Shown one piece after another: positions 1 to 45,021 of a DNA stretch of 45,021 nt. This DNA is from a virus: the IMG/VR virus record IMGVR_UViG_3300028029_000003, positions 1 through 45,021 of that record, one strand, 5' to 3'. How positions within the stretch are numbered: position 1 is the stretch's first letter; the number at the start of each line of letters is the position of its first letter. The notes beneath the pieces are model-generated. The model was given only the letters and a program-made list of their open reading frames with translations. It made no database searches and had not been told where the DNA came from. Both the position numbers and the translations under genes were made by a program.

Positions 1-127
1 TAAGTTATGTACATCTTGATATTGAGTTTTGATAGTAGTTGACATATTATGTCTCCAGTTATTATAGTGACAGGAATTGTCACTACTTAGTTTGCTTCAA
101 AGAAGGCACTAACTAGTATCTTCTTTG
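1..127. repeat. Terminal identity, copy 1 (identical to 44895..45021). It includes a duplicate of the first 15 codons of the early gene that starts at 44939.
   Basis: Base-by-base comparison shows 1..127 equals 44895..45021 exactly. The flanking base on the inner side of each copy (128 and 44894) is a. nt 43..45 (cat) correspond to the ATG at 44937..44939. Confidence 0.95.
53..84 (-). promoter_or_regulatory. Candidate early promoter/operator for the gene starting at 44939 (equals nt 45): -10 TATAAT, RBS GGAG and a perfect palindrome.
   Basis: The minus strand reads CTAAGT AGTGACAATTCCTGTCAC TATAAT AACTGGAGACATAAT ATG. TATAAT is at 61..66 and GGAG at 53..56, 7 nt before the ATG. The perfect 7-5-7 palindrome AGTGACA-N5-TGTCACT (66..84) fills the spacer and abuts the -10. 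The -35 position (TAAGTA) is poor. Confidence 0.35.
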
Positions 128-137
128 AAACAAACTA
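88..137. other. Long hairpin with 18-nt arms (one mismatch) and a 14-nt loop.
   Basis: TAGTTTGCTTCAAAGAAG (88..105) pairs with CTTCTTTGAAACAAACTA (120..137). The reverse complement of the left arm differs at one base. No U-run follows on either strand. Confidence 0.6.
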
Positions 138-309
138 AACTATCAAGCTTTATATTTTTAAAGAACTGTCTGAACAATGTCAGTAAGTTAATGATGCACT
201 AATAATTTAATAAAGTACACTTTCAAATGTAACGAAATGCTACGAAAGAAGTACATATTTTAATCAATTACTATATAAATATAAGCTTATTTAGAGCTCC
301 AACCTGCTT

Positions 310-456
310 GCTCACTGAGTTATTTGTTAACTAGTATACATTGTTATACTGAAATATAACAACCTGGTGAGTGATGACACAGGAGCAAATCTCCGTCACC
401 GCATTATTATTAGCTTAGAGTATGATTAGCTAGGCTATAGTAATAACTCAGTGAGC
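310..456. repeat. Perfect 15-bp inverted repeat enclosing ~117 nt.
   Basis: GCTCACTGAGTTATT (310..324) is the exact reverse complement of AATAACTCAGTGAGC (442..456). Partial complementarity extends outward (AGAGCTCC / GGAGCTTT). Confidence 0.8.
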
Positions 457-735
457 GACGAAATAGGAGCTTTAGCTATACAACTCGTGTGACCTTTACT
501 TGGTCAGTTCTCAGTACTATCCAGGTGACGAGCACACTCAACCAGGCAGTGCGGCTACATGTGTCGTGTTATCGTTACAACTGTAATGGTGTTGCTTGAC
601 CAGGCATCGTTGCTACTAATGTAGTGACCTGGATGCGTTACTAGTATGGTTGTTACACTTGTGATGCTTGCAAGCGAATGCTCCTGGCCGTTACTGTCGA
701 GGGGCTAGGGCCAGTTCGGGTCGCTAGTAGTTACA
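363..735. repeat. Iteron-like cluster of degenerate direct repeats containing CCWGG.
   Basis: GTGAGTGATGACACAGGAGC (367..386) matches GTGAGCGACGAAATAGGAGC (451..470) at 16/20. A CCWGGTGA..GA..ACAC motif occurs at 363 and 521. CCWGG occurs at 363, 521, 542, 600, 628 and 683. A G(Y)TRCTAsTA-like motif recurs at ~552, 609, 637, 690 and 719. The region is visibly more GC-rich than its flanks. Confidence 0.5.
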
Positions 736-736
736 T

Positions 737-865
737 GAAATTAGAGTTCGAACCTTGGATATATAGCAATGTATTAAATTTAATAAGAAAGCTGCAGGTG
801 AAATTAGAGTTCGAACCTTGGATATATAGCAATGTATTAAATTTAATAAGAAAGCTGCAGGTGAA
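737..865. repeat. Perfect 63-bp tandem duplication (2.05 copies) abutting the terL stop codon.
   Basis: The unit GAAATTAGAGTTCGAACCTTGGATATATAGCAATGTATTAAATTTAATAAGAAAGCTGCAGGT lies at 737..799 and again at 800..862, and the next 3 nt also match. The unit contains the palindromes GTTCGAAC, TTAAATTTAA and CTGCAG. Confidence 0.95.
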
Positions 866-2473
866 CTAAATGTCATGTCCGGTGCGCCGCTGTTGGGAGG
901 CTCTCATGCTTTCCACCTCATTATTGTTCTTTACTATGTCTGTTGCTATACTTCTTATAACATCAGCGCCATGAGAGAATTCATCATGCCGTGGAGTCTT
1001 CTTCCATACTTGGAGCTTGTCATCCCACTCTTTAGAATACTTATGGAAGCACTCTATTAGGTAAGTGCATCGAGAGTCAATATACAAGTCAGGGACCATT
1101 GTTCGAACAGACTGTATGCCATCAGCTATAGCTCCTTTTCGCATCGTATGCACACCCCACCGTAGCTTCTTCTTTTTAAGTAACTTACGTAGTATGTCCA
1201 CACGGCTTTCTGCTTTGCCTCCCTTGCCTGTCATTAGCTCACGGACCTCCACATCATGAGGTAGCTTTAGGTTTCTGATGTTGTAGCCTCGGTCTTCAAT
1301 CTCATTGATGTAGTGTTCTAGACCGTAGCCGTTGTTCCAGTACTCATCGATGATGTGATGCTCACCACGCCACCATTGTGCAAAGCCTAGGACCATATAG
1401 TCGTCCACACCCAGGTCGAAGAAGACATCCACAGCAAGATTTGAGTCATAGAGACCTTTGACTACCCGTCCTCTGGCTACCACTAGCTCAGTAAAGCATG
1501 TTGACCAGTAGGAACCGTTTTTGGATGCACTGAATGCTTCAGCTGGAGTTGCTGGGTATTCCTGGAAGATGTCACCTTCAAGCTCTCTGCGTTGGGACAC
1601 CCAGAAGTTACGCTGTACCACAGTTAGCTTAGCTCCTGTTGTCTCTTCTAGCTTCTTGAAGTAGTGCGCGGCGTCTTCGTCGATGACCTGGTCAACTGCC
1701 TCGATGCAATCAGGGTCTTTGAACCATGGTAGGAATACTGGCTTGAAATCCTTGGACGACAGCTCTCCCTGGTCTGCTAACTCTGCCTTGTCCCACATGT
1801 CCTTGAAGTCGTTGACACCTTCAGCTGTTGACTCGATGACACCAGTATTGCCTTTACCTAACGCCTGGAGGGTACCAGTCTTGGTTTCTCTTGCTCGTTT
1901 AGGGTATTGATTAGCTATCTTACCGAACTCAGAGATGTGTAACCTTTGCAGTGTAGCCGAGCGGAAGGACACGCGAATGAAGATTTTCGAGTCATTGGTG
2001 AAACTGAACTCTTTCGAGTTGTCTTTGACCAAGCTAACATCTACAAAGGCTTTAACGCTATCACTTAGCTTATCCCATAAAAACTTAGTTCTCTCAAGTA
2101 AAGTTGCTGCCTCGTCCGCGCCTTGCGCCATCAGACCTAGATTCATGTTCTTCTTAAAGACGGCGTCGTCGAAATATGACACCAGCCACAGTGTACTTAT
2201 GCCTTGCTGTCGTGACTTGAGGATAATTATACGAGCATGTTCTCTAGAGGCAGCGTAGACCTGGTGCTGCGCGAAGTTCATTTCGAATGTTACAGCGTCA
2301 CCGTCTTTGTTGATGATAGTGTAGATGTTGTTTATACGCCAGAGCTTAGAGGTAAGGTACTTCGCTTCGAACTCCTTAGAGCTACTAGACACTGGAGGAG
2401 TGGTATAACGTTCGTACAGATGAATGAGGTCAGGGTACAGTTCCATGAACTGAGGTTTAGTTAGCTTAATCAT
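866..2473 (-). CDS. terL: Terminase large subunit.
   Basis: 535-aa ORF with an N-terminal ATPase showing a Walker-A-like ILKSRQQGIST and a C-terminal nuclease-sized half. Its ATG overlaps the stop of the upstream small HTH protein (ATGA at 2470..2473). Confidence 0.85.
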   Translation of the reverse strand: MIKLTKPQFMELYPDLIHLYERYTTPPVSSSSKEFEAKYLTSKLWRINNIYTIINKDGDAVTFEMNFAQHQVYAASREHARIIILKSRQQGISTLWLVSYFDDAVFKKNMNLGLMAQGADEAATLLERTKFLWDKLSDSVKAFVDVSLVKDNSKEFSFTNDSKIFIRVSFRSATLQRLHISEFGKIANQYPKRARETKTGTLQALGKGNTGVIESTAEGVNDFKDMWDKAELADQGELSSKDFKPVFLPWFKDPDCIEAVDQVIDEDAAHYFKKLEETTGAKLTVVQRNFWVSQRRELEGDIFQEYPATPAEAFSASKNGSYWSTCFTELVVARGRVVKGLYDSNLAVDVFFDLGVDDYMVLGFAQWWRGEHHIIDEYWNNGYGLEHYINEIEDRGYNIRNLKLPHDVEVRELMTGKGGKAESRVDILRKLLKKKKLRWGVHTMRKGAIADGIQSVRTMVPDLYIDSRCTYLIECFHKYSKEWDDKLQVWKKTPRHDEFSHGADVIRSIATDIVKNNNEVESMRASQQRRTGHDI

Positions 2474-2967
2474 GCTGCAGGTGCGTCCGATAAGAACTCT
2501 TCGTAGCTGTTTTCACTGTAGTTATTCTGTACATTGACTTGAGTTGAATTAGAGTTGAAGAACGCTGTCTGCATATTGCATAATACCTCTGCAAGCACTA
2601 TTAGCTCTGTTGAGGTGTCTGCAGAGCTTGCGAAGCTTTTTGCTTTAGCTACTAAAGATAAAGCAGCCAGATGTAACTCGTTATTTAATCTGGCAGAGTA
2701 GTTCAGGCTATCTACTAGTTCAGTTGTCTTGCCCGCAAGCTGCACGTCTGTAGCTACCACTTCTTCTAGGACTTTGCCCAGGACTACTCTATCCATATTG
2801 ACTAGCGTATTTATGCCTCCGTCTGCAATAGACTCTTTTAGTTCTTTGTTCCAACGTATTACCGTGGTTATAGGTACATTTAGCTTATCTGATACACTTT
2901 TGAAGTCTTCTCCAGTGTGTAGTAGGGATAATGCAGAGTATTTAGTTTCATCATCATACTTCGCCAT
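2470..2967 (-). CDS. Putative terminase small subunit (HTH DNA-binding protein).
   Basis: Start re-set to ATG 2967 (MAKYDDETKY...), 7 nt after AAGGAG. The track start at 2985 is a TTG inside that RBS. An HTH-like segment FKSVSDKLNVPITTVIRWNKE is present. The gene lies immediately upstream of terL and is coupled to it. Confidence 0.55.
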   Translation of the reverse strand: MAKYDDETKYSALSLLHTGEDFKSVSDKLNVPITTVIRWNKELKESIADGGINTLVNMDRVVLGKVLEEVVATDVQLAGKTTELVDSLNYSARLNNELHLAALSLVAKAKSFASSADTSTELIVLAEVLCNMQTAFFNSNSTQVNVQNNYSENSYEEFLSDAPAA

Positions 2968-3115
2968 CGATAGTCTCCTTCTCAAACTGCTTAAGCAGGT
3001 CTAATATGATACCGCTGAACTTAATGTGCCTCTGAGTACAATACTCTTTGACTCTTTCGACTAATTGCTCATCTTGTGGGCGTTTCGTCTGGGTAGAAAA
3101 CGAGTGAACTGCCAT
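2954..3115 (-). CDS. Small helical protein (53 aa), first gene of the packaging operon. It is absent from the ORF track because it is under 60 aa.
   Basis: Hand translation gives MAVHSFSTQTKRPQDEQLVERVKEYCTQRHIKFSGIILDLLKQFEKETIDGEV*. AAGGAG lies ~10 nt upstream of ATG 3115. The 3' end overlaps the terS-like start by 14 nt. Two amphipathic helices are compatible with a small DNA-binding fold, but this is speculative. Confidence 0.4.
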   Translation of the reverse strand: MAVHSFSTQTKRPQDEQLVERVKEYCTQRHIKFSGIILDLLKQFEKETIDGEV

Positions 3116-3160
3116 GATTTGCGGGCTCCTTTTTTAATAAGAATATTATATTATAAAAAG

Positions 3161-3189
3161 TGTACAAATGATACAAAAAGTTGTATAAT
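3161..3189 (+). promoter_or_regulatory. Sigma70-like promoter candidate for the plus-strand virion block.
   Basis: TGTACA (3161..3166), a 17-nt spacer, then TATAAT (3184..3189). It sits in a very AT-rich 240-bp divergent intergenic region, ~40 nt upstream of the scaffold ATG. Confidence 0.4.
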
Positions 3190-3228
3190 ATTTTCGCACT
3201 TACGCATAATTTAATAGGAATAATACAC

Positions 3229-3936
3229 ATGGGCACTCCAAACGATACGTTTGCAGCTGAAGTAGAAAGCGTGGTAGACCAACTAGCGCCTAATGCAGAC
3301 GGCAAACTAGAATTACCAGAGGGCGTAGAAGCGTCTAGTCAAGCATTATACGCAGCAAAGATTGAAATAAGAAGACGAGATACATATGCGTCTTATGGCA
3401 AAGAAAAGAATGCTAATAAGGCGTTACAAGCAGAGAACGCAGCTTTGGCAGCACAGTGGGAAGAAGACGCTTCTAGCATGATGACTGCTAAAGAGCGAAC
3501 TGAGCTTTCTACACTAAAAGCGAGTGACCCAGACGCCTGGTTAGCAAAAGTAGAAGAGTTGAAAGGCACTAACGCTAACAAGTTCAAAGAAAAACGTGCG
3601 GCTGTCAGTAAGAAAGCTAATGAGATGACTGAAGTAGAGCTTCGTACTTCTCAAATAGAGCTGTACAATGAAGAGAACCCGGAGTACGTAATAAACGATG
3701 ATGTCATAGCAGATGACATCCCACCTAAGTATACTAAACAGTTGTCTAGCGGTAAAATTACATTCGAGCAGTTCATTAGCAAAGCTAGTAAGTTCTTAAA
3801 AGCTAACAAGGTCTTAGACAAAGGTGCTTCTAAAGAAGACGAGCCTAATATGTCTAATTCTGGCGGTTCGAGTAGTCCTTCTAAGCAAGCTATAGTCGCC
3901 AACGCTAGCGAAACATACAAAAAGACTGTTTTTTAG
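3229..3936 (+). CDS. Putative scaffolding protein.
   Basis: Start re-set to ATG 3229, with AGGA 9 nt upstream. The track start at 3181 is a TTG inside the promoter. The product is highly charged, Ala/Glu/Lys-rich and predicted helical, and lies immediately upstream of the major capsid gene. Confidence 0.55.
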   Translation: MGTPNDTFAAEVESVVDQLAPNADGKLELPEGVEASSQALYAAKIEIRRRDTYASYGKEKNANKALQAENAALAAQWEEDASSMMTAKERTELSTLKASDPDAWLAKVEELKGTNANKFKEKRAAVSKKANEMTEVELRTSQIELYNEENPEYVINDDVIADDIPPKYTKQLSSGKITFEQFISKASKFLKANKVLDKGASKEDEPNMSNSGGSSSPSKQAIVANASETYKKTVF

Positions 3937-4046
3937 TGTACTATATATACGTTTTGGGTTATAATGAAATTCAATTCTGTGCTAATTCCATCTTGTATGC
4001 ATAGCAGCTAGAATTTCATCGCAGTCACCGTAGTTACTTATGGACT

Positions 4047-4078
4047 CACTGCACTCGTTTATTATTTTGAGTGCAGTG
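4047..4078 (+). promoter_or_regulatory. Perfect 10-bp stem / 12-nt loop hairpin in the scaffold-capsid intergenic leader.
   Basis: CACTGCACTC (4047..4056) pairs with GAGTGCAGTG (4069..4078). It overlaps a 23-nt direct repeat (4049..4071 versus 4076..4098, 20/23) whose second copy ends in the capsid RBS GAGG. Confidence 0.5.
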
Positions 4079-4107
4079 CACTCGTTAACTATTTTGAGGT
4101 GAAGATT

Positions 4108-5280
4108 ATGGCTACTGGTGTAGTTTCAATTACTTCTGACCTGAAACGCAAAAGTTGGATGCGTGAAGGTCTTATTCAAGCTTCTTCTCAGTCTTTCTGG
4201 ACGCCCTTTACAGGCAATACCAAAGACGCAATCGTATATCAAGAGAACAATGAAAACTCAGGTGCTGGGCATACTGTTGTTTTTGACTACGATGGCAACT
4301 TATCTGGTAAAGCCGTTAAAGGTAAAGATACAGCGTACGGTAAGGGTGAACAAAAGAAGAAATTCTCGGACAAGATTACTGTTGAGCGTTATCGCTTAGT
4401 AGTTGACAACGGCGACAAGTTCGACGGCGTTGACATTGGTGATTTGTCTATCAACGAGCACTCAAACTCTCGTTCAGGTCTAGGCGATTTATTCGTGCGT
4501 AACAAAGACCAGTCGTTGTTTGATGCAGCACAGGGTAACCTACTGACTAATAACGATGGTCTTCAAGCACCGTCTCATATTATCGATTTAGGAACTACCT
4601 TCAACTTCAATACTCTTGTTGACATTGAAAAAATCTTGAGAACTTCTCAAGGCTTTAGTACTGGTGCAATGAGACGTCCTTTAGACCCTTATAAAGCTTC
4701 TCGCGGAAATAACGGTATTCACGGCGACTTGCCTGTTTGGGTATTTGTTATTGACTCGTCTATGGCTAATATCTTGCGTAAAGATGTTGCTGGCTATCAG
4801 ACAATCATGAAGGACGCTGACATTCGTGGTCAGAACAACCGTAACATCCAAGGTGTCTTTGGTACTCTTGGTCGTTTGATGATTGTTGAAGCGGGTCATT
4901 TCTTCGGAGAGACTTCTGGGACAACATCTGGGTGGGAGCTTGATGCTTCTGAAATTGAAATTAGTGGTATGCGACAGTACGATGGTGCGGACCCTGCGAG
5001 TGCTCTATGGACTGGCCAAGCTGGTTTTGACGACACGTCTTCTGACCTTCATTCACGTGGTTTGTTATTAGGGCGTAGTGCATTGCAACTAGCGATGGGC
5101 AAGCAACCTGATTACAAATACCAGCCTTCTCAAGATTTTGGTATCAAATCAGAATCGGCAGTTGAGTATTGGATGGAAGTTCGTAAGTGCCACTTGAAAG
5201 CGGAAAATGCTAAATACAAGAAAGCTAAAGTTGCTGACTTGGATTACGGTGTTATCGCTGTTGACTTGGGAGTAGCGTAA
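4108..5280 (+). CDS. Major capsid protein (N4-gp56 / DUF4043-like).
   Basis: Start re-set to ATG 4108, 6-7 nt after GAGGTG. The N-terminus KRKSWMREGLIQASSQSFWTPFTG...GAGHTVVFDYDGNLSGKAVKGKDTAYGKGEQKKKFSDKITVERYRLVV has the pattern I recall for N4-gp56-family capsid proteins. The gene follows the scaffold gene. Confidence 0.8.
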   Translation: MATGVVSITSDLKRKSWMREGLIQASSQSFWTPFTGNTKDAIVYQENNENSGAGHTVVFDYDGNLSGKAVKGKDTAYGKGEQKKKFSDKITVERYRLVVDNGDKFDGVDIGDLSINEHSNSRSGLGDLFVRNKDQSLFDAAQGNLLTNNDGLQAPSHIIDLGTTFNFNTLVDIEKILRTSQGFSTGAMRRPLDPYKASRGNNGIHGDLPVWVFVIDSSMANILRKDVAGYQTIMKDADIRGQNNRNIQGVFGTLGRLMIVEAGHFFGETSGTTSGWELDASEIEISGMRQYDGADPASALWTGQAGFDDTSSDLHSRGLLLGRSALQLAMGKQPDYKYQPSQDFGIKSESAVEYWMEVRKCHLKAENAKYKKAKVADLDYGVIAVDLGVA

Positions 5281-5306
5281 TGACTGACTTAAGACGCGAA
5301 GGTACT

Positions 5307-5708
5307 ATGGCTCAGAAGAAGGTAGAATGCTTCTTCGCTACTGAGCTAAACGAAGGCACGGAAAGCTTTGAGCTGGCTCTCGGTAACGGGAACCACGAGA
5401 TTGCTAACCTTCCTGCAAATATACTTATCACTGATGCGTATATTCACGTGAAGACTGCTGGCGATGCTGCTACTTCATCTACTTTTACTCTTGGAACAAC
5501 TTCAGGCGGAACTCAAATCCTGTCTGCTGCTAATGGTAAGACTCTAGGTGACCAGGGTACGTTCACTGGACAGTCTGATACGGGTTCAGGCAAGACGTTA
5601 TTCTTAGGAGTGACTAAAGTCGGTGCAGAAACTGCTATTGGTAAGTTCGTCATTGTCGTAGAGTACCTTGAGTACACTAAGACTTCAGGCGAATACACTA
5701 AGTTTTAA
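5307..5708 (+). CDS. Hypothetical virion protein (possible capsid decoration or minor head protein).
   Basis: ATG 5307 follows GAAGG by 5 nt. The alternative start at 5280 overlaps the capsid stop. The product is Gly/Thr-rich and looks beta-rich, and lies directly after the capsid gene. Confidence 0.55.
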   Translation: MAQKKVECFFATELNEGTESFELALGNGNHEIANLPANILITDAYIHVKTAGDAATSSTFTLGTTSGGTQILSAANGKTLGDQGTFTGQSDTGSGKTLFLGVTKVGAETAIGKFVIVVEYLEYTKTSGEYTKF

Positions 5709-5714
5709 CTGGAG

Positions 5715-5739
5715 AGGGTCCTTGTGGCCCTTAAATTTT
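5715..5739 (+). terminator. Weak intrinsic-terminator-like hairpin after the capsid gene pair.
   Basis: AGGGTC (5715..5720) pairs with GGCCCT (5726..5731) including one G-U, with a 5-nt loop, followed by TAAATTTTA. It overlaps a possible RBS for the next ORF, so its function is uncertain. Confidence 0.25.
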
Positions 5740-5928
5740 ATGAGTATAATTAGCAAGTGGAAAGAAGATTATAAGGCCTGGCGTAGACAGGAAGTCAGAG
5801 CTCACCAAGGTAACGTTCGTGGTCGTGTTTTTGAAGACACTCCTGAACATCCAAGAGCCAGAGTGGCTAAAGCTACTAACCTTAAAATCAAAATTACTCG
5901 CGCTAATGGCGACATAGAGGAGTTATAA
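5740..5928 (+). CDS. Hypothetical small basic protein (62 aa).
   Basis: In-frame ATG at 5740. An alternative TTG at 5722 lies 7 nt after GGAG. The track start at 5668 overlaps the upstream gene by 41 nt and is unlikely. Confidence 0.45.
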   Translation: MSIISKWKEDYKAWRRQEVRAHQGNVRGRVFEDTPEHPRARVAKATNLKIKITRANGDIEEL

Positions 5929-5929
5929 C

Positions 5930-6289
5930 GTGGCTGATATATTTACGGATGCTGGTGAAGACAAAGTAGTTGACATTCTTGATGGCACATCAGCTGTTCC
6001 AACTTGGTCAATCGGTTGGGGCACTGGTGCGGGCACAGCGACTAAAGCGGACACTACACTGTTCACTGAAGCAGCTGAGGCTCGTGTTACTGCAGTTATG
6101 TCACAACCCGCATCAAACACAAATCGTTTTGTTGCTACGCTTACTTCAGCTTCTGCTCAGACTATTACTAACGGCGGTGTCTTTGATGCTGCCTCTGGTG
6201 GTAACATGTTACAGAAGAGTGATTTTACAGGTATTGTGTTAGCGAATGGCGATAAAATAGAGTTTACATTCGACCTAGTATGGTCATAA
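5930..6289 (+). CDS. Hypothetical virion protein (119 aa, GTG start).
   Basis: The ORF lies in the structural block. Its start is 1 nt after the previous stop. No family was recognised with confidence. Confidence 0.6.
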   Translation: MADIFTDAGEDKVVDILDGTSAVPTWSIGWGTGAGTATKADTTLFTEAAEARVTAVMSQPASNTNRFVATLTSASAQTITNGGVFDAASGGNMLQKSDFTGIVLANGDKIEFTFDLVWS

Positions 6290-6338
6290 CAATAGTCTCG
6301 CTGCTTGTATAGAGCGAGGTTACTAACAGGACTATGTA

Positions 6339-7847
6339 ATGGGAACTTTTGTCAGTGGAGCAGCAGCAGCGGATGGAGCGGCCTATGCACCTGCAGCAGG
6401 AACTGACACCCTACTGGTATGGATTCCTTATCTCTACAGGTCTGGCACTGCAACAGCAAGCGCACAAGACTTCGGTGGCGCTACACTTACTGAAGACCAT
6501 GATGAATCAATAAACATAATTGGTAGTGGAGACCCTTCGGTCAACTTAAACTACCTAGTAAATCCTGGAACAACTTCACAAACACTAAGTTTAACTTGGT
6601 CAGGTACACCTGTCAGTGAAGGTGGCTATGCTATTACTTTAGATGGTATAGACCAGACCACTCCAAAGAACAACTCAGATTCTAGCACATTCACTAATCA
6701 TACTCCAGCTCTTACTTACAGCGCTGCGTCAGGTGATGTGGTAATATACTGGAAGTACTATGGTGGTAACGTAACACCTACGTTTGCTATTCCAGCTACA
6801 GGTTTTAACCTTGAAACACAAGACAACATAATAACATCACCTGCCTATCGTGGGTTTGTATGCTACTATAAAGAGATAACTGCTACAGAGACCAGCGTGT
6901 CTATAGGCGCTGACACTTCTGGTGGAACAACATTTGGTGGTTGTCATGGAGTCATAGTGTTCTCAGGTGCTGGTGCTGGAGGTGGCGCAATTACAACATC
7001 TCAGTCTGGCACGGCAACAACAACTGGCACAGCAACTATGGCTAGGGTGGTGTCTTTGCTACGTACACTAACAGCTACTGTAGTTGCCGTGCCAACCATA
7101 GCTAGACTACTTACAGCTATAAGGGCACTATCCTCATCTGCAGTAGGCACAGTCACTAACAGTAGGCTGTCTACCTACGCAAGAAGTTTCTCTGCGGTTG
7201 GACTTGGCACTAGTATTAGTGCAATAGGAGCGTTATTAACCTTTGTGTTTTCGGCCATTGCAACGGGTAGTTCCTCTTTTTCTTCTGCATCTGTCATAGG
7301 CCGCACGCTGTCTGCAATAGTTAATGCGACGGCTAGTGGCACAAAGTTAGTAGGCAAAGTGCTAGTACACTCAGCCGTAGGCTCCGCAGGTACTACGTTG
7401 CTGGGTAACTATTTTAGGTCATTTAGTAGTGTAGCTACAGGGGCTGTTACAAGTGTTAAACAGTCTTCTTACTTTAGAGCCTTCACTGCTTCGGCTGTAG
7501 GAAGCGTACTAGCTAGTGCAGCGGCAGTTATAGGAATTTTCATAGAACTGTTAGTTACAGTTATAGGCACACCATCAGTTACTAAAGTAGTCGGTAAGAG
7601 TTTAACTGCAACAGTGGCTGGAACAACAAGCGTAGCAAAATACATATTCAGACTATTCACTATAACTGCCACAAGCACAAGCACTCAAAACGAGGCTTAC
7701 CTAACAGCTGTTATAGCCGCAGCGGCAGTAAACGGAATAGTCTCTGCCACACAGACTTTTGTAGTCGGCGTTGCTGCCATCAGTACACTAGTACGAGAGA
7801 AGTTGAGAAGTCTGAAACGAAACATAACAAGAGTATTTAAACGATGA
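6339..7847 (+). CDS. Virion protein with a C-terminal Ala/Ser/Thr/Val/Gly-rich repeat domain.
   Basis: 502 aa. From about residue 225 (nt ~7011) there are roughly a dozen ~18-22-residue units of the type R-x-(L/F)-(S/T)-A-x-(V/A)-x-G-(T/S), for example RTLSAIVNATASGTKLVG, RSFSSVATGAVTSVKQSSYF and KSLTATVAGTTSVAKYIF. Confidence 0.65.
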   Translation: MGTFVSGAAAADGAAYAPAAGTDTLLVWIPYLYRSGTATASAQDFGGATLTEDHDESINIIGSGDPSVNLNYLVNPGTTSQTLSLTWSGTPVSEGGYAITLDGIDQTTPKNNSDSSTFTNHTPALTYSAASGDVVIYWKYYGGNVTPTFAIPATGFNLETQDNIITSPAYRGFVCYYKEITATETSVSIGADTSGGTTFGGCHGVIVFSGAGAGGGAITTSQSGTATTTGTATMARVVSLLRTLTATVVAVPTIARLLTAIRALSSSAVGTVTNSRLSTYARSFSAVGLGTSISAIGALLTFVFSAIATGSSSFSSASVIGRTLSAIVNATASGTKLVGKVLVHSAVGSAGTTLLGNYFRSFSSVATGAVTSVKQSSYFRAFTASAVGSVLASAAAVIGIFIELLVTVIGTPSVTKVVGKSLTATVAGTTSVAKYIFRLFTITATSTSTQNEAYLTAVIAAAAVNGIVSATQTFVVGVAAISTLVREKLRSLKRNITRVFKR

Positions 7848-8110
7848 AAACAGTAATAGAACCTAAGACCCAGGCAGAAGACTACATATTCTTCGTACCT
7901 ACTGACCAGTTTGTTAGCATAGGCCAGAACGGCTTATCTGGAGCTGAGCTAGTAGGTATTGAGGCAGACATGGGTGGCATCTGGGTGCAAGTACTACCAG
8001 TAGTGATATTAGACACATCTATAAATTTAATACAACTAGGTGGACCTTGTACCTATCGACTAAACAAGCCCATAACTACTAACCCTACTGGGTTGTACCT
8101 GGAGTCTTAA
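7844..8110 (+). CDS. Hypothetical protein (88 aa).
   Basis: ATGA overlap with the upstream gene. It lies in the structural block. Confidence 0.6.
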   Translation: MKTVIEPKTQAEDYIFFVPTDQFVSIGQNGLSGAELVGIEADMGGIWVQVLPVVILDTSINLIQLGGPCTYRLNKPITTNPTGLYLES

Positions 8111-8111
8111 G

Positions 8112-9050
8112 ATGTCTAGAGTAACAGAAATAATAAAGAAGGCAAGATACACACTGGCTGATTCGGATAACGAGCGTTGGTCTGATGAGCGGTTACTATC
8201 TTTGGTCAGTGAAGGAGTAGAAGACATAGTCATACACTCTAAGTTGTTAAAGGCATCTATAACCATAGCAATGATAGTAGGCCAGGCTGATTATAGCTTA
8301 CCTTATGATTGCTACTTAATACTAAGAGCATCAGTAGATGGTAGAGAGATACCTCTTACTACACATACTGTACTTGATGAGCAAGCACGAAGAGCAGTGT
8401 TTAATGAAAACAGGACAGATTACTGGGAGCGTGCTGAAGTGTATGGTCCCAACGATAGCAGAAGCCTGACCTGGGAAGATGATACAGGCTCTGAAGTAGA
8501 AGCCATAGTGTTTGACAACAGAAACCCTTCTGCTATAAAGGTCTACCCTATTCCAGATGACGGTATAGCTATAGACCAATACACTTTTGAGAACGCTGGA
8601 GTTGTTAACTTCGCTGGCGATGAGCTATACGGCATCGCAATTGAGATTGAGACAGATGGAACAGCCGATTATACTTTCGATAGCCCATATGGACTTGTAA
8701 CGGACTTCTATGACCCTTTAATATCTTTTGAGAGTTTTGAGCAAGACCTAGGAATATTGTCCAGTGTGGGAGAAACTACGACCCAGGTATCAATTCAGTA
8801 CATAAAAAGCGCTGCTACTTTGGTGTCCTTAGAAGACGAGTTACCTATACCTACCATGTATGATAAAGCACTTAAGTTTTATGTGCTAGCACATGCATTT
8901 GATGATGACTATGACACTAGGAATGAAGCTAAGAGTGCGAAAGCTCTTGTGTTGTATGATAGAGAATTAGAATTAGCTAAGAAGCATAGCAGAAACGACG
9001 GTGTAATGACAACGCAGCGTAGAACGCAGTACAGGAGTGCATTTGAATGA
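8112..9050 (+). CDS. Putative virion structural protein (adaptor-like).
   Basis: 312 aa, with GGAG upstream. The N-terminal pattern ARYTLADSDNERWSDERLLSLVSEG...DYSLPYDCYLILRASVDG resembles structural proteins of podophages as I recall them. The family is not secure. Confidence 0.5.
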   Translation: MSRVTEIIKKARYTLADSDNERWSDERLLSLVSEGVEDIVIHSKLLKASITIAMIVGQADYSLPYDCYLILRASVDGREIPLTTHTVLDEQARRAVFNENRTDYWERAEVYGPNDSRSLTWEDDTGSEVEAIVFDNRNPSAIKVYPIPDDGIAIDQYTFENAGVVNFAGDELYGIAIEIETDGTADYTFDSPYGLVTDFYDPLISFESFEQDLGILSSVGETTTQVSIQYIKSAATLVSLEDELPIPTMYDKALKFYVLAHAFDDDYDTRNEAKSAKALVLYDRELELAKKHSRNDGVMTTQRRTQYRSAFE

Positions 9051-9604
9051 GTAACAGAGTAGTTAAAAAGAATTTAGCAGGCCAAGAGGACATCCTGTAT
9101 GGTGAAGGCACTAGTAGCCAGACTAGGAATGGTGGTACTTACTTGATGAACAAAGTAAGGTCTATTTACCCTGTGAATAGTGTGGCTGAGCGAGATGCGT
9201 TAGACACAGCTAAGTTTACTAAGTGTAGACTGTACTTTGCTGCAGCACGACCAGCTGAAGACTATGAGTGGAACGGTTCTGTCTGGGTCCTTTTAGGCTC
9301 TACTGGACCTAATGTTGTTAAAGTCATATCCGATACTTCTTATACTTTACTAGACGACGATATAGGCAAGATACTGCAGTTCACGTCGAATTCTGCTATT
9401 ACTATTACAATGCCTATTGGCTTAGTGGTTGGTTACCATACTCAAGTGTTACAAACTGGCACAGGTCAAGTCACTGTAGTGGCAGCTGTTGGTGCAGCTA
9501 TGCAAAGTGCAGACACCTTATTAAGTACAAGAGTGCAGTACAGTATAATGTCAGTGCAGATGTACACAGCTGACACATTTGTTATAGCTGGGGACTTAGC
9601 ATAA
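9047..9604 (+). CDS. Putative fibre adaptor sharing the tailspike N-terminal anchor domain.
   Basis: The first ~63 aa align without gaps to the N-terminus of the 23156..25174 product (about 27/63 identical by eye: RxxKKxLxGxxDILxGxGxxSQxRNxxxYxxNxV...V.E..ALD...T..R.Y). It is coupled to the downstream LamG fibre gene. Confidence 0.55.
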   Translation: MSNRVVKKNLAGQEDILYGEGTSSQTRNGGTYLMNKVRSIYPVNSVAERDALDTAKFTKCRLYFAAARPAEDYEWNGSVWVLLGSTGPNVVKVISDTSYTLLDDDIGKILQFTSNSAITITMPIGLVVGYHTQVLQTGTGQVTVVAAVGAAMQSADTLLSTRVQYSIMSVQMYTADTFVIAGDLA

Positions 9605-11772
9605 TGACTAGCTCCAACATATACCCCGTGTTTGCTAAGAAAGGCAGTGAGGTTACGCCTCCAGGACCTTCAGCGGGCGCTCCTTTAGCTCACTGGAAAT
9701 TTGACACTTTTGGTAGTGCTAATGACAGACTACTAGACTCAGCAGTCGCGGCCACTCATCAGCTATTTAACTTATTTCCTGCATCACAAACAACTCAAGG
9801 TGCTTTTACAGCGGACGCTGGTGATACTGCACTAACGTTTAATGACTTTTCAAGCTCTGGGCCTAGGACTCTCACAAACACTTCTTTTGACTTTACTAAC
9901 GACCAGCCTTACACGGTTATAGTAAGTGTCAACGCAGAGTTTGGCACTAACGCAACTCTAAAGACTGTCATGGGCTTATTCAACTCAGGCTCTATTACGT
10001 CAAACTGGAAGTTAACTTACAGAGAATCAACCGAAGAGTACACGATAGACGATGATTCAAATTTCACCACTCTTGGTTTCACTACCACTACTGGCCGTTG
10101 GTACAGACTAGCCTTTGTTGTCACTGGCACTGAGCTTAAGGTATACGTAGATGGCTATAATATAAGCACTGCACCTATTGCATCGCAGTCGCCTGGTTAC
10201 TCTACTTCTAACAGAATGTACTTTGGTAGAACTGGTAGTACAAGCGGTAGTCAAGTATCTAATAACTTCGTAGGCAAGCTAGATGAAGTTAAAATATACC
10301 TCGAGGCGTTGAACGACGCTGATGTCTTAGCTGAGTTCGAAGCACTGTACGGACCTACGCCATTACCTATAGCTTACTGGAAGTTCGACAGTCGAGGTGA
10401 GAATCCACTATTGGACTCTTCTGTGTCTGCTATAGACCACCCATTGACCATACAGAATGGAGGAGTTATCACTTACGTAGACGGCGAAGTAGGCACGAAT
10501 ACAGGCTTTGTTCCTACTGATTTAGTGGTCAATGAGAACTTTAACGCTGGGCAGAGTGTAGACTGGGATTTGCCTCAAGGTGAGTTTACTGTTATACTTA
10601 GCGCCAAAGTAATGACTCAAGCTGCAAGTGGCAGTATAACTCAAAAGCTACTGGACGTGCGGCAGTCCAGTGGTAATCTTCTATGGTACATCGGATATAA
10701 TCAAAATACTCATAGCTTTGAGTTTGAAGGTAGCACCAACTTCGACACAATATCTAATGGCAATGCTACACCAGACGATGACGTGTGGTACAGGATAGCT
10801 TTTGTTAACGACATCTTTGACGGCAGGCACAAAGTGTATGTAGACGGCAATATCATAGCTGATGTTAATAATGCACATAACATACCAGTAGGCAATGGAA
10901 CAGAGACGTTGTACATAGGTGGTCAGAGCCAGTCTTCATTGGTAACAAAGTTCCATGGTGCTATAGATAACGTCAAGATATACCATGGCTCTCTTTCTCA
11001 CGTAGAAGTACTCAAGGAGTACAATGAAATACAAGCTGACGGAGCTGGGTCTGGACCTGCTGGACCTGACTTAGGCCCTTCATCAGGTATAGCAGCTGAC
11101 CCAGTGTTAGGCTTGTACTCAGGAGCTACTATAACAGCCATAGGCTTTAGTGGCTTTACAGAGCCATATGACCTTGGCACAACAAGAACAACAGACCAAC
11201 AAGCGACAAGAGTAGGAACTGAACCTTACCATGTTGAAACATTCAACCAAAGTACACCATTCGCTATGAACTATGGTGCATGCTCAGCGTTTACACAGGT
11301 TGTAATATCACAAGGTGAGAAGAAGTATGTGGAGTTCACTACGTCTCAGAATGTGGCAAATTCAATAGGTTCTGTGTTAACAAACATGCCAGTGTTCGGC
11401 TGGTGGGTGAATGGCAGAGAGAATCCGGGTGTGTTCCCTGGTGAGTCTTACTACGGAAGAGGTATAACTAACTTAGCCAAGTACGCAAATGGGATAGCAC
11501 TTGCAACTGCTGCATTAAAAATAGGTAAAGACGATATAGTGTCTATGGCTTTTGATTTTAACCAAGTGCTTCTTACTGTTCTTATAGTAACAGTTTATAT
11601 CAATGGCTTTGAGATTACCACTATTACAGTTCCTGGCCACGTGCTTGGAGACAAGATAAGACCAGCACTGTCTATGACTCATGCAGTAGACGGTTTTACT
11701 GCAAAAATATTAACACACCAAGGTGTACAAACTTATGCACCTCCTGCTGGCTTTACACCTTTGGAAGTATAA
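9604..11772 (+). CDS. Tail fibre / receptor-binding protein with two LamG (concanavalin-like) domains and a SPRY-like C-terminal domain.
   Basis: There is an internal duplication. Domain 1 runs PLAHWKFD...WYRLAFVVTGTELKVYVDGY...FVGKLDEVKIYLEALNDADVLAEF. Domain 2 runs PIAYWKFD...WYRIAFVNDIFDGRHKVYVDGN...FHGAIDNVKIYHGSLSHVEVLKEY. The C-terminus has SPRY-like GEKKYVEFT...DDIVSMAFDFNQ...YINGFE. Confidence 0.7.
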   Translation: MTSSNIYPVFAKKGSEVTPPGPSAGAPLAHWKFDTFGSANDRLLDSAVAATHQLFNLFPASQTTQGAFTADAGDTALTFNDFSSSGPRTLTNTSFDFTNDQPYTVIVSVNAEFGTNATLKTVMGLFNSGSITSNWKLTYRESTEEYTIDDDSNFTTLGFTTTTGRWYRLAFVVTGTELKVYVDGYNISTAPIASQSPGYSTSNRMYFGRTGSTSGSQVSNNFVGKLDEVKIYLEALNDADVLAEFEALYGPTPLPIAYWKFDSRGENPLLDSSVSAIDHPLTIQNGGVITYVDGEVGTNTGFVPTDLVVNENFNAGQSVDWDLPQGEFTVILSAKVMTQAASGSITQKLLDVRQSSGNLLWYIGYNQNTHSFEFEGSTNFDTISNGNATPDDDVWYRIAFVNDIFDGRHKVYVDGNIIADVNNAHNIPVGNGTETLYIGGQSQSSLVTKFHGAIDNVKIYHGSLSHVEVLKEYNEIQADGAGSGPAGPDLGPSSGIAADPVLGLYSGATITAIGFSGFTEPYDLGTTRTTDQQATRVGTEPYHVETFNQSTPFAMNYGACSAFTQVVISQGEKKYVEFTTSQNVANSIGSVLTNMPVFGWWVNGRENPGVFPGESYYGRGITNLAKYANGIALATAALKIGKDDIVSMAFDFNQVLLTVLIVTVYINGFEITTITVPGHVLGDKIRPALSMTHAVDGFTAKILTHQGVQTYAPPAGFTPLEV

Positions 11773-12089
11773 TGGACCAATTTATTAAAGAGTGGATGAA
11801 CGTTATGATATTCGTACCTATTGCAACAGTTTGGGCTTATATGTTTAAAAAGAACATAGATTCATACACTAAAAAAGAGACAGAGGAGCAAATTACATTG
11901 AGGACGGCTCCAATGAAAGAATTACTTGACAGAAACACAACAGCAATAGAAAGTTTACAAGCCTCTACAGCTCTAGCACACAAAGAGATGCACAAGACTC
12001 TTGTAGGCATAAACACTGAATTAACAACCATGAGGGCTTTGAGAGAAGAGCGTAAAAGGAGGCATAACGATGAAAATCCAAAGCTTTAA
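11772..12089 (+). CDS. Small membrane-anchored coiled-coil protein.
   Basis: 105 aa, with an N-terminal TM segment VMIFVPIATVWAYMF followed by a charged helical region. TAATG coupling to the upstream gene. Confidence 0.55.
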   Translation: MDQFIKEWMNVMIFVPIATVWAYMFKKNIDSYTKKETEEQITLRTAPMKELLDRNTTAIESLQASTALAHKEMHKTLVGINTELTTMRALREERKRRHNDENPKL

Positions 12090-13980
12090 CAAAGGGCTTA
12101 ACACTAGAGTAGCTCCCCAGTTCTTAGAGCTGAACGAAGCTACGGTGTACGAGAACGTTGACAACTCAGTAGGCGTACTAGCGCCTGTAAAAAAGAAGGC
12201 TAGCATTGGTGTGCCAGGCTTTCAACATTCTAAGTGGTTTGACGCTAACAATGAATTACTTACTGGTGAAGAAGTAACTGAGTACGTAGAGTTCCAAAAG
12301 AAAATGTACTATACACGTGACGGAGAACAGCCTAAGAAGTACGATGGTACTACTACTCACAATTTAGGCATAGTTGCACCAGTCTTAAAAGCTGTAGCAG
12401 TCAGTAATCATGGCCTTAAGCCACCAACAGAAGTACAAGTAGACTCTGACTTGCTAGGCGACTTACCTAATATAATAGCTAGGTACCTGATAGTTAACAC
12501 AGACGACTTATATGCGTCTAGACCACTAGCTGTTCAATATGACTTTACACATAACAGCCCAGGCTATCATGAACCAAACAACAGACGCCAGACTTATGGA
12601 GACTATGTCAGAGCTCGCGGTTACGCAGACTACTATGCCGGTATGAGGAACAGGTCTCTTACTTTTACTGACATACAAGTGGCTGAATTTGGTCCACTAG
12701 GCGTACAAGTGTACAGACTGTACAACGGTACTTACTACCTTGTAGGTACTGCTTTCACTGACACTGATGTAATAACAGACGATGTGTACGACATATCTGC
12801 TAATGCTGATTATGCAGACGTAATACCTCCTATTGATGCTCAGCTGCAGTACGTGTATACCTTCTATAACTCTGCAGATGGCACAGAGTCTGCACCTAGT
12901 CCAGCATCAGACATAGTAACTATATTAGGCGCAGCTTCACTGACAAACATACAAGTCTCTTCAGACCCACAAGTTGACAAGAAACGCTTGTACAGAGTGG
13001 GTGAAGACATAACTGCTTTCTCACTTGTAGCAGAGTTAAACAACAGCGAGGAGACATACAAAGACGAGGTCAACCAGACAGCTATAGTGGCCACGATTCT
13101 TACATCACAAAACAACCAGCCGCCTCCTACTGACTTAAGGTTCTTACGAGAAGCTTATGCTATGATGTTTGGAGCGTCTGGTAGCACACTGCATTTCTCT
13201 GCTATAGGTGAGCCTGACTATTGGTCGGCGTTCAACACAATTAAGTTTAGCTCAGACATAACTGGTATTGCGCCAGTAGCTAACGGCATCATAGTGTTAA
13301 CCAAGTACAACTCATATCTTATAACTGGAGCTAGTCCTACAGAGCTATCCAAGTATGTGTTGTCTGCTGACCAAGGCTGTATCGGCTCGCAGTCGATACA
13401 GTTTGTAAGTGGCTCTGCAGTATGGGCGTCTTCTGATGGTCTGTGCATATCAGAAGGTGACAACGTAAAAGTGCTGTCAAAAGACAAACTAGGTAAAATC
13501 GCTCTGACTACTGTTAGCTCTGTCATACACGACGAAGTGTACTACTTACTACAAGAGGATAACTCTATTCTAGCATTAGACATGCGGTTTGGTCCAGTGT
13601 ACCGGCGCTTGAACCTAGGAGTAGACGGCTTAGTCATTATCAACGACGTTTTATCAGGTCACTTCAATGGCACTATATACAGCCTGCTTGTTAACTCGGA
13701 ATCAGAAGAGTTGAAGTACAGGTCACCTAAGTTTATCTCGGGTAAGATAACAGAAGAAAAAATGTACAAAAAGGTTTACATTTATTCAGAAGGTGATATA
13801 ATTGTAAAGATTTATATTGACGGGTCTCTTGTGCTGACAAAGTCTTTAAGCGGCACGGGTAATAACCAGCTACAAATACCTCACAACAAGCAGCGCGGCC
13901 ATTATCTTGAAGTCGAAATAGAAGGCAGCGGCACAGTGCACGAATACGAATATGTGATAGGCAATAAGAAGAATGACTAA
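12070..13980 (+). CDS. Putative tail (tube/nozzle-type) structural protein.
   Basis: 636 aa, with AGGAGG 7 nt upstream. The N-terminal pattern FNKGLNTRVAPQFLELNEATVYENVD is one I associate with podovirus tail proteins. The product looks beta-rich. The family is not secure. Confidence 0.5.
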   Translation: MKIQSFNKGLNTRVAPQFLELNEATVYENVDNSVGVLAPVKKKASIGVPGFQHSKWFDANNELLTGEEVTEYVEFQKKMYYTRDGEQPKKYDGTTTHNLGIVAPVLKAVAVSNHGLKPPTEVQVDSDLLGDLPNIIARYLIVNTDDLYASRPLAVQYDFTHNSPGYHEPNNRRQTYGDYVRARGYADYYAGMRNRSLTFTDIQVAEFGPLGVQVYRLYNGTYYLVGTAFTDTDVITDDVYDISANADYADVIPPIDAQLQYVYTFYNSADGTESAPSPASDIVTILGAASLTNIQVSSDPQVDKKRLYRVGEDITAFSLVAELNNSEETYKDEVNQTAIVATILTSQNNQPPPTDLRFLREAYAMMFGASGSTLHFSAIGEPDYWSAFNTIKFSSDITGIAPVANGIIVLTKYNSYLITGASPTELSKYVLSADQGCIGSQSIQFVSGSAVWASSDGLCISEGDNVKVLSKDKLGKIALTTVSSVIHDEVYYLLQEDNSILALDMRFGPVYRRLNLGVDGLVIINDVLSGHFNGTIYSLLVNSESEELKYRSPKFISGKITEEKMYKKVYIYSEGDIIVKIYIDGSLVLTKSLSGTGNNQLQIPHNKQRGHYLEVEIEGSGTVHEYEYVIGNKKND

Positions 13981-14455
13981 ACTACAAGTACCATTAAACG
14001 TAGACAGCCCCAAGTTGCTTAGGAGGCTACTAGAAGCAGTTGTAGGTAGACTAGAAGAAGATAAAACTTCTTCTGACACTACTTTGTTAGAACTACAGAG
14101 CAATCAAAGTAGCCTAGTCACAGACTTAGCTGCAACTACGGTCAAAGCCTCACAGACGGACCAGAACGTGTACCAGGCGGCAGAATTAGGCAGTTTGTAC
14201 AAAGATTTTGATAGCCCTGCATGGGCAGGACTCAAAGGTAACTTTTCATTCACTACGTTAGGAAGTGAGACTTCTAATCCTCCAGTAACTCTAACAGGTG
14301 CAACTACATACATCGTATACGCGCATTGCGTTAGAACTAAGACCGGTGTAGTGCACAAAGTGATGATAGAAAATACAGGTACGGACTTGAGAGTCTTTTA
14401 CCGGACAGGTTCGACATTTACTTTAGCTATGACTAATGGTTGGACTCAGTTGTGA
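13973..14455 (+). CDS. Hypothetical virion protein (160 aa).
   Basis: ATG overlaps the upstream stop region. It has an N-terminal helical segment and a beta-rich C-terminus. Confidence 0.55.
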   Translation: MTKLQVPLNVDSPKLLRRLLEAVVGRLEEDKTSSDTTLLELQSNQSSLVTDLAATTVKASQTDQNVYQAAELGSLYKDFDSPAWAGLKGNFSFTTLGSETSNPPVTLTGATTYIVYAHCVRTKTGVVHKVMIENTGTDLRVFYRTGSTFTLAMTNGWTQL

Positions 14456-14934
14456 GTTTCATAGTCACAGGTTTACCCAGGAGCAGGACAGCGTGGTTTG
14501 CAGCACTGTTTACTGCATTAGGCAAGCCGTGTTCTCACGAGTTAACCAAAGACTGCAACAGCTTAAGTGACTTTAAATCTAGACTGAAGCTTGCAGGAAC
14601 AGCAGATAGCGGCGTTGTGTTGATAAAGCGTACTGTTAATGTCCCTACAGTAGTAATACACAGGCCTGTTAAACATGTAGTAGAGAGCTTAGGTGTGACT
14701 GACAAAAAGCAGATTCAGTTCTTTGAAGACATGGAAACTAACAGCTTGAGTATCAGCGGATTGCATGTTACGTACTGCGACATAGATGAAAGAATTCATG
14801 AGATAATTTCTCACTGTGTAGGTGATTTAGGCGATTACTACACAGTCAAGATGATGCAGTCATTTAACATACAAAGAACTAATCACAATTACAGTATAAC
14901 AGACTGGGCACTTAACCTAGTCAAGGAGTTTTAA
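14440..14934 (+). CDS. Sulfotransferase-fold-like protein (tentative).
   Basis: No ATG start is available. The candidates are TTG 14440 or GTG 14452, the latter forming a GTGA overlap with the upstream stop. FIVTGLPRSRTAWF resembles the 5'-phosphosulfate loop (PKSGTTW / PRSGTT). VVIHRPVKHVVES resembles the RxPxxxxxS 3'-phosphate motif. Confidence 0.4.
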   Translation: MDSVVSFIVTGLPRSRTAWFAALFTALGKPCSHELTKDCNSLSDFKSRLKLAGTADSGVVLIKRTVNVPTVVIHRPVKHVVESLGVTDKKQIQFFEDMETNSLSISGLHVTYCDIDERIHEIISHCVGDLGDYYTVKMMQSFNIQRTNHNYSITDWALNLVKEF

Positions 14935-14935
14935 C

Positions 14936-15505
14936 ATGGCTTGGATAGGTGCAGCAATATCTGTAGTAGGTGGACTACTGTCTAATAACTCAAGTAAAAA
15001 AGCCAAGAAACGAGCTGCGCGAGCTGCAGCTAGTGAACAAGCCTTAGCTCAAGAGCAATATGATGACTGGAAAGAAGTCTATGGCCCAATACAAGACAAC
15101 TTAGGTGAGTACTACGCAGGACTAACTCCTGACCAGTATGAAGTCACTGGAATACAGGCTATAGAAGAGCAGAAAGCTGCTGGACTAAAGCAGCTGAACG
15201 AGAGGCTAGCCCAGCGTGGCATATCAGACAGTAGCATAGCTGCTGCAGCTGAAATGAACATAGAGTTGGACACTATCCAGGACAAAGCCACTGTCAGAGC
15301 TACTTCTGAGCAAGCAGTAGCAGAGCAACAAATGAACTTCTTGCAGGTAGGACTAGGCCAAGACCCTGGTAGTGACCTTCTTGATACTTTAAGAAATAAC
15401 TCTAACAATGAGAGAAGCTATGCAAACCAGTCTGAACGACTAGCAGGCGAATCTATATCAAATGCTTTGACAGCTGTCGGTACAGCTCTAAGTGACAACG
15501 ACTAG
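14936..15505 (+). CDS. Putative internal virion / ejection protein.
   Basis: 189 aa, with AAGGAG 8 nt upstream. It has an N-terminal hydrophobic segment WIGAAISVVGGLL followed by an Ala/Gln/Glu-rich helical region. It lies next to the portal and other internal-protein candidates. Confidence 0.5.
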   Translation: MAWIGAAISVVGGLLSNNSSKKAKKRAARAAASEQALAQEQYDDWKEVYGPIQDNLGEYYAGLTPDQYEVTGIQAIEEQKAAGLKQLNERLAQRGISDSSIAAAAEMNIELDTIQDKATVRATSEQAVAEQQMNFLQVGLGQDPGSDLLDTLRNNSNNERSYANQSERLAGESISNALTAVGTALSDND

Positions 15506-15514
15506 GAGACAACA

Positions 15515-17125
15515 ATGAGTGCTGCAATAGGACTAGGTATAGCAAAAGCTGGAGCTAACATTCAGCAATACAATCGAGAACAGCCTGAACGTGAAGCTCG
15601 TAGGGCTGAAGCTAAAGCCAGGCAAGCTAAGGCAGAAGAATTTGTTGGTAATAAGGAGCTACGTAAGTCAAAGTCTGATTTAGCTTTAGAACAAGCACAA
15701 GCTGATTTGAGAATAATCCAAACAGACAACCTACGCAAAACTACGTTCTCTGCTTTTGACAACTACGAAGCGTCTGGTGAGGTTAGGCATCTTAAGAACT
15801 TTTTGACTGACGCCAAGAGTAATCCTCAAGGTGCAAGAATGTACGGTAACATGGTCACTGTTGATGCATTGACTAGAACACCTGAAGTAGAGGCTCAGCT
15901 AGCTCAGCAAGGTGTAACTGATATAGATGGCCTCTTTGACAGTCCAGAAGACCTTAACAACTTTGTATTAGCTACAGGTCCAGATGGCACTCAAACAGTA
16001 ATGAAGCTTGACAGCATCTACCAAGGTTCTGGTTATACAAAGTACGCCTCTAAAGAAGCTCTGGCTGCTATGAAGACCAGGCAGATTAGAGAGCAGCTGT
16101 CAAAGTTCGGCATTGCGTACAAAGACATGGACAACATGACTAGAGCAGCTGCCATGATTAAAGAAGAGATGAAGATACCTTTACACGAAGCTATTCGACT
16201 TCTCACTGATGCTAAAGCTTCTGGTAGAGCCAAAGGCGGTTCAACTGTAGAAAGAACAGCCATGGAAATTATGGAAGCTGAAGGTATTCCTTACCTAGAA
16301 GCTATAGACAAAGCTGTGCTTAAATTGTCTAGTGGCAACGCACAGTCAAGAGAAAGCAAGCAACAGCAAATGAACAATCCTGGTCTGTCTCACGAAGATG
16401 CAATGAGCAAAGCTAAGGGTATAACTCAAAGTAATACTTCTAAGCAGAAGAATATCGAGTCTGCGAAGATTGTCACTGAGCGATTAGATGCTAAAGCAGG
16501 CAATGGCAAGTCGTTCTATGACATGGACATGAGTGACCCTGCTAATCGAAGAGCAGTAACTAATGATATAGCAGAACTTGAAACACTACTGGGCGTTGAA
16601 TTTAGTCAAAGTGACAAGATAGCAGCTAGAAAGCACATGAAAGTCTTAGACCTTGCAGGCAAAGCTGGTGAGCTTACTGAAGAAGAGACAGGTTTGTTTG
16701 ATAACATGCTGCACGGTGTTAAGCAATATATAACAGACAATGTGGATGGTGTAGAAGCAACCACAGCCTATGAAACTATTCGTAACGCTGTAAGACATGA
16801 CTTGTTTGGTGCTACATTACCGGATGGTGAAATAAGGGCGTTCAATCGGTCATTGGGTGGCTTAGGTAAGCAACTGGGTCCTATCTTGCAGCAGCTAAAA
16901 GGTACAATGGAAACTATTAAAGGTGAGCTTGAAGCAATAGCAAGCACTAATAACGAAGCTATATCACACTACTACCTTGGTGCTAGCACAGAGAAGATTA
17001 GCGATGCTATTCACGGTATAGACCAGCGTATAGCTTCATTGCAGGTGGATAAGGTTGGTGAACTAAAGAAAGTAAAGAATAGCCCTGAGCACTTAAAAGG
17101 TATACTCTTTGGAGAACGTAAATGA
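15515..17125 (+). CDS. Putative internal virion / ejection protein.
   Basis: 536 aa with AGGAG upstream. The product is helical and charged. It is coupled (ATGA) to the portal gene. Confidence 0.5.
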   Translation: MSAAIGLGIAKAGANIQQYNREQPEREARRAEAKARQAKAEEFVGNKELRKSKSDLALEQAQADLRIIQTDNLRKTTFSAFDNYEASGEVRHLKNFLTDAKSNPQGARMYGNMVTVDALTRTPEVEAQLAQQGVTDIDGLFDSPEDLNNFVLATGPDGTQTVMKLDSIYQGSGYTKYASKEALAAMKTRQIREQLSKFGIAYKDMDNMTRAAAMIKEEMKIPLHEAIRLLTDAKASGRAKGGSTVERTAMEIMEAEGIPYLEAIDKAVLKLSSGNAQSRESKQQQMNNPGLSHEDAMSKAKGITQSNTSKQKNIESAKIVTERLDAKAGNGKSFYDMDMSDPANRRAVTNDIAELETLLGVEFSQSDKIAARKHMKVLDLAGKAGELTEEETGLFDNMLHGVKQYITDNVDGVEATTAYETIRNAVRHDLFGATLPDGEIRAFNRSLGGLGKQLGPILQQLKGTMETIKGELEAIASTNNEAISHYYLGASTEKISDAIHGIDQRIASLQVDKVGELKKVKNSPEHLKGILFGERK

Positions 17126-18942
17126 AAGCAACCATTCAAGACTTAAAAGACACGTTCAAAATAGGCTATGAAGCTTTTGAACCATCTCGTAAGGAAGCTA
17201 ATGAGCTATGGGACATGTTTCACAACAGGCAGTATACACCTGAGCAGTTGAACATTCTTGCTGCACGTGGTCAACCTGCTGAGACATTTAATGTTATCAA
17301 GTTGTTTGCTAGACTGCTGGTTGGTTATTACTCTACTGTTGTTAATACAGTTAAAGTACGTGCTGAGAATTACTCTAACATAGACACGGCTACTCTGTTG
17401 AACGACACATTAGACAGTGTGTTTGAGGACAACAGATTTGACATCGAAGGTGACCAGATTAAACTTGGTGGCATGATAAGTGGGCTGCTATGCACTTACA
17501 CAGATGTAGTTGACACTGGTGATAGAGATGAGTTCAATCGTCCAGTCAACAAAGTAACTATACACCATGTGCCGGATTCAGACTTAGTTCTGGACCCTTC
17601 AAGTCAATTAGATGATTATTCTGATGCGGAGTTCTTACATCGCTTTCGTTGGTATACTAAATCTAAAGTTAACAAAATGTTCGGTAAAACTGCTACTGAC
17701 AAGCTAGATGCTTACGTGAACTTCTTAAATGTAGATGAAGCAGACTACGAGTACAACCAAGACGCAGGTTACCAGGGCTACTTTAGGTTATTCGATAACT
17801 ACTTAGTAGTGCATTCTGTAATAGAAGATGACGAGGGCAAAAGATGGTCTTGCTTCTGGTCTGGTGAGGAGATGCTTCAGAAAACTGAGGTTACTTATAA
17901 AGACACTAAGTGGCACTACAGAGTACAGAAGCTGCATAGCTCTAACGTTACTGAGTACTACGGCATATTCAGAGAAGTCAAAGAAGCTCAGAAGGCAGTT
18001 AACCAAGCGTTGATTAGGCTACAACTAATGGTTAACTCAGAGAAAGTATTTGTAGAAGACGGGGCTGTAGACAACATAGATGACTTTACCCAAGCGGTAA
18101 ACAGAGTAAATGGTATTATAGAAGTTAACAAGCTAAGTGGTATTAAGATTGAGCAGCTATCAAGAGAAGTACTAGACCAGTATACAGTAATTGACAAAGC
18201 GTTTGACAGAGTGCAACGAATCTTAGGTATCAATGATAGTTTCTTAGGCATGGCTTTCGCTTCTGACTCAGGTCGTAAGGTTAAGCTGCAGCAGAACGCA
18301 ACAATAATGTCACTGCGATATATGACTGCCAGAATTGAGTCCTTCTATCGCTCACTAGGCTGGGACGTGGCTAATCTGATAAAGCAATACTACACAGCTA
18401 CACAAATTTTAGTGGTCTCAGATGAAGCCTCTGGAGACCGTTGGATTGAATTGAATAAGCCTATGATGGAAGCTACGCCAGAAGGTGAGCGGCCCATACT
18501 ACTTCCTATGGACGACCCAGCAACTGGTGACTTCATGACTGATGATAACGGCAATATTATATTAGCTCCAGTGGCAGAAGAACAAACAGAGTTTAGCTTT
18601 ACCAAGTTCCAGGTTAAGATAGAGTCTTCAAGCTACAATGACGAAGATGAGAAAGCTCAGCTAATGCTAGAGACTGTGATGTCTGGTAACATAGGGCAGA
18701 TGATGGGCCAGATTAATCCAGGTGGGTTCTTCCAGATGGCAGCGCTGTCTATAAAGAGTATGAAAACTAAGTACAGTCCTGATATAAGCACAATACTTGA
18801 ACAAACTGCTCAGATGCTAAGCCAGAACACTGGTGCTCAAGAGCAAGCGTCTCAGATAGCCCAAGGCAATGGTGGTGACGGCGGACAACCTATGAGCAAA
18901 GCACTTAAATTGCCACAGAACACAAATGAAGGAGCTGTATAA
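17122..18942 (+). CDS. Portal protein.
   Basis: 606 aa. The N-terminal pattern ELWDMFHNRQYTPEQLNILAARGQPAETFNVIKLFARLLVGYY...VKVRAEN is typical of portal proteins (W..Y.g.Q.....l...grp....N.i). It has an acidic and Gly-rich C-terminal tail. Confidence 0.75.
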   Translation: MKATIQDLKDTFKIGYEAFEPSRKEANELWDMFHNRQYTPEQLNILAARGQPAETFNVIKLFARLLVGYYSTVVNTVKVRAENYSNIDTATLLNDTLDSVFEDNRFDIEGDQIKLGGMISGLLCTYTDVVDTGDRDEFNRPVNKVTIHHVPDSDLVLDPSSQLDDYSDAEFLHRFRWYTKSKVNKMFGKTATDKLDAYVNFLNVDEADYEYNQDAGYQGYFRLFDNYLVVHSVIEDDEGKRWSCFWSGEEMLQKTEVTYKDTKWHYRVQKLHSSNVTEYYGIFREVKEAQKAVNQALIRLQLMVNSEKVFVEDGAVDNIDDFTQAVNRVNGIIEVNKLSGIKIEQLSREVLDQYTVIDKAFDRVQRILGINDSFLGMAFASDSGRKVKLQQNATIMSLRYMTARIESFYRSLGWDVANLIKQYYTATQILVVSDEASGDRWIELNKPMMEATPEGERPILLPMDDPATGDFMTDDNGNIILAPVAEEQTEFSFTKFQVKIESSSYNDEDEKAQLMLETVMSGNIGQMMGQINPGGFFQMAALSIKSMKTKYSPDISTILEQTAQMLSQNTGAQEQASQIAQGNGGDGGQPMSKALKLPQNTNEGAV

Positions 18943-21900
18943 TGAGCGATTTTAAGTCACTACTCAAGCTAGGCATAGACCAACTACCTGCTGGCCAGAA
19001 AGTGCCAGGTAAGTCAGTAGTAAACACCTTAAAGAGAGCAGGCGTAAACAAAGATGAGCTCAAGTTCTCGGGCTTTGAAGACACCATAGATGTTAACAAG
19101 AAGTACTCTCCAGAAGAGTTAGCTAAGATAGAAGCAGGCCGTAAGGACAAATTTGATGAAGTAGTGATTGATGAATTCAGGGGCACTAGCATTCACGACG
19201 AAGCCCACCCTACACAAAGTAACTCTTACAGAAGAGTAGTGACTACTTTCAGTGAAGGTGACAAGCGTAACAGCAGATTCACCAGCGAAGCACACTTTCC
19301 AGAAGTAAAAGACTACCAGATGCATAGGTCTATGTTTGAAACTGAGCACAAAGGTGACCAAGCTTCTGTACTACAGGAGTTGCAATCTGACTTGCATTTT
19401 CAAGGACGTAGAGATGGCTATAAAGGTACTAAAACTGCGTCAGACATAGATTCTGAAGTTGGCGTAACACTGGACGAACAAGATGTACGGCTAGAACAGA
19501 TTGTTAGAAGAGTTGACCCTGATGCTTCTTATGAGTGGAGTAACATGTTTGAAGAAGTAGCTAACATGTTAGACGACAGCCGATATTCTGAGCATCGCAC
19601 AGAACTACTTGACATAAAGAACGTAGTACACACTGCAGTGTCAAGACTAGACAACTTAGCTGGGCCTGTAACACCTGCACAGCAGGCTACCTTGCGTAAC
19701 CTGTTAGCTGAGGGTCAAGAAGCTTCAGACGAACTACTTGAGCAAGCAGGCGTAATAACTTCTAGATACGGAGTTAGCCCTGATGAACTAGACAAAGTAG
19801 AAGCTCTAAGCAGAGGCGAGGTACCTGCTGGACCTCCTAAGTCACCATTCGAGAACAACTGGCTTAAGAAGAATATGGAAGCTGGTGTAGTTGATGCCTT
19901 GAATAAAGGCAGTAGGTACTTAAAGATACCTCTAAGAGGGCAAAAAGTGAATTCCTTACAAAGAGGTAGTTCTCAGGTTGTGTATGGCGGTGGTCAAGTG
20001 TCAAGTACAGCTAAGAGGCTTGCTAAGTCCATCGACGCCAAGTTTAGCTTAGAGTCTGAATTCCAAAGAGGCGCAGATACAGTGAAAGCCGACGATATAA
20101 CCTACGTCTCTGTAAAATTGTCAGAGATTGGTGTCGGTTACGCCCATCGTGGCGGTGAACAAGTAAAGCTAACTGTAGCAGACAAACTTAAGACCTTAAG
20201 GTCTCTGTCTGCTGAGTACGGCATACCTGAAGAGTACCTAGATAGTTATGAAGCAGGCATAATTGATATGAAGCAGCTGACTGCCTTGTATAGACAACAT
20301 CAAGTTCCTGATAAAACAGACTATGCTGTAATAGAGTTCGCTGGTCAAGAAGTAGACGCAAGTGTAGTAGCTAGGTTGGGTGAAGTAAATGGCAGACTAC
20401 AAGCTGATGAAATGCACGGTGTGCCACCTAAAAATGCGTTTGAGCGGCAAGAACTAATACAAGAGGGCGTCGCGCTGTCAGAAAAAATGAAGTTCAAGCC
20501 TAAGTCTCAGACATTTAGTATGTATACTTCTCCTGTTGCTACTGCATTCGCTGCCTACACTGCTTTTGGCGCTGGCTATACTGAAGAGCAGATAGTGGAA
20601 CAGTACAAAGCTGCTGGAGAAGGCGAAGGCGATATCAAAGAGATACTCGCAGCTACTGCAAGGATAAAAGAAGCTGTTGACTCAGGCTATGGCATCGAAG
20701 AAGTTAGAGCTATGCTAATGGGTCAGGCTGTATCGTTTGCAGGACAGGAAGTACCTGATGTTGACATGGACGAAGGTAAGTCCTGGTGGACTAAAGTAGG
20801 TGACTGGTTTGATGAGCAGGATGAGAATGCTCTTTTAGTTAGAGAGAAGTCCTTTGCTGCTTTACTTGGCGTACCTTTAGAAGATGTGAGAGTCACTAGA
20901 ACAGCTCAGCAGAAGCGACGAGACGCCTACAACAAGATTGTTGGTCTTGACCCTAACTTGAGCAACAGAGACTACGCTGCTGCTCTAGAAATAGTATCAC
21001 CTGTCATGACTAGCCTAGTAATGCGGGCCTCAGCATTTGCTGGGAGCAGCGATGCTAGAGCAACTGTAGAGCACTTCCAGAAGGCTTCTGACGCCAAAAT
21101 GATAGAGATGTCAGCTAAGCTGGGTATTGAGTTAGTTAAGCAAGACACGGAAGCTTCAGATTGGGATTACTTGTTAGGGCCTGGTAAATGGCAAGCAAGA
21201 GCTAAATCTGGTGAGCTAGTTGACGTAGGACCTGGATTCTGGTCATCTATCGATGCTGAGAAATTTGAGCTTATAGGCGATGTAGGTGGGGCCTACTTAG
21301 GATTGACACTAGCAAGTAAGTACGCTAAAGGTAACCTACTAACTAAGATACTTGGTGCCGGTGTTGGCATGACTACTGGAGCTGTACTAGGCTCTCAGTT
21401 AGATTACATGGACGCAGCTGTAACACTAAACGCTGACTTAGACTCTGCGGTCGCTTTTAATAGAGGTACTACAGCTGCTGAGATGGCTATTATGGGAGAA
21501 GTATTCGGCGTAGCATTTATGAAAGGCGGTAAGAAATTATTAGGACCACTATCAGACTTCTTGAACAAAATAAAGAACGGTGATACACTAGGTGCTAAGC
21601 AATCTCTTAAAGATACCTTCTTAGTTACAGATGAAGAACTAGATGAGGTTGTAGAACAGACTGCTAGGCTACTAGAGCTTCCTGAGAACCAGAATGACAA
21701 AGCCGTCATGGCGTTTGTTAACACTCAGCCTGGCGGCGAAGAGATGATTAAGGAAATTGGTAAACTTAGTCCAATAGCTAGTAGACGAATGGCAGATAGT
21801 GTTAATGACAGGGCTAAGGATGTCAATAAAATGGCAGCCGAGCTAGCAGGTAAGGACCCGTCTATCTTAGTTAAGCAAGACCTGGATAATTACGTTGCTA

Positions 21901-23159
21901 GCGTTAAGAATCAGTATGGCTTTGTAAAACGAGCTGCTCAAGAAGCACCTGGTACAAAGCAGTACGACTTTGACATGCACAACTTAGCTATTGAGCCAGT
22001 AATAAATGTCATGAAGTCTAAAATAGCAGACCCTGTAGCACTAGAGCGATTCGTACGACGTGCAGACCTTATAAAGAATAGAGTTGACAGTAGAACGTTT
22101 GTAGACTTGCTGGACTTAAGACAATTAGTTAATGGTTTCAAGTATGGCTCAGGTATGAAAGGCGCTATTGATTACAAAGGCTTCAGGTCTCTTATAAGAA
22201 CTATTGATGCTGAGATAGAGAAAGGTGCTCAGACAGTGTTCAAAGACCCTAGAGAGTGGTTGTCGTCTTACAAGGCAGCTAACAAGTCTTATTCTACAAT
22301 GAAAGGACTAGAGAAGAACGCGTTGTTCAAGATGCTGAGTAAGACTGGTGACCAGAAAGTGCTAGTTAGAAACTTCACTAAGTACATGGCAGCAACTGAT
22401 AGCACATGGTCTGATGTGCTTAACCAATTACCAATGTCAGCACGAATCAAAGCTGAAGGTGCAACTATACAGACATTAGTACAGAAGAACACGGTAGGTG
22501 AGAATATGCAAGCCATACACTTTCCTACCTTAGCTGAGCAACTTGATAATATACAGTTCACTACACCAGATGCTAGAAAGCTAAAAGCAGCCATAGGTGA
22601 AGTAGCTAAAGTGTTTAAGAATGATGTTCCACTAAGTAAGAATTCTGGTTTTGTTACTCAGCCTACTATCAATCAAGGCTTGTCTGATAACTTAGCCACT
22701 AAAGCTAGGTACTCTCTAATGTCCAGAGTATGGTCTCAGTCTCAGCAGTTCTTTCCTGGCAAGGATGGTAGGCATGCTGCTATGATGGTGAAAGCAGCTA
22801 AGCTGCTAGAGAACCCGCTTAACGTTAAGGCAGTAAAAGACCTAATGGATGAGCTGGGCTCTGCGGCCACTATTAAAGAAGACATACTAAAGCTACAACG
22901 AGCAGCGGCCTTTGAAGCATCACAAGACCAGACTTCACCACTAGTTAAGCTGTACGGTGAAGGTCCTCTTAAGTCTGGTAAAGGTGAGGGTAATCCAGTT
23001 AAAGTTCATATGAGCAAGATAGCTACACATGAGACTATAGCAGACATCATACAGGTAGAAGCTATACATCAAGGGGACACTAAGTCCATAGAAATTGCAT
23101 TAAAACAAAGAGGCTATACTTACATGGCTTCTGGAACTGACAAGGTGAAAGCACTATGA
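18942..23159 (+). CDS. Large (1405-aa) internal virion protein, a candidate ejected or polyvalent protein.
   Basis: TAATG coupling to the portal gene. Central glycine-zipper-like hydrophobic segments (GDVGGAYLGLTLA...ILGAGVGMTTGAVLGSQL...AEMAIMGEVFGVAFM) lie at nt ~21265-21530. No polymerase or lysin motifs were recognised. Confidence 0.6.
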   Translation: MSDFKSLLKLGIDQLPAGQKVPGKSVVNTLKRAGVNKDELKFSGFEDTIDVNKKYSPEELAKIEAGRKDKFDEVVIDEFRGTSIHDEAHPTQSNSYRRVVTTFSEGDKRNSRFTSEAHFPEVKDYQMHRSMFETEHKGDQASVLQELQSDLHFQGRRDGYKGTKTASDIDSEVGVTLDEQDVRLEQIVRRVDPDASYEWSNMFEEVANMLDDSRYSEHRTELLDIKNVVHTAVSRLDNLAGPVTPAQQATLRNLLAEGQEASDELLEQAGVITSRYGVSPDELDKVEALSRGEVPAGPPKSPFENNWLKKNMEAGVVDALNKGSRYLKIPLRGQKVNSLQRGSSQVVYGGGQVSSTAKRLAKSIDAKFSLESEFQRGADTVKADDITYVSVKLSEIGVGYAHRGGEQVKLTVADKLKTLRSLSAEYGIPEEYLDSYEAGIIDMKQLTALYRQHQVPDKTDYAVIEFAGQEVDASVVARLGEVNGRLQADEMHGVPPKNAFERQELIQEGVALSEKMKFKPKSQTFSMYTSPVATAFAAYTAFGAGYTEEQIVEQYKAAGEGEGDIKEILAATARIKEAVDSGYGIEEVRAMLMGQAVSFAGQEVPDVDMDEGKSWWTKVGDWFDEQDENALLVREKSFAALLGVPLEDVRVTRTAQQKRRDAYNKIVGLDPNLSNRDYAAALEIVSPVMTSLVMRASAFAGSSDARATVEHFQKASDAKMIEMSAKLGIELVKQDTEASDWDYLLGPGKWQARAKSGELVDVGPGFWSSIDAEKFELIGDVGGAYLGLTLASKYAKGNLLTKILGAGVGMTTGAVLGSQLDYMDAAVTLNADLDSAVAFNRGTTAAEMAIMGEVFGVAFMKGGKKLLGPLSDFLNKIKNGDTLGAKQSLKDTFLVTDEELDEVVEQTARLLELPENQNDKAVMAFVNTQPGGEEMIKEIGKLSPIASRRMADSVNDRAKDVNKMAAELAGKDPSILVKQDLDNYVASVKNQYGFVKRAAQEAPGTKQYDFDMHNLAIEPVINVMKSKIADPVALERFVRRADLIKNRVDSRTFVDLLDLRQLVNGFKYGSGMKGAIDYKGFRSLIRTIDAEIEKGAQTVFKDPREWLSSYKAANKSYSTMKGLEKNALFKMLSKTGDQKVLVRNFTKYMAATDSTWSDVLNQLPMSARIKAEGATIQTLVQKNTVGENMQAIHFPTLAEQLDNIQFTTPDARKLKAAIGEVAKVFKNDVPLSKNSGFVTQPTINQGLSDNLATKARYSLMSRVWSQSQQFFPGKDGRHAAMMVKAAKLLENPLNVKAVKDLMDELGSAATIKEDILKLQRAAAFEASQDQTSPLVKLYGEGPLKSGKGEGNPVKVHMSKIATHETIADIIQVEAIHQGDTKSIEIALKQRGYTYMASGTDKVKAL

Positions 23160-25174
23160 CTGTAAGGAATATAAAGAAGCAACTGATTGGAATGCAGGAC
23201 ATCCTTCAAGGCGTAGGTAACGTAAGTCAATCCAGAAACAGTCAGGCTTATAACATCAACAGAGTTGACGTACCTTTCGCTGTTAGCACAGTCGAAGAGA
23301 TGTCAGCACTAGACATAACGCTATACACGCGAGCCAGAGTGTACTCAACAACCACACTGTTCAGAGATTACATCTTTGACTCTGCAGCTGCATCTGGTGT
23401 AGCACCTGACTCAGGTACAGGTTACTGGGTTGTACTGACTGATTCTGGCTCAAGCTCAACAAATAGGTTTAGTACCTTAGCTAACGCTATGATAGGCTTA
23501 CTTCCTACTGGCGACACTGTGACTCTTGCTATAGGTGATGTCATAACAGTTACTGCTCGAGTTGCAGGTAATCAAGGTGGCGCTGACTGGATTGCTACTG
23601 ATGCAACCACAGTCACGGCTAATGGTACAGACGTTATAGGGGTGTCTGCTACTATTTCGCTAGTGCTGTATATTGAACCTATAATGACTACCAAGCAGTT
23701 TGGTGCACAACATGACAATTCAACAGACGACTCAGCAGCTTTACTTCAGTCACTAGCTAGTTGTAAAGCTAATAAATTCATACTGCAGTTCTCAACAGGC
23801 ATGAGCTTAATATCTTCTGGGACTACTCTTGCTGTGTCAGGAAACATGCACCTGAAGTTCTTAGCTGGTTCTTATGTTAAAATGATAGTCAACGCTTTGT
23901 CTGTGTACACTATGATGGCAATAACAGGTACAAGTAACACAGTGGAAGACTTAAGATTGATAGGAGACAAGGTTGGACACACTGGGGCTGCATCTGATAC
24001 ATGTGTTGGTCTGTCTATTGATGGCAGTTGCATACTAACTAACCCAGATATTACTTCCTGTTGGGGTGACAACGTGGTTATACCTTTCTCAGGAAGAGTC
24101 AACATCTCAAACTTACGCTCTTACTACTGTGGTGGAGACGCCCTTGTTATAGGAGATGTAGAAGACTTCCTTAGTCTGTCTGGCACAACTAGCTTAGAAC
24201 TGTCCGATAAACATGGACTAGCAATAGAGCCTACTGCCTCGATAGAAGGACTAAACAACTTAAGTATCAACAGTCTTGTTACTAGAGAATGTGGAGAAAG
24301 TGGAGTTAATCTGGACTTATCTGCTTGGCCAAATACTGGATTTTCAACTACTGCAATGATAGCTATCGGTTCTCACAAAGACTATGGTTCTAAGACTTCA
24401 TTTAACATTGCGCCTATGCTGTTAGGTCTTACTGAGACCACCGCAGGAGTTGTTAATGTTGTAACTGCTGTATATGAACAGTCAGGACATCAAGGATTGT
24501 ACCTAGACAACTACTCTTCTCACAACTCTCCTGCTATTAGATTTGGTTCTCTTAATGTTATCAACGCTAACAGTTTTAATTCAACTAATGAACTTGAACA
24601 AACTGCTATAGGCATGGCACAGAGCACTGCAGCAAATACAGTTGGTAATCTTACAGTAGACCATTTAAGAGTAGAAGATAACAGAGGAACTCAGAGGTGC
24701 AGGACAGCTTTTTACGCTGATGATGGCACATTCCCTCAAGTAGGGTTCAAGAATGTAGACGTAACTCTAGACTATTACTCTCTTACTGACACAACACCAG
24801 TAGAGATAGACACAGACATTGAAGGTATAACTATTAGAGATGTTAACAAACTGCTAGATGGCTCAGCCTTCTCTTCTATAGGCAGTTCTGAGTCAGTAGT
24901 ATCTGTTGTTAAAAGTGGAGCTTCTGCACTAACCATAAGCACAGCATTTGGTAACAACTTTAATGGCAACATGGATATTGAGTTTTCAGTAGACGATGAC
25001 GCTGGTTCTATTAGGTTAACACCAGGAGTAGCAGAAACGTACTTACCTTTATCTTCTGTAGCAGGTAAGTATATCGAATCAACAGAAGAGGGTGCATACT
25101 TAAAGCTAAGAAGAACAGATTTAACGACTTGGACTATAGTAGCACAAATTGGAACTTGGACAGTGGAGCCGTAA
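23156..25174 (+). CDS. Tailspike with a right-handed beta-helix (pectate-lyase-like) domain, a probable polysaccharide depolymerase.
   Basis: 672 aa. KQFGAQHDNSTDDSAALLQSLAS matches the fGA.gDG.tDDt.A.q motif that opens pectate-lyase-3-type spikes. The N-terminal ~63 aa are shared with the 9047 product. Confidence 0.75.
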   Translation: MTVRNIKKQLIGMQDILQGVGNVSQSRNSQAYNINRVDVPFAVSTVEEMSALDITLYTRARVYSTTTLFRDYIFDSAAASGVAPDSGTGYWVVLTDSGSSSTNRFSTLANAMIGLLPTGDTVTLAIGDVITVTARVAGNQGGADWIATDATTVTANGTDVIGVSATISLVLYIEPIMTTKQFGAQHDNSTDDSAALLQSLASCKANKFILQFSTGMSLISSGTTLAVSGNMHLKFLAGSYVKMIVNALSVYTMMAITGTSNTVEDLRLIGDKVGHTGAASDTCVGLSIDGSCILTNPDITSCWGDNVVIPFSGRVNISNLRSYYCGGDALVIGDVEDFLSLSGTTSLELSDKHGLAIEPTASIEGLNNLSINSLVTRECGESGVNLDLSAWPNTGFSTTAMIAIGSHKDYGSKTSFNIAPMLLGLTETTAGVVNVVTAVYEQSGHQGLYLDNYSSHNSPAIRFGSLNVINANSFNSTNELEQTAIGMAQSTAANTVGNLTVDHLRVEDNRGTQRCRTAFYADDGTFPQVGFKNVDVTLDYYSLTDTTPVEIDTDIEGITIRDVNKLLDGSAFSSIGSSESVVSVVKSGASALTISTAFGNNFNGNMDIEFSVDDDAGSIRLTPGVAETYLPLSSVAGKYIESTEEGAYLKLRRTDLTTWTIVAQIGTWTVEP

Positions 25175-25175
25175 T

Positions 25176-25700
25176 ATGAAATGGTCAGAATTAGGAAAAT
25201 CAATAGCAGACTTTGCACCTGCTTTAGGCAGTGTACTCGGAGGTCCTCTTGGCGGAGGGCTAGGTGGTATTATAGCTAATGTGTTTGGCACGGAAGAAGA
25301 GCCTGGTGCGATACTGGCAGCTATAAAAGCTGACCCAGCAGCTGCAGTTAAGCTTCAGCAGATTCAATCAGATGAGCGAGTTAAGATACAAGAAGCTCAA
25401 GCTATACAGACTGCTTCGATGCTAGAAACTATTAACAAGACTATGAGAGAAGAGTCTAAATCAGAACACTGGATGCAGTGGGCTTGGAGACCTTTATGGG
25501 GTATCATAAGTGCAACGGCATTCTTTATAGTGTGTGGGCTAGTGTGCTATTTAGCTTATCTAGCTGTTATTGGTGGCAAACCAGAAGCCATGACAATGAT
25601 ACCAGGACTTATAACGTCCATGACTACATTGTTTGCGATTCCAGGTGCCATACTAGGTGTTGCTTCGTGGCACCGTGGAAAACAAAAGAGAGGTGTATAA
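25176..25700 (+). CDS. Holin (3-TM, GTA-release-type family).
   Basis: Start re-set to ATG 25176, with GGAG 7 nt upstream. ADPAAAVKLQQIQ...ESKSEHWMQWAWRPLWG is followed by hydrophobic helices, matching the DP...E..s..f..WRP..G signature I recall for the 3-TM GTA holin family. It is the last large gene of the late block. Confidence 0.7.
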   Translation: MKWSELGKSIADFAPALGSVLGGPLGGGLGGIIANVFGTEEEPGAILAAIKADPAAAVKLQQIQSDERVKIQEAQAIQTASMLETINKTMREESKSEHWMQWAWRPLWGIISATAFFIVCGLVCYLAYLAVIGGKPEAMTMIPGLITSMTTLFAIPGAILGVASWHRGKQKRGV

Positions 25701-25783
25701 TGGGTGGTCACAGACATCAGGCTAACAAAAAAGTGAAACACTTGAAAAAGAAGAAGCGGTCATCAACTGAATCTTCTTCTTAA
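25700..25783 (+). CDS. Possible 27-aa basic peptide coupled to the holin gene.
   Basis: The sequence is MGGHRHQANKKVKHLKKKKRSSTESSS*. There is a TAATG overlap with the holin stop, and GAGAGG lies 7 nt upstream. It is very short and its function is unknown. Confidence 0.3.
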   Translation: MGGHRHQANKKVKHLKKKKRSSTESSS

Positions 25784-25981
25784 GTAGCTCAGTCTCTGGG
25801 AGCGTTTTGCTCCTAGAACCTCTTTAGAGCACATACCATCTGTGTATGTAGAATAACCATACAACTGACACTCTTTGGTCCTTCTTTGGTTAGCTTGACC
25901 TTTGTAATACAAATCAATGATAGGCACAACAAGCAATGTAACTATCACAGTGTAAAAAGCAACTTCCAGCAGCCTAGACAC
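25763..25981 (-). CDS. Small membrane protein (72 aa), last gene of the minus block and a lysis-accessory candidate.
   Basis: GTG 25981 lies 6 nt after GAGG and overlaps the upstream stop. It has an N-terminal TM segment VAFYTVIVTLLVVPII, then KECQLYGYSTYTDGMC. The track start at 26011 overlaps the upstream gene by 38 nt. Confidence 0.4.
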   Translation of the reverse strand: MSRLLEVAFYTVIVTLLVVPIIDLYYKGQANQRRTKECQLYGYSTYTDGMCSKEVLGAKRSQRLSYLRRRFS

Positions 25982-26411
25982 TGATAACCTCAAGCTCAAC
26001 GCCATAATCATTTTTGATTATATTGTAAACTATACTTGCGTATATCTTCTTATAGACTGCAGTGGAGTGACTTATGCTTGCTCCTATACTAGCAGATTCA
26101 CCAACAAGTATACAACCTTCTGTGTCTCTTGGATAATTACCTATGTGTAGTAGGATGTACTTATAGTTTGGCACGTCTAGCACTTCTATCATGCCTTTGT
26201 GGTCAGCGAATTTAACTCCATACCTTTGATGGAAGCCACCAACTTTTCTGAGGCCTAGTTTGTAAGTGCCTTCAGGTATCCTAGTCTCACCAGGTATCTT
26301 GTGTGCATGCCAAGGGTCTTCTATAGTGTGGCACAGAATTTTGCCGTTGTGCATTAGCAAACCTTTAGTGTGCTTGCTGTCTGCAAAGTATCTTCTTAGT
26401 TCAAGTTTCAT
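25974..26411 (-). CDS. DUF5675-like protein with a YkuD-type H...GC motif, a putative cell-wall enzyme.
   Basis: 145 aa. TKGLLMHNGKILCHTIED...ETRIPEGTYKL...ILLHIGNYPRDTEGCILVGES matches the pattern I recall for DUF5675 and the His/Gly-Cys catalytic signature of L,D-transpeptidase-fold enzymes. Confidence 0.6.
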   Translation of the reverse strand: MKLELRRYFADSKHTKGLLMHNGKILCHTIEDPWHAHKIPGETRIPEGTYKLGLRKVGGFHQRYGVKFADHKGMIEVLDVPNYKYILLHIGNYPRDTEGCILVGESASIGASISHSTAVYKKIYASIVYNIIKNDYGVELEVISV

Positions 26412-26899
26412 AGTTCTACACTCCAGTCTTCAGCTAGCATGTCTGTCTGACTGCATAGCCAAGGTACAATCTGTCCATCAGCTGTCTTCATGTCAACGTG
26501 AGCATGGTAGTTAATCTCAGTGCCCTCAGGATATATGCCTAATAGAGGTACCCTGTTAACTTTAAATGTGGACCCACTAACTAAGAATAAGAACATACTT
26601 CTTCCATTCCAACCAGCTCGGTGAACCTTGTGACCTCTTTTAAGCATCAACAAAGCATCACCAAACGTCAACTGCCCATTAGGATTATAAGCTTCGTTGA
26701 ACACATCCTCAGGTGACCATGAAATGTAGCCATCGTGCTTAGGGTGATTAGACTTACCTCCGTCACAGTGCTCAACAAAGTAGCCTTCGTCTTCACCGTT
26801 CTCATCATCAGGCAGTTTCCATCCTCTGTACTCAATATACTCAGCTCTATTCATTACTTGAGCTACGATTAGCTTTGAACCTACGTGTAATTTATTCAT
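26408..26899 (-). CDS. Two-domain protein with a C-terminal DUF2829 (Tad2-like) domain.
   Basis: The C-terminal half LTFGDALLMLKRGHKVHRAGWNGRSMFLFL...DGQIVPWLCSQTDMLAEDWSVEL carries the DUF2829 hallmarks. The N-terminal ~75 aa (YRGWKLPDDENGEDEGYFVEH...GYISWSPEDVFNEAY) form a separate module. Confidence 0.75.
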   Translation of the reverse strand: MNKLHVGSKLIVAQVMNRAEYIEYRGWKLPDDENGEDEGYFVEHCDGGKSNHPKHDGYISWSPEDVFNEAYNPNGQLTFGDALLMLKRGHKVHRAGWNGRSMFLFLVSGSTFKVNRVPLLGIYPEGTEINYHAHVDMKTADGQIVPWLCSQTDMLAEDWSVEL

Positions 26900-27164
26900 C
26901 TTTTAGTTTCTCCATTACTTCTTCTAGTGACCAAGCTACAAAGGCAATACCACCGCGCTTTGCAACTTCCAATATGTTCCAGCTTTGCAACTTGCTTGCT
27001 CTACCAGAACCAAACTTCATTTCAATACCTACAAACCTACCCTTAGGTGAACAAGCTACAATGTCCATTATGCCTGCTCTGTTGCACTCAATAGTCTTGA
27101 TAGCCCAGTAGTTATTAACTTTCAACCAAGTCATTACTTTGGCTTGTTCTTTTTGTTCACTCAC
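26892..27164 (-). CDS. VRR-NUC family nuclease.
   Basis: GIMDIVACSPKGRFVGIEMKFGSGRASKLQSW is a PD-(D/E)xK core (D...E.K) followed by the Q..W element typical of VRR-NUC. Confidence 0.75.
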   Translation of the reverse strand: MSEQKEQAKVMTWLKVNNYWAIKTIECNRAGIMDIVACSPKGRFVGIEMKFGSGRASKLQSWNILEVAKRGGIAFVAWSLEEVMEKLKDE

Positions 27165-27993
27165 TTAGTCTTACTCCTTTGTAAGTAGGGAATCTAGGTT
27201 TACCATACTTAGTTAAGTTTTGGTACTTGTAGGTTATCTGCTTACCAATGTAGTAGTCTCGACGTTGCCATATTTCATCTCGTTGTGCAGTGTTGAAACC
27301 TGAACCTACTTTGAACTGCCCGCACTCATTACGCAAGACTAGAGCTCCTAGAGTGCCCATAGGAACCATATTTTCATTTTTGTTAGTAGACGTGTCTTCA
27401 TTCCGAAGAAGCTCCTCAAAGCCAATAACGGTGGCCTCAGCATCTTTGAAGACTTTCAGCTTGAGCATCCAACCTTGTTTCATAGTGCTACGGCCTTCTT
27501 TATACGGACCTTCTGGGTCTCTAACGATTGCTCCTTCATATCCTTGTTCTAAACAAGCGCCTAAATAAATAGTCATCTGAGTCGAGTCTGTAATCGTCAC
27601 TTGAGGTACCAGTCTCACTATCGGGCTACACACAACTCTAACTATCGTTTCAGCTTCTTGCGCTCTTTTACGGAAACTTACGTTCTTTAACGTATGACAG
27701 TCAAAGACGTTGTAGGAGAACTCGTGGCTCCTCTCATGTGTCACACTAGAGAACACAGACTGCACGTCTTCGAAATCTCCGTCTATCATAAGCTCACCGT
27801 CCAGTCCATGTAAGTTCAACTCTTTGAACACCCTTTGAACGTACGCATTAGCTATGCGCTTTAGCGTTCTGCTATACGCTACTCCAGCTATTGCTACACA
27901 CCTATAACCATCTATCTTAGGTGACGCAAGCACAGGGTATGCTATGTCGCTTATCTTTGGTATCTTGCTGCACGCTTTCATTGTTTCTTTCAT
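27157..27993 (-). CDS. ATP-dependent DNA ligase.
   Basis: The adenylation motif I is SPKIDGYRC (KxDG). GLDGELM (III), YEGAIVRDP (IV) and WMLKLKVF (V) are also present. Confidence 0.85.
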   Translation of the reverse strand: MKETMKACSKIPKISDIAYPVLASPKIDGYRCVAIAGVAYSRTLKRIANAYVQRVFKELNLHGLDGELMIDGDFEDVQSVFSSVTHERSHEFSYNVFDCHTLKNVSFRKRAQEAETIVRVVCSPIVRLVPQVTITDSTQMTIYLGACLEQGYEGAIVRDPEGPYKEGRSTMKQGWMLKLKVFKDAEATVIGFEELLRNEDTSTNKNENMVPMGTLGALVLRNECGQFKVGSGFNTAQRDEIWQRRDYYIGKQITYKYQNLTKYGKPRFPTYKGVRLSE

Positions 27994-28097
27994 ACGTTAC
28001 TCTCAGGTGGGTAAAGTCGTTCTATCATTTGCTTGCTTGTTTCATTCTCAACCTTTTGACACTTAGCTGTTGACTTGGACATTTCCAGCCTAGCCAT
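27990..28097 (-). CDS. 35-aa ORF bridging the helicase and ligase genes (absent from the track).
   Basis: Hand translation gives MARLEMSKSTAKCQKVENETSKQMIERLYPPESNV*. Its ATG overlaps the helicase stop (TAATG) and its TGA overlaps the ligase ATG (ATGA), so it exactly fills the 100-nt gap. Confidence 0.4.
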   Translation of the reverse strand: MARLEMSKSTAKCQKVENETSKQMIERLYPPESNV

Positions 28098-29368
28098 TAT
28101 ATCTCCTCCTGCTCAAACACTGAGTCTACAAAGTTTCTCTTGTTCACCGATACAGTCTTGTAGACCTGTGCGCTAATTGCTTTCTTAACTAACAAATAAT
28201 GGATAGCTATAGGAAGCTCTCTGTTCTTATTACACTGTCTGGCACGCCGTTGAGTGTGTCTAGCAGTACTATAGTCTTGGCTGTATATAACAAGCTCTTT
28301 GTAACCACTCAAGTCAACTCCTTCAGCATAACTAGTAGCTTGTAGCAGTTTGGCATACTTGAAGCACTCTGTTAGCTTAGTCAGTTCTGCTTTGTAGTTG
28401 TACATTATAACTAACGCAGGAGTGTCGCCAAACTCTTTGAGCACATAATCTATCTTCTCTTTGTTAGCCAAGACCAGGTAGTTAGCTTTAATCTTGCCGT
28501 TCTCCACAGTGTCTATCTTAGCGACGCCGCCTTCTAGCATGTGAAGACTGACTCTAAGCTTCATAGTAGTATCACATACTAATGGTTCATGGAACTCGTC
28601 TATGAACACTAGCTTCTCCTTAATAAGCTCATTGTATAACTTTCTAGTGCTGCCGCACAAAGTTATGTAGTGAACTTTATCAACTGGGTCGTGAGCAAAA
28701 TCTAGTTCTTTCCTGGTCTTAGTTATAAACAAGTGCTCGCAAGTACCTATGACTAAATCCTGGTTACATCTATCGTACTGCTGAACTTTCCTACCTCTGA
28801 CTTCAATAGTGTATGGGCGCCCAAACTGTCTAAACCAGTGATAGAAGTTTCCATAATTCTTGAATGGAGACCAAGAACTGACACTTAACTGATGATACAA
28901 GAGTTGAGGACCTTGAGCATAAGGAGTGGCGGACAAGTAAATTATTGGCTTATCTATGCATAGTCTGCCTACAGCGTCATATATATTCTTATTAGGCAGC
29001 CCTTTCTTTCTCTGTAACTTTAGTTGCTCGCAGTTAGAACCTATCTTAGGGTAAGAGCTAATGTAGTTATGACTCTCATCCAGTACAATCAAGTCGTACT
29101 TCGCTGACTTTTTCCACGCCATATGGTAGTTTGTAGCAGAGAAATATTTTTTAGTGTCATACTTAGCCAATAAGATTATCCAGTCTTTAAGAGCTTTCTT
29201 CTTAGTCAGTATCAGTATGTTTTTAACGTTTATCTTTTCTGCTATCAGCAACGCGGTCAGAGACTTACCAGTGCGTTCCTCCATGGCTAAGTAGACCATC
29301 ATGTGCTCTTTTATTATCGCTGCGCCTTCTTCACTTATTGTTACTTGATGCTTCCAAGGTGTTATCAT
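28097..29368 (-). CDS. SNF2/DEAD-like superfamily-2 helicase.
   Basis: Motif I is MEERTGKSLTAL, motif II LIVLDESHNY, motif III YLSATPY and motif VI HTQRRARQ. Confidence 0.8.
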   Translation of the reverse strand: MITPWKHQVTISEEGAAIIKEHMMVYLAMEERTGKSLTALLIAEKINVKNILILTKKKALKDWIILLAKYDTKKYFSATNYHMAWKKSAKYDLIVLDESHNYISSYPKIGSNCEQLKLQRKKGLPNKNIYDAVGRLCIDKPIIYLSATPYAQGPQLLYHQLSVSSWSPFKNYGNFYHWFRQFGRPYTIEVRGRKVQQYDRCNQDLVIGTCEHLFITKTRKELDFAHDPVDKVHYITLCGSTRKLYNELIKEKLVFIDEFHEPLVCDTTMKLRVSLHMLEGGVAKIDTVENGKIKANYLVLANKEKIDYVLKEFGDTPALVIMYNYKAELTKLTECFKYAKLLQATSYAEGVDLSGYKELVIYSQDYSTARHTQRRARQCNKNRELPIAIHYLLVKKAISAQVYKTVSVNKRNFVDSVFEQEEI

Positions 29369-29550
29369 AACTGCTCCTTTGCTAATTCTTCAAGCCGTAT
29401 AACAAACTCTTGTTGGTCTGACGATAACATCTTGGCTTTCTCAGGTTTTCCAATGTTGACTGCGTCCTGAGAACTCCAGTGTATATCTCCAGTCTGTATA
29501 TAGTTGCGCCACATCAATATGCTCCGGTACTTTATCTCTTTGTCATTCAC
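29365..29550 (-). CDS. Hypothetical protein (61 aa, GTG start).
   Basis: GTGA overlap with the upstream small ORF, and its stop overlaps the helicase ATG. Confidence 0.5.
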   Translation of the reverse strand: MNDKEIKYRSILMWRNYIQTGDIHWSSQDAVNIGKPEKAKMLSSDQQEFVIRLEELAKEQL

Positions 29551-29726
29551 TCTGTTATCTCCACGCCATAAATTTTATAGAACAGTTCACGATAGTCTGT
29601 GCCCATAATAGTGCCCTTTAGCCAGTAGTTAACAAGTATAGGAGCACAGCCCAAGTCCTGGGCCATGCGGTACTTAGTTAGTTTACCACCAGCTAGTATA
29701 GTACTAACTGCCTCCCTAGTGTTCAA
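29547..29726 (-). CDS. 59-aa HTH protein (Cro/YdaS-like), absent from the track.
   Basis: Hand translation from TTG 29726 (TTGA overlap with the nuclease stop) gives (M)NTREAVSTILAGGKLTKYRMAQDLGCAPILVNYWLKGTIMGTDYRELFYKIYGVEITE*. The A..LG....V..W.kG pattern is typical of Cro/YdaS-type HTH proteins. It fills an otherwise empty 170-nt gap. Confidence 0.45.
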   Translation of the reverse strand: MNTREAVSTILAGGKLTKYRMAQDLGCAPILVNYWLKGTIMGTDYRELFYKIYGVEITE

Positions 29727-30553
29727 AGCTTTATCTTCTGCACGGGAGGAGCAACGTCAATCTTGCCTTTAGAGAAAGGGCACTCTTTATAGAAGTCACA
29801 CCACTGGTCACCACAGAACGTGTAACCTGGATTGCCTCTAAGAATAGTCTCTATAGGAGCTACGTCCTTTATAACTAAGTCTAAGGTGTCCAGGATATGG
29901 TTCACTAACTTCTTAGCATGAGGTACATTAGCTTCCATACCAATAATAGAACCTTCAGGCACCTTCTTAAGCACTACACTTTGAATCAAGTTGTGCTTGA
30001 CATCAATACCATTAGCTTGAGCTAAGAACTTATAGATTGACTGCTGAGTTGAGTGTTTCTGAACAACAGGCTTGCGCTTAGAGGTTTTCAAATCAGCTAT
30101 AGTACTGTCAGTAATGTAATCAACAGTTCCACCAATAGAAGTAACTAATGCATGGTCTAAAGGAACTTCAAAGAATTCTTCTACAGCATTAGGTATCTTA
30201 GCGAACGGCACAATGTCCTCTATGAATGCTTCTGTACCTTGAAGAATAACTGCAGCAGATGTTCCGGCAGTTTCTTCTTTGCTGTACTTCATGTCCTTCT
30301 TAGCTTCTTCTGACCAAGCCTCCATCGCTGCATCAGTCATCATACTTAGGTTAGGTTCCTTCTTCTTGCTAGCTATAGTTTCAGTCCAAAAAGCTTCAGC
30401 AGCAGCATGAACAGCAGTTCCAATCGCAGCTCGGTTATTAGGTCTAGATTGCCGACCTTCCAAGAACGTAAGTCCCCATTGGTAAGAACAACCAAAGAAG
30501 CTGTCTATCGTAGAAGGTCTTAGTCGTATGTCAGTATTGTTAATTTTAATCAT
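29723..30553 (-). CDS. PD-(D/E)xK exonuclease (Cas4/RecB-like, Cys-cluster type).
   Basis: GGTVDYITDSTIADLKTSKR is a D...DLK core. An N-terminal Cys (FFGCSYQW) plus the C-terminal CGDQWCDFYKEC resemble Cas4/AddB-type Fe-S ligands. Confidence 0.75.
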   Translation of the reverse strand: MIKINNTDIRLRPSTIDSFFGCSYQWGLTFLEGRQSRPNNRAAIGTAVHAAAEAFWTETIASKKKEPNLSMMTDAAMEAWSEEAKKDMKYSKEETAGTSAAVILQGTEAFIEDIVPFAKIPNAVEEFFEVPLDHALVTSIGGTVDYITDSTIADLKTSKRKPVVQKHSTQQSIYKFLAQANGIDVKHNLIQSVVLKKVPEGSIIGMEANVPHAKKLVNHILDTLDLVIKDVAPIETILRGNPGYTFCGDQWCDFYKECPFSKGKIDVAPPVQKIKL

Positions 30554-31073
30554 TTTGTTCTCCAGCTAAATGTGTTGTATTGCTGTTCTCCAGAATCGGC
30601 CTGCATTGGATTATTTTCTTAGGCTTAGTTTCACATTCTGAGGACAAAATGTCTTCAAAATGAATCGTTCTGGAGCCCGACTCTAGCAATAAAGCTTGTC
30701 CAAGATGTTGTAAACCAGCCCAGGATGAGTTGTCGTCAATCTTAGGACAACACACAATTAGTATACCTGCCTGGACTATTGCTTTGCTACAGCCGATACA
30801 AGGAGGTTTAGTGACATACAAGGTAGAACCTGTCAAGTCTGCTCTGGCATTGAGGATAGCATTGAGTTCTGCATGGACCATCAGGTCATTCTTGCCTTCG
30901 CCATTGAGGCGCTCTTCAGTGTCTGCTATACCGATAGGAAAACCGTTATAGCCCATAGAGAATTGCCGTTTGTCTGGATACACTATCACACAACCAACTT
31001 TAGTCTCTGGGTCCTTGCTAAAGTCCGCCACAGCAGTAGCCAGTGCAATGAACCTTGCATGCCACTTGTTCAC
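30546..31073 (-). CDS. dCMP deaminase.
   Basis: The zinc-binding motifs HAELNAI and PCIGCSKAI (HAE / PCxxC) are at the spacing typical of deoxycytidylate deaminases. Confidence 0.85.
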   Translation of the reverse strand: MNKWHARFIALATAVADFSKDPETKVGCVIVYPDKRQFSMGYNGFPIGIADTEERLNGEGKNDLMVHAELNAILNARADLTGSTLYVTKPPCIGCSKAIVQAGILIVCCPKIDDNSSWAGLQHLGQALLLESGSRTIHFEDILSSECETKPKKIIQCRPILENSNTTHLAGEQND

Positions 31074-31342
31074 GACTCTATCCAGTCTTCTACTAATTTC
31101 GCGTAGCCCTGGATATCATGCCAGTTATCAGCATAGTTAGGGTCGCCATTAAGTATACGAGCTACCTTATGCTGAATCATCATAAGAGCTTCTTTCTGAA
31201 TAGGTTCAAGCTTACTGAACACTTCTTTGCCATTAGGTCGGCAATCTCTCATTACATCTTGTAAGTCTTGACTGATTACAGCGTGGTCTACAAACTTACC
31301 ATACCGCTTACCTCTTGATTTTAGTGTACTAGTGATAGACAT
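31070..31342 (-). CDS. Small helical protein, DUF6378/DUF1599-like (nucleotide-metabolism-associated).
   Basis: RGKRYGKF...EALMMIQHKVARILNGDPNYADNWHDIQGYAKL matches the R..YG...KxxR...D.W.D..GYA pattern of small helical phage proteins that I recall being linked to NTP-pyrophosphatase or base-modification genes. Confidence 0.45.
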   Translation of the reverse strand: MSITSTLKSRGKRYGKFVDHAVISQDLQDVMRDCRPNGKEVFSKLEPIQKEALMMIQHKVARILNGDPNYADNWHDIQGYAKLVEDWIES

Positions 31343-31899
31343 TCTGTTAATCCCTCTTTGCTTAAAATAATTAATAAATCTGTGTCTGCTTTCTTGTACG
31401 ACTCACCTTTGTCTAGGTTAGCCTTGATACCTGAAGCAGTCTTCTTTACGGCCTTACTATCGTTAGAATTACAGACGGCGTTTATGCAATCCGTAGTGCA
31501 CTCATCACTTAGGCCTATGTAACTCAGCTGAGCTAAACATAAGTATATAATAACGTGGCAAACATTCAGAGGCGACAAATGAGCGTCTTCCATCATGTCT
31601 AGCAACGAGCCTACATAATAAGCAGGTGCCAAGTTTGATAGCTGTAGTAGATTAGCCACGTATTGTCCACTATGGTCTGCCCAGGTTTGGTTATCTTCAT
31701 CACTTACATCAAGCTTCCAGATAACTCCCATCGCCACAAATATAATATCGCTTAGTTCTTTCACTTCATTGACTAAACCGTCCTTCGCAAGCCACTCAGC
31801 ATACTCTTCTCTGAGCAACTGCATAGCCAGGTCACGGTTGTACGTTTGTTCGTATCTGGCATTATTCCAGACAGAGACCCTTTTAAAAACTTCAAGCAT
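31321..31899 (-). CDS. All-alpha (MazG-like) nucleoside-triphosphate pyrophosphohydrolase.
   Basis: VWNNARYEQTYNRDLAMQLLREEYAEW...EVKELSDIIFVAMG gives the EExxE...E..D metal-binding pattern. The C-terminal NSNDSKAVKK...KG resembles MazG/dimeric-dUTPase-like phage enzymes. Confidence 0.6.
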   Translation of the reverse strand: MLEVFKRVSVWNNARYEQTYNRDLAMQLLREEYAEWLAKDGLVNEVKELSDIIFVAMGVIWKLDVSDEDNQTWADHSGQYVANLLQLSNLAPAYYVGSLLDMMEDAHLSPLNVCHVIIYLCLAQLSYIGLSDECTTDCINAVCNSNDSKAVKKTASGIKANLDKGESYKKADTDLLIILSKEGLTECLSLVH

Positions 31900-31902
31900 A
31901 TT

Positions 31903-32691
31903 TTACTCCTTAAGTAAAAATTTCATTACTGGTAGACTCTCATATTGCAGAGCAAACCATTCAGGCGTCATAACTTTAGACGATACGCCTTCAGGTATTA
32001 AGAGTTGATAACTTACTGGTGGCATGTCCTGGAAGGCGGATGACGTATACAAAGGTGCCCCTAGCCAGTGTTCTTCGTACACATGACAATCGCCTAGCTG
32101 CATTGTTATTTCTCCAGGGTCCAGTCCAACTTCATTAGCTAATACTATAAGCCAGGTAGCTGCCAGGACGAAGTCAGAAGGCAAGCCTATCATCATATCA
32201 ACTGAACGCTGAAGCCAGACCATACTTAGCTTACCTTCAGCAACACAGAATTGATAGCTATAGTGACAGCAAGGTAAACTAAGTTTGTCTAGTCTCTCTG
32301 GTCTCCAACCGTTGATTATCATTCGTCTGTCACTAGGGTCATTCTTTAGCTTGTCTATCAGTCGCTCGTACTGTCCATCTGCATGCCAGGCGTTACCGTA
32401 GTCAACTTCTAGGTCACCGTTGTCATCGGCCCACAACTTCCAGTAGTTGCACCCCCACTTCTCAAAATCTGCTAAGCATTTAGGACCACGAATAATCGCA
32501 GCGAACTCACCTAGTATTCCTTTATAGGACATCTTACGACCTTGAATCAATGGAAAGTTACCATCAGTCATGTCTATTTTAAGTTGCTGACCAAACAAGG
32601 ACTTTGTTGCACCATTCCTAGTTTGTTTAGCAGTTCCCATTAGCATTACATTGTTTATTAACTTCATGTAATCTTGCTCGTACTTTTGCAT
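31903..32691 (-). CDS. Thymidylate-synthase (ThyA) homologue with Asp at the uracil-specifying Asn position, a predicted dCMP methylase or hydroxymethylase.
   Basis: Start re-set to ATG 32691 (TAATG with the polymerase stop; MQKYEQDYMKLI compares with E. coli MKQYLELMQKVL). There is an ungapped match to E. coli ThyA across LKNDPSDRRMIINGWRP..LSLPCCHYSYQF...LQRSVDMMIGLPSDFVLA...LGDCHVYEEH. GLPFN(177) of E. coli is GLPSD here. Confidence 0.8.
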   Translation of the reverse strand: MQKYEQDYMKLINNVMLMGTAKQTRNGATKSLFGQQLKIDMTDGNFPLIQGRKMSYKGILGEFAAIIRGPKCLADFEKWGCNYWKLWADDNGDLEVDYGNAWHADGQYERLIDKLKNDPSDRRMIINGWRPERLDKLSLPCCHYSYQFCVAEGKLSMVWLQRSVDMMIGLPSDFVLAATWLIVLANEVGLDPGEITMQLGDCHVYEEHWLGAPLYTSSAFQDMPPVSYQLLIPEGVSSKVMTPEWFALQYESLPVMKFLLKE

Positions 32692-34343
32692 TACTGCTTT
32701 AACTCCCATATAAAGTCGCCATTCTCCATGTCACCCCAATTCTCTCCTACAAGAACGTTGACTGGCATAGGAAGGTCCTTGATTAAAAATAGCTTAGACA
32801 TCTCAGTCCAAGCCTCTTGCATAGAATCAGCAATGATAACCGCAACTCTCTTAGCTATTTCTAAGTCGTGATTATCTACCTTAACTATAAAACTATCGTG
32901 GATGAAGTTAACTAAGCAACAGCCACCTAAAGCAGTCAGCTTTGGCATCATGTAATGCAGTGCTAGCTTTGCTACTTCTGCTCCAGCACCTTGGTTTTGA
33001 ATGTTAAGTTGGTCAGTCATCATCTTGCCGACATATCTGCGGCCAAGAGGTGTAGTCCAAGGCTTACCTTTCTTCCAGGCGTTTATTCCTCGCTGCTGCC
33101 AGGTATAAATTTCATTCCACAAGCTTCTCCACTTCTTACGTAGTGAATAACCTTCGCGTTCTTCTAACCACAAAGAAGCTTGCAGTATAAGAATGCTAAT
33201 AAACACACCAACTCCACCACCATACAAGAAGTTAAAGTTAGCTGTCTTAGTCAATTGCCGTTGGGTCTTCGTCCACTCTTTGCCGAATATCATCTCAGTT
33301 GTAAAGTTGTGAATGTCAACTCCTTCTTTAAACATCTTGACCATTAAAGAGCAGTTTGTTATACAAGCTATAGTACGAAGCTCAAGTTGAGCATAATCAG
33401 CGTATACCATTAGTTCACCGCCGAAGCAGTCTTTTAACTTTCTAGGTATTTGTTGCTTATTCTCATCTTTAGAAACTAATCGGCCAGACCTTGCGTTAGG
33501 CATGAACTTACCTATGAGCTCTATCATGTTGTCGTACTTCTTTAAGAAGCTATTCTGCTTTATGAGCTTTCTAGTTTCATTGACATCCTTAGCTCTATCG
33601 TTACCTTTAAGAGTAGCCATAGCTAATCCTAACGCATCAGAGTGCTTAGAATCTATGTAAGGCCTGACTTGTTGCCAGCTGTTACAATTGACAGGTAGAG
33701 CAATCTCGGCTATCCTGGTATTATTTTCATTAAGATGAGTGGCGATTCGCTCATGGTCTATAGGCATGCCATTCCATTGAAAGTCTAAACAGTAGCCTAA
33801 GGTTAGCTTATCTAGCTTATAGCTCATGCTTTCTTCTTCATGCTTTATAAGCTTGTAGAGCTCAGGCATATGATAGACATCAGTGGCAGCGTACAGCAGC
33901 TGGTCAGTAGTTAGCCTGTCAGCTTTCCAGTTAGACTTTTGCAGCTTCGCTTTGTCTAAGCTTTGAGCTTTGTATGGGCAATGTCCTATAGTACGTTCCA
34001 GGGCTGCATCAAGACTGAACTTCTCAGCTCTATAATGGTGCAATCTATCTAGCAATAAGGTACACTCGTAGGCTGGTGGAATCCACCTAGTATCAGTTTG
34101 CTGTTGTAGAGTGGTTATTTCGTAGTGAACATTATGAGCAACGAATTTAAAGTTATTAAGAAGTGCACAGAGCAGTACAGGCTCTGGCCATTCTATCATC
34201 TGAACTTCATCGTTACCCTCTTGAAAGAACTGAGCTAATCTAATCCTCTGATAAAAACCGCATGTTTCTACATCAAAGAACAGCGGCTTATCATTGTCTA
34301 GGACTAGCTCACTGAAAGTTACTAGCTTATATGGAGTACTCAT
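32691..34343 (-). CDS. Family-A DNA polymerase with a 3'-5' exonuclease domain.
   Basis: Start re-set to ATG 34343 (ATGA overlap). ExoI is FFDVETCG, motif A VYADYAQLELR, motif B RQLTKTANFNFLYGG and motif C FIHDSFIV. Confidence 0.9.
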   Translation of the reverse strand: MSTPYKLVTFSELVLDNDKPLFFDVETCGFYQRIRLAQFFQEGNDEVQMIEWPEPVLLCALLNNFKFVAHNVHYEITTLQQQTDTRWIPPAYECTLLLDRLHHYRAEKFSLDAALERTIGHCPYKAQSLDKAKLQKSNWKADRLTTDQLLYAATDVYHMPELYKLIKHEEESMSYKLDKLTLGYCLDFQWNGMPIDHERIATHLNENNTRIAEIALPVNCNSWQQVRPYIDSKHSDALGLAMATLKGNDRAKDVNETRKLIKQNSFLKKYDNMIELIGKFMPNARSGRLVSKDENKQQIPRKLKDCFGGELMVYADYAQLELRTIACITNCSLMVKMFKEGVDIHNFTTEMIFGKEWTKTQRQLTKTANFNFLYGGGVGVFISILILQASLWLEEREGYSLRKKWRSLWNEIYTWQQRGINAWKKGKPWTTPLGRRYVGKMMTDQLNIQNQGAGAEVAKLALHYMMPKLTALGGCCLVNFIHDSFIVKVDNHDLEIAKRVAVIIADSMQEAWTEMSKLFLIKDLPMPVNVLVGENWGDMENGDFIWELKQ

Positions 34344-34558
34344 AAGGCTATGTAGCCACGAGGATAGTACTTCATGGAAGGTTCGTACCAATGCTTTTCA
34401 GGGTACTCAAAGCAAAACTTAGGTCCGAACAGCTCAAAAGCCAGGTTTCTACCTTCTTCCTGCGAGTTACTCTCTAGAACTACCACGCAGTCTTTGTCAA
34501 TGGTCTTGCCATCGATTGTACGAGTATGGTCTTGCCCAAAAGTGATGTAAGTTTTCAT
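34340..34558 (-). CDS. Hypothetical protein (72 aa).
   Basis: It is coupled to the polymerase gene. The pattern ITFGQDH...FELFGPKFCFEY recalls a small conserved phage family of unknown function. Confidence 0.6.
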   Translation of the reverse strand: MKTYITFGQDHTRTIDGKTIDKDCVVVLESNSQEEGRNLAFELFGPKFCFEYPEKHWYEPSMKYYPRGYIAL

Positions 34559-34758
34559 GCTGCAAGCACCTTTCCAAATACTTCTTTATACTTAATGTTG
34601 GACTTTTCTTTAGTGACATCTACGTGTGTTACTGTAACTACTTGCAGCATGCCGTTTGTGTCTTTAATCACTGCTTGGTCATCAACTTTAAAGTCAATAC
34701 CAGCTGTTTTGTAATGGTATACTTTCTTAGACCACCCTTGAAATATAATGCCTATCAT
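34555..34758 (-). CDS. Hypothetical protein (67 aa).
   Basis: Start re-set to ATG 34758, 6 nt after GGAG. The track start is a TTG that overlaps that RBS. Confidence 0.5.
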   Translation of the reverse strand: MIGIIFQGWSKKVYHYKTAGIDFKVDDQAVIKDTNGMLQVVTVTHVDVTKEKSNIKYKEVFGKVLAA

Positions 34759-34876
34759 GCTAGTCTCCAATGTTTATACTAATAAGGTTAGTGTTGACCA
34801 GCTTCTCACTGGTCTGCAGTTTCTGAGGGTATTTGAAGGGCTCATCGTCAACTACTAAGTTCTACACCCAACTAGC

Positions 34877-35542
34877 TTAAAGACGAGGCTTAGCGTCTTC
34901 TTCATTAGTTCCAACGAAAGCATCTTCGTCTTCACCAGTCCAACCGCCTTCGTCTTCGTCGTTAGACTCACCAAACGGGTCACTACCTTCAAACACTTCT
35001 AACTTAGTTAACTTAATTTCATCTAAGTAGAATGTTACTCCAGCACTTTGTAAACCGCCTTTAGGATTCTTAACAGCGTAGATGTCCATAGCTCCAGCAA
35101 TATAACCTGCAGAACCATTACCAATCAGCGACTCACCTAGATTAACTTCAGAGCCTTTAGCATTACGAGTCTTAACTTTCTTCGTCTTGCCATCAGGATA
35201 GGTTGTTGACGTTTTGAACGACACAGAGACTTTACCTTCGTTATTGTAGATAAACTCGTCTTCATCATTCTTGGTAGGCTCGCCATCTTTGTCTAGTACT
35301 TTATCGCAAAAGTAATAGCCTAGTGACTTGGGCTTCTTCTTAAAACCTTTCGGCTTATTGTTAGCCCAAAACTTGTCAATACTAGCGATGAACTTCTTGT
35401 GAACTTCGTTGTTGCTCGGGTCTAAGACTACGTCTGCTTTGTACTGCATTCTACCAGACATGTTCTCAACGCCGTCGCCTTGAATTGTTACCCAACGTAA
35501 CTCACCTTTCGGACTTACTAACTTCTTTAGTGCATCTGTCAT
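34877..35542 (-). CDS. Single-stranded DNA-binding protein (T7 gp2.5 / DUF2815-like).
   Basis: 221 aa. The N-terminal LVSPKGELRWVTIQG...QYKADVVL is an OB-like opening, and the C-terminal tail GESNDEDEGGWTGEDEDAFVGTNEED is strongly acidic. It has its own intergenic promoter region. Confidence 0.6.
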   Translation of the reverse strand: MTDALKKLVSPKGELRWVTIQGDGVENMSGRMQYKADVVLDPSNNEVHKKFIASIDKFWANNKPKGFKKKPKSLGYYFCDKVLDKDGEPTKNDEDEFIYNNEGKVSVSFKTSTTYPDGKTKKVKTRNAKGSEVNLGESLIGNGSAGYIAGAMDIYAVKNPKGGLQSAGVTFYLDEIKLTKLEVFEGSDPFGESNDEDEGGWTGEDEDAFVGTNEEDAKPRL

Positions 35543-35595
35543 AATGTTACCTTTATATTGCAGTTAATGTTATTCTGGAATTCACCAGAGCCCTT

Positions 35596-35621
35596 ATTAT
35601 ATCATGATTTTATTAAAATGT
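35596..35621 (-). promoter_or_regulatory. Candidate SSB promoter -10 plus a conserved 18-nt motif.
   Basis: The minus strand has TATAAT at 35596..35601. The adjacent ATGATTTTATTAAAATGT (35604..35621, plus strand) recurs exactly at 44071..44088. Its core ATTTTA-T-TAAAAT is palindromic. Confidence 0.35.
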
Positions 35622-35626
35622 GTTGT

Positions 35627-35815
35627 TTATTTCTTCTGCATTGATAAAGCAGCAAGTTCCTCAAACTTAGCTTTATATGTTTCAATAACCTCATCCCGCC
35701 AGGCAAGCTCTGCAGCTATACTTGTCTTGGACACAAGACCTTCTACTGTCATAGCCATAATGTGGTCTTGATAAGTATCAAGCTCATCTATAGCCCGCTG
35801 CTCATATAATGCCAT
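35627..35815 (-). CDS. Hypothetical acidic protein (62 aa).
   Basis: GGGAG lies 8 nt upstream of the ATG. Confidence 0.55.
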   Translation of the reverse strand: MALYEQRAIDELDTYQDHIMAMTVEGLVSKTSIAAELAWRDEVIETYKAKFEELAALSMQKK

Positions 35816-35861
35816 GACGACGCTCCCATAAAGCTCTTCTTACTGCCAGTACTGATTTTCA

Positions 35862-37166
35862 TTAGTTTGTTACCACCTTGTTAGATGCACGGGACATACC
35901 CACGTACATTAGTTTTAAGTACAAATCATAGTCAATGTTAGTTGCTATGCCAATATCGTCTGTGTCCAGATAAACGGTATCATAGGTGCTTCCCTGGGAC
36001 TTGTGGACAGTCATAGCATGACTAAAGTCTAAGCACATGACACACTCATTGAACGTTAAAAAGTCCCTCCAGGCCTTCGCACGGGCTCTTGCAAGAGGCG
36101 TTGTGTAATTAGACTTGGCCCAACCGGCAGCTTTATAACCTAGATTTGCTTTCTCAATAGCCTTATTAGACGCCGCAGCAATCCTCTTAAGGTCTTTAAG
36201 CTTGTTCATAAACGTTGCATGACCAAAGACATAGGCTACACAGTGCACAACCTCATCATGGTCAACAACATTTGCGTACAGCACATCCTCCATCGTCACC
36301 AGGTGTTCTAGTGTCTTGAACTTAGAGTTAGCTAATAGTTCCCTGTCACCGAACGGTAATGTTATGCCTGCCATTGCTACACAAGATTCGATGTGGTCAC
36401 TAAACACATAGGTCTTCTTAGTAGTAGGACTGAACAAGATGTCATCATCTTCAGGTAAGTTCTTACCTTCCATCTTTGCATTAATCTCTTCTACCTTCGC
36501 ATTTGTGAAAGCTAATATAACACTGTCCTCAGGCCTTGACATGGTAGGGTCTGCTACGTCTACTCCTCTGATAAACTTAGTAGACTCTGTTAGCTTATGA
36601 GCCGGCTCACCTTCAATAAAGCTAATCAACTCATTGAGAGGTATCATGAGAGGGTTATCTTTAGCCTGGCGGTATATCTTGGTTAACGTAACCTGGTAGT
36701 CACCGCTTGGAGCTAAAGTAAACATGTCACCGACAGGAGGTAGCTGGTGCGGGTCACCTAACCAGACAACCTTAACACCTGGTGTACCGTCATAGTCATC
36801 TTGTAGTGCTCTGATGTCCATCAAGTCCTGCTCACCAATCATAGAGTACTCATCAATGAACATGACGTGTACCTTATCAGATGTGCCCATGACAGCGTTA
36901 CCTTCAATGTGCTTCATGCTAGTAGCGTTACTATTAATAGTAGGCCGCTTCTTTAAGAAAGAGTGCAACGTCTGTATCTTGGCGCCGTTATGCAACTTGT
37001 CTCTCAGTATAGAGCAGGCCTTGTGAGTATACGCACAGACAGTGTAGTTATCCAGGTTCTTAACCAGGTCTGCTAGCTTTGTTGTCTTACCAGTACCAGC
37101 TCTACCAGTTACGTACATGTCCCAGGCAGCTTTGTCAGCCATAAAGGCTTCGAATGTCTTAATCAT
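35862..37166 (-). CDS. Dda/RecD-like superfamily-1B helicase.
   Basis: Start re-set to ATG 37166 (MIKTFEAF...). Walker A is VTGRAGTGKTT, Walker B MFIDEYSMI, motif III LGDPHQLPPV and motif V/VI MTVHKSQGSTYDTVYL. Confidence 0.8.
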   Translation of the reverse strand: MIKTFEAFMADKAAWDMYVTGRAGTGKTTKLADLVKNLDNYTVCAYTHKACSILRDKLHNGAKIQTLHSFLKKRPTINSNATSMKHIEGNAVMGTSDKVHVMFIDEYSMIGEQDLMDIRALQDDYDGTPGVKVVWLGDPHQLPPVGDMFTLAPSGDYQVTLTKIYRQAKDNPLMIPLNELISFIEGEPAHKLTESTKFIRGVDVADPTMSRPEDSVILAFTNAKVEEINAKMEGKNLPEDDDILFSPTTKKTYVFSDHIESCVAMAGITLPFGDRELLANSKFKTLEHLVTMEDVLYANVVDHDEVVHCVAYVFGHATFMNKLKDLKRIAAASNKAIEKANLGYKAAGWAKSNYTTPLARARAKAWRDFLTFNECVMCLDFSHAMTVHKSQGSTYDTVYLDTDDIGIATNIDYDLYLKLMYVGMSRASNKVVTN

Positions 37167-37309
37167 CTTGATGCCACTATTATAAACATAGCTACTAAGA
37201 ATATAGAAATAAGTGGATGACTGAGAACTGTGAATGTGACTACAAACACGCCTGCCGCAATCAGTACCCACTTACAGAACACCCACAGTGCATCGAATAG
37301 GCCATACAT
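37163..37309 (-). CDS. 48-aa two-TM hydrophobic peptide (absent from the track).
   Basis: Hand translation gives MYGLFDALWVFCKWVLIAAGVFVVTFTVLSHPLISIFLVAMFIIVASR*. Its TGA overlaps the helicase ATG (ATGA). The RBS is weak. Confidence 0.35.
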   Translation of the reverse strand: MYGLFDALWVFCKWVLIAAGVFVVTFTVLSHPLISIFLVAMFIIVASR

Positions 37310-37320
37310 TAGTTTGTTAA

Positions 37321-37563
37321 TCATAGCATGCTCCTTAACTCAGCGATTCTTTTATCTCTTGCTTCATACAGCTCATTGTATCTTTTCTTTTTATAAGCCT
37401 TTGTGAACCTGGTTTTAGAGATTCTGTTGCACTCACTAGCGCAATCTTCTTTAGCTTCACATATAGCAGCTACTACTCTCCATTCGCTTACTCTATGTAC
37501 TACACGCGCACTAGGCGAGGCCCCTGCAATTTGCATTGCCGACTTAATAGCTACTTCAGTCAT
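37321..37563 (-). CDS. Hypothetical protein (80 aa).
   Basis: ATGA-coupled to the upstream gene. The C-terminus is basic. Confidence 0.55.
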   Translation of the reverse strand: MTEVAIKSAMQIAGASPSARVVHRVSEWRVVAAICEAKEDCASECNRISKTRFTKAYKKKRYNELYEARDKRIAELRSML

Positions 37564-38006
37564 TGTCTACTCCACTGGTCAGCTATACCAATAATGTGTC
37601 CAGGGTCATACTTGTTAAGCTTAATACTTATACGTCTGGCTTCAGCATATGTCTTGCTGTTCTTAGGAGCAACATTAACTATGGTCTGAAGTCTGTATGT
37701 CAGCGTTAACTTCTTAGTGTGCTTCCAAGTTACATCACTGAAGTCAGGCCAGAAGACGCTATATGCATGTGAGAATCCATCATACCTGTTAAACAGATAG
37801 TGAGCTGGACTACCATACAGCATGTTGAAAACTACATCAAGTGGGTAGCCAATGACGAAACCTAGCATGAAGATTCCTTTCTGAGCTAAGTTGTATGACT
37901 TGAATTTGTCTATGCGTGGCATTAGCCTCTTGAACAGCCAAAATGCTGTGTGGTATGCAAAGAAGCCAAAGGCCAAGTACATTGCCATTATCTTAAGTAT
38001 TATCAT
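37560..38006 (-). CDS. Hypothetical membrane protein (148 aa).
   Basis: Two or three hydrophobic segments are present (MAMYLAFGFFAYHTAFWLF and IFMLGFVIGYPLDVVF). Confidence 0.6.
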   Translation of the reverse strand: MIILKIMAMYLAFGFFAYHTAFWLFKRLMPRIDKFKSYNLAQKGIFMLGFVIGYPLDVVFNMLYGSPAHYLFNRYDGFSHAYSVFWPDFSDVTWKHTKKLTLTYRLQTIVNVAPKNSKTYAEARRISIKLNKYDPGHIIGIADQWSRQ

Positions 38007-38173
38007 TTTTGTTCTCCAAAGTTCTTTTCATCACAGTTTACTCCTAATTCAAATGCATCATAGACTAATTTTCTTACATAGAGTACTGTAGCAGCTGAGC
38101 CTTCATCATTGATTGTAGCCAGTAACTTCTCAGTAAAATCTTTGCTAAGCTTTAGTTTCTTTATCACTTTCAT
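38003..38173 (-). CDS. 56-aa ORF (absent from the track).
   Basis: Hand translation gives MKVIKKLKLSKDFTEKLLATINDEGSAATVLYVRKLVYDAFELGVNCDEKNFGEQK*. AGGA lies 7 nt upstream. Its TGA overlaps the next ATG (ATGA). Confidence 0.45.
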   Translation of the reverse strand: MKVIKKLKLSKDFTEKLLATINDEGSAATVLYVRKLVYDAFELGVNCDEKNFGEQK

Positions 38174-38202
38174 TTTATTTCCTTTAGTTAGGTTAATAAT
38201 TC

Positions 38203-38340
38203 TTATAGACTCGGCTTGTTCAATTTAAGATGATAGTTATATGCACCGAACCTAGTTAGCTTAGATTTTATTTGTACTACTTCAGCTAAAATTTCTAGGT
38301 TTAAAGTTACATCAGGGAACTGCTCATTTAAATCTTTCAT
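38203..38340 (-). pseudogene. Truncated, motif-less duplicate of the 5' end of the MazG-like gene at 38728..39027.
   Basis: The 45-codon ORF MKDLNEQFPDVTLNLEILAEVVQIKSKLTRFGAYNYHLKLNKPSL* parallels MNDLDKQFPDVFLNLEILAEECAEVIKIKSKIIRFGVRHYH. It lacks the ECA codons of the EExxE motif and stops early. The DNA at 38223..38340 is ~80-85% identical by eye to 38901..39027. Confidence 0.5.
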
Positions 38341-38726
38341 TTCTTTATCCCACAAGGCAACTCTATTTTTCGGTTGGTTCTGTCTGGGATGTACAGATAT
38401 TCTTCAAAAATCTCTCTGTACGTGTATGATCCGCTAGGTAACGATACAGTCCGATCGCTTATTGCATGTACAGTTGAATACCAACCAATAGCTTTGCACT
38501 TAACAGTAAACGGCGGCAAAGGACATGTGTCGAGTGACCAGTATTTAGGTTCAGTTTCTTTTATGCATTTATACCCACCGTAAGCCGAATTAGCTACTGT
38601 AACGGTCTCAAAAAGGGCTACGTCTAAGCTGTTAATAACTAAGAATTTTCTAATTTCTAATTTATCAAGTTCATCACCAACAAGATAATCCTTACCCTTC
38701 ACCAAATTTTCATTTTTTACGTTCAT
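38337..38726 (-). CDS. Hypothetical protein (129 aa) lying between the two MazG-like 5' repeats.
   Basis: A clean ORF, with no family recognised. Confidence 0.6.
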   Translation of the reverse strand: MNVKNENLVKGKDYLVGDELDKLEIRKFLVINSLDVALFETVTVANSAYGGYKCIKETEPKYWSLDTCPLPPFTVKCKAIGWYSTVHAISDRTVSLPSGSYTYREIFEEYLYIPDRTNRKIELPCGIKK

Positions 38727-38727
38727 T

Positions 38728-39027
38728 TTATTTCTCTACTTCATTCGGTGTGTACCATTGTGGCATTTTGTTCAATTTAACTTGTACAGCCAAATCCAAT
38801 TCAGCTTGTTTCATAACTCCATTGGCTTTTAATATTTCAATAAGGGCTAATATGTCACCTAGCTCTTGAACTAAGCAATTTATATTCGCCTGTTGATCCT
38901 TAGGATGATAGTGGCGCACACCAAACCTAATTATCTTAGATTTTATTTTGATTACTTCTGCACATTCCTCAGCTAAAATTTCTAGGTTTAAAAATACATC
39001 CGGGAACTGCTTATCTAAATCGTTCAT
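38728..39027 (-). CDS. Small MazG-like nucleotide pyrophosphohydrolase (99 aa).
   Basis: LAEECAEV (EExxE) and QELGDILA (E..D) are at the spacing typical of ~100-aa MazG-like phage proteins. GGAG lies 8 nt upstream, after a 69-nt intergenic gap. Confidence 0.65.
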   Translation of the reverse strand: MNDLDKQFPDVFLNLEILAEECAEVIKIKSKIIRFGVRHYHPKDQQANINCLVQELGDILALIEILKANGVMKQAELDLAVQVKLNKMPQWYTPNEVEK

Positions 39028-39096
39028 AACTTTACTCCATATTTAGCTTTGTAACATGTTTTTGCATTTTCACTTGATGAGTGACATATATTGCGC

Positions 39097-39324
39097 TCAA
39101 ACCGCTTGGTCTTTCAGAAAATCTGGAAGTTCGTCAATTAAATTTAAGGTTAAATCAATGTATGCGAGTTGTTTTTTGAGTTCTTGTACTTGATTTTTTA
39201 AACCCTCAACTTCGCATTCAAAACAGTGAGCTTCAGGGCTTATATCATGACCACATTTAACATCAAAAAAGGTTAAATCCTGAAACTCTTTCTGATGAAG
39301 AAATTCTAAATTAGAGTCACTCAT
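39097..39324 (-). CDS. Hypothetical protein (75 aa).
   Basis: Start re-set to ATG 39324 (MSDSNLEF...). The upstream part of the track ORF overlaps a better-supported small ORF. It contains C..H....H.C.EC followed by a coiled-coil-like tail. Confidence 0.5.
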   Translation of the reverse strand: MSDSNLEFLHQKEFQDLTFFDVKCGHDISPEAHCFECEVEGLKNQVQELKKQLAYIDLTLNLIDELPDFLKDQAV

Positions 39325-39487
39325 CCCCACATCTCCAACAATTATCACTATTATTAGGCGCTCCGCATACACGGCAATCGTAGTATTCTCTAATTTCTTT
39401 GTCCATTAAAGCTCCCACAAAAAGTATTGCACAAAGTATGACAATCACTATAACTGCAATACCCACGGTTATTAGCTCAAGCGTCAT
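39317..39487 (-). CDS. 56-aa membrane-anchored zinc-ribbon-like protein (absent from the track).
   Basis: Hand translation gives MTLELITVGIAVIVIVILCAILFVGALMDKEIREYYDCRVCGAPNNSDNCWRCGDE*. A strong AAGGAG lies 7 nt upstream. It has one TM helix followed by CxxC-N9-CxxC. Confidence 0.5.
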   Translation of the reverse strand: MTLELITVGIAVIVIVILCAILFVGALMDKEIREYYDCRVCGAPNNSDNCWRCGDE

Positions 39488-39716
39488 GACTAATCTCCTT
39501 CTTGTGCTCTATAACTCTAGCTGTCATCTCTTCAGCCGCGGCTGTTGCAACTGTAAGTATACCATCAGCGCACACCTCAAAAATATGGTCAACCTGCTCT
39601 TTGTTTAGCTTTAAGGTGACTTTACCAAGCTCATTAGTAAACTCTATAGAGCCAACTAACTTGCCTTTATTTTTACCCCAACTAGGTCTACTTATTTCTA
39701 GCTTATCAAGTCTCAT
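39477..39716 (-). CDS. Hypothetical protein (79 aa).
   Basis: A clean ORF within the chain of overlapping early genes. Confidence 0.55.
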   Translation of the reverse strand: MRLDKLEISRPSWGKNKGKLVGSIEFTNELGKVTLKLNKEQVDHIFEVCADGILTVATAAAEEMTARVIEHKKEISHDA

Positions 39717-39843
39717 CTTCGTTCTCCATTATGTTACGTAAGTTGTCTATCATTTTAGTCAGCTTTACTTCTTGGTTGTTGTTGATAGCTCTCATTATAT
39801 CATCATCAAGTAGGTATATTAATTTCGCATTTTCTCTAGTCAT
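39706..39843 (-). CDS. 45-aa acidic ORF (absent from the track).
   Basis: Hand translation gives MTRENAKLIYLLDDDIMRAINNNQEVKLTKMIDNLRNIMENEDET*. GGAG lies 8-9 nt upstream. It overlaps both neighbouring genes by 8 and 11 nt. Confidence 0.4.
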   Translation of the reverse strand: MTRENAKLIYLLDDDIMRAINNNQEVKLTKMIDNLRNIMENEDET

Positions 39844-40096
39844 ATTCATTTCTCCATTTATTTATCATTAAGGTAGGATTTTCATCTTCACATCCTCCAC
39901 ATTCATCGTCTTCACAAATCGGGCAGTACTGTATTTCACACTCAGGAGAGCATCGTCCGTCTTCATCCATGTCTTCTTCACTTTTAAAAATATCACAGCT
40001 ACCATTTGTGCACTGAATGTGCTGAGACTCATAGTAAGGACTCCTTGGGTCTTTATCATAGTTCCTGATATCATCAGGGTAGTTACTTGCTGGCAT
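39836..40096 (-). CDS. Cys-rich, highly acidic small protein (86 aa).
   Basis: Eight Cys lie in CTNGSC...GRCSPECEIQYCPICEDDECGGCEDE, and there are many Asp/Glu residues. Confidence 0.55.
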   Translation of the reverse strand: MPASNYPDDIRNYDKDPRSPYYESQHIQCTNGSCDIFKSEEDMDEDGRCSPECEIQYCPICEDDECGGCEDENPTLMINKWRNEYD

Positions 40097-40292
40097 GATT
40101 GTTACCCCTCATGTATTGTGCTCGTAGTCTGGCTACTTCACGTTTAGTTAACTCCATGTGTCCAGTGGCTCCAAATTCTACAACTGAAATCTCCTCCGTT
40201 AGTAAGAAGAGAGCTACATCGTAAGCTAACTCCTTTCGTTGTCGTTCTCTTAAGCAAGAACCGTCTTTTGGTGCTGTTAGTGTTAATCCCAT
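40083..40292 (-). CDS. Hypothetical protein (69 aa).
   Basis: An ORF within the coupled early-gene chain. Confidence 0.5.
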   Translation of the reverse strand: MGLTLTAPKDGSCLRERQRKELAYDVALFLLTEEISVVEFGATGHMELTKREVARLRAQYMRGNNHASK

Positions 40293-40471
40293 AACATTCT
40301 CCTTCTATAGTCCTGTGAGTAAACGCTCACACTGTCGTCTTCTCTCGTTACTTCTACTTCATCACCAACTGAGTAATACTGATGATAGAATTCTTTCGCC
40401 TGCTCTTCACCAGTGTGTAGTTTATGCAACACACGAGGGTTGTTCTTATATCTAAACTGATAAGTTATCAT
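40283..40471 (-). CDS. Hypothetical protein (62 aa).
   Basis: ATGA-coupled to the primase-helicase stop. Confidence 0.5.
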   Translation of the reverse strand: MITYQFRYKNNPRVLHKLHTGEEQAKEFYHQYYSVGDEVEVTREDDSVSVYSQDYRRRMLWD

Positions 40472-42657
40472 TCGTTTGTCTCCTCTCCAAATGGGTTATG
40501 TTCTTTAAGATAGTACATGTATTCCCTGATATTGTTTATTGTTTTTACTTGTGCGGTAAATCCTTTCTTACGAAGTATCTTAGCTACAGTCTTAGGGTCA
40601 CCTTTATAGTCTGTTAGTTCGTCATACAAAGTCTCAAGTGCATTCTTAGTAAACGAGCCTCTCTGCACACCCGCAGCAAAGTCAGGTGCATTGTTATCCT
40701 CAGCTAAGTCTACCAGGTACTGCACCATGTTATATTCTAAGGCATAGCCTATACGTTGTGCTGCATACATGCTATCAGCGATTAACTTATGCTTATCTTT
40801 AGACTTCGGTGGAGTCATATATGCGTCCTTAGACATCATAGGAATCTCCGTAGCCAAGTAATAACAGAAGTCTTTAGTCTCACTAATAATCTGGTCATGA
40901 ACGTCCGCAGAGAACCAGGATTGACTGTCTAAACTATTAGGCGTTTCCATTAAGTGAATTCGTCTATCTTGTTCATCAGGCATCAGTGGATTTACATTAG
41001 CTGTCATTATAAATGTGAAAGCATGTTTGACAGCATACGAAGCTTGTCTCATGTCTCTAATCATAACTGATGGCTTACCAGTATACGCCTTGAGTAGTCC
41101 TTTAACCATGTCCTTATCAGACTGCCTTGACAGCTGGTCACCGTATTCATCAAGCTGTACAAAGTAAGTGTCTAACAACCAGGAGTTATACTTCTCAAGA
41201 AATTCATTGGTGGTAGGTCTTGCCATACCAGCCATGATAACTTCTAGTATTCTCACAAACGTGTCCTTACCAGAACCAGGTACACCAAGGAAGTATAGCA
41301 CTATAGGAGAGTACTCAAAGTAAGATAGCTTACGCTTTATGAATTGCACCAGGTAGTCTCTGTTAGATTTATCTGGTACTAGACATTCAAGATACCTAAG
41401 TGTATTCACTGGAGGCTTGTAGAACTTCTTATAGTCTTCAGGGTTGTGAATTATGCTTAGCTCTGGTGTTGGCTTAAAGCTATTGAAAGCTAATACTTGT
41501 GGCTGGTCACTCTGACAGAAGCCGAAGACTTGCGATGGGTCACTTCTAATATGCACCAGAGGTATAGCCTTCTTCATAGCGGCTTTCTTAGGTAACACGT
41601 CGCTCACAGTAACATCCAGGTAAGCAATGAAGTCAGTGTCTCTAGAGAAGTTCCTTAGTTTCTCATTCGTCATGTCAATAAAGTAGTATAGGTTACGATT
41701 GTCATCAAACGCCAGGTCAACAATGAGACCATGCTTAGTCAGCACCGTCATTCTCTTTTCAGACCAGAACTCGTTGTACTTCCATATAACCTCACCAGCT
41801 ATACTGCTATTGCCTTCTATCATCGGTCCGCATATAGTAGCATCTAGTCGGTCGTTATCCAGTGGCTTAGTGAACAGGTCGTTGATACCAGTCATGCAGT
41901 CAATGTACAGCTCGTGGTCAACACTCTCATCAGCACCCAGGATAGCACTTACTTGTGACAGATACTCACTTCCACGACCATCAGGCACGTTATCAGGATG
42001 CAGATAGCCATACTCTTGATACTGCTCAAGTTGTCTGAATGTTCTAGGAGTTATAATCTTGAATAGAGATGGTATAAACTCACCTCGCTTTCCAATAAAC
42101 TGAGTCAATAGAGGTGCCAAACAGGGTCGTGTCTGAGTTGTATGAGCATAACTAGTATCTATTGTCTGGTTTCGTTTCTGGAGCTGATGGAGGAGAATCC
42201 TGGTTGTTGCAGGCATATCTCTGATTACTGGTATCTTGTCCCAGGTTTCTTTAGTCTCATTAGCTTTCGTTGGTAGATACACAAAGCCATTATTACTGTA
42301 AACATCCAGTGCTAGTAGCCCATCAGTCGGACTGTGAGTATTTATACCTGGTTCATACTTGTATATGAATGTTCCTGCATCCTTACCCTTAGAGATGAAG
42401 ACAGCTTCATAGTCGGGGTCCATTGCTCTAAACATAGCTAATGTATTCTTGTTGTCACAGTCGATGGCTATGATGTCACTCTTCTCACCAGTGATAACAC
42501 CACCTATAGCTGTGGCTTTCTTGTTAAACTTCTCGCTGAACGTAACTCTCCAGCCTTTCGAGAACTGAGGAATAGTCTTGTCTTTACTGTCGGCTATTCT
42601 CTTGAGAGAGCCTTTTAGTGGTACAGTATACCAACCCAGATCTATAAACTTCTGCAT
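40468..42657 (-). CDS. Bifunctional primase-polymerase / SF3 (D5-like) helicase.
   Basis: Start re-set to ATG 42657, with GAGGG 8 nt upstream. The N-terminal FIDLGWYTVPLKG...IIAIDCDNKN is a prim-pol DxD motif. Walker A is GVPGSGKDTF and Walker B VQLDEYGD. Confidence 0.85.
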   Translation of the reverse strand: MQKFIDLGWYTVPLKGSLKRIADSKDKTIPQFSKGWRVTFSEKFNKKATAIGGVITGEKSDIIAIDCDNKNTLAMFRAMDPDYEAVFISKGKDAGTFIYKYEPGINTHSPTDGLLALDVYSNNGFVYLPTKANETKETWDKIPVIRDMPATTRILLHQLQKRNQTIDTSYAHTTQTRPCLAPLLTQFIGKRGEFIPSLFKIITPRTFRQLEQYQEYGYLHPDNVPDGRGSEYLSQVSAILGADESVDHELYIDCMTGINDLFTKPLDNDRLDATICGPMIEGNSSIAGEVIWKYNEFWSEKRMTVLTKHGLIVDLAFDDNRNLYYFIDMTNEKLRNFSRDTDFIAYLDVTVSDVLPKKAAMKKAIPLVHIRSDPSQVFGFCQSDQPQVLAFNSFKPTPELSIIHNPEDYKKFYKPPVNTLRYLECLVPDKSNRDYLVQFIKRKLSYFEYSPIVLYFLGVPGSGKDTFVRILEVIMAGMARPTTNEFLEKYNSWLLDTYFVQLDEYGDQLSRQSDKDMVKGLLKAYTGKPSVMIRDMRQASYAVKHAFTFIMTANVNPLMPDEQDRRIHLMETPNSLDSQSWFSADVHDQIISETKDFCYYLATEIPMMSKDAYMTPPKSKDKHKLIADSMYAAQRIGYALEYNMVQYLVDLAEDNNAPDFAAGVQRGSFTKNALETLYDELTDYKGDPKTVAKILRKKGFTAQVKTINNIREYMYYLKEHNPFGEETNE

Positions 42658-43331
42658 GCTACAACCCTCGATACTGATGATTGCGAGACACCAAGTTGCT
42701 GTGCTACTTCTTGTTGAGTACATCCTTTATCTATTAGTCTTATAACTAATGATGGCTCGACGTGCTTCCTAGGCTTCCTGGGAGGCTTGTCTATCAAGGT
42801 GTCATTTCTAATATGAGACACCATGCTAGGACTTATATTGTATAGCCTGGCAATGTCCTTAGATGGTACCTGACCTTCTATAAGTATGTTAGCTATCTCA
42901 TCGTACTGAGCTTCAGTCAACTTCTTACGTTGAGCCTCAGAACTGAGGTTGTACTTCTTCATAGCTTTCTTAATGTAGTAACTAGAACTGCTGAGCCGTG
43001 AAGCAATGTCACCCACGCTCATGCCTTGTTGTAGTAACGACTGAAGAGTGATATGGTCTATAGGAACCTGTCGTTTAGGAAGCTCATAAGTACCGTTGGC
43101 TATCGAATGAGAGATGGCAAAGCTTAAGCCATATCTATTCATTATTTGCTCGTACAGTAATGTCTGTTCTACTATCTCATCTAACATAGACTCTGATACT
43201 ATACTGAAATCTAATGTGAGGTTGTTCCTCTTGACTAGCTGACGAAGTGACAGGTGTGTGAGATTAAACAGCTCACACACTCGGTCTTCATCTGCACCCA
43301 AGGACAGCACACCTTTTAACTGCTCTATCAT
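42642..43331 (-). CDS. Multi-HTH DNA-binding protein (4-5 tandem HTH units).
   Basis: Start re-set to ATG 43331, with AAGGAG 8 nt upstream. The track N-terminus is encoded by the upstream terminator hairpin. The HTH-like units include VCELFNLTHLSLRQLV, MSVGDIASRLSSSSYYIKKAM, PSKDIARLYNISPSMVSHI and TQQEVAQQLGVSQSSVSRV. Confidence 0.65.
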   Translation of the reverse strand: MIEQLKGVLSLGADEDRVCELFNLTHLSLRQLVKRNNLTLDFSIVSESMLDEIVEQTLLYEQIMNRYGLSFAISHSIANGTYELPKRQVPIDHITLQSLLQQGMSVGDIASRLSSSSYYIKKAMKKYNLSSEAQRKKLTEAQYDEIANILIEGQVPSKDIARLYNISPSMVSHIRNDTLIDKPPRKPRKHVEPSLVIRLIDKGCTQQEVAQQLGVSQSSVSRVVACRSL

Positions 43332-43363
43332 TTGTTTAGCTCCTTTTGAATGACTGATGGAGG

Positions 43364-43392
43364 ATAAAAAGAGAGGGAGTTCTCGCTCCCTC
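43364..43392 (-). terminator. Rho-independent terminator after early paralogue A.
   Basis: The minus-strand RNA reads GAGGGAG-CGAGAA-CUCCCUC followed by UCUUUUUAU, beginning 17 nt after the stop at 43410. Confidence 0.8.
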
Positions 43393-43409
43393 ATATAGGT
43401 TCTTGCCTA

Positions 43410-43886
43410 CTAGCTATTAGCTAAACATTCATCAAGAGTTTCAAATCCTTGATAGTCACCTTCCAATGGAGTGATGACCTGGCGAAGAGTATTAAGCTCT
43501 TCTAAAGCTGATGGTACATCTTCAGCAAGTAAGTCGCCGCTTGCAACAGCTTCTAACAAGCTTTCTTTACCTTGCTTGTATGCTCGTTGTTGCTTAGTCC
43601 ATTTAGAGACACCTTCTTTACACATACTGTTTAAGCCAGTAGCACTGGATGCTTTCTTACCGAACTCAACAACACTCGGGTCCATCCAAGTTTTGTGGTA
43701 GAAGCAGTGAATCGCAGTGACGTTGCCATCTTCATCACGGTGATGAGCAGTTGCTTTACCACCTCCACCACCAGTCTTAGCACTCGCAAGAGCGATAGCT
43801 TGTACGAGGATGTTGCAGACTTGTTCATCTGGATTTGCTTCCAAAAGGGAGATGATTGGTTGGTATGCTTTTTTAATCGTGGCCAT
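43410..43886 (-). CDS. Early protein, paralogue A (158 aa, unknown family).
   Basis: It shares the core CxYHKxW...(Y/F)GKKAS..TGLN.MCK.GVS.WTKQQR...K..LL..VASG with the 44487..44939 product. It has its own promoter-like elements and terminator. Confidence 0.7.
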   Translation of the reverse strand: MATIKKAYQPIISLLEANPDEQVCNILVQAIALASAKTGGGGGKATAHHRDEDGNVTAIHCFYHKTWMDPSVVEFGKKASSATGLNSMCKEGVSKWTKQQRAYKQGKESLLEAVASGDLLAEDVPSALEELNTLRQVITPLEGDYQGFETLDECLANS

Positions 43887-43930
43887 GATATAAATTTCCT
43901 GTTTTTAGTGTTGTCTCAAATGAGGATTTT

Positions 43931-43959
43931 ATTATAATCTATTTTTCTGCGAATGTATA
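43931..43959 (-). promoter_or_regulatory. Sigma70-like promoter candidate for paralogue A.
   Basis: On the minus strand, TATACA (43954..43959) is followed by a 17-nt spacer and TATAAT (43931..43936). AGGA lies 10 nt before ATG 43886. The -10 sits within GATTTTATTATAAT, a one-mismatch variant of the 18-nt motif. Confidence 0.4.
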
Positions 43960-44160
43960 CTTTTATTTTGTCTGGCATCTTTCATATGAAGTCTACCGTG
44001 TTGTTGACAAACGTATCTTCAGGGCGAGCTAGTTTATTGTTATTCTCTTTTAAGTGAAGTGCCATAGCTAATGATTTTATTAAAATGTACAATTTATTTT
44101 GTGCATCGATTATTTATCGTCAAAATTGACATATAAAACTCGTTTAGACGTACGAAATAG

Positions 44161-44430
44161 GTCCGTAGTTGAATTATATGTAGTTATATATATAATTATA
44201 TAAGTATCGATTATTATTTGATGACGGATTTGGTTGATGTGATCTTGTAGATTATTCGTTTAGTCATGCAGTTCATATCAATATAGATAATACTAAGTCT
44301 TTCATGACCTGTTTTATATGTATGTTTAATCCTTACTATGCTGGTTACTGATAGTACTGAACCCTTTTTCAGTATATTATTATATATATATATTATATAT
44401 ATTAATATATATTGTATTGATAAATGAATG
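44161..44430. repeat. Extremely AT-rich tract with (TA)n-type low-complexity runs.
   Basis: TTATATATATAATTATATAAGTAT lies at ~44184-44207. 44371..44430 is almost pure A/T (ATATTATTATATATATATATTATATATATTAATATATATTGTATTGATAAATGAATG). The hairpin TACTGAA-CCCTTT-TTCAGTA lies at 44355..44374. Confidence 0.85.
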
Positions 44431-44442
44431 AGTACTAGCAAT

Positions 44443-44475
44443 AGAAAAAGGGAGACAACTGTTAAGTCACCTCCC
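44443..44475 (-). terminator. Rho-independent terminator after early paralogue B.
   Basis: The minus-strand RNA reads GGGAGGUGAC-UUAACA-GUUGUCUCCC (10 bp including 3 G-U pairs) followed by UUUUUCUAU, 11 nt after the stop at 44487. Confidence 0.7.
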
Positions 44476-44486
44476 TCACTCTTTAG

Positions 44487-44939
44487 TTATGCTTCGACTT
44501 CTTCAGTCTCAACAACAGTTACTTCATAAGGCTTGATTTGTTTAGCTTGCTCATCAATCAATGCAATGCTATTCGCTAGCTCACTTGCTTCGACTTCACC
44601 ACTAGCAACATCATCAAGTAACTTAGCTTTTGCTAACTTCATTACTCTTTGTTGTTTAGTCCAGTTTGAAACACCTTGCTTACACATTGTATTCAAACCA
44701 GTACTTGTACTAGCTTTCTTGCCATAGTCAATCTCAGATATATTTTCCCATTCTTTATGATAATAGCAATACACATGAGTGACAATGCCTTCATCATCTT
44801 TCTTGAAAGTCTTAGCCATAACTTTAGATTGCATTAGTTCAACAAACTGGTCCATTAGCTTAGTAGTAAGCTTCTTACCAGCATTGTCTTGTAATAAGTT
44901 ATGTACATCTTGATATTGAGTTTTGATAGTAGTTGACAT
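44487..44939 (-). CDS. Early protein, paralogue B (150 aa, unknown family).
   Basis: It is a paralogue of the 43410..43886 product, with an acidic C-terminus. Its promoter/operator region lies across the circular junction (window nt 46-90). Confidence 0.7.
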   Translation of the reverse strand: MSTTIKTQYQDVHNLLQDNAGKKLTTKLMDQFVELMQSKVMAKTFKKDDEGIVTHVYCYYHKEWENISEIDYGKKASTSTGLNTMCKQGVSNWTKQQRVMKLAKAKLLDDVASGEVEASELANSIALIDEQAKQIKPYEVTVVETEEVEA

Positions 44940-45021
44940 ATTATGTCTCCAGTTATTATAGTGACAGGAATTGTCACTACTTAGTTTGCTTCAAAGAAGG
45001 CACTAACTAGTATCTTCTTTG
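44895..45021. repeat. Terminal identity, copy 2 (identical to 1..127).
   Basis: Exact 127-nt match to the window start. The unique genome length is therefore 44,894 bp. Confidence 0.95.

What the first reader, a model, noticed from the sequence alone, without database searches (positions are those of the whole stretch)
25176..26411. Split lysis cassette at the convergence point, with a YkuD-like DUF5675 protein as the only lysin candidate
- **Where the blocks meet.** The late plus-strand block ends with a 3-TM GTA-type holin (25176..25700) plus a coupled 27-aa basic peptide. The minus-strand block ends face-to-face with a DUF5675-like protein (25974..26411) and a 72-aa TM protein (25763..25981). 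The two small terminal ORFs overlap convergently by 21 nt.
- **No classical lysin.** I found no lysozyme, amidase, transglycosylase, M15/M23 peptidase or lipobox spanin anywhere in the genome.
- **The candidate motif.** The DUF5675 protein carries LLHIGNYPRDTEGCILVG, which looks like the His...Gly-Cys catalytic signature of L,D-transpeptidase (YkuD) fold enzymes.
- **Why it matters.** A YkuD-fold endolysin expressed from the early strand, opposite its holin, would be an unconventional lysis arrangement.
Basis: partly seen in the sequence, partly recalled or inferred. Interest (0 to 1): 0.62.

Follow-up and report, generated by a model that had tools for sequence, protein, structure and literature searches.

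The report
Phage lysis genes with DUF5675 lysin
A complete 45-kb phage genome has no standard cell-wall-cutting enzyme. Its likely substitute is a small cysteine/histidine enzyme of the untested DUF5675 family, encoded face-to-face with the membrane-hole protein (holin); this role has already been predicted for the family in other phages.

Summary
**Observation: confirmed.**
- All four ORFs exist at the stated coordinates, and the two terminal ORFs overlap convergently by 21 nt.
- The 145-aa protein is a clear DUF5675 member (E 1e-28). The 174-aa protein just passes the GTA_holin_3TM cut-off.
- Pfam or PHROG scans of every plausible ORF found no classical lysin. Two suspicious PHROG labels were checked and dismissed.

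**Interpretation: partly supported.**
- His89 and Cys100 are the only invariant residues across 112 diverse homologues.
- 39 of 112 members give sub-threshold matches to Tlde1_dom and 5 to YkuD.
- In unrelated phages the gene sits beside holins and small membrane proteins. It also occurs fused to Amidase_3 and to a GTA_holin_3TM domain.
- Direct tests of the YkuD fold failed. Foldseek against the PDB found nothing, and hhalign did not beat a shuffled null.

**Novelty: low.**
- crAss-like phage records already call this family 'L,D-carboxypeptidase/transpeptidase'.
- A 2026 preprint calls it a C82-like lysin.
- This scan has noted the same idea about 166 times on other DNA.
- A lysin among DNA-metabolism genes and a holin after the tail fibre is also the T7 layout.
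- No member of the family has been assayed.

**Unexplained extras:** a conserved 27-aa Lys-rich ORF and a conserved two-Cys 72-aa membrane protein.

The parts
25974..26411 (-). DUF5675 protein, 145 aa. It is soluble, with no signal peptide or TM segment. It is the candidate Cys/His peptidoglycan peptidase and endolysin. His89 and Cys100 lie in LLHIGNYPRDTEGCILVG.
   Evidence: - PF18925 at E 1.3e-28.
- H89 and C100 are the only invariant columns among 112 homologues.
- AF2 model has pLDDT 94.
- No TM segment.
- The start overlaps the Tad2-like stop by 4 nt.
25763..25981 (-). 72-aa membrane protein. It has one N-terminal TM segment and a basic C-terminal tail with two conserved Cys. It is translationally coupled to DUF5675: its GTG start overlaps the DUF5675 stop by 8 nt, with GAGG 6 nt upstream. 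It is a candidate holin, antiholin or lysis regulator.
   Evidence: - ORF and sequence.
- TM segment at residues 4-22.
- Weak match to phrog_4237 'holin', E 0.005.
- Homologues follow DUF5675 in L001 (ATG at the same position) and L028, both with the motif EC..GY...G.C.K......SQ.L..LRR.
25176..25700 (+). 174-aa holin-like protein (GTA_holin_3TM family). It is the last large gene of the structural (late) strand, directly after the 672-aa tailspike.
   Evidence: - PF11351 at 25.5 bits against a 24.8 cut-off.
- phrog_1544 at 5e-25 and phrog_3427 'holin' at 5e-7.
- TM segments at 115-133 and 142-160, plus a Gly-rich N-terminal segment.
- The same family sits next to DUF5675 in L027 and is fused to it in P0191.
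25700..25783 (+). 27-aa Lys-rich ORF (MGGHRHQANKKVKHLKKKKRSSTESSS). It is coupled to the holin stop as TAATG, with GAGG 6 nt upstream. Function unknown.
   Evidence: - Conserved as an ORF in L001 (28 aa). The first 13 residues are identical, with only synonymous nucleotide changes.
- Also conserved in the more distant L028 (26 aa).
- 9 K/R and 1 D/E.
25748..25781 (.). Inverted repeat AAGAAGAAG / CTTCTTCTT (9 bp, 16-nt loop) at the convergence point. On the minus strand a U-rich run follows it, so it looks like a weak terminator for the DUF5675/TM operon. It coincides with the Lys and Ser codons of the 27-aa ORF.
   Evidence: - Repeat found.
- The hairpin is present in the minimum-free-energy folds of both strands.
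- The consensus terminator scan did not call it.

Best explanation
**What it is**
- The window is a complete podophage genome.
- Its endolysin is the 145-aa DUF5675 protein. This is a soluble cytoplasmic Cys/His enzyme with nucleophile Cys100 and general base His89.
- It belongs to a very large, biochemically untested family that is remotely related to the L,D-transpeptidase / Tlde1 superfamily of peptidoglycan stem-peptide enzymes.

**How it most likely works**
- The protein is made from the 3' end of the replication/recombination strand. It is translationally coupled to the upstream genes and accumulates harmlessly in the cytoplasm.
- Lysis timing is set by the 174-aa GTA_holin_3TM holin at the end of the late structural operon on the other strand. 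The holin permeabilises the inner membrane and lets the enzyme reach the wall.
- The coupled 72-aa single-TM protein modulates or assists the holin. The role of the 27-aa basic ORF is unknown.

**Shown**
- The ORFs, the family memberships, the invariant His/Cys, the recurrent lysis-gene context and the fusions.

**Inferred**
- Enzymatic activity, the bond cleaved, expression timing, and the roles of the two small proteins.
For: **No alternative lysin in the genome**
- No classical lysin domain in any plausible ORF.
- The one ORF labelled 'hydrolase' by PHROGs (14440..14934) is Sulfotransfer_3-like.

**Catalytic signature**
- H89 and C100 are the only invariant columns in 112 diverse homologues.

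**Remote sequence link to peptidoglycan enzymes**
- Tlde1_dom (PF10908) is the second most frequent Pfam match (39 of 112 members, best E 5.5e-4).
- YkuD is third (5 of 112, best E 0.011).
- All other families are sporadic.
- Tlde1a is a proven peptidoglycan L,D-carboxypeptidase/transpeptidase with an altered L,D-TPase fold (PMC9638812).

**Gene context in unrelated phages**
- In crAss-like cr128_1 the gene directly follows 'lysis regulatory protein/holin'.
- In L025 a Phage_holin_4_1 gene follows it.
- In L027 a GTA_holin_3TM gene overlaps its end.
- In L024, L029 and L030 it is flanked by small TM proteins.

**Domain fusions**
- Fused to Amidase_3 in P0137 and to GTA_holin_3TM in P0191.
- Found inside 868-1251-aa phage proteins.

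**Distribution**
- Present in 5-7 kb Microviridae genomes.
- DUF5675 occurs in 180-223 phage records. Canonical YkuD occurs in 6.

**Conservation of this arrangement**
- Kept in relatives L001 to L004 and L028.

**Independent proposals**
- crAss annotation as 'L,D-carboxypeptidase/transpeptidase'.
- 'C82-like' lysin LysPd160.
Against: - No DUF5675 protein has been assayed. The preprint reports only structural comparison for LysPd160.
- Foldseek against the PDB gave no significant hit for a high-confidence model. HMM searches against PDB sequences found nothing relevant.
- hhalign against YkuD was not above the null.
- The window protein itself has no Tlde1_dom or YkuD match at E<=1 (table A).
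- The known activities of the nearest relatives would not by themselves cut cross-links. These are L,D-carboxypeptidase trimming and D-amino-acid exchange.
- The gene lies on the replication strand next to an anti-defence gene (Tad2-like), so an accessory, non-lytic role is conceivable.
- About 20 ORFs still have no family assignment and could hide an unrecognised lysin.
- The holin assignment is marginal (25.5 against 24.8 bits).
Confidence: 0.7

Rival explanations
1. DUF5675 acts on peptidoglycan but is not the endolysin. It would be an accessory enzyme expressed with the middle genes. It could trim tetrapeptides as an L,D-carboxypeptidase, like Tlde1 or Csd6. Possible purposes are superinfection exclusion, altered wall turnover, or sensitising the wall before lysis. 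The true lysin would then be an unrecognised ORF.
For: - The gene sits at the end of the replication strand, coupled to the Tad2-like and VRR-NUC genes.
- No promoter-like site lies directly upstream.
- The nearest characterised relative, Tlde1a, is a carboxypeptidase/exchange enzyme rather than a cross-link endopeptidase.
- Many ORFs remain unassigned.
Against: - The gene recurs directly next to holins in unrelated phages and is fused to a holin domain and to Amidase_3.
- It is present in 5-7 kb microviruses, which have little room for accessory genes.
- No other lysin candidate was found in this genome.
Confidence: 0.15
2. The minus-strand pair (DUF5675 plus the 72-aa TM protein) is a self-contained endolysin-holin cassette. 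The 174-aa plus-strand protein would then not be the holin; it might be a virion or membrane protein of another function. On this reading the cassette is not 'split'.
For: - The 72-aa gene is translationally coupled to DUF5675, and the pair is conserved in three lineages.
- It has a weak PHROG 'holin' match.
- The PF11351 score of the 174-aa protein is barely above the cut-off.
Against: - GTA_holin_3TM proteins are adjacent to DUF5675 or fused to it elsewhere, which links these two families independently.
- A holin co-expressed with middle genes would risk premature lysis (inference).
- The 174-aa protein also matches phrog_3427 'holin'.
Confidence: 0.1
3. DUF5675 has nothing to do with the cell wall. 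It would be a Cys/His enzyme acting on another substrate, and its frequent position near small membrane proteins would be coincidental.
For: - No significant structural or sequence match to any solved peptidoglycan enzyme.
- My profile-profile test was non-significant.
Against: - The Amidase_3 fusion, the holin fusion, the lysis-cassette context in crAss-like and other phages, and the recurrent Tlde1_dom/YkuD sub-threshold matches.
Confidence: 0.05

Closest known systems
DUF5675 genes of crAss-like phages, annotated 'L,D-carboxypeptidase/transpeptidase' after PhiCrAss001 (for example cr128_1 QOR59725.1)
   Same: - Same Pfam family, at 36-40% identity.
- Small single-domain protein.
- Lies in the lysis region directly after a 'lysis regulatory protein/holin' gene.
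   Different: - In the crAss-like phages the holin-like gene and the enzyme are co-directional. Here the main holin candidate is on the opposite strand, at the end of the structural operon.
- The crAss annotation is also a prediction and has not been tested.
LysPd160, a DUF5675 'C82-like' lysin candidate (bioRxiv 10.64898/2026.04.11.717860)
   Same: Same domain family. The preprint proposes the same idea from predicted structures: a phage lysin resembling MEROPS C82 (YkuD) peptidases.
   Different: - The preprint itself notes 'significant differences' from typical C82.
- The passages I read report no activity assay for LysPd160.
- My Foldseek search did not recover the similarity.
Tlde1a (Salmonella T6SS antibacterial effector; Pfam Tlde1_dom PF10908; structure 7UMA) and YkuD-type L,D-transpeptidases or Csd6
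   Same: - Cys/His chemistry on the peptidoglycan stem peptide.
- The motif H...[ST]-x-G-C-[ILV] is shared.
- The predicted order strand(His), loop, strand(Cys), helix, strand looks, from my recollection of the YkuD C-terminal core, like the same order.
- Sub-threshold Pfam matches occur in 39 of 112 (Tlde1_dom) and 5 of 112 (YkuD) family members.
   Different: - His-to-Cys spacing is 11 residues. It is 16 in E. coli LdtB.
- No match reaches a Pfam cut-off, and there is no Foldseek or PDB hit.
- The N-terminal half differs.
- The biological role differs: phage lysis rather than toxin or wall maturation.
- The known relatives are carboxypeptidases or transpeptidases, not proven lytic endopeptidases.
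Phage T7 lysis gene layout (gp3.5 amidase among class II genes next to gp3 endonuclease I; gp17.5 holin after tail fibre gp17). Stated from established knowledge, not tested here.
   Same: - The lysin is encoded with DNA-metabolism genes near a junction-resolving nuclease. Here that is a VRR-NUC protein matching a PHROG Holliday-junction-resolvase family.
- The holin is encoded immediately after the tail fibre/tailspike gene.
- The internal virion proteins are T7-like.
   Different: - T7 genes are all co-directional. Here the two arms converge, so the lysin and holin genes end up physically adjacent.
- The lysin is DUF5675 rather than an Amidase_2 protein.
- No spanin was found.
RcGTA holin/endolysin pair (rcc00555/rcc00556), the founding members of GTA_holin_3TM
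   Same: The 174-aa protein belongs, marginally, to the same holin family. Paper PMC3423380 links these genes to GTA release (title and abstract listing only).
   Different: The partner enzyme here belongs to a different family.

Membership tests
DUF5675 (Pfam PF18925) | Match to the family HMM above the gathering score | tested here: met
   99.6 bits against a cut-off of 26.7, E 1.3e-28, covering profile positions 2-112 of 114.
DUF5675 (Pfam PF18925) | Conserved His...Gly-Cys pair | tested here: met
   H89 and C100 are the only invariant columns in 112 sequences. G91, N92, T97, G99 and L102 are at least 90% conserved.
YkuD / L,D-transpeptidase catalytic domain (PF03734, MEROPS C82) | Match to the PF03734 HMM | tested here: not met
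   - No match for the window protein at E<=1.
- A six-frame search of the genome found none.
- Only 5 of 112 family members give sub-threshold matches (best E 0.011).
YkuD / L,D-transpeptidase catalytic domain (PF03734, MEROPS C82) | Structural similarity of the fold to solved YkuD-domain proteins | tested here: not met
   - Foldseek of the pLDDT-94 model against the PDB gave a best E of 0.046 (RNase E, TM 0.17). No YkuD, Csd6 or Tlde1a entry was among the 50 matches listed.
YkuD / L,D-transpeptidase catalytic domain (PF03734, MEROPS C82) | Catalytic motif H-x(n)-[ST]-x-G-C-[IV] with His and Cys on neighbouring strands | tested here: inconclusive
   - The motif H-x8-T-E-G-C-I-L is present, with a spacing of 11 against 16 in LdtB.
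- hhalign puts His on His and Cys on Cys, but the score of 16.4 is matched by 22 of 200 column-shuffled nulls.
YkuD / L,D-transpeptidase catalytic domain (PF03734, MEROPS C82) | L,D-specific acyl-enzyme chemistry on the mDAP-D-Ala bond | not testable with these tools
   Needs muropeptide LC-MS with purified protein.
Tlde1 domain (PF10908) | Match to the family HMM above the gathering score (30.1 bits) | tested here: not met
   - The window protein has no match at E<=1.
- 39 of 112 homologues match below the cut-off (best E 5.5e-4; P0137 at 17.4 bits).
- This is suggestive of a superfamily link, not of membership.
Holin-endolysin(-spanin) lysis cassette of phages of Gram-negative hosts | A holin-family membrane protein next to the lysin | tested here: met
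   - PF11351 at 25.5 bits against 24.8, and phrog_3427 'holin'.
- Its coding end lies 273 nt from the lysin gene's coding end (25700 to 25974), on the opposite strand.
- A coupled 72-aa TM protein is also present.
Holin-endolysin(-spanin) lysis cassette of phages of Gram-negative hosts | A spanin (i-/o-spanin pair or u-spanin) | tested here: not met
   - No conserved lipobox ORF.
- The lipobox-like +1-frame ORF inside the holin gene is broken in relative L001.
- 5280..5708 carries a PHROG 'Rz-like spanin' label but has no TM segment.
Holin-endolysin(-spanin) lysis cassette of phages of Gram-negative hosts | Muralytic activity of the enzyme and holin-dependent lysis | not testable with these tools
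   Needs expression and lysis assays.

The most novel reading that the evidence does not exclude
- DUF5675 would be a truly new catalytic class of endolysin: a Cys/His peptidase that cuts an L,D bond or 3-3 cross-link, which no characterised endolysin targets.
- In this phage lineage it would work in a spanin-less four-part system.
- The conserved 72-aa two-Cys membrane protein would gate the holin.
- The conserved 27-aa Lys-rich peptide coupled to the holin would regulate the convergent transcripts or act on the envelope in place of a spanin.
Probability: 0.12. Interest if true: 0.65.

Novelty: new member of a known kind. Interest (0 to 1): 0.35.

Why it matters
- DUF5675 is very widespread. 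It has 11,818 clusters at 50% identity. It is found in crAss-like gut phages, marine and Vibrio phages, Campylobacter phages and even microviruses.
- In genomes like this one it is the only candidate wall-degrading enzyme.
- If it is an endolysin, it is one of the most common uncharacterised lysin classes and a source of new enzybiotic scaffolds. Its bond specificity would add a catalytic type to the endolysin repertoire.
- This particular window adds one clean 'no other lysin' example, and a T7-like separation of lysin and holin across two convergent operons.
- It is not a new idea. The prediction already exists in database annotations, in a 2026 preprint and in many earlier notes of this scan.

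Tried and rejected
1. **Foldseek against the PDB** to show the YkuD fold found no significant hit.
2. **phmmer and hmmsearch** of the protein and of two family profiles against PDB sequences found nothing relevant.
3. **hhalign of DUF5675 profiles against YkuD.**
   - Tested against E. coli LdtB alone, six E. coli Ldt domains, and 17 YkuD domains collected from E. coli, plasmids and phage records.
   - The catalytic motifs align, but the score is not above a column-shuffle null.
4. **The search for related loci** with the Ldt alignment failed because no conserved stretch was available.
5. **PHROG 'hydrolase' label on 14440..14934.** Rejected as a lysin. Its homologues carry Sulfotransfer_3, and the protein has a P-loop-like GLPRSRT motif.
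6. **PHROG 'Rz-like spanin' label on 5280..5708.** Rejected. There is no TM segment, and the gene sits directly after the capsid gene.
7. **Lipobox-like 95-101-aa ORF in the +1 frame of the holin gene.** Rejected. In relative L001 the Cys is lost and the frame is interrupted.
8. **'Disruptin'-type role for the 27-aa peptide (phiKT gp28, 10.1101/515445).** Considered unlikely. The peptide has only four hydrophobic residues, by my count of the sequence.
9. **PDB sequence searches of the 1405-aa and 536-aa virion proteins** found no hits.
10. **Promoter/terminator scan.** Counts were no higher than in shuffled sequence, and there was no promoter-like site directly upstream of DUF5675.
Full report
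**1. What the window is**

The 45,021-bp window has a 127-bp direct terminal repeat and 42% GC. The genome service classes it as a complete virus record with direct terminal repeats.

The plus strand carries the structural genes:
- capsid
- SU10-type adaptor
- LamG fibre
- T7-like internal virion/ejection proteins
- P22-type portal
- a 1405-aa protein
- a 672-aa tailspike

The minus strand carries:
- a terminase pair at the left end
- from the right end inward, early genes, a primase/helicase-like protein, an SF1 helicase, a gp2.5-like SSB, DNA polymerase A, a thymidylate-synthase homologue, a deaminase, a PD-(D/E)XK nuclease, an SNF2-like protein and a DNA ligase
- then a VRR-NUC/Holliday-junction-resolvase-like protein, a Tad2-like protein, and the two genes of the finding

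The two arms converge at about 25.77 kb.

**2. The observation**

All four ORFs are present as described.
- **Holin-like gene, 25176..25700 (+).** It starts 2 nt after the tailspike stop.
- **27-aa ORF.** Its ATG at 25700 overlaps the holin stop (TAATG) and has GAGG 6 nt upstream.
- **DUF5675 gene, 26411..25974 (-).** It overlaps the Tad2-like stop by 4 nt.
- **72-aa ORF.** It starts at a GTG (25981) that overlaps the DUF5675 stop by 8 nt, again with GAGG 6 nt upstream. In relative L001 the homologous codon is ATG, which supports this start.
- **Terminal overlap.** The two terminal ORFs overlap by 21 nt (25763..25783).

Family assignments:
- DUF5675 at E 1.3e-28.
- GTA_holin_3TM at E 2.1e-5, only just above its cut-off.
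- PHROG 'holin' families at 5e-7 for the 174-aa protein and at 0.005 for the 72-aa protein.

Hydropathy:
- The holin has two strong C-terminal TM segments plus a Gly-rich N-terminal segment.
- The 72-aa protein has one N-terminal TM segment.
- DUF5675 has none, so it needs a holin to reach the wall.

**3. Is DUF5675 the only lysin candidate?**

I scanned every ORF that could plausibly be a gene with Pfam or PHROGs. No classical muralytic domain appeared. Two misleading labels were checked.
- **14440..14934, phrog_10855 'hydrolase'.** Its homologues carry Sulfotransfer_3 (PF13469), and it has a GLPRSRT P-loop-like motif. It is not a lysin.
- **5280..5708, PHROG 'Rz-like spanin' at E 2e-42.** It has no TM segment and follows the capsid gene. 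It is not a spanin.

Other checks:
- The 1405-aa and 536-aa virion proteins have no Pfam lysin domain and no PDB sequence relative.
- A lipobox scan found nothing conserved. The +1-frame ORF inside the holin gene loses its Cys and its frame in L001.
- About 20 small ORFs remain unassigned, so an unrecognised lysin cannot be excluded.

**4. What DUF5675 is**

The family is very large, with 11,818 clusters at 50% identity at E<=1e-3.

*Conserved residues.*
- In an alignment of 112 diverse members, the only invariant columns are His89 and Cys100.
- G91, N92, T97, G99, L102 and G104 are at least 90% conserved.

*Predicted structure.*
- AlphaFold2 gives a confident model (pLDDT 94, pTM 0.88).
- Its C-terminal half runs strand(...H89), loop, strand(C100...), long helix (116-133), strand.
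- From my recollection of L,D-transpeptidase domains, that is the same order as their core around the catalytic His and Cys. This is a comparison by eye with the E. coli LdtB sequence and remains inference.

*Direct tests of the YkuD fold were negative or inconclusive.*
- Foldseek against the PDB found nothing significant.
- Profile and sequence searches against PDB chains found nothing relevant.
- hhalign against 17 YkuD domains aligned YILLHIGN....TEGCILVG with LYAIHGTN....SHGCVRL. The score (16.4) was reached by 22 of 200 column-shuffled controls.

*The best sequence link.*
- Scanning the 112 members individually against Pfam, Tlde1_dom (PF10908) is the second most frequent match (39 members, best E 5.5e-4).
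- YkuD is third (5 members, best E 0.011).
- All other families are sporadic.

I therefore regard DUF5675 as probably a remote member of that superfamily, but not demonstrated as such. It fails the membership tests for the YkuD and Tlde1_dom Pfam families themselves.

**5. Evidence that the family acts in lysis**

*Gene context in unrelated phages.*
- In crAss-like phage cr128_1 the homologue lies directly after 'lysis regulatory protein/holin'.
- In L025 a Phage_holin_4_1 protein follows it, and then an N-terminal-TM coiled-coil protein.
- In L027 a GTA_holin_3TM gene overlaps its end.
- In L024, L029 and L030 it is embedded among small TM proteins.
- Vibrio phage papers list a DUF5675 ORF next to a 'TM helix' ORF.

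*Domain fusions.*
- DUF5675 + Amidase_3 (P0137) and DUF5675 + GTA_holin_3TM (P0191).
- DUF5675 inside 868-1251-aa phage proteins.

*Distribution.*
- Homologues occur in 5-7 kb Microviridae genomes.
- DUF5675 is in 180-223 of 50,697 phage records. Canonical YkuD is in 6.

**6. The specific arrangement**

The convergent layout is conserved.
- In the 44.7-kb relatives L001 to L004 (DUF5675 77% identical) the order is ligase, VRR-NUC, DUF5675 and the TM protein, facing the basic peptide, the holin and the tailspike.
- The shorter contig L028 (67% identical) also carries the Tad2-like gene.
- Tad2-like is absent from L001, so it is an accessory insertion rather than part of the module.

Expression and timing (inferred):
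- DUF5675 is translationally coupled to the upstream genes, and no promoter-like site lies just upstream. It is therefore probably co-transcribed with the replication/recombination genes.
- This is not a problem for a cytoplasmic endolysin, because timing is set by the holin at the end of the late operon.
- The same logic applies in T7, by textbook knowledge. There the gp3.5 amidase lies beside gp3 endonuclease I in class II, and the gp17.5 holin follows the tail fibre.
- 'Unconventional' is therefore too strong. The layout is T7-like, folded into two convergent arms.

**7. The small proteins**

*72-aa protein.*
- It keeps a TM segment and the motif EC..GY...G.C.K......SQ.L..LRR, with two conserved Cys, in all three lineages.
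- Its tail is very basic (the whole protein has 12 K/R against 5 D/E).
- It could be a second holin, an antiholin or a regulator. A holin made early would be risky, so I lean towards a regulatory or partner role. This is inference.

*27-aa ORF.*
- It is conserved as an ORF with its Shine-Dalgarno sequence in all three lineages.
- Between the window and L001 the first 13 codons differ only synonymously (three changes).
- It has only four hydrophobic residues, so it is unlike the amphipathic 'disruptin' gp28 of phiKT (10.1101/515445).
- Its Lys and Ser codons form the two arms of a 9-bp inverted repeat. On the minus strand a U-run follows this repeat, giving a weak terminator-like element for the DUF5675/TM operon.
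- Its function is unexplained.

**8. Comparison with what is known, and verdict**

The enzyme idea is already in the public record.
- crAss-like phage records call the family 'L,D-carboxypeptidase/transpeptidase' or 'transpeptidase catalytic domain protein'.
- Preprint 10.64898/2026.04.11.717860 proposes DUF5675 (LysPd160) as a 'C82-like' lysin from predicted structures.
- This scan has recorded the same reading about 166 times in at least 161 other genomes. My tests agree with those follow-ups.

No member has been assayed, so the function remains a well-supported prediction. This window is a clean additional example: no other lysin, conserved in relatives, with a T7-like split of lysin and holin. 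It is a new member of a known, predicted kind.

Noticed in passing
window 26408..26899 (-): - A Tad2-like (PF11195, E 6e-23) anti-Thoeris-type gene lies directly upstream of DUF5675 and is translationally coupled to it.
- It is present in relative L028 but absent from the 44.7-kb relatives L001 to L004.
- It therefore looks like a variable accessory insertion between the VRR-NUC gene and the lysin.
   Followed up: partly
window 14440..14934 (+): - A 164-aa protein lies among the internal-virion/ejection genes.
- It is labelled 'hydrolase' by PHROGs (phrog_10855), but its homologues carry Sulfotransfer_3 (PF13469).
- It has a GLPRSRT P-loop-like motif.
- A sulfotransferase-like gene inside a podophage core-protein block is odd.
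   Followed up: partly
window 5280..5708 (+): - A 142-aa protein directly after the major capsid gene matches phrog_20969 'Rz-like spanin' full-length at E 2e-42.
- It has no TM segment or coiled-coil character.
- It is probably a head-associated protein, and the PHROG label is probably wrong.
   Followed up: partly
window 25478..25783 (+): - A 95-101-aa ORF in the +1 frame of the holin gene has a lipobox-like LFSLSSC.
- It runs into the 27-aa ORF.
- In relative L001 the Cys is Ser and a stop separates it from the peptide, so it is probably not a gene.
   Followed up: yes
window 25795..25815: A second, GC-rich hairpin (CUGGGAGCG-UUUUG-CUCCUAG) lies just past the plus-strand 27-aa ORF, inside the 3' coding part of the minus-strand 72-aa gene. 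The two convergent operons therefore probably produce overlapping, complementary 3' ends.
   Followed up: no
phage records H113, H118, H122, H129: DUF5675 homologues occur in 5-7 kb Microviridae genomes. This suggests that the gene has moved between tailed phages and single-stranded-DNA phages.
   Followed up: no
P0172 and P0191: Some family members carry a C-terminal membrane anchor after a long low-complexity linker (P0172), or a whole GTA_holin_3TM domain (P0191). These are possible membrane-tethered or self-exporting lysin variants.
   Followed up: no
L024 4656..4901 and L030 4456..4680: - In two unrelated DUF5675 loci, a downstream 74-81-aa protein combines an N-terminal TM segment with a very Lys/Arg-rich tail.
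- This is reminiscent of the separate TM protein and basic peptide in this window.
   Followed up: no

Follow-up and report, generated by a model that had tools for sequence, protein, structure and literature searches.

Is the small protein encoded at this locus a sponge for immune signalling nucleotides, and what is the additional domain at its N-terminus for? The window, by which we mean the whole stretch of DNA analysed (45,021 nucleotides), is a phage genome of ~45 kb. In it we identified a complete gene for a two-domain protein (Table 1). The C-terminal domain belongs unambiguously to the Tad2/DUF2829 family. The N-terminal domain, here called X, is a recurrent shuffled domain that is joined to many sponge families. 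We propose, with a probability of about 0.72, that the gene encodes a phage counter-defence sponge in which a Tad2 tetramer sequesters gcADPR and X serves as a self-associating accessory unit.

Table 1. Features of the Tad2-like gene and of its immediate surroundings (positions are those of the window).
Feature	Position	Strand	Remarks
Tad2-like CDS, complete, X domain + Tad2 domain	26408..26899	minus	ATG start, 163 aa; from the ORF list
X domain	26675..26899	minus	aa 1-75; small acidic alpha/beta module
GYISWSP, most conserved X motif	26711..26731	minus	aa 57-63; from 150 diverse representatives
Tad2 / DUF2829 domain	26417..26668	minus	aa 78-161 (Pfam bounds; domain taken as aa 76-161)
GWNG	26603..26614	minus	aa 96-99; W97 and N98 correspond to SPO1 Tad2 W25 and N26 (gcADPR contacts)
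WLCSQTD	26441..26461	minus	aa 147-153; includes W147, S150, T152, D153
Ribosome-binding site GGAG	26910..26913	minus	10 nt 5' of the Tad2-like ATG; read from the sequence
VRR-NUC-like endonuclease gene, upstream	26892..27164	minus	stop shares 8 nt with the Tad2-like start (ATGAATAA)
DUF5675 gene, downstream	25974..26411	minus	ATG overlaps the Tad2-like stop by 4 nt (ATGA)

The Pfam family PF11195 ('Tad2-like') matched aa 78-161 with 81.5 bits (E=6.3e-23; cut-off 25 bits), covering profile positions 2-72 of 73. Tad2 chains in the PDB (ModTad2, SPO1 Tad2, HgmTad2 and SptTad2) were matched by phmmer with E values from 1e-16 to 1e-12. Both hallmarks of DUF2829 picked out by an earlier, sequence-only reading of this DNA are present, GWNG and PWLCSQTDMLAEDW (aa 146-159). 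An AlphaFold2 model of the full-length protein (pLDDT 91) has two folded units. The Tad2 part comprises a helix (79-87), strands 92-94, 103-107, 110-113, 128-131, 134-138 and 159-161, and a helix at 151-155, and so has the N-terminal helix, antiparallel beta-sheet and short loop helices of the Tad2 fold. A Foldseek search with the model, a check that the earlier reading had named, returned 24 Tad2 chains at E<=1e-3 (probability 1.0; target-normalised TM 0.59-0.75) and nothing significant besides Tad2 structures.

The same reading had asked whether the ligand-pocket residues are conserved. Residues that coordinate ligand or water in SPO1 Tad2 are W25, N26, I63, T65, D67, H71, W73, S76, T78 and D79 (Yirmiya et al.). 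Eight of the ten are identical here (W97, N98, T139, D141, W147, S150, T152 and D153). The two differing positions (I63->M137 and H71->V145) both equal residues of HgmTad2, M76 and V84, which contact adenine. Within the WLCSQTD segment, the four residues listed in Table 1 align with W73, S76, T78 and D79 of SPO1 Tad2 and with W87, S90, T92 and D93 of HgmTad2. Ten pocket-lining columns are invariant among 41 relatives (W97, N98, G99, M137, T139, V145, W147, S150, Q151 and D153), as is GWNG as a whole; less strict are L148 (39/41), T152 (38/41) and D141 (30/41). SPO1 Tad2 (Gp34.65; PDB 8SME, 8SMF, 8SMG, 8WJE) has 43% identity to the present domain, with a common fold and a similarly short insertion, but it lacks an N-terminal domain. 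In HgmTad2, also known as AcrIIA7 (PDB 8KBI-8KBM, 8WJC), the gcADPR pocket is identical at M76, V84, W87, L88, S90, T92 and D93. A conserved pocket does not prove the identity of the ligand, because ligand specificity varies within the Tad2 family. The ligands of its members include 3'cADPR, His-ADPR, N7-cADPR, cUMP/cCMP and cyclic dinucleotides. Thus, of the earlier proposal of a sponge for Thoeris signals, we retain type I Thoeris as the likeliest target, though not as a certain one.

Two relatives are listed as verified against Thoeris ('Experimentally verified: Yes') in Table S12 of Yirmiya et al. One is the Tad2 of Nitrosospira sp. Nsp1 (92 aa), the domain of which is 71% identical to that described here (60/85). 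It shares the short beta2-beta5 insertion (…FLFLVPGSxFxVxRPPLLGIYPxGTEI…) and the VPWLCSQTDMLAEDW pocket motif, but it is a single-domain protein that lacks X. The other is a homologue from a prophage of E. coli AIEC_UM149 (159 aa), which has the X+Tad2 architecture, as do gp49 of phage N4 and PHROG 872. The X domain is 58% identical to that of UM149 and 44% identical (31/71) to that of N4 gp49, whereas the Tad2 domains of this group are merely 31-38% identical to the present one, and UM149 has SIGD in place of SQTD.

The X+Tad2 architecture is therefore already known. PHROG 872 covers aa 3-161 of the 163-aa protein (E=1e-55), which is essentially its full length. We found >2,100 homologues, the top 120 of which are all ~162 aa long (63-86% identity), and 402 phage records contain homologues. 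The two domains recognised in the sequence-only reading are borne out by the model and by two other PHROGs that match aa 1-77 only; the form is not an unusual one, since PHROG 872, N4 gp49 and UM149 share it. As far as the accessible part of the sponge-diversity preprint goes, the two-domain form is missed there, because the 18 Tad2 homologues tested are short (69-108 aa) and none has the SWSP motif of X.

How the protein may work can be outlined from these relatives. The Tad2 domain (aa 76-161) would form a homotetramer, like every characterised Tad2, because the SPO1, Hgm and Mod proteins and pdAcrIIA7 are all tetramers. Pockets at the protomer interfaces, lined by W97, N98, W147, S150, T152 and D153 together with M137, T139, V145 and L148, would capture the Thoeris signal that TIR proteins make, which is most probably 1''-3' gcADPR (3'cADPR) and 1''-2' gcADPR. 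With this signal sequestered, the ThsA effector would never be switched on, and there would be no cell shutdown before the phage finishes. X is probably dispensable for ligand binding, because relatives that consist of the Tad2 domain alone, at 71% identity, are functional. The most likely part of X is that of a self-associating accessory, a strand-swapped dimer like that in the RyR Tad crystal, with X units pairing on the outside of the Tad2 tetramer. An extra N-terminal domain is compatible with the tetramer in the AcrIIA7 of Phocaeicola dorei (9KZR), although that 'head' consists of two long helices and X is mixed alpha/beta; the phmmer match to 9KZR spans only the core (chain residues 49-148). 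The earlier reading drew an anti-defence role from family membership and said so; that membership passes the HMM, structure-match, fold and pocket tests.

We also considered the surroundings of the gene, which had been described as lying between a VRR-NUC nuclease and lysis genes at an accessory-looking place. The Pfam match of the VRR-NUC-like gene is weak (E=0.003). However, PHROG 93 'endonuclease' matches it with E=7e-18, and it has syntenic counterparts in phages VPMS1, KF-1, PH1 and Amaethon, where relatives' genes are annotated VRR-NUC. The Tad2-like gene is an accessory gene, because these four relatives all (4/4) keep the flanking helicase-ligase-VRR-NUC block without it. Both of these points agree with the earlier description. 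Lysis genes downstream are plausible, on slighter evidence: the genes there are that for DUF5675, one for an 82-aa protein that weakly resembles a holin (E=0.0045), and one on the opposite strand whose 183-aa product matches a 3TM holin family. The DUF5675 gene was not found in the same four phages, and a PDB sequence search with its product gave no significant relative (sole listed match E=0.022). Promoter and terminator scans of positions 25000-28200 were at chance level. A megablast search of positions 24000-30000 against phage genomes gave no match, and relatives of the phage are detectable at the protein level only. These relatives infect Gammaproteobacteria, among them Vibrio, Edwardsiella, Pseudoalteromonas and Dickeya. 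Pfam showed no other known sponge domain in eight small early ORFs (37.3-44.9 kb of the window).

Elsewhere, the X+Tad2 gene has other positions. It lies 3' of the lysis cassette in P22-like phages, and in N4 its neighbours are Acb4 and the virion RNA polymerase. There, gp49 comes directly after gp48, which is an Acb4 sponge gene, and the gp48-gp49 region is an anti-signalling hotspot (bioRxiv 10.64898/2026.06.04.730250).

The extra N-terminal module of ~75 aa, to which the sequence-only reading rightly gave no role, has no Pfam or NCBIfam family. Searched alone against Pfam at E<=10, X returned noise only (NAM and the MAT-alpha HMG box), and NCBIfam and PADLOC gave no matches. The isolated domain is modelled with a pLDDT of 93; in a Foldseek search of the PDB it had no fold match (best E=7.7). 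An exhaustive HMMER search identified 1,230 cluster representatives at E<=1e-3; a word-indexed homologue search with X alone gave 2 proteins only. Among 150 diverse representatives, ~30 positions are >=85% conserved, many of them aromatic or polar, including R18, Y21, R25, W27, E33, E43, Y44, D46, N51, Y58, S60 and W61. Within GYISWSP, conservation is complete at W61 and P63, 99% at Y58 and S60, and 94% at S62. The net charge of X is -7 here, and the family mean is -3.7. RGW/GWNG-like and SWSP…Y/SQTD…W-like motifs recur in both parts of the protein, X and Tad2.

Fusion partners found for X include Tad2, Sequestin, Acb4, Acb2/Tad1 and Lockin. In 12 of the 150 representatives, in P0121 and in BFVD entries of 65-92 aa, X has no partner. 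One stand-alone copy adjoins a gene of 4,450 aa, which, on the model of the N4 hotspot, presumably encodes a virion RNA polymerase. In ~30% of representatives (46/150, including the 12 in which X is alone) the other half matches no known family. Two identities for X were rejected. It is not a degenerate internal duplicate of Tad2 (hhalign probability 0.1%; Foldseek to SPO1 Tad2 E=7.7), and it matches none of Lockin, Acb5 and TadIV-1. Lockin is a different, beta-rich domain that is sometimes fused to X, and TadIV-1 is helical.

Judged by sequence, X and the N-terminal domain of RyR Tad (gp68 of Pectobacterium phage CB1) are homologues. A profile of the 150 representatives matched gp68 aa 5-68 with 24.1 bits and E=1.3e-9, a value for a single comparison; the maximum in 1,000 shuffles was 9.2 bits. 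The two share the motifs KxxxAxPMT, EGYLV and SWSPxxVF. However, the gp68 domain (gp68_N) is a divergent, shorter X that lacks RGW and DGGKxN, two motifs that hardly vary in the main X family, and it is joined to a helical sponge of the RyR Repeat12-like kind rather than to Tad2. In the RyR Tad crystal this domain is a strand-swapped dimerisation unit. Residues 3-6 of the present protein form a strand in the full-length monomer model and are coil in the model of isolated X. This difference would fit a mobile first strand but proves nothing. The idea of X as a dimer clamp is an analogy with one divergent homologue, gp68_N, and stand-alone X ORFs are odd for a pure oligomerisation unit.

The strongest rival to the accessory role is that X itself binds or inhibits a second immune signal or a defence protein, so that one polypeptide blocks two systems. 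Such proteins exist, as Acb4-Tad2 and Acb4-Sequestin fusions were shown to block two systems each. Together with Tad2-Sequestin, these are small phage proteins made of shuffled sponge modules, like X+Tad2, and they inhibit multiple systems. They differ in that each of their modules has a demonstrated ligand, whereas X is a candidate. Sequestin itself was discovered by the same 'fused to a sponge' logic, and among the proteins joined to X are members of five established sponge families; the divergent X is joined to RyR Tad. The occurrence of X alone and its many conserved aromatic and polar positions point the same way. Identity among X domains is nearly equal within and between partner classes (0.57 vs 0.56), with no co-variation with partner type, and this points to a partner-independent function. 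On the other side, gp68_N (aa 1-86) alone had no activity against type I Thoeris. X is acidic, whereas known sponge pockets are usually positively charged, it has no fold relative in the PDB, and as a ligand-binding module it is at most a candidate. We thus regard a two-system protein of this kind as possible but doubtful. Likewise, it is only a tentative view that X acts against host defence independently of its partner, by sequestering or inhibiting an as yet unassayed immune signal or protein. It escaped the published screen for sponge-fused domains because it has no Pfam model. If that view is true, the X proteins with an unmatched other half (46/150, including the 12 stand-alone cases) would point to additional sponge families that are still undescribed.

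A second rival concerns the Tad2 domain, which may be a sponge for a ligand other than gcADPR, such as His-ADPR (type II Thoeris), N7-cADPR (type IV), cUMP/cCMP (Pycsar) or cyclic dinucleotides (CBASS). Between them, the homologues of Tad2 act against Thoeris I, II and IV, CBASS and Pycsar. Tad2_71, for example, blocks Thoeris I, II and IV and has a C-terminal motif nearly identical to the VPWLCSQTDMLAEDW of the present protein, and Tad2_70 blocks Pycsar. The top PDB match by E-value was, marginally, ModTad2, which binds His-ADPR and cUMP, not gcADPR. However, the pocket has SQTD, as in the gcADPR binders SPO1 Tad2 and HgmTad2, and not the SVSD of ModTad2, and a verified inhibitor of type I Thoeris shares 71% identity with the domain. 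The second pocket of HgmTad2, for cyclic dinucleotides, is formed by a beta2-beta5 insertion of ~41 aa with R31, S47, F70 and N85. Here, the insertion is ~26 aa, as in SPO1 Tad2, V107 takes the place of R31, the residue equivalent to N85 is deleted and K46/S47 have no counterpart. We consider such a ligand unlikely as a replacement for gcADPR; in part, these options would add to the binding of gcADPR instead of excluding it.

An anti-CRISPR role like that of AcrIIA7, in which the tetramer core binds tracrRNA and prevents assembly of the Cas9 ribonucleoprotein, is suggested by database records that label some homologues 'anti-CRISPR protein' and by the binding of tracrRNA in vitro by head-less forms of AcrIIA7, but it is highly improbable: the N-terminally extended form was inactive in the AcrIIA7 tracrRNA study, the anti-Cas9 activity of HgmTad2 was not reproduced by another laboratory, the N-terminal domain here is acidic, and the Tad2 domain is not basic (net charge -1). 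The gammaproteobacterial hosts of the phage's relatives also argue against this role. SpyCas9-type II-A systems are not known to be typical of such bacteria.

The gcADPR sponge with an accessory X thus remains the preferred reading. The Tad2 half is routine, being one more member of a family that numbers several thousand. Its presence suggests that the host of this uncultured phage, a relative of VPMS1 and KF-1, confronts it with TIR-signalling defences. The main value of the finding lies in X, a domain of 75 aa that is found in >1,200 sequence clusters, is joined to five established nucleotide-sponge families (and, in divergent form, to RyR Tad) and also stands alone in anti-signalling hotspots of N4-like phages. 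X may clamp the oligomer, act as a second sponge or prevent off-target binding, and it could be used as a search handle for new sponge families. Its role, once worked out, would account for a design principle that recurs among the counter-defence proteins of phages.

The open reading frame proposed in the sequence-only reading is at exactly the same position in the ORF listing, with an ATG start (see table). Its assignment to DUF2829/Tad2 also stands, as aa 78-161 score 81.5 bits against Pfam PF11195 ("Thoeris anti-defense 2-like"; cut-off 25, E=6.3e-23); this is the assignment that Pfam itself would give. Significant phmmer matches among all PDB sequences are to Tad2 proteins only: ModTad2 (9EIB, 1.1e-16), SPO1 Gp34.65 (8SME/8WJE, 6e-16), HgmTad2/AcrIIA7 (8KBI, 8e-16), pdAcrIIA7 (9KZR, 8e-14) and SptTad2 (8WJD, 1.5e-12). 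The AlphaFold2 model of the 163-aa protein, built with 41 homologues, has a mean pLDDT of 91.4. When compared with the PDB using Foldseek, as the earlier reading had suggested, it hits 24 Tad2 chains, all at probability 1.0, and no other structure gives E below 1.

The ligand pocket, also proposed earlier as a check, is well preserved. In SPO1 Tad2, 1''-3' gcADPR is held by van der Waals contacts from W25 and W73, by polar contacts from N26 and D79, by T78, I63 and T65 on the adenine side, and by the water-coordinating residues D67, H71 and S76 (Yirmiya et al.). The phmmer alignment places W97, W147, N98, D153, T152, M137, T139, D141, V145 and S150, respectively, at these positions, so that eight of the ten are identical. 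The remaining two, M137 and V145, match M76 and V84 of HgmTad2, both of which pack on the adenine. HgmTad2 loses gcADPR binding in the mutants W21A/N22A and S90A/T92A/D93A. W97, N98, G99, M137, T139, V145, W147, S150, Q151 and D153 are invariant in 41 family members, and T152 is kept in 38 of them.

The N-terminal module (aa 1-75), to which no role had been assigned, is a separate domain, here named X, with no match in Pfam, NCBIfam or PADLOC. It is predicted to be a small alpha/beta unit (pLDDT 93). No fold relative was identified in the PDB (best Foldseek match E=7.7), and BFVD matches are to uncharacterised phage proteins only (65-270 aa). The possibility that X is a duplicate of the Tad2 domain was ruled out (hhalign probability 0.1%). 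X is acidic (net charge -7 in this protein, mean -3.7), and about 30 of its positions are at least 85% conserved, including R18, Y21, R25, W27, E33, E43, Y44, D46, N51, Y58, S60, W61 and P63.

We favor, with a probability of roughly 0.7, a mechanism in which the Tad2 half would form a tetramer that sequesters gcADPR made by ThsB and so keeps ThsA off, while X would be a self-associating accessory unit dispensable for gcADPR binding. A relevant comparison is RyR Tad, gp68 of Pectobacterium phage CB1, described in a 2026 preprint on N4-like phages (bioRxiv 10.64898/2026.06.04.730250). There, gcADPR is bound by the RyR-like C-terminal domain; the N-domain is strand-swapped between two protomers in the crystal, and alone (aa 1-86) it lacks anti-type I Thoeris activity. 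An X profile built from 150 representatives matches gp68 aa 5-68 with 24.1 bits (E=1.3e-9 for a single comparison), compared with a best score of 9.2 bits in 1,000 shuffles. By this match, X is the main branch of the family that includes the RyR Tad N-domain. Because the gp68 N-domain is divergent and shortened, lacking the RGW and DGGKxN motifs, its lack of activity may not hold for the rest of the family. A possible, if doubtful, alternative is that X is a second, independent binder and the protein bifunctional, which is compatible with the main account of the Tad2 half.

Another or broader ligand for the Tad2 half is unlikely, and would be partly additive to gcADPR sequestration. The protein shares the SQTD motif of gcADPR binders, whereas ModTad2, which binds His-ADPR, has SVSD. 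The second, cyclic-dinucleotide pocket of HgmTad2 relies on a 41-aa insertion together with R31, S47, F70 and N85. In our protein the insertion has about 26 aa, V107 stands in place of R31 and the residue corresponding to N85 is missing; judging from the alignment, a pocket of this type is not expected. Function as an AcrIIA7-type tracrRNA binder is very improbable, as the sole extended AcrIIA7 was inactive and the activity is disputed.

Some relatives have been tested experimentally. Yirmiya et al. (Supplementary Table 12) give four IMG homologues the label "Experimentally verified: Yes". Among these, the 92-aa protein of Nitrosospira sp. Nsp1 consists of a single domain that shares 71% identity (60/85) with our Tad2 domain. 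The 159-aa protein of E. coli AIEC_UM149 is built of the same two domains as ours, with 58% identity in the N-terminal domain and just 31% in Tad2. Thus, the Tad2 subtype and the two-domain architecture both have tested representatives. Relative to the verified homologues the protein is a mosaic, with X closest to UM149 and Tad2 closest to Nsp1, and these identities are direct evidence for domain shuffling within the family. We found no discussion of the extra N-terminal domain in the literature searched. A later sponge-diversity study assayed 18 Tad2 homologues; the sequences examined among them are 69-108 aa long, and none has the N-domain motif.

The window is a phage genome of about 45 kb encoding a large terminase, major head protein, family A DNA polymerase, Dda-like helicase and primase-polymerase. 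Vibrio phage VPMS1, Edwardsiella phage KF-1 (Kafunavirus), Pseudoalteromonas phage PH1 and Dickeya phage Amaethon have primase-polymerases about 50% identical to that of the window, along with a syntenic replication block. The window (1-45021) appears to be all or nearly all of a podophage-like genome of this group, and its host is probably an aquatic gammaproteobacterium. It represents a new lineage, because no nucleotide-level match was found in the phage collection.

Coordinates of features in the window and in two comparison records
Feature	Record	Position	Strand	Remark
Tad2-like gene (X+Tad2)	window	26408-26899	-	163 aa
GGAG, ribosome-binding type	window	10 nt 5' of ATG	-	read from sequence
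DUF5675 protein	window	25974-26411	-	E=1e-28
82-aa protein	window	25763-26011	-	weak holin match
183-aa protein	window	25149-25700	+	GTA_holin_3TM family match
Eight small early ORFs	window	37321-40096 and 43410-44939	-	80-158 aa
gp48	L001 (phage N4, RefSeq)	2603-2974		Acb4 sponge (PF13876, E=9e-35)
gp49	L001 (phage N4, RefSeq)	2974-3456		X+Tad2, adjacent to gp48
Closest homologue with genomic context	L005 (18.9-kb JGI metagenome contig)	4077-4565		73% identity

Genes run leftward in the order helicase, DNA ligase, VRR-NUC-like endonuclease (directly upstream, as noted earlier), Tad2-like gene, DUF5675 and the 82-aa protein. The start of the Tad2-like gene overlaps the upstream stop (ATGAATAA) and its stop overlaps the downstream start (ATGA); the gene is therefore part of a translationally coupled run. 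The DUF5675, 82-aa and 183-aa genes sit where two transcription arms converge and are a possible lysis cluster; at this place the four relatives encode ordinary endolysins or glycosyl hydrolases. No significant PDB relative of DUF5675 was found by sequence. The small early ORFs have no significant Pfam match, so Pfam detects no other known sponge domain in them; they are candidates for other counter-defence functions.

All four relatives conserve the helicase-ligase-VRR-NUC block, and none has a tblastn match to the Tad2-like, DUF5675, 82-aa or 183-aa genes. Elsewhere, the 163-aa protein has more than 2,100 homologues (the best 120 all about 162 aa, 63-86% identity), PHROG 872 spans its full length (E=1e-55), and 90 phage records contain a full-length match. 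These include N4 (gp49), Pseudomonas phiAH14a, Vibrio crassostreae phages and the P22-like coliphages Kapi1, IME10, Louie and Huey. In P22-like phages the gene comes after the lysis cassette; in N4 it directly follows gp48 and is in turn followed by the virion RNA polymerase gene, in a region termed an "anti-signalling hotspot" of N4-like phages (bioRxiv 10.64898/2026.06.04.730250). By RefSeq numbering, the Pfam family named "N4 Gp49/Sf6 gene 66" matches gp48, not gp49. The L005 homologue directly precedes a 291-aa gene and the coat gene. Its phage is unrelated and has a coat protein of P22 type, which shows that the whole two-domain gene moved horizontally between phage lineages. Given these scattered contexts and its absence beside the conserved block in the relatives, the gene is a mobile accessory gene, in agreement with its accessory appearance in the sequence-only reading. 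The X+Tad2 architecture is common and has a verified representative.

X itself is more widespread. Exhaustive phmmer searching of 1.84 billion cluster representatives identified it in 1,230 proteins at E<=1e-3 (620 at E<=1e-10), 84-354 aa long, mostly at the N-terminus and sometimes at the C-terminus. Among the best 150 of the 1,230 (P0123-P0272), Pfam recognises only four partner families: Tad2 (51 proteins), the 3'cADPR sponge Sequestin (PF21825; 39), the CBASS sponge Acb4 (PF13876; 13) and the Acb2/Tad1 hairpin (PF24729; 4). Architectures include Acb4+X, X+Acb4+Sequestin, X+Sequestin+Tad2, Tad2+X and X+Acb2/Tad1. X+Lockin and many X+Sequestin sequences are present in the supplementary tables of Tal et al., and local searches add X+Lockin and more X+Acb2/Tad1-like proteins. 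Five established sponge families are thus among the partners of X, with Acb2 and Tad1 counted together, since the hairpin model common to both does not distinguish them. In the literature searched, X was not found as a recurrent module across these families; its divergent gp68 version is mentioned in passing in a single preprint.

X sequences have a mean identity of 0.57 both among Tad2-linked and among Sequestin-linked proteins, and of 0.56 when the two sets are compared with each other. The nearest neighbour of an X is attached to the same partner class in 55/150 cases (39.6 +/- 6 expected at random). X does not co-vary with its partner, which makes it an autonomous, shuffled unit. In local searches, 46 of the best 150 have no recognisable partner, including 12 that are X alone; one X-alone gene adjoins a 4,450-aa gene, which we take, by analogy with the N4 locus, to be a putative virion RNA polymerase. 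The others have extensions of 40-190 aa, mostly singletons with a few small clusters (e.g., P0245, 268 aa; P0226, 266 aa; P0151, 230 aa; P0176/P0222; P0177/P0179). By the logic of being fused to a sponge, the extensions attached to X are candidate new anti-defence domains.

Follow-up and report, generated by a model that had tools for sequence, protein, structure and literature searches.

Results

Gene content of the locus

The window, i.e. the whole analysed stretch of 45,021 nucleotides, forms a complete, circular contig whose ends overlap by 127 nt; the genome is AT-rich (∼42% GC). The virus is a KF-1-like podophage. A cassette on the minus strand (30546..34391) holds a thymidylate synthase (TS) homologue with Asp at the position of E. 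coli Asn177, a PRA-PH-type pyrophosphohydrolase, a dCMP deaminase and a family A DNA polymerase (PolA), namely four gene types within approx. 3 kb (Table 1). An earlier note on this DNA had named an NTP pyrophosphatase, a DUF6378 protein and a dCMP deaminase as neighbours of the synthase, and all three were recovered by PHROG, PF19905 and PF00383 matches, respectively. DNA ligase domains (PF14743/PF01068) were found in the window as well; they are also listed as modification-associated in the MetaGPA studies (PMC8670742; bioRxiv 10.1101/2024.12.05.627091).

Table 1. Positions of the cassette genes, key codons and MazG-like genes in the window.
Feature	Position	Strand	Basis
dCMP/dCTP-deaminase-family zinc deaminase, 175 aa, HAE...PCxxC	30546..31073	(-)	PF00383, E 2.9e-19
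DUF6378 small helical protein, 90 aa	31070..31342	(-)	PF19905, E 1.6e-7
192-aa all-alpha NTP pyrophosphohydrolase, PRA-PH/MazG superfamily; may act as dCTPase/dUTPase	31321..31899	(-)	phrog_671, E 1.7e-10
TS-fold enzyme carrying Asp for Asn177; predicted dCMP C5-methyltransferase	31903..32709	(-)	PF00303, ThyA structures, AlphaFold model, active-site signature
Asp codon, pyrimidine-recognition position (E. coli Asn177, T4 gp42 Asp179)	32173..32175	(-)	Translation GLPSDFVLA; aligned column
Catalytic Cys codon (E. coli Cys146; second Cys in LPCCH)	32266..32268	(-)	Alignment
PolA (family A) including a 3'-5' exonuclease; next gene upstream of the synthase	32691..34391	(-)	PF00476, PF01612
Truncated paralogue of the 99-aa MazG-like gene, 50 aa	38203..38355	(-)	BLASTP 63% over 43 aa, E 1e-16
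Second small MazG-like NTP pyrophosphohydrolase, 99 aa; EExxE, ExxD	38728..39027	(-)	phrog_4856, E 5.1e-18

Fold and family of the synthase

The synthase ORF comprises 268 aa, or 262 aa from the ATG at 32691. This ATG is the more plausible start as it overlaps the polA stop (TAATG) and follows a GGGAG approx. 11 nt upstream. All ThyA motifs quoted previously were located in the translation, namely LPCCH, DRRMIING, QRSVD, VDYGNAW, GDCHVYEEH and GLPSD. The protein matched PF00303 (E 1.3e-53) and, in HMMER alignments, solved ThyA structures with E about 1e-38. Its overall identity to E. coli ThyA is ∼32%. The alignment to ThyA had been described as gapless, which holds from QRS.D through GLPSD but not overall: a few indels occur elsewhere, and approx. 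eight residues after Trp-His are missing relative to ThyA. The AlphaFold (AF2) model (pLDDT 95) was superposed on E. coli ThyA by Foldseek with a TM of 0.9 and an rmsd of 1.7 Å over 265 columns, and all of its top 50 structural matches were classical TS. According to this model, the synthase is a full-length ThyA-fold enzyme. It passed the cut-off of TIGR03284 'thymidylate synthase' (127.9 vs 108.35 bits) and stayed under the NCBIfam cut-offs NF002497, NF002499, NF002496, NF010393, NF002495 and NF002498 (e.g. 154.9 vs 327). Its relatives all carry a TS annotation; one is called 'pyrimidine hmase', which is merely a conserved-domain name.

Asp at the pyrimidine-recognition position

In the HMMER alignments 'glpsd' pairs with 'gvpfn' of solved ThyA, and the Asp falls on the Asn177 column as claimed in the earlier note. 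The Asn177 with which canonical dUMP-methylating ThyA (EC 2.1.1.45) reads uracil O4/N3 is replaced by the Asp of GLPSD. Profile and structure alignment, proposed there as a check, gave no Asn at this position; T4 gp42 and the Xp12 and PaMx74 enzymes likewise have Asp in this column. Each of the 120 best database homologues (49–71% identity) has Asp177, as do 79 of 80 relatives in IMG/VR, and it is thus not a chance exchange. At the level of sequence, its fixation across approx. 45–70% identity indicates selection for Asp. The sole clade member with Asn177, L081, has neither the pyrophosphatase nor the deaminase. According to mutagenesis cited in the MetaGPA work, the exchange N177D in E. coli ThyA or N229D in L. 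casei TS switches the enzyme to dCMP methylation, and among metavirome contigs of that work Asp177 goes with modified and Asn177 with unmodified ones.

Active site and predicted product

The catalytic Cys146, the phosphate-binding Arg21/126/127/166 and the residues Glu58, Tyr94, Asp169, His207 and Tyr209 are all present and invariant in the 120 homologues. Within 6 Å of C5, nine of twelve published residues are those of E. coli ThyA, the changes being N177D, A142S and C168V. The signature of the synthase reads W80 W83 L143 C146 H147 Q165 D169 D177; L143, W80 and W83 are invariant among the homologues, and the C-terminal tail is kept. By a published residue rule, enzymes with a hydrophobic residue at 143 (L143) form a methyl product, those with D/E143 a hydroxymethyl product and those with D169N a 5-hydroxy product. 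The features needed to transfer hydride and exclude water (hydrophobic 143, Trp80 and the C-terminal tail) are present in the sequence and in the full-length model. Whether methyl or hydroxymethyl is formed had been left open previously; these markers now favour methyl, since L143, Trp80/83, His147, Gln165 and the full tail are ThyA-like. The L143 rule is a correlation, and Xp12 has N or V at 143 according to which alignment is used.

Two other enzyme types were considered and fit the residues poorly. The 5-hydroxy-dCMP synthases RB69 gp48 and DLP3 gp80 share the TS fold and Asp177 with the window, and D169N and L143E are diagnostic of them (NAR 2026, PMC13326640); this type is ruled out by the kept Asp169 and L143. 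A T4-type dCMP hydroxymethylase did not fit either, as gp42 has D143 and a shortened C-terminus whereas the synthase has L143 and a full one.

Pyrophosphatases

The 192-aa protein is annotated in PHROG as 'nucleotide pyrophosphohydrolase'. It had no Pfam match of its own; 62 of 77 family members match PF01503 (PRA-PH). The family, with 284 representative relatives, has an EExxE...D motif in which E31, E32, E35 and D51 are invariant. The AF2 model is all-helical (pLDDT 95), and its best Foldseek matches were dimeric dUTPases (prob 0.98, E about 0.3). By its metal-binding motif and helical fold, the protein is a member of the all-alpha NTP pyrophosphohydrolase superfamily. It is 37% identical to VPMS1 MS_035 (annotated NTP-PPase_DR2231_like), while sequence comparison detected no link to the T4 gp56 dCTPase and no relation to the Xp12/PaMx74 pyrophosphatase. 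It is a candidate for the removal of dCTP yielding dCMP. The second small MazG-like gene, already suspected at 38728, was confirmed by its phrog_4856 match. In the 50-aa paralogue, a deletion of four residues removes the EECA metal-binding segment, and the product is probably non-functional.

Deaminase, DUF6378 and polymerase

The best PDB match of the deaminase was the PBCV-1 dCMP/dCTP deaminase (7fh4, E 4.6e-17), which is also the closest structure of the published mSCD-B5. With the deaminase of Xp12 it shares 34% identity (E 5e-26). Like the mSCD enzymes, it has the dCMP_cyt_deam_1 fold with HAE and PCxxC and lies in cis with an Asp177 TS. The preference of mSCD deaminases for 5-methyl-dC nucleotides over dC is reported to be polyphyletic and to follow no sequence rule. 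By analogy, the enzyme is a candidate 5-methyl-dC nucleotide deaminase supplying dTTP/dTMP and probably not merely a supplier of dUMP.

In the sister phages L012, L016 and L064, the gene order places a dNMP-kinase-like gene in the slot of DUF6378, between pyrophosphatase and deaminase. PolA would need to accept a modified dNTP; its position upstream of the synthase is conserved in related loci.

Genes absent from the genome

Pfam and PHROG scans covered the called ORFs of the complete genome except for a few below ∼90 aa. They detected no second TS (including the canonical Asn-type), no dNMP kinase, no glycosyltransferase, no DNA methyltransferase and no carbamoyl- or other transferase able to use a hydroxyl handle. 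This agrees with the absences stated earlier for dNMP kinase, glycosyltransferase and Asn-type TS. No DHFR gene and no arabinosyl/glycosyl transferase cluster were found in the window.

Related loci

Among 72 related loci with enough flank for neighbourhood counts, a PRA-PH-type pyrophosphatase was found in 56, a deaminase in 49 and at least one of both in 66. The remaining 23 without a detectable nearby deaminase, including the cultured VPMS1 and Kolga, have an Asp-type synthase all the same. Besides the three close relatives with a dNMP-kinase-like gene inside the cassette, four further loci carry such a gene; in L045 and L058, for which its position was mapped, it follows the synthase directly. 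The L045 copy matches phrog_139 (E 2.7e-10). These kinase-like genes fit a synthase product bound for the dNTP pool. A literature search gave no report of DNA modification in KF-1, VPMS1, PH1 or Amaethon.

Discussion

Comparison with known systems

An Asp177 TS together with PRA-PH, dCMP_cyt_deam_1/MafB19-deam, DNA_pol_A and DNA_pol_A_exo1 is the neighbourhood found on cytosine-modified metavirome contigs (PMC8670742; bioRxiv 10.1101/2024.12.05.627091). In the same two papers, five of seven linked synthases made 5mdCMP and two gave none in E. coli, T4 gp1 was added for incorporation in the E. coli assays, and the linked deaminases preferred 5mdCTP and turned 5-methyl-dCTP into dTTP. The window resembles these contigs in Pfam domain set, tight neighbourhood and Asp177, a likeness by domains rather than demonstrated orthology; DUF6378, which is part of the window's cassette, is unmentioned in those papers. 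The combination of N177D with PRA-PH, deaminase and PolA is an already described marker of cytosine-modified metavirome contigs, and the idea is not new. The window can be regarded as a good new example of a known gene set linked to the replacement of C by 5-methyl-C.

In Xp12 (Xanthomonas) and PaMx74 (Pseudomonas), C is fully replaced by 5mC, and a cluster encodes a pyrophosphohydrolase/hydrolase, a thyA homologue, a dCMP deaminase and DHFR. The window likewise has an Asp177 synthase beside a deaminase and a nucleotide hydrolase. However, Xp12 and PaMx74 are siphoviruses, and their synthases are 24–25% identical to that of the window, which is below the value for E. coli ThyA (32%) and places it outside their sequence clade. 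They have P147, L165, F83 and N or V at 143 instead of H147, Q165, W83 and L143. The predicted function is assigned by residue rules and not by orthology to Xp12/PaMx74. The synthase also resembles the engineered dCMP methylases ThyA N177D and L. casei TS N229D, in which the change from Asn to Asp within a ThyA active site is key, though it is natural and fixed in a large viral clade. A reading in which this ThyA-like Asp177 clade would be a dCMP methylase origin independent of the Xp12 type is more likely than a role of DUF6378 in phosphorylation (see below).

With T4 gp42/gp56/gp1/Cd, the window shares the logic of dCTP exclusion, C5 modification of dCMP by an Asp-bearing TS-fold enzyme and thymidine supply by a deaminase. 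The synthase is 21% identical to gp42. The latter has V83, T147 and M165 besides D143 and lacks the segment aligned to E. coli residues 258–264, whereas the synthase has W83, H147, Q165, Y94 and this segment. T4 also has glucosyltransferases and a dNMP kinase, neither of which the scans found in the window.

Several observations speak against a 5mC pathway: the two cassette synthases among the seven tested that gave no 5mdCMP in E. coli, the low identity to the proven dCMP methylases of Xp12/PaMx74 with their different signature, the correlative nature of the L143 rule, the lack of a detectable link between the pyrophosphatases and T4 gp56, the missing DHFR, which both these phages encode, and the missing dNMP kinase, whereas T4 gp1 was added in the published assays.

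Proposed pathway

The earlier note had read the locus as a cytosine-type TS in a dNTP-pool cassette of a phage whose DNA may carry 5-modified cytosine. This core reading is supported by sequence, structure prediction, clade conservation and published cassettes. Most likely, a dCMP methylase pathway leads to 5mC DNA, and we consider it probable that the cassette serves to replace cytosine with 5-methylcytosine ahead of replication. The 192-aa pyrophosphatase, possibly together with the 99-aa enzyme, would convert host dCTP to dCMP and deplete the canonical precursor. Owing to Asp in place of Asn177, the ThyA-fold enzyme would bind dCMP instead of dUMP, transfer the methylene group of 5,10-methylene-THF to C5 and reduce it by hydride as in ThyA, yielding 5-methyl-dCMP and dihydrofolate. 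Phosphorylation to 5-methyl-dCTP would fall to kinases of the host or to a phage factor not recognised as such, and PolA would incorporate this nucleotide instead of dCTP. The deaminase would turn part of the 5-methyl-dC nucleotide pool into thymidine nucleotides, so that the phage would need no canonical TS; conversion of 5-methyl-dCTP to dTTP would explain why none was found. Given that no kinase is recognisable in the window and that the slot of DUF6378 holds a T4-gp1-like kinase in L012, L016 and L064, DUF6378 might be the missing component for the step from 5-methyl-dCMP to the triphosphate, either as non-P-loop kinase substitute or as factor retargeting a host kinase, but there is little chance of this.

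It is rather unlikely that the enzymes form only a thymidylate bypass from dCMP via 5-methyl-dCMP to dTMP/dTTP, with packaged DNA that is canonical or slightly methylated and pyrophosphatases acting as pool cleaners (e.g. on 5-methyl-dCTP or dUTP). The lack of a canonical TS and a dNMP kinase in the called ORFs, the AT-rich genome and the deaminase beside the synthase in 49 of 72 loci would agree with it, and 5mdCTP deamination was proposed as dTTP source in the MetaGPA work. However, contigs that had been selected because their DNA carries modified cytosine are enriched in this set of genes, and the 23 loci without nearby deaminase imply that the synthase product has a use without deamination. 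Moreover, it is not clear what a phage would gain from a detour with two enzymes when an Asn-type TS would do.

Also unlikely is 5-hydroxymethyl-dCMP (as in T4) or another C5 adduct as product, with undecorated 5hmC in the DNA. Asp177 is common to gp42 and the window, the L143 rule is correlative, one relative bears the hmase name mentioned above and a hydroxymethylase would not need the DHFR that was not found. Against this, L143, W83, H147, Q165 and the full tail follow ThyA and differ from gp42, classical TS make up the top 50 structural matches, no hydroxyl-using transferase was found in the window and tested cassette synthases made 5mdCMP. Just as improbable is an ordinary thymidylate supply from dCTP via dCMP (pyrophosphatase) to dUMP (deaminase), methylated by the synthase despite Asp177 for canonical DNA: the three activities would form a coherent route from dCTP to dTMP, the ThyA catalytic residues are intact except for N177, the TIGR03284 cut-off is passed and all relatives are annotated as TS, but Asp177 is fixed in the relatives, goes with modified contigs and reverses the pyrimidine preference in published mutagenesis, the Asn177 member L081 lacks both partner genes and the synthase falls far under five of six ThyA equivalog cut-offs.

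If the Asp177 clade is such an independent dCMP methylase origin, a widespread group of aquatic podophages, among them the cultured KF-1, VPMS1, PH1 and Amaethon as well as the pelagiphage Kolga, would carry unreported 5mC DNA.

Genome and relatives

The first and last 127 nt of the window are identical. As the end copies the start, the window is a complete genome of approx. 44.9 kb, and the repeat points to an assembly closed into a circle or to redundant termini. None of 50,697 phage records matched the region in a megablast search. The phage is thus novel at the DNA level, and its annotation was derived from protein comparisons. Among cultured phages, its proteins most resemble those of Edwardsiella phage KF-1 (Kafunavirus), Pseudoalteromonas phage PH1, Vibrio phage VPMS1 and Dickeya phage Amaethon, and less closely those of Pelagibacter phage Kolga. 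In the literature, no report on DNA modification in KF-1, VPMS1, PH1 or Amaethon was found.

GATC is nearly missing, with 5 sites versus approx. 94 expected (maximal-order Markov model, z about -9; 44,894 nt without the terminal overlap), and no other 4- or 6-bp palindrome in the window comes near this depletion. It suggests a host that is Dam-positive or restricts GATC and shows that selection against one C-containing site still operates. The CpG odds ratio of the window is 0.58 (depleted), that of TpG/CpA 1.14 (mild excess) and that of CC/GG 0.78, which may reflect cytosine methylation or composition alone. As a possible readout of modification, palindromes that contain C/G were compared with AT-only ones, and the two sets did not differ clearly.

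Features of the window and of related loci (L numbers)
Feature	Coordinates	Strand	Length	Remarks
Terminal repeat	1..127; 44895..45021		127 nt	identical copies
Structural block		+		major head, portal, internal virion proteins, lysis genes
Replication/nucleotide block		-		primase-polymerase, Dda-type helicase, gp2.5-like SSB, PolA, ligase, SNF2-like ATPase, PD-(D/E)XK nuclease
DUF5675 protein	25974..26411	-		PF18925, E 1.3e-28; where lysis and replication blocks meet
Tad2-like (Thoeris anti-defence 2) protein	26408..26899	-	163 aa	PF11195, E 6e-23; possible anti-Thoeris sponge
Deaminase	30546..31073	-	175 aa	HAE and PCxxC motifs; PF00383, E 2.9e-19
DUF6378 protein	31070..31342	-	90 aa	
Pyrophosphatase	31321..31899	-	192 aa	directly downstream of synthase; no Pfam match of its own
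Synthase ORF	31903..32709	-	268 aa	
Asp177 codon	32173..32175	-		aligned to E. coli Asn177
Truncated MazG-like paralogue	38203..38355	-	50 aa	63% identity to the next gene, E 1e-16
Second MazG-like gene	38728..39027			phrog_4856, E 5e-18
Paralogous early genes	43410..43886; 44487..44939	-		phrog_10459, E 5e-65 and 5e-46
KF-1 gp27	L006:4844-5452			deaminase fused to C-terminal helical domain
VPMS1 MS_034	L007:4875-5405		176 aa	corresponding slot; DUF6378-like C-terminus, no deaminase
dNMP-kinase-like gene	L012:6368-6850; L016:6373-6900; L064:6368-6862			between pyrophosphatase and deaminase
dNMP-kinase-like gene	L045:5795-6424; L058:5807-6328			directly after synthase
Asn177 synthase	L081:4992-5804			IMGVR_UViG_3300037247_000787; GLPSN
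Family MKVG..LLS...G.LP.RP..DK	L028:5797-6153 and 10 other loci		~120 aa	directly after Asp177 synthase

The synthase carries aspartate at position 177

Within the synthase ORF, the stop codon of polA overlaps an internal ATG (32691) as TAATG, and GGGAG lies upstream of this ATG; this favours the 262-aa product of the earlier note as the more likely version. The synthase matched Pfam Thymidylat_synt (E 1.3e-53) and solved ThyA structures at approx. 1e-38. Its segment 'qrsvdmmiglpsd' pairs without gaps with 'qrsadiflgvpfn' of the latter, so that Asp lies on E. coli Asn177. An AlphaFold2 model from 57 homologues (pLDDT 95) superposed over its whole length on E. coli ThyA with a TM of approx. 0.9 and an rmsd of 1.6-1.7 Å, and the best 50 structural matches were all classical thymidylate synthases. 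The ungapped alignment to ThyA that had been described before holds across the QRS...GLPSD segment but not for the protein as a whole, which has a few indels outside the active site; the remaining features described there are all present.

Asp occupies the 177 column in 120 of the 120 best homologues (49-71% identity) from 5.8 billion clustered proteins and in 79 of 80 related IMG/VR loci. It is also present in KF-1, VPMS1, Kolga and an uncultured Manatee Spring phage. Given this fixation across homologues, the residue is meaningful.

Association of Asp177 synthases with modified cytosine has been published. In MetaGPA (PMC8670742), metavirome DNA was selected for modified cytosine, and PF00303 was the domain most associated with it. 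Positions 177 and 147 discriminated best, with Asp177 on modified and Asn177 on unmodified contigs, and PRA-PH, dCMP deaminase, MafB19 deaminase and ligase domains co-occurred. In a follow-up of 2024 (bioRxiv 10.1101/2024.12.05.627091), 70% of the deaminases on modified contigs had a thymidylate synthase homologue no more than 3 kb away, and Thymidylat_synt, MafB19-deam, PRA-PH, DNA_pol_A and DNA_pol_A_exo1 ranked highest among the co-localised domains. These domains are the content of positions 30546..34391; with this match to the published neighbourhood, the window fits the described class of cytosine-modification cassettes. The earlier observation is confirmed and its cytosine-type interpretation supported.

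Neighbouring genes and the proposed pathway

With the 192-aa pyrophosphatase as query, a word-indexed search of proteins retrieved only the query, and an exhaustive HMMER search gave 284 representative relatives. E31, E32, E35 and D51 (EExxE...D) are invariant in the family alignment, and 62 of 77 members matched PF01503 PRA-PH. VPMS1 MS_035 (annotated NTP-PPase_DR2231_like) is 37% identical. The model is all-helical (pLDDT 95), and its best Foldseek matches were dimeric dUTPases of staphylococcal phages and of Campylobacter/Trypanosoma, with a probability of 0.98 and weak E-values. PDB sequence and profile searches gave no meaningful match, hhalign of the family with T4 gp56 dCTPase no link (probability 2%) and BLASTP against the PaMx74 pyrophosphohydrolase no match. 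The second small MazG-like gene reported earlier is real. Its truncated paralogue has no EECA metal-binding segment and is likely a decaying duplicate.

The closest solved relative of the deaminase is the bifunctional dCMP/dCTP deaminase of PBCV-1 (7fh4, E 4.6e-17), which has also been reported as the closest structure to mSCD-B5, a 5mC-selective deaminase. Xp12, a 5mC phage, has a deaminase that is 34% identical to that of the window. The linked mSCD-B5 converted 5mdCTP to dTTP and was inactive on dCMP, 5 of 7 synthases from such cassettes yielded 5mdCMP when expressed in E. coli, and the authors proposed that such phages swap C for 5mC and obtain dTTP by 5mdCTP deamination, like Xp12 (bioRxiv 10.1101/2024.12.05.627091). 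By analogy, the deaminase of the window is likely a thymidine source. As the content of its slot differs between KF-1 and VPMS1, the cassette is modular around a core of synthase and pyrophosphatase.

In 72 related IMG/VR loci that extend downstream of the synthase for 2.5 kb or more, a PRA-PH-type pyrophosphatase of either of two families was found near the synthase in 56 and a deaminase in 49; at least one of them was present in 66 and both in 39. A gene with a GxxxxGKD P-loop occurred in 7 of 80 loci, five of the seven being among the 72. Its assignment as dNMP-kinase-like is based on this P-loop and on phrog_139 'deoxynucleoside monophosphate kinase', matched by the L045 copy with E 2.7e-10; similarity of the family to T4 gp1 was weak (hhalign, 34% probability). 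DUF6378 in the window takes exactly the slot of this gene in L012, L016 and L064. No homologue of this gene occurs in the window, and neither Xp12 nor PaMx74 has an annotated dNMP kinase within the inspected parts of their records. The addition of a dNMP kinase by relatives would fit a modified dNMP heading for the triphosphate pool.

Gene identities, residue pattern and conservation were observed directly. From these we infer a pathway in which the phage pyrophosphatase would hydrolyse dCTP to dCMP, the Asp177 synthase would methylate this to 5-methyl-dCMP, host or unrecognised enzymes would phosphorylate the product, and phage PolA would incorporate 5-methyl-dCTP; a portion of the 5-methyl-dC pool would be deaminated to thymidine nucleotides. 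With all activities and the DNA composition inferred, the pathway as a whole is considered somewhat probable. That the same enzymes serve as a thymidylate bypass without incorporation is unlikely.

5-Methylcytosine as the predicted product

A paper of 2026 (PMC13326640) names the 12 residues of E. coli ThyA that lie no more than 6 Å from C5 and sets out the residue rules of the field: N177D makes dCMP the substrate, methyl products correlate with a bulky hydrophobic side chain at 143 and hydroxymethyl products with D/E143, and D169N marks flavin-dependent 5-hydroxy-dCMP synthases. W80, Y94, L143, C146, H147, Q165, S167, D169, G173 and D177 are present in the synthase and all 120 homologues, which depart from ThyA at C5-proximal positions only by N177D, A142S/D and C168V/A and likewise keep W83 and the C-terminal tail. 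The synthase therefore reads, by its residues, as a natural N177D ThyA, expected to transfer a methyl group with hydride from folate, yielding 5-methyl-dCMP and dihydrofolate. T4 gp42, in contrast, has D143, V83, T147, M165 and a short C-terminus, and 5hmC is an improbable product. Of the methyl and hydroxymethyl products left side by side in the earlier note, the residue rules predict the former.

The proven dCMP methylases of Xp12 and PaMx74 are only 24-25% identical to the synthase, compared to 32% for E. coli ThyA, and carry P147, L165 and F83 instead of H147, Q165 and W83. The synthase is not their orthologue, which is why its function was deduced from residue rules, and cytosine specificity may have arisen separately. 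Xp12 and PaMx74 encode DHFR, whereas none was recognised in the window. The ~120-aa family found after the synthase in related loci may be a divergent DHFR-like protein: DHFRs were three of five matches in a PDB profile search, all weak (E 0.2-2), and hhalign with E. coli FolA gave a probability of 0.1%. If it were a DHFR, this would argue for methyl transfer that produces DHF.

An ordinary dUMP-using thymidylate synthase in a dCTP-to-dTMP route would be a coherent pathway, yet we doubt it strongly, as Asp is strictly conserved and published mutagenesis and association data contradict it. Moreover, the sole clade member with Asn177 among the 80 loci (L081) has neither PRA-PH pyrophosphatase nor deaminase; this natural control, a single case, fits joint inheritance of Asp177 and the accessory genes. 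Hypermodification (glycosyl, carbamoyl, TET-type) was ruled out since no gene for such steps was recognised in the complete genome. Neither another kinase nor a glycosyltransferase, carbamoyltransferase, dioxygenase, DNA methyltransferase or second synthase was recognised in the window.

Implications

Both the concept and its diagnostic residue have been published before, and the window is a confirmation and extension rather than a discovery. Modestly new are the near-minimal ThyA-like active site of the clade, distinct from the Xp12 type, the placement of several cultured phages annotated with 'thymidylate synthase' in the Asp177 clade, and DUF6378 in the kinase slot. In this clade, near-minimal N177D forms of ThyA occur naturally together with linked deaminases, and both are of practical interest as reagents for methylome sequencing. 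The label 'thymidylate synthase' on all these genes hides the biology. If the pathway is true, virome analyses by bisulfite, EM-seq or nanopore would be biased, and 5mC would take the place of C in the DNA of this phage and of a large set of its podophage relatives, aquatic and enterobacterial, with changed susceptibility to restriction enzymes and methylation-dependent nucleases.
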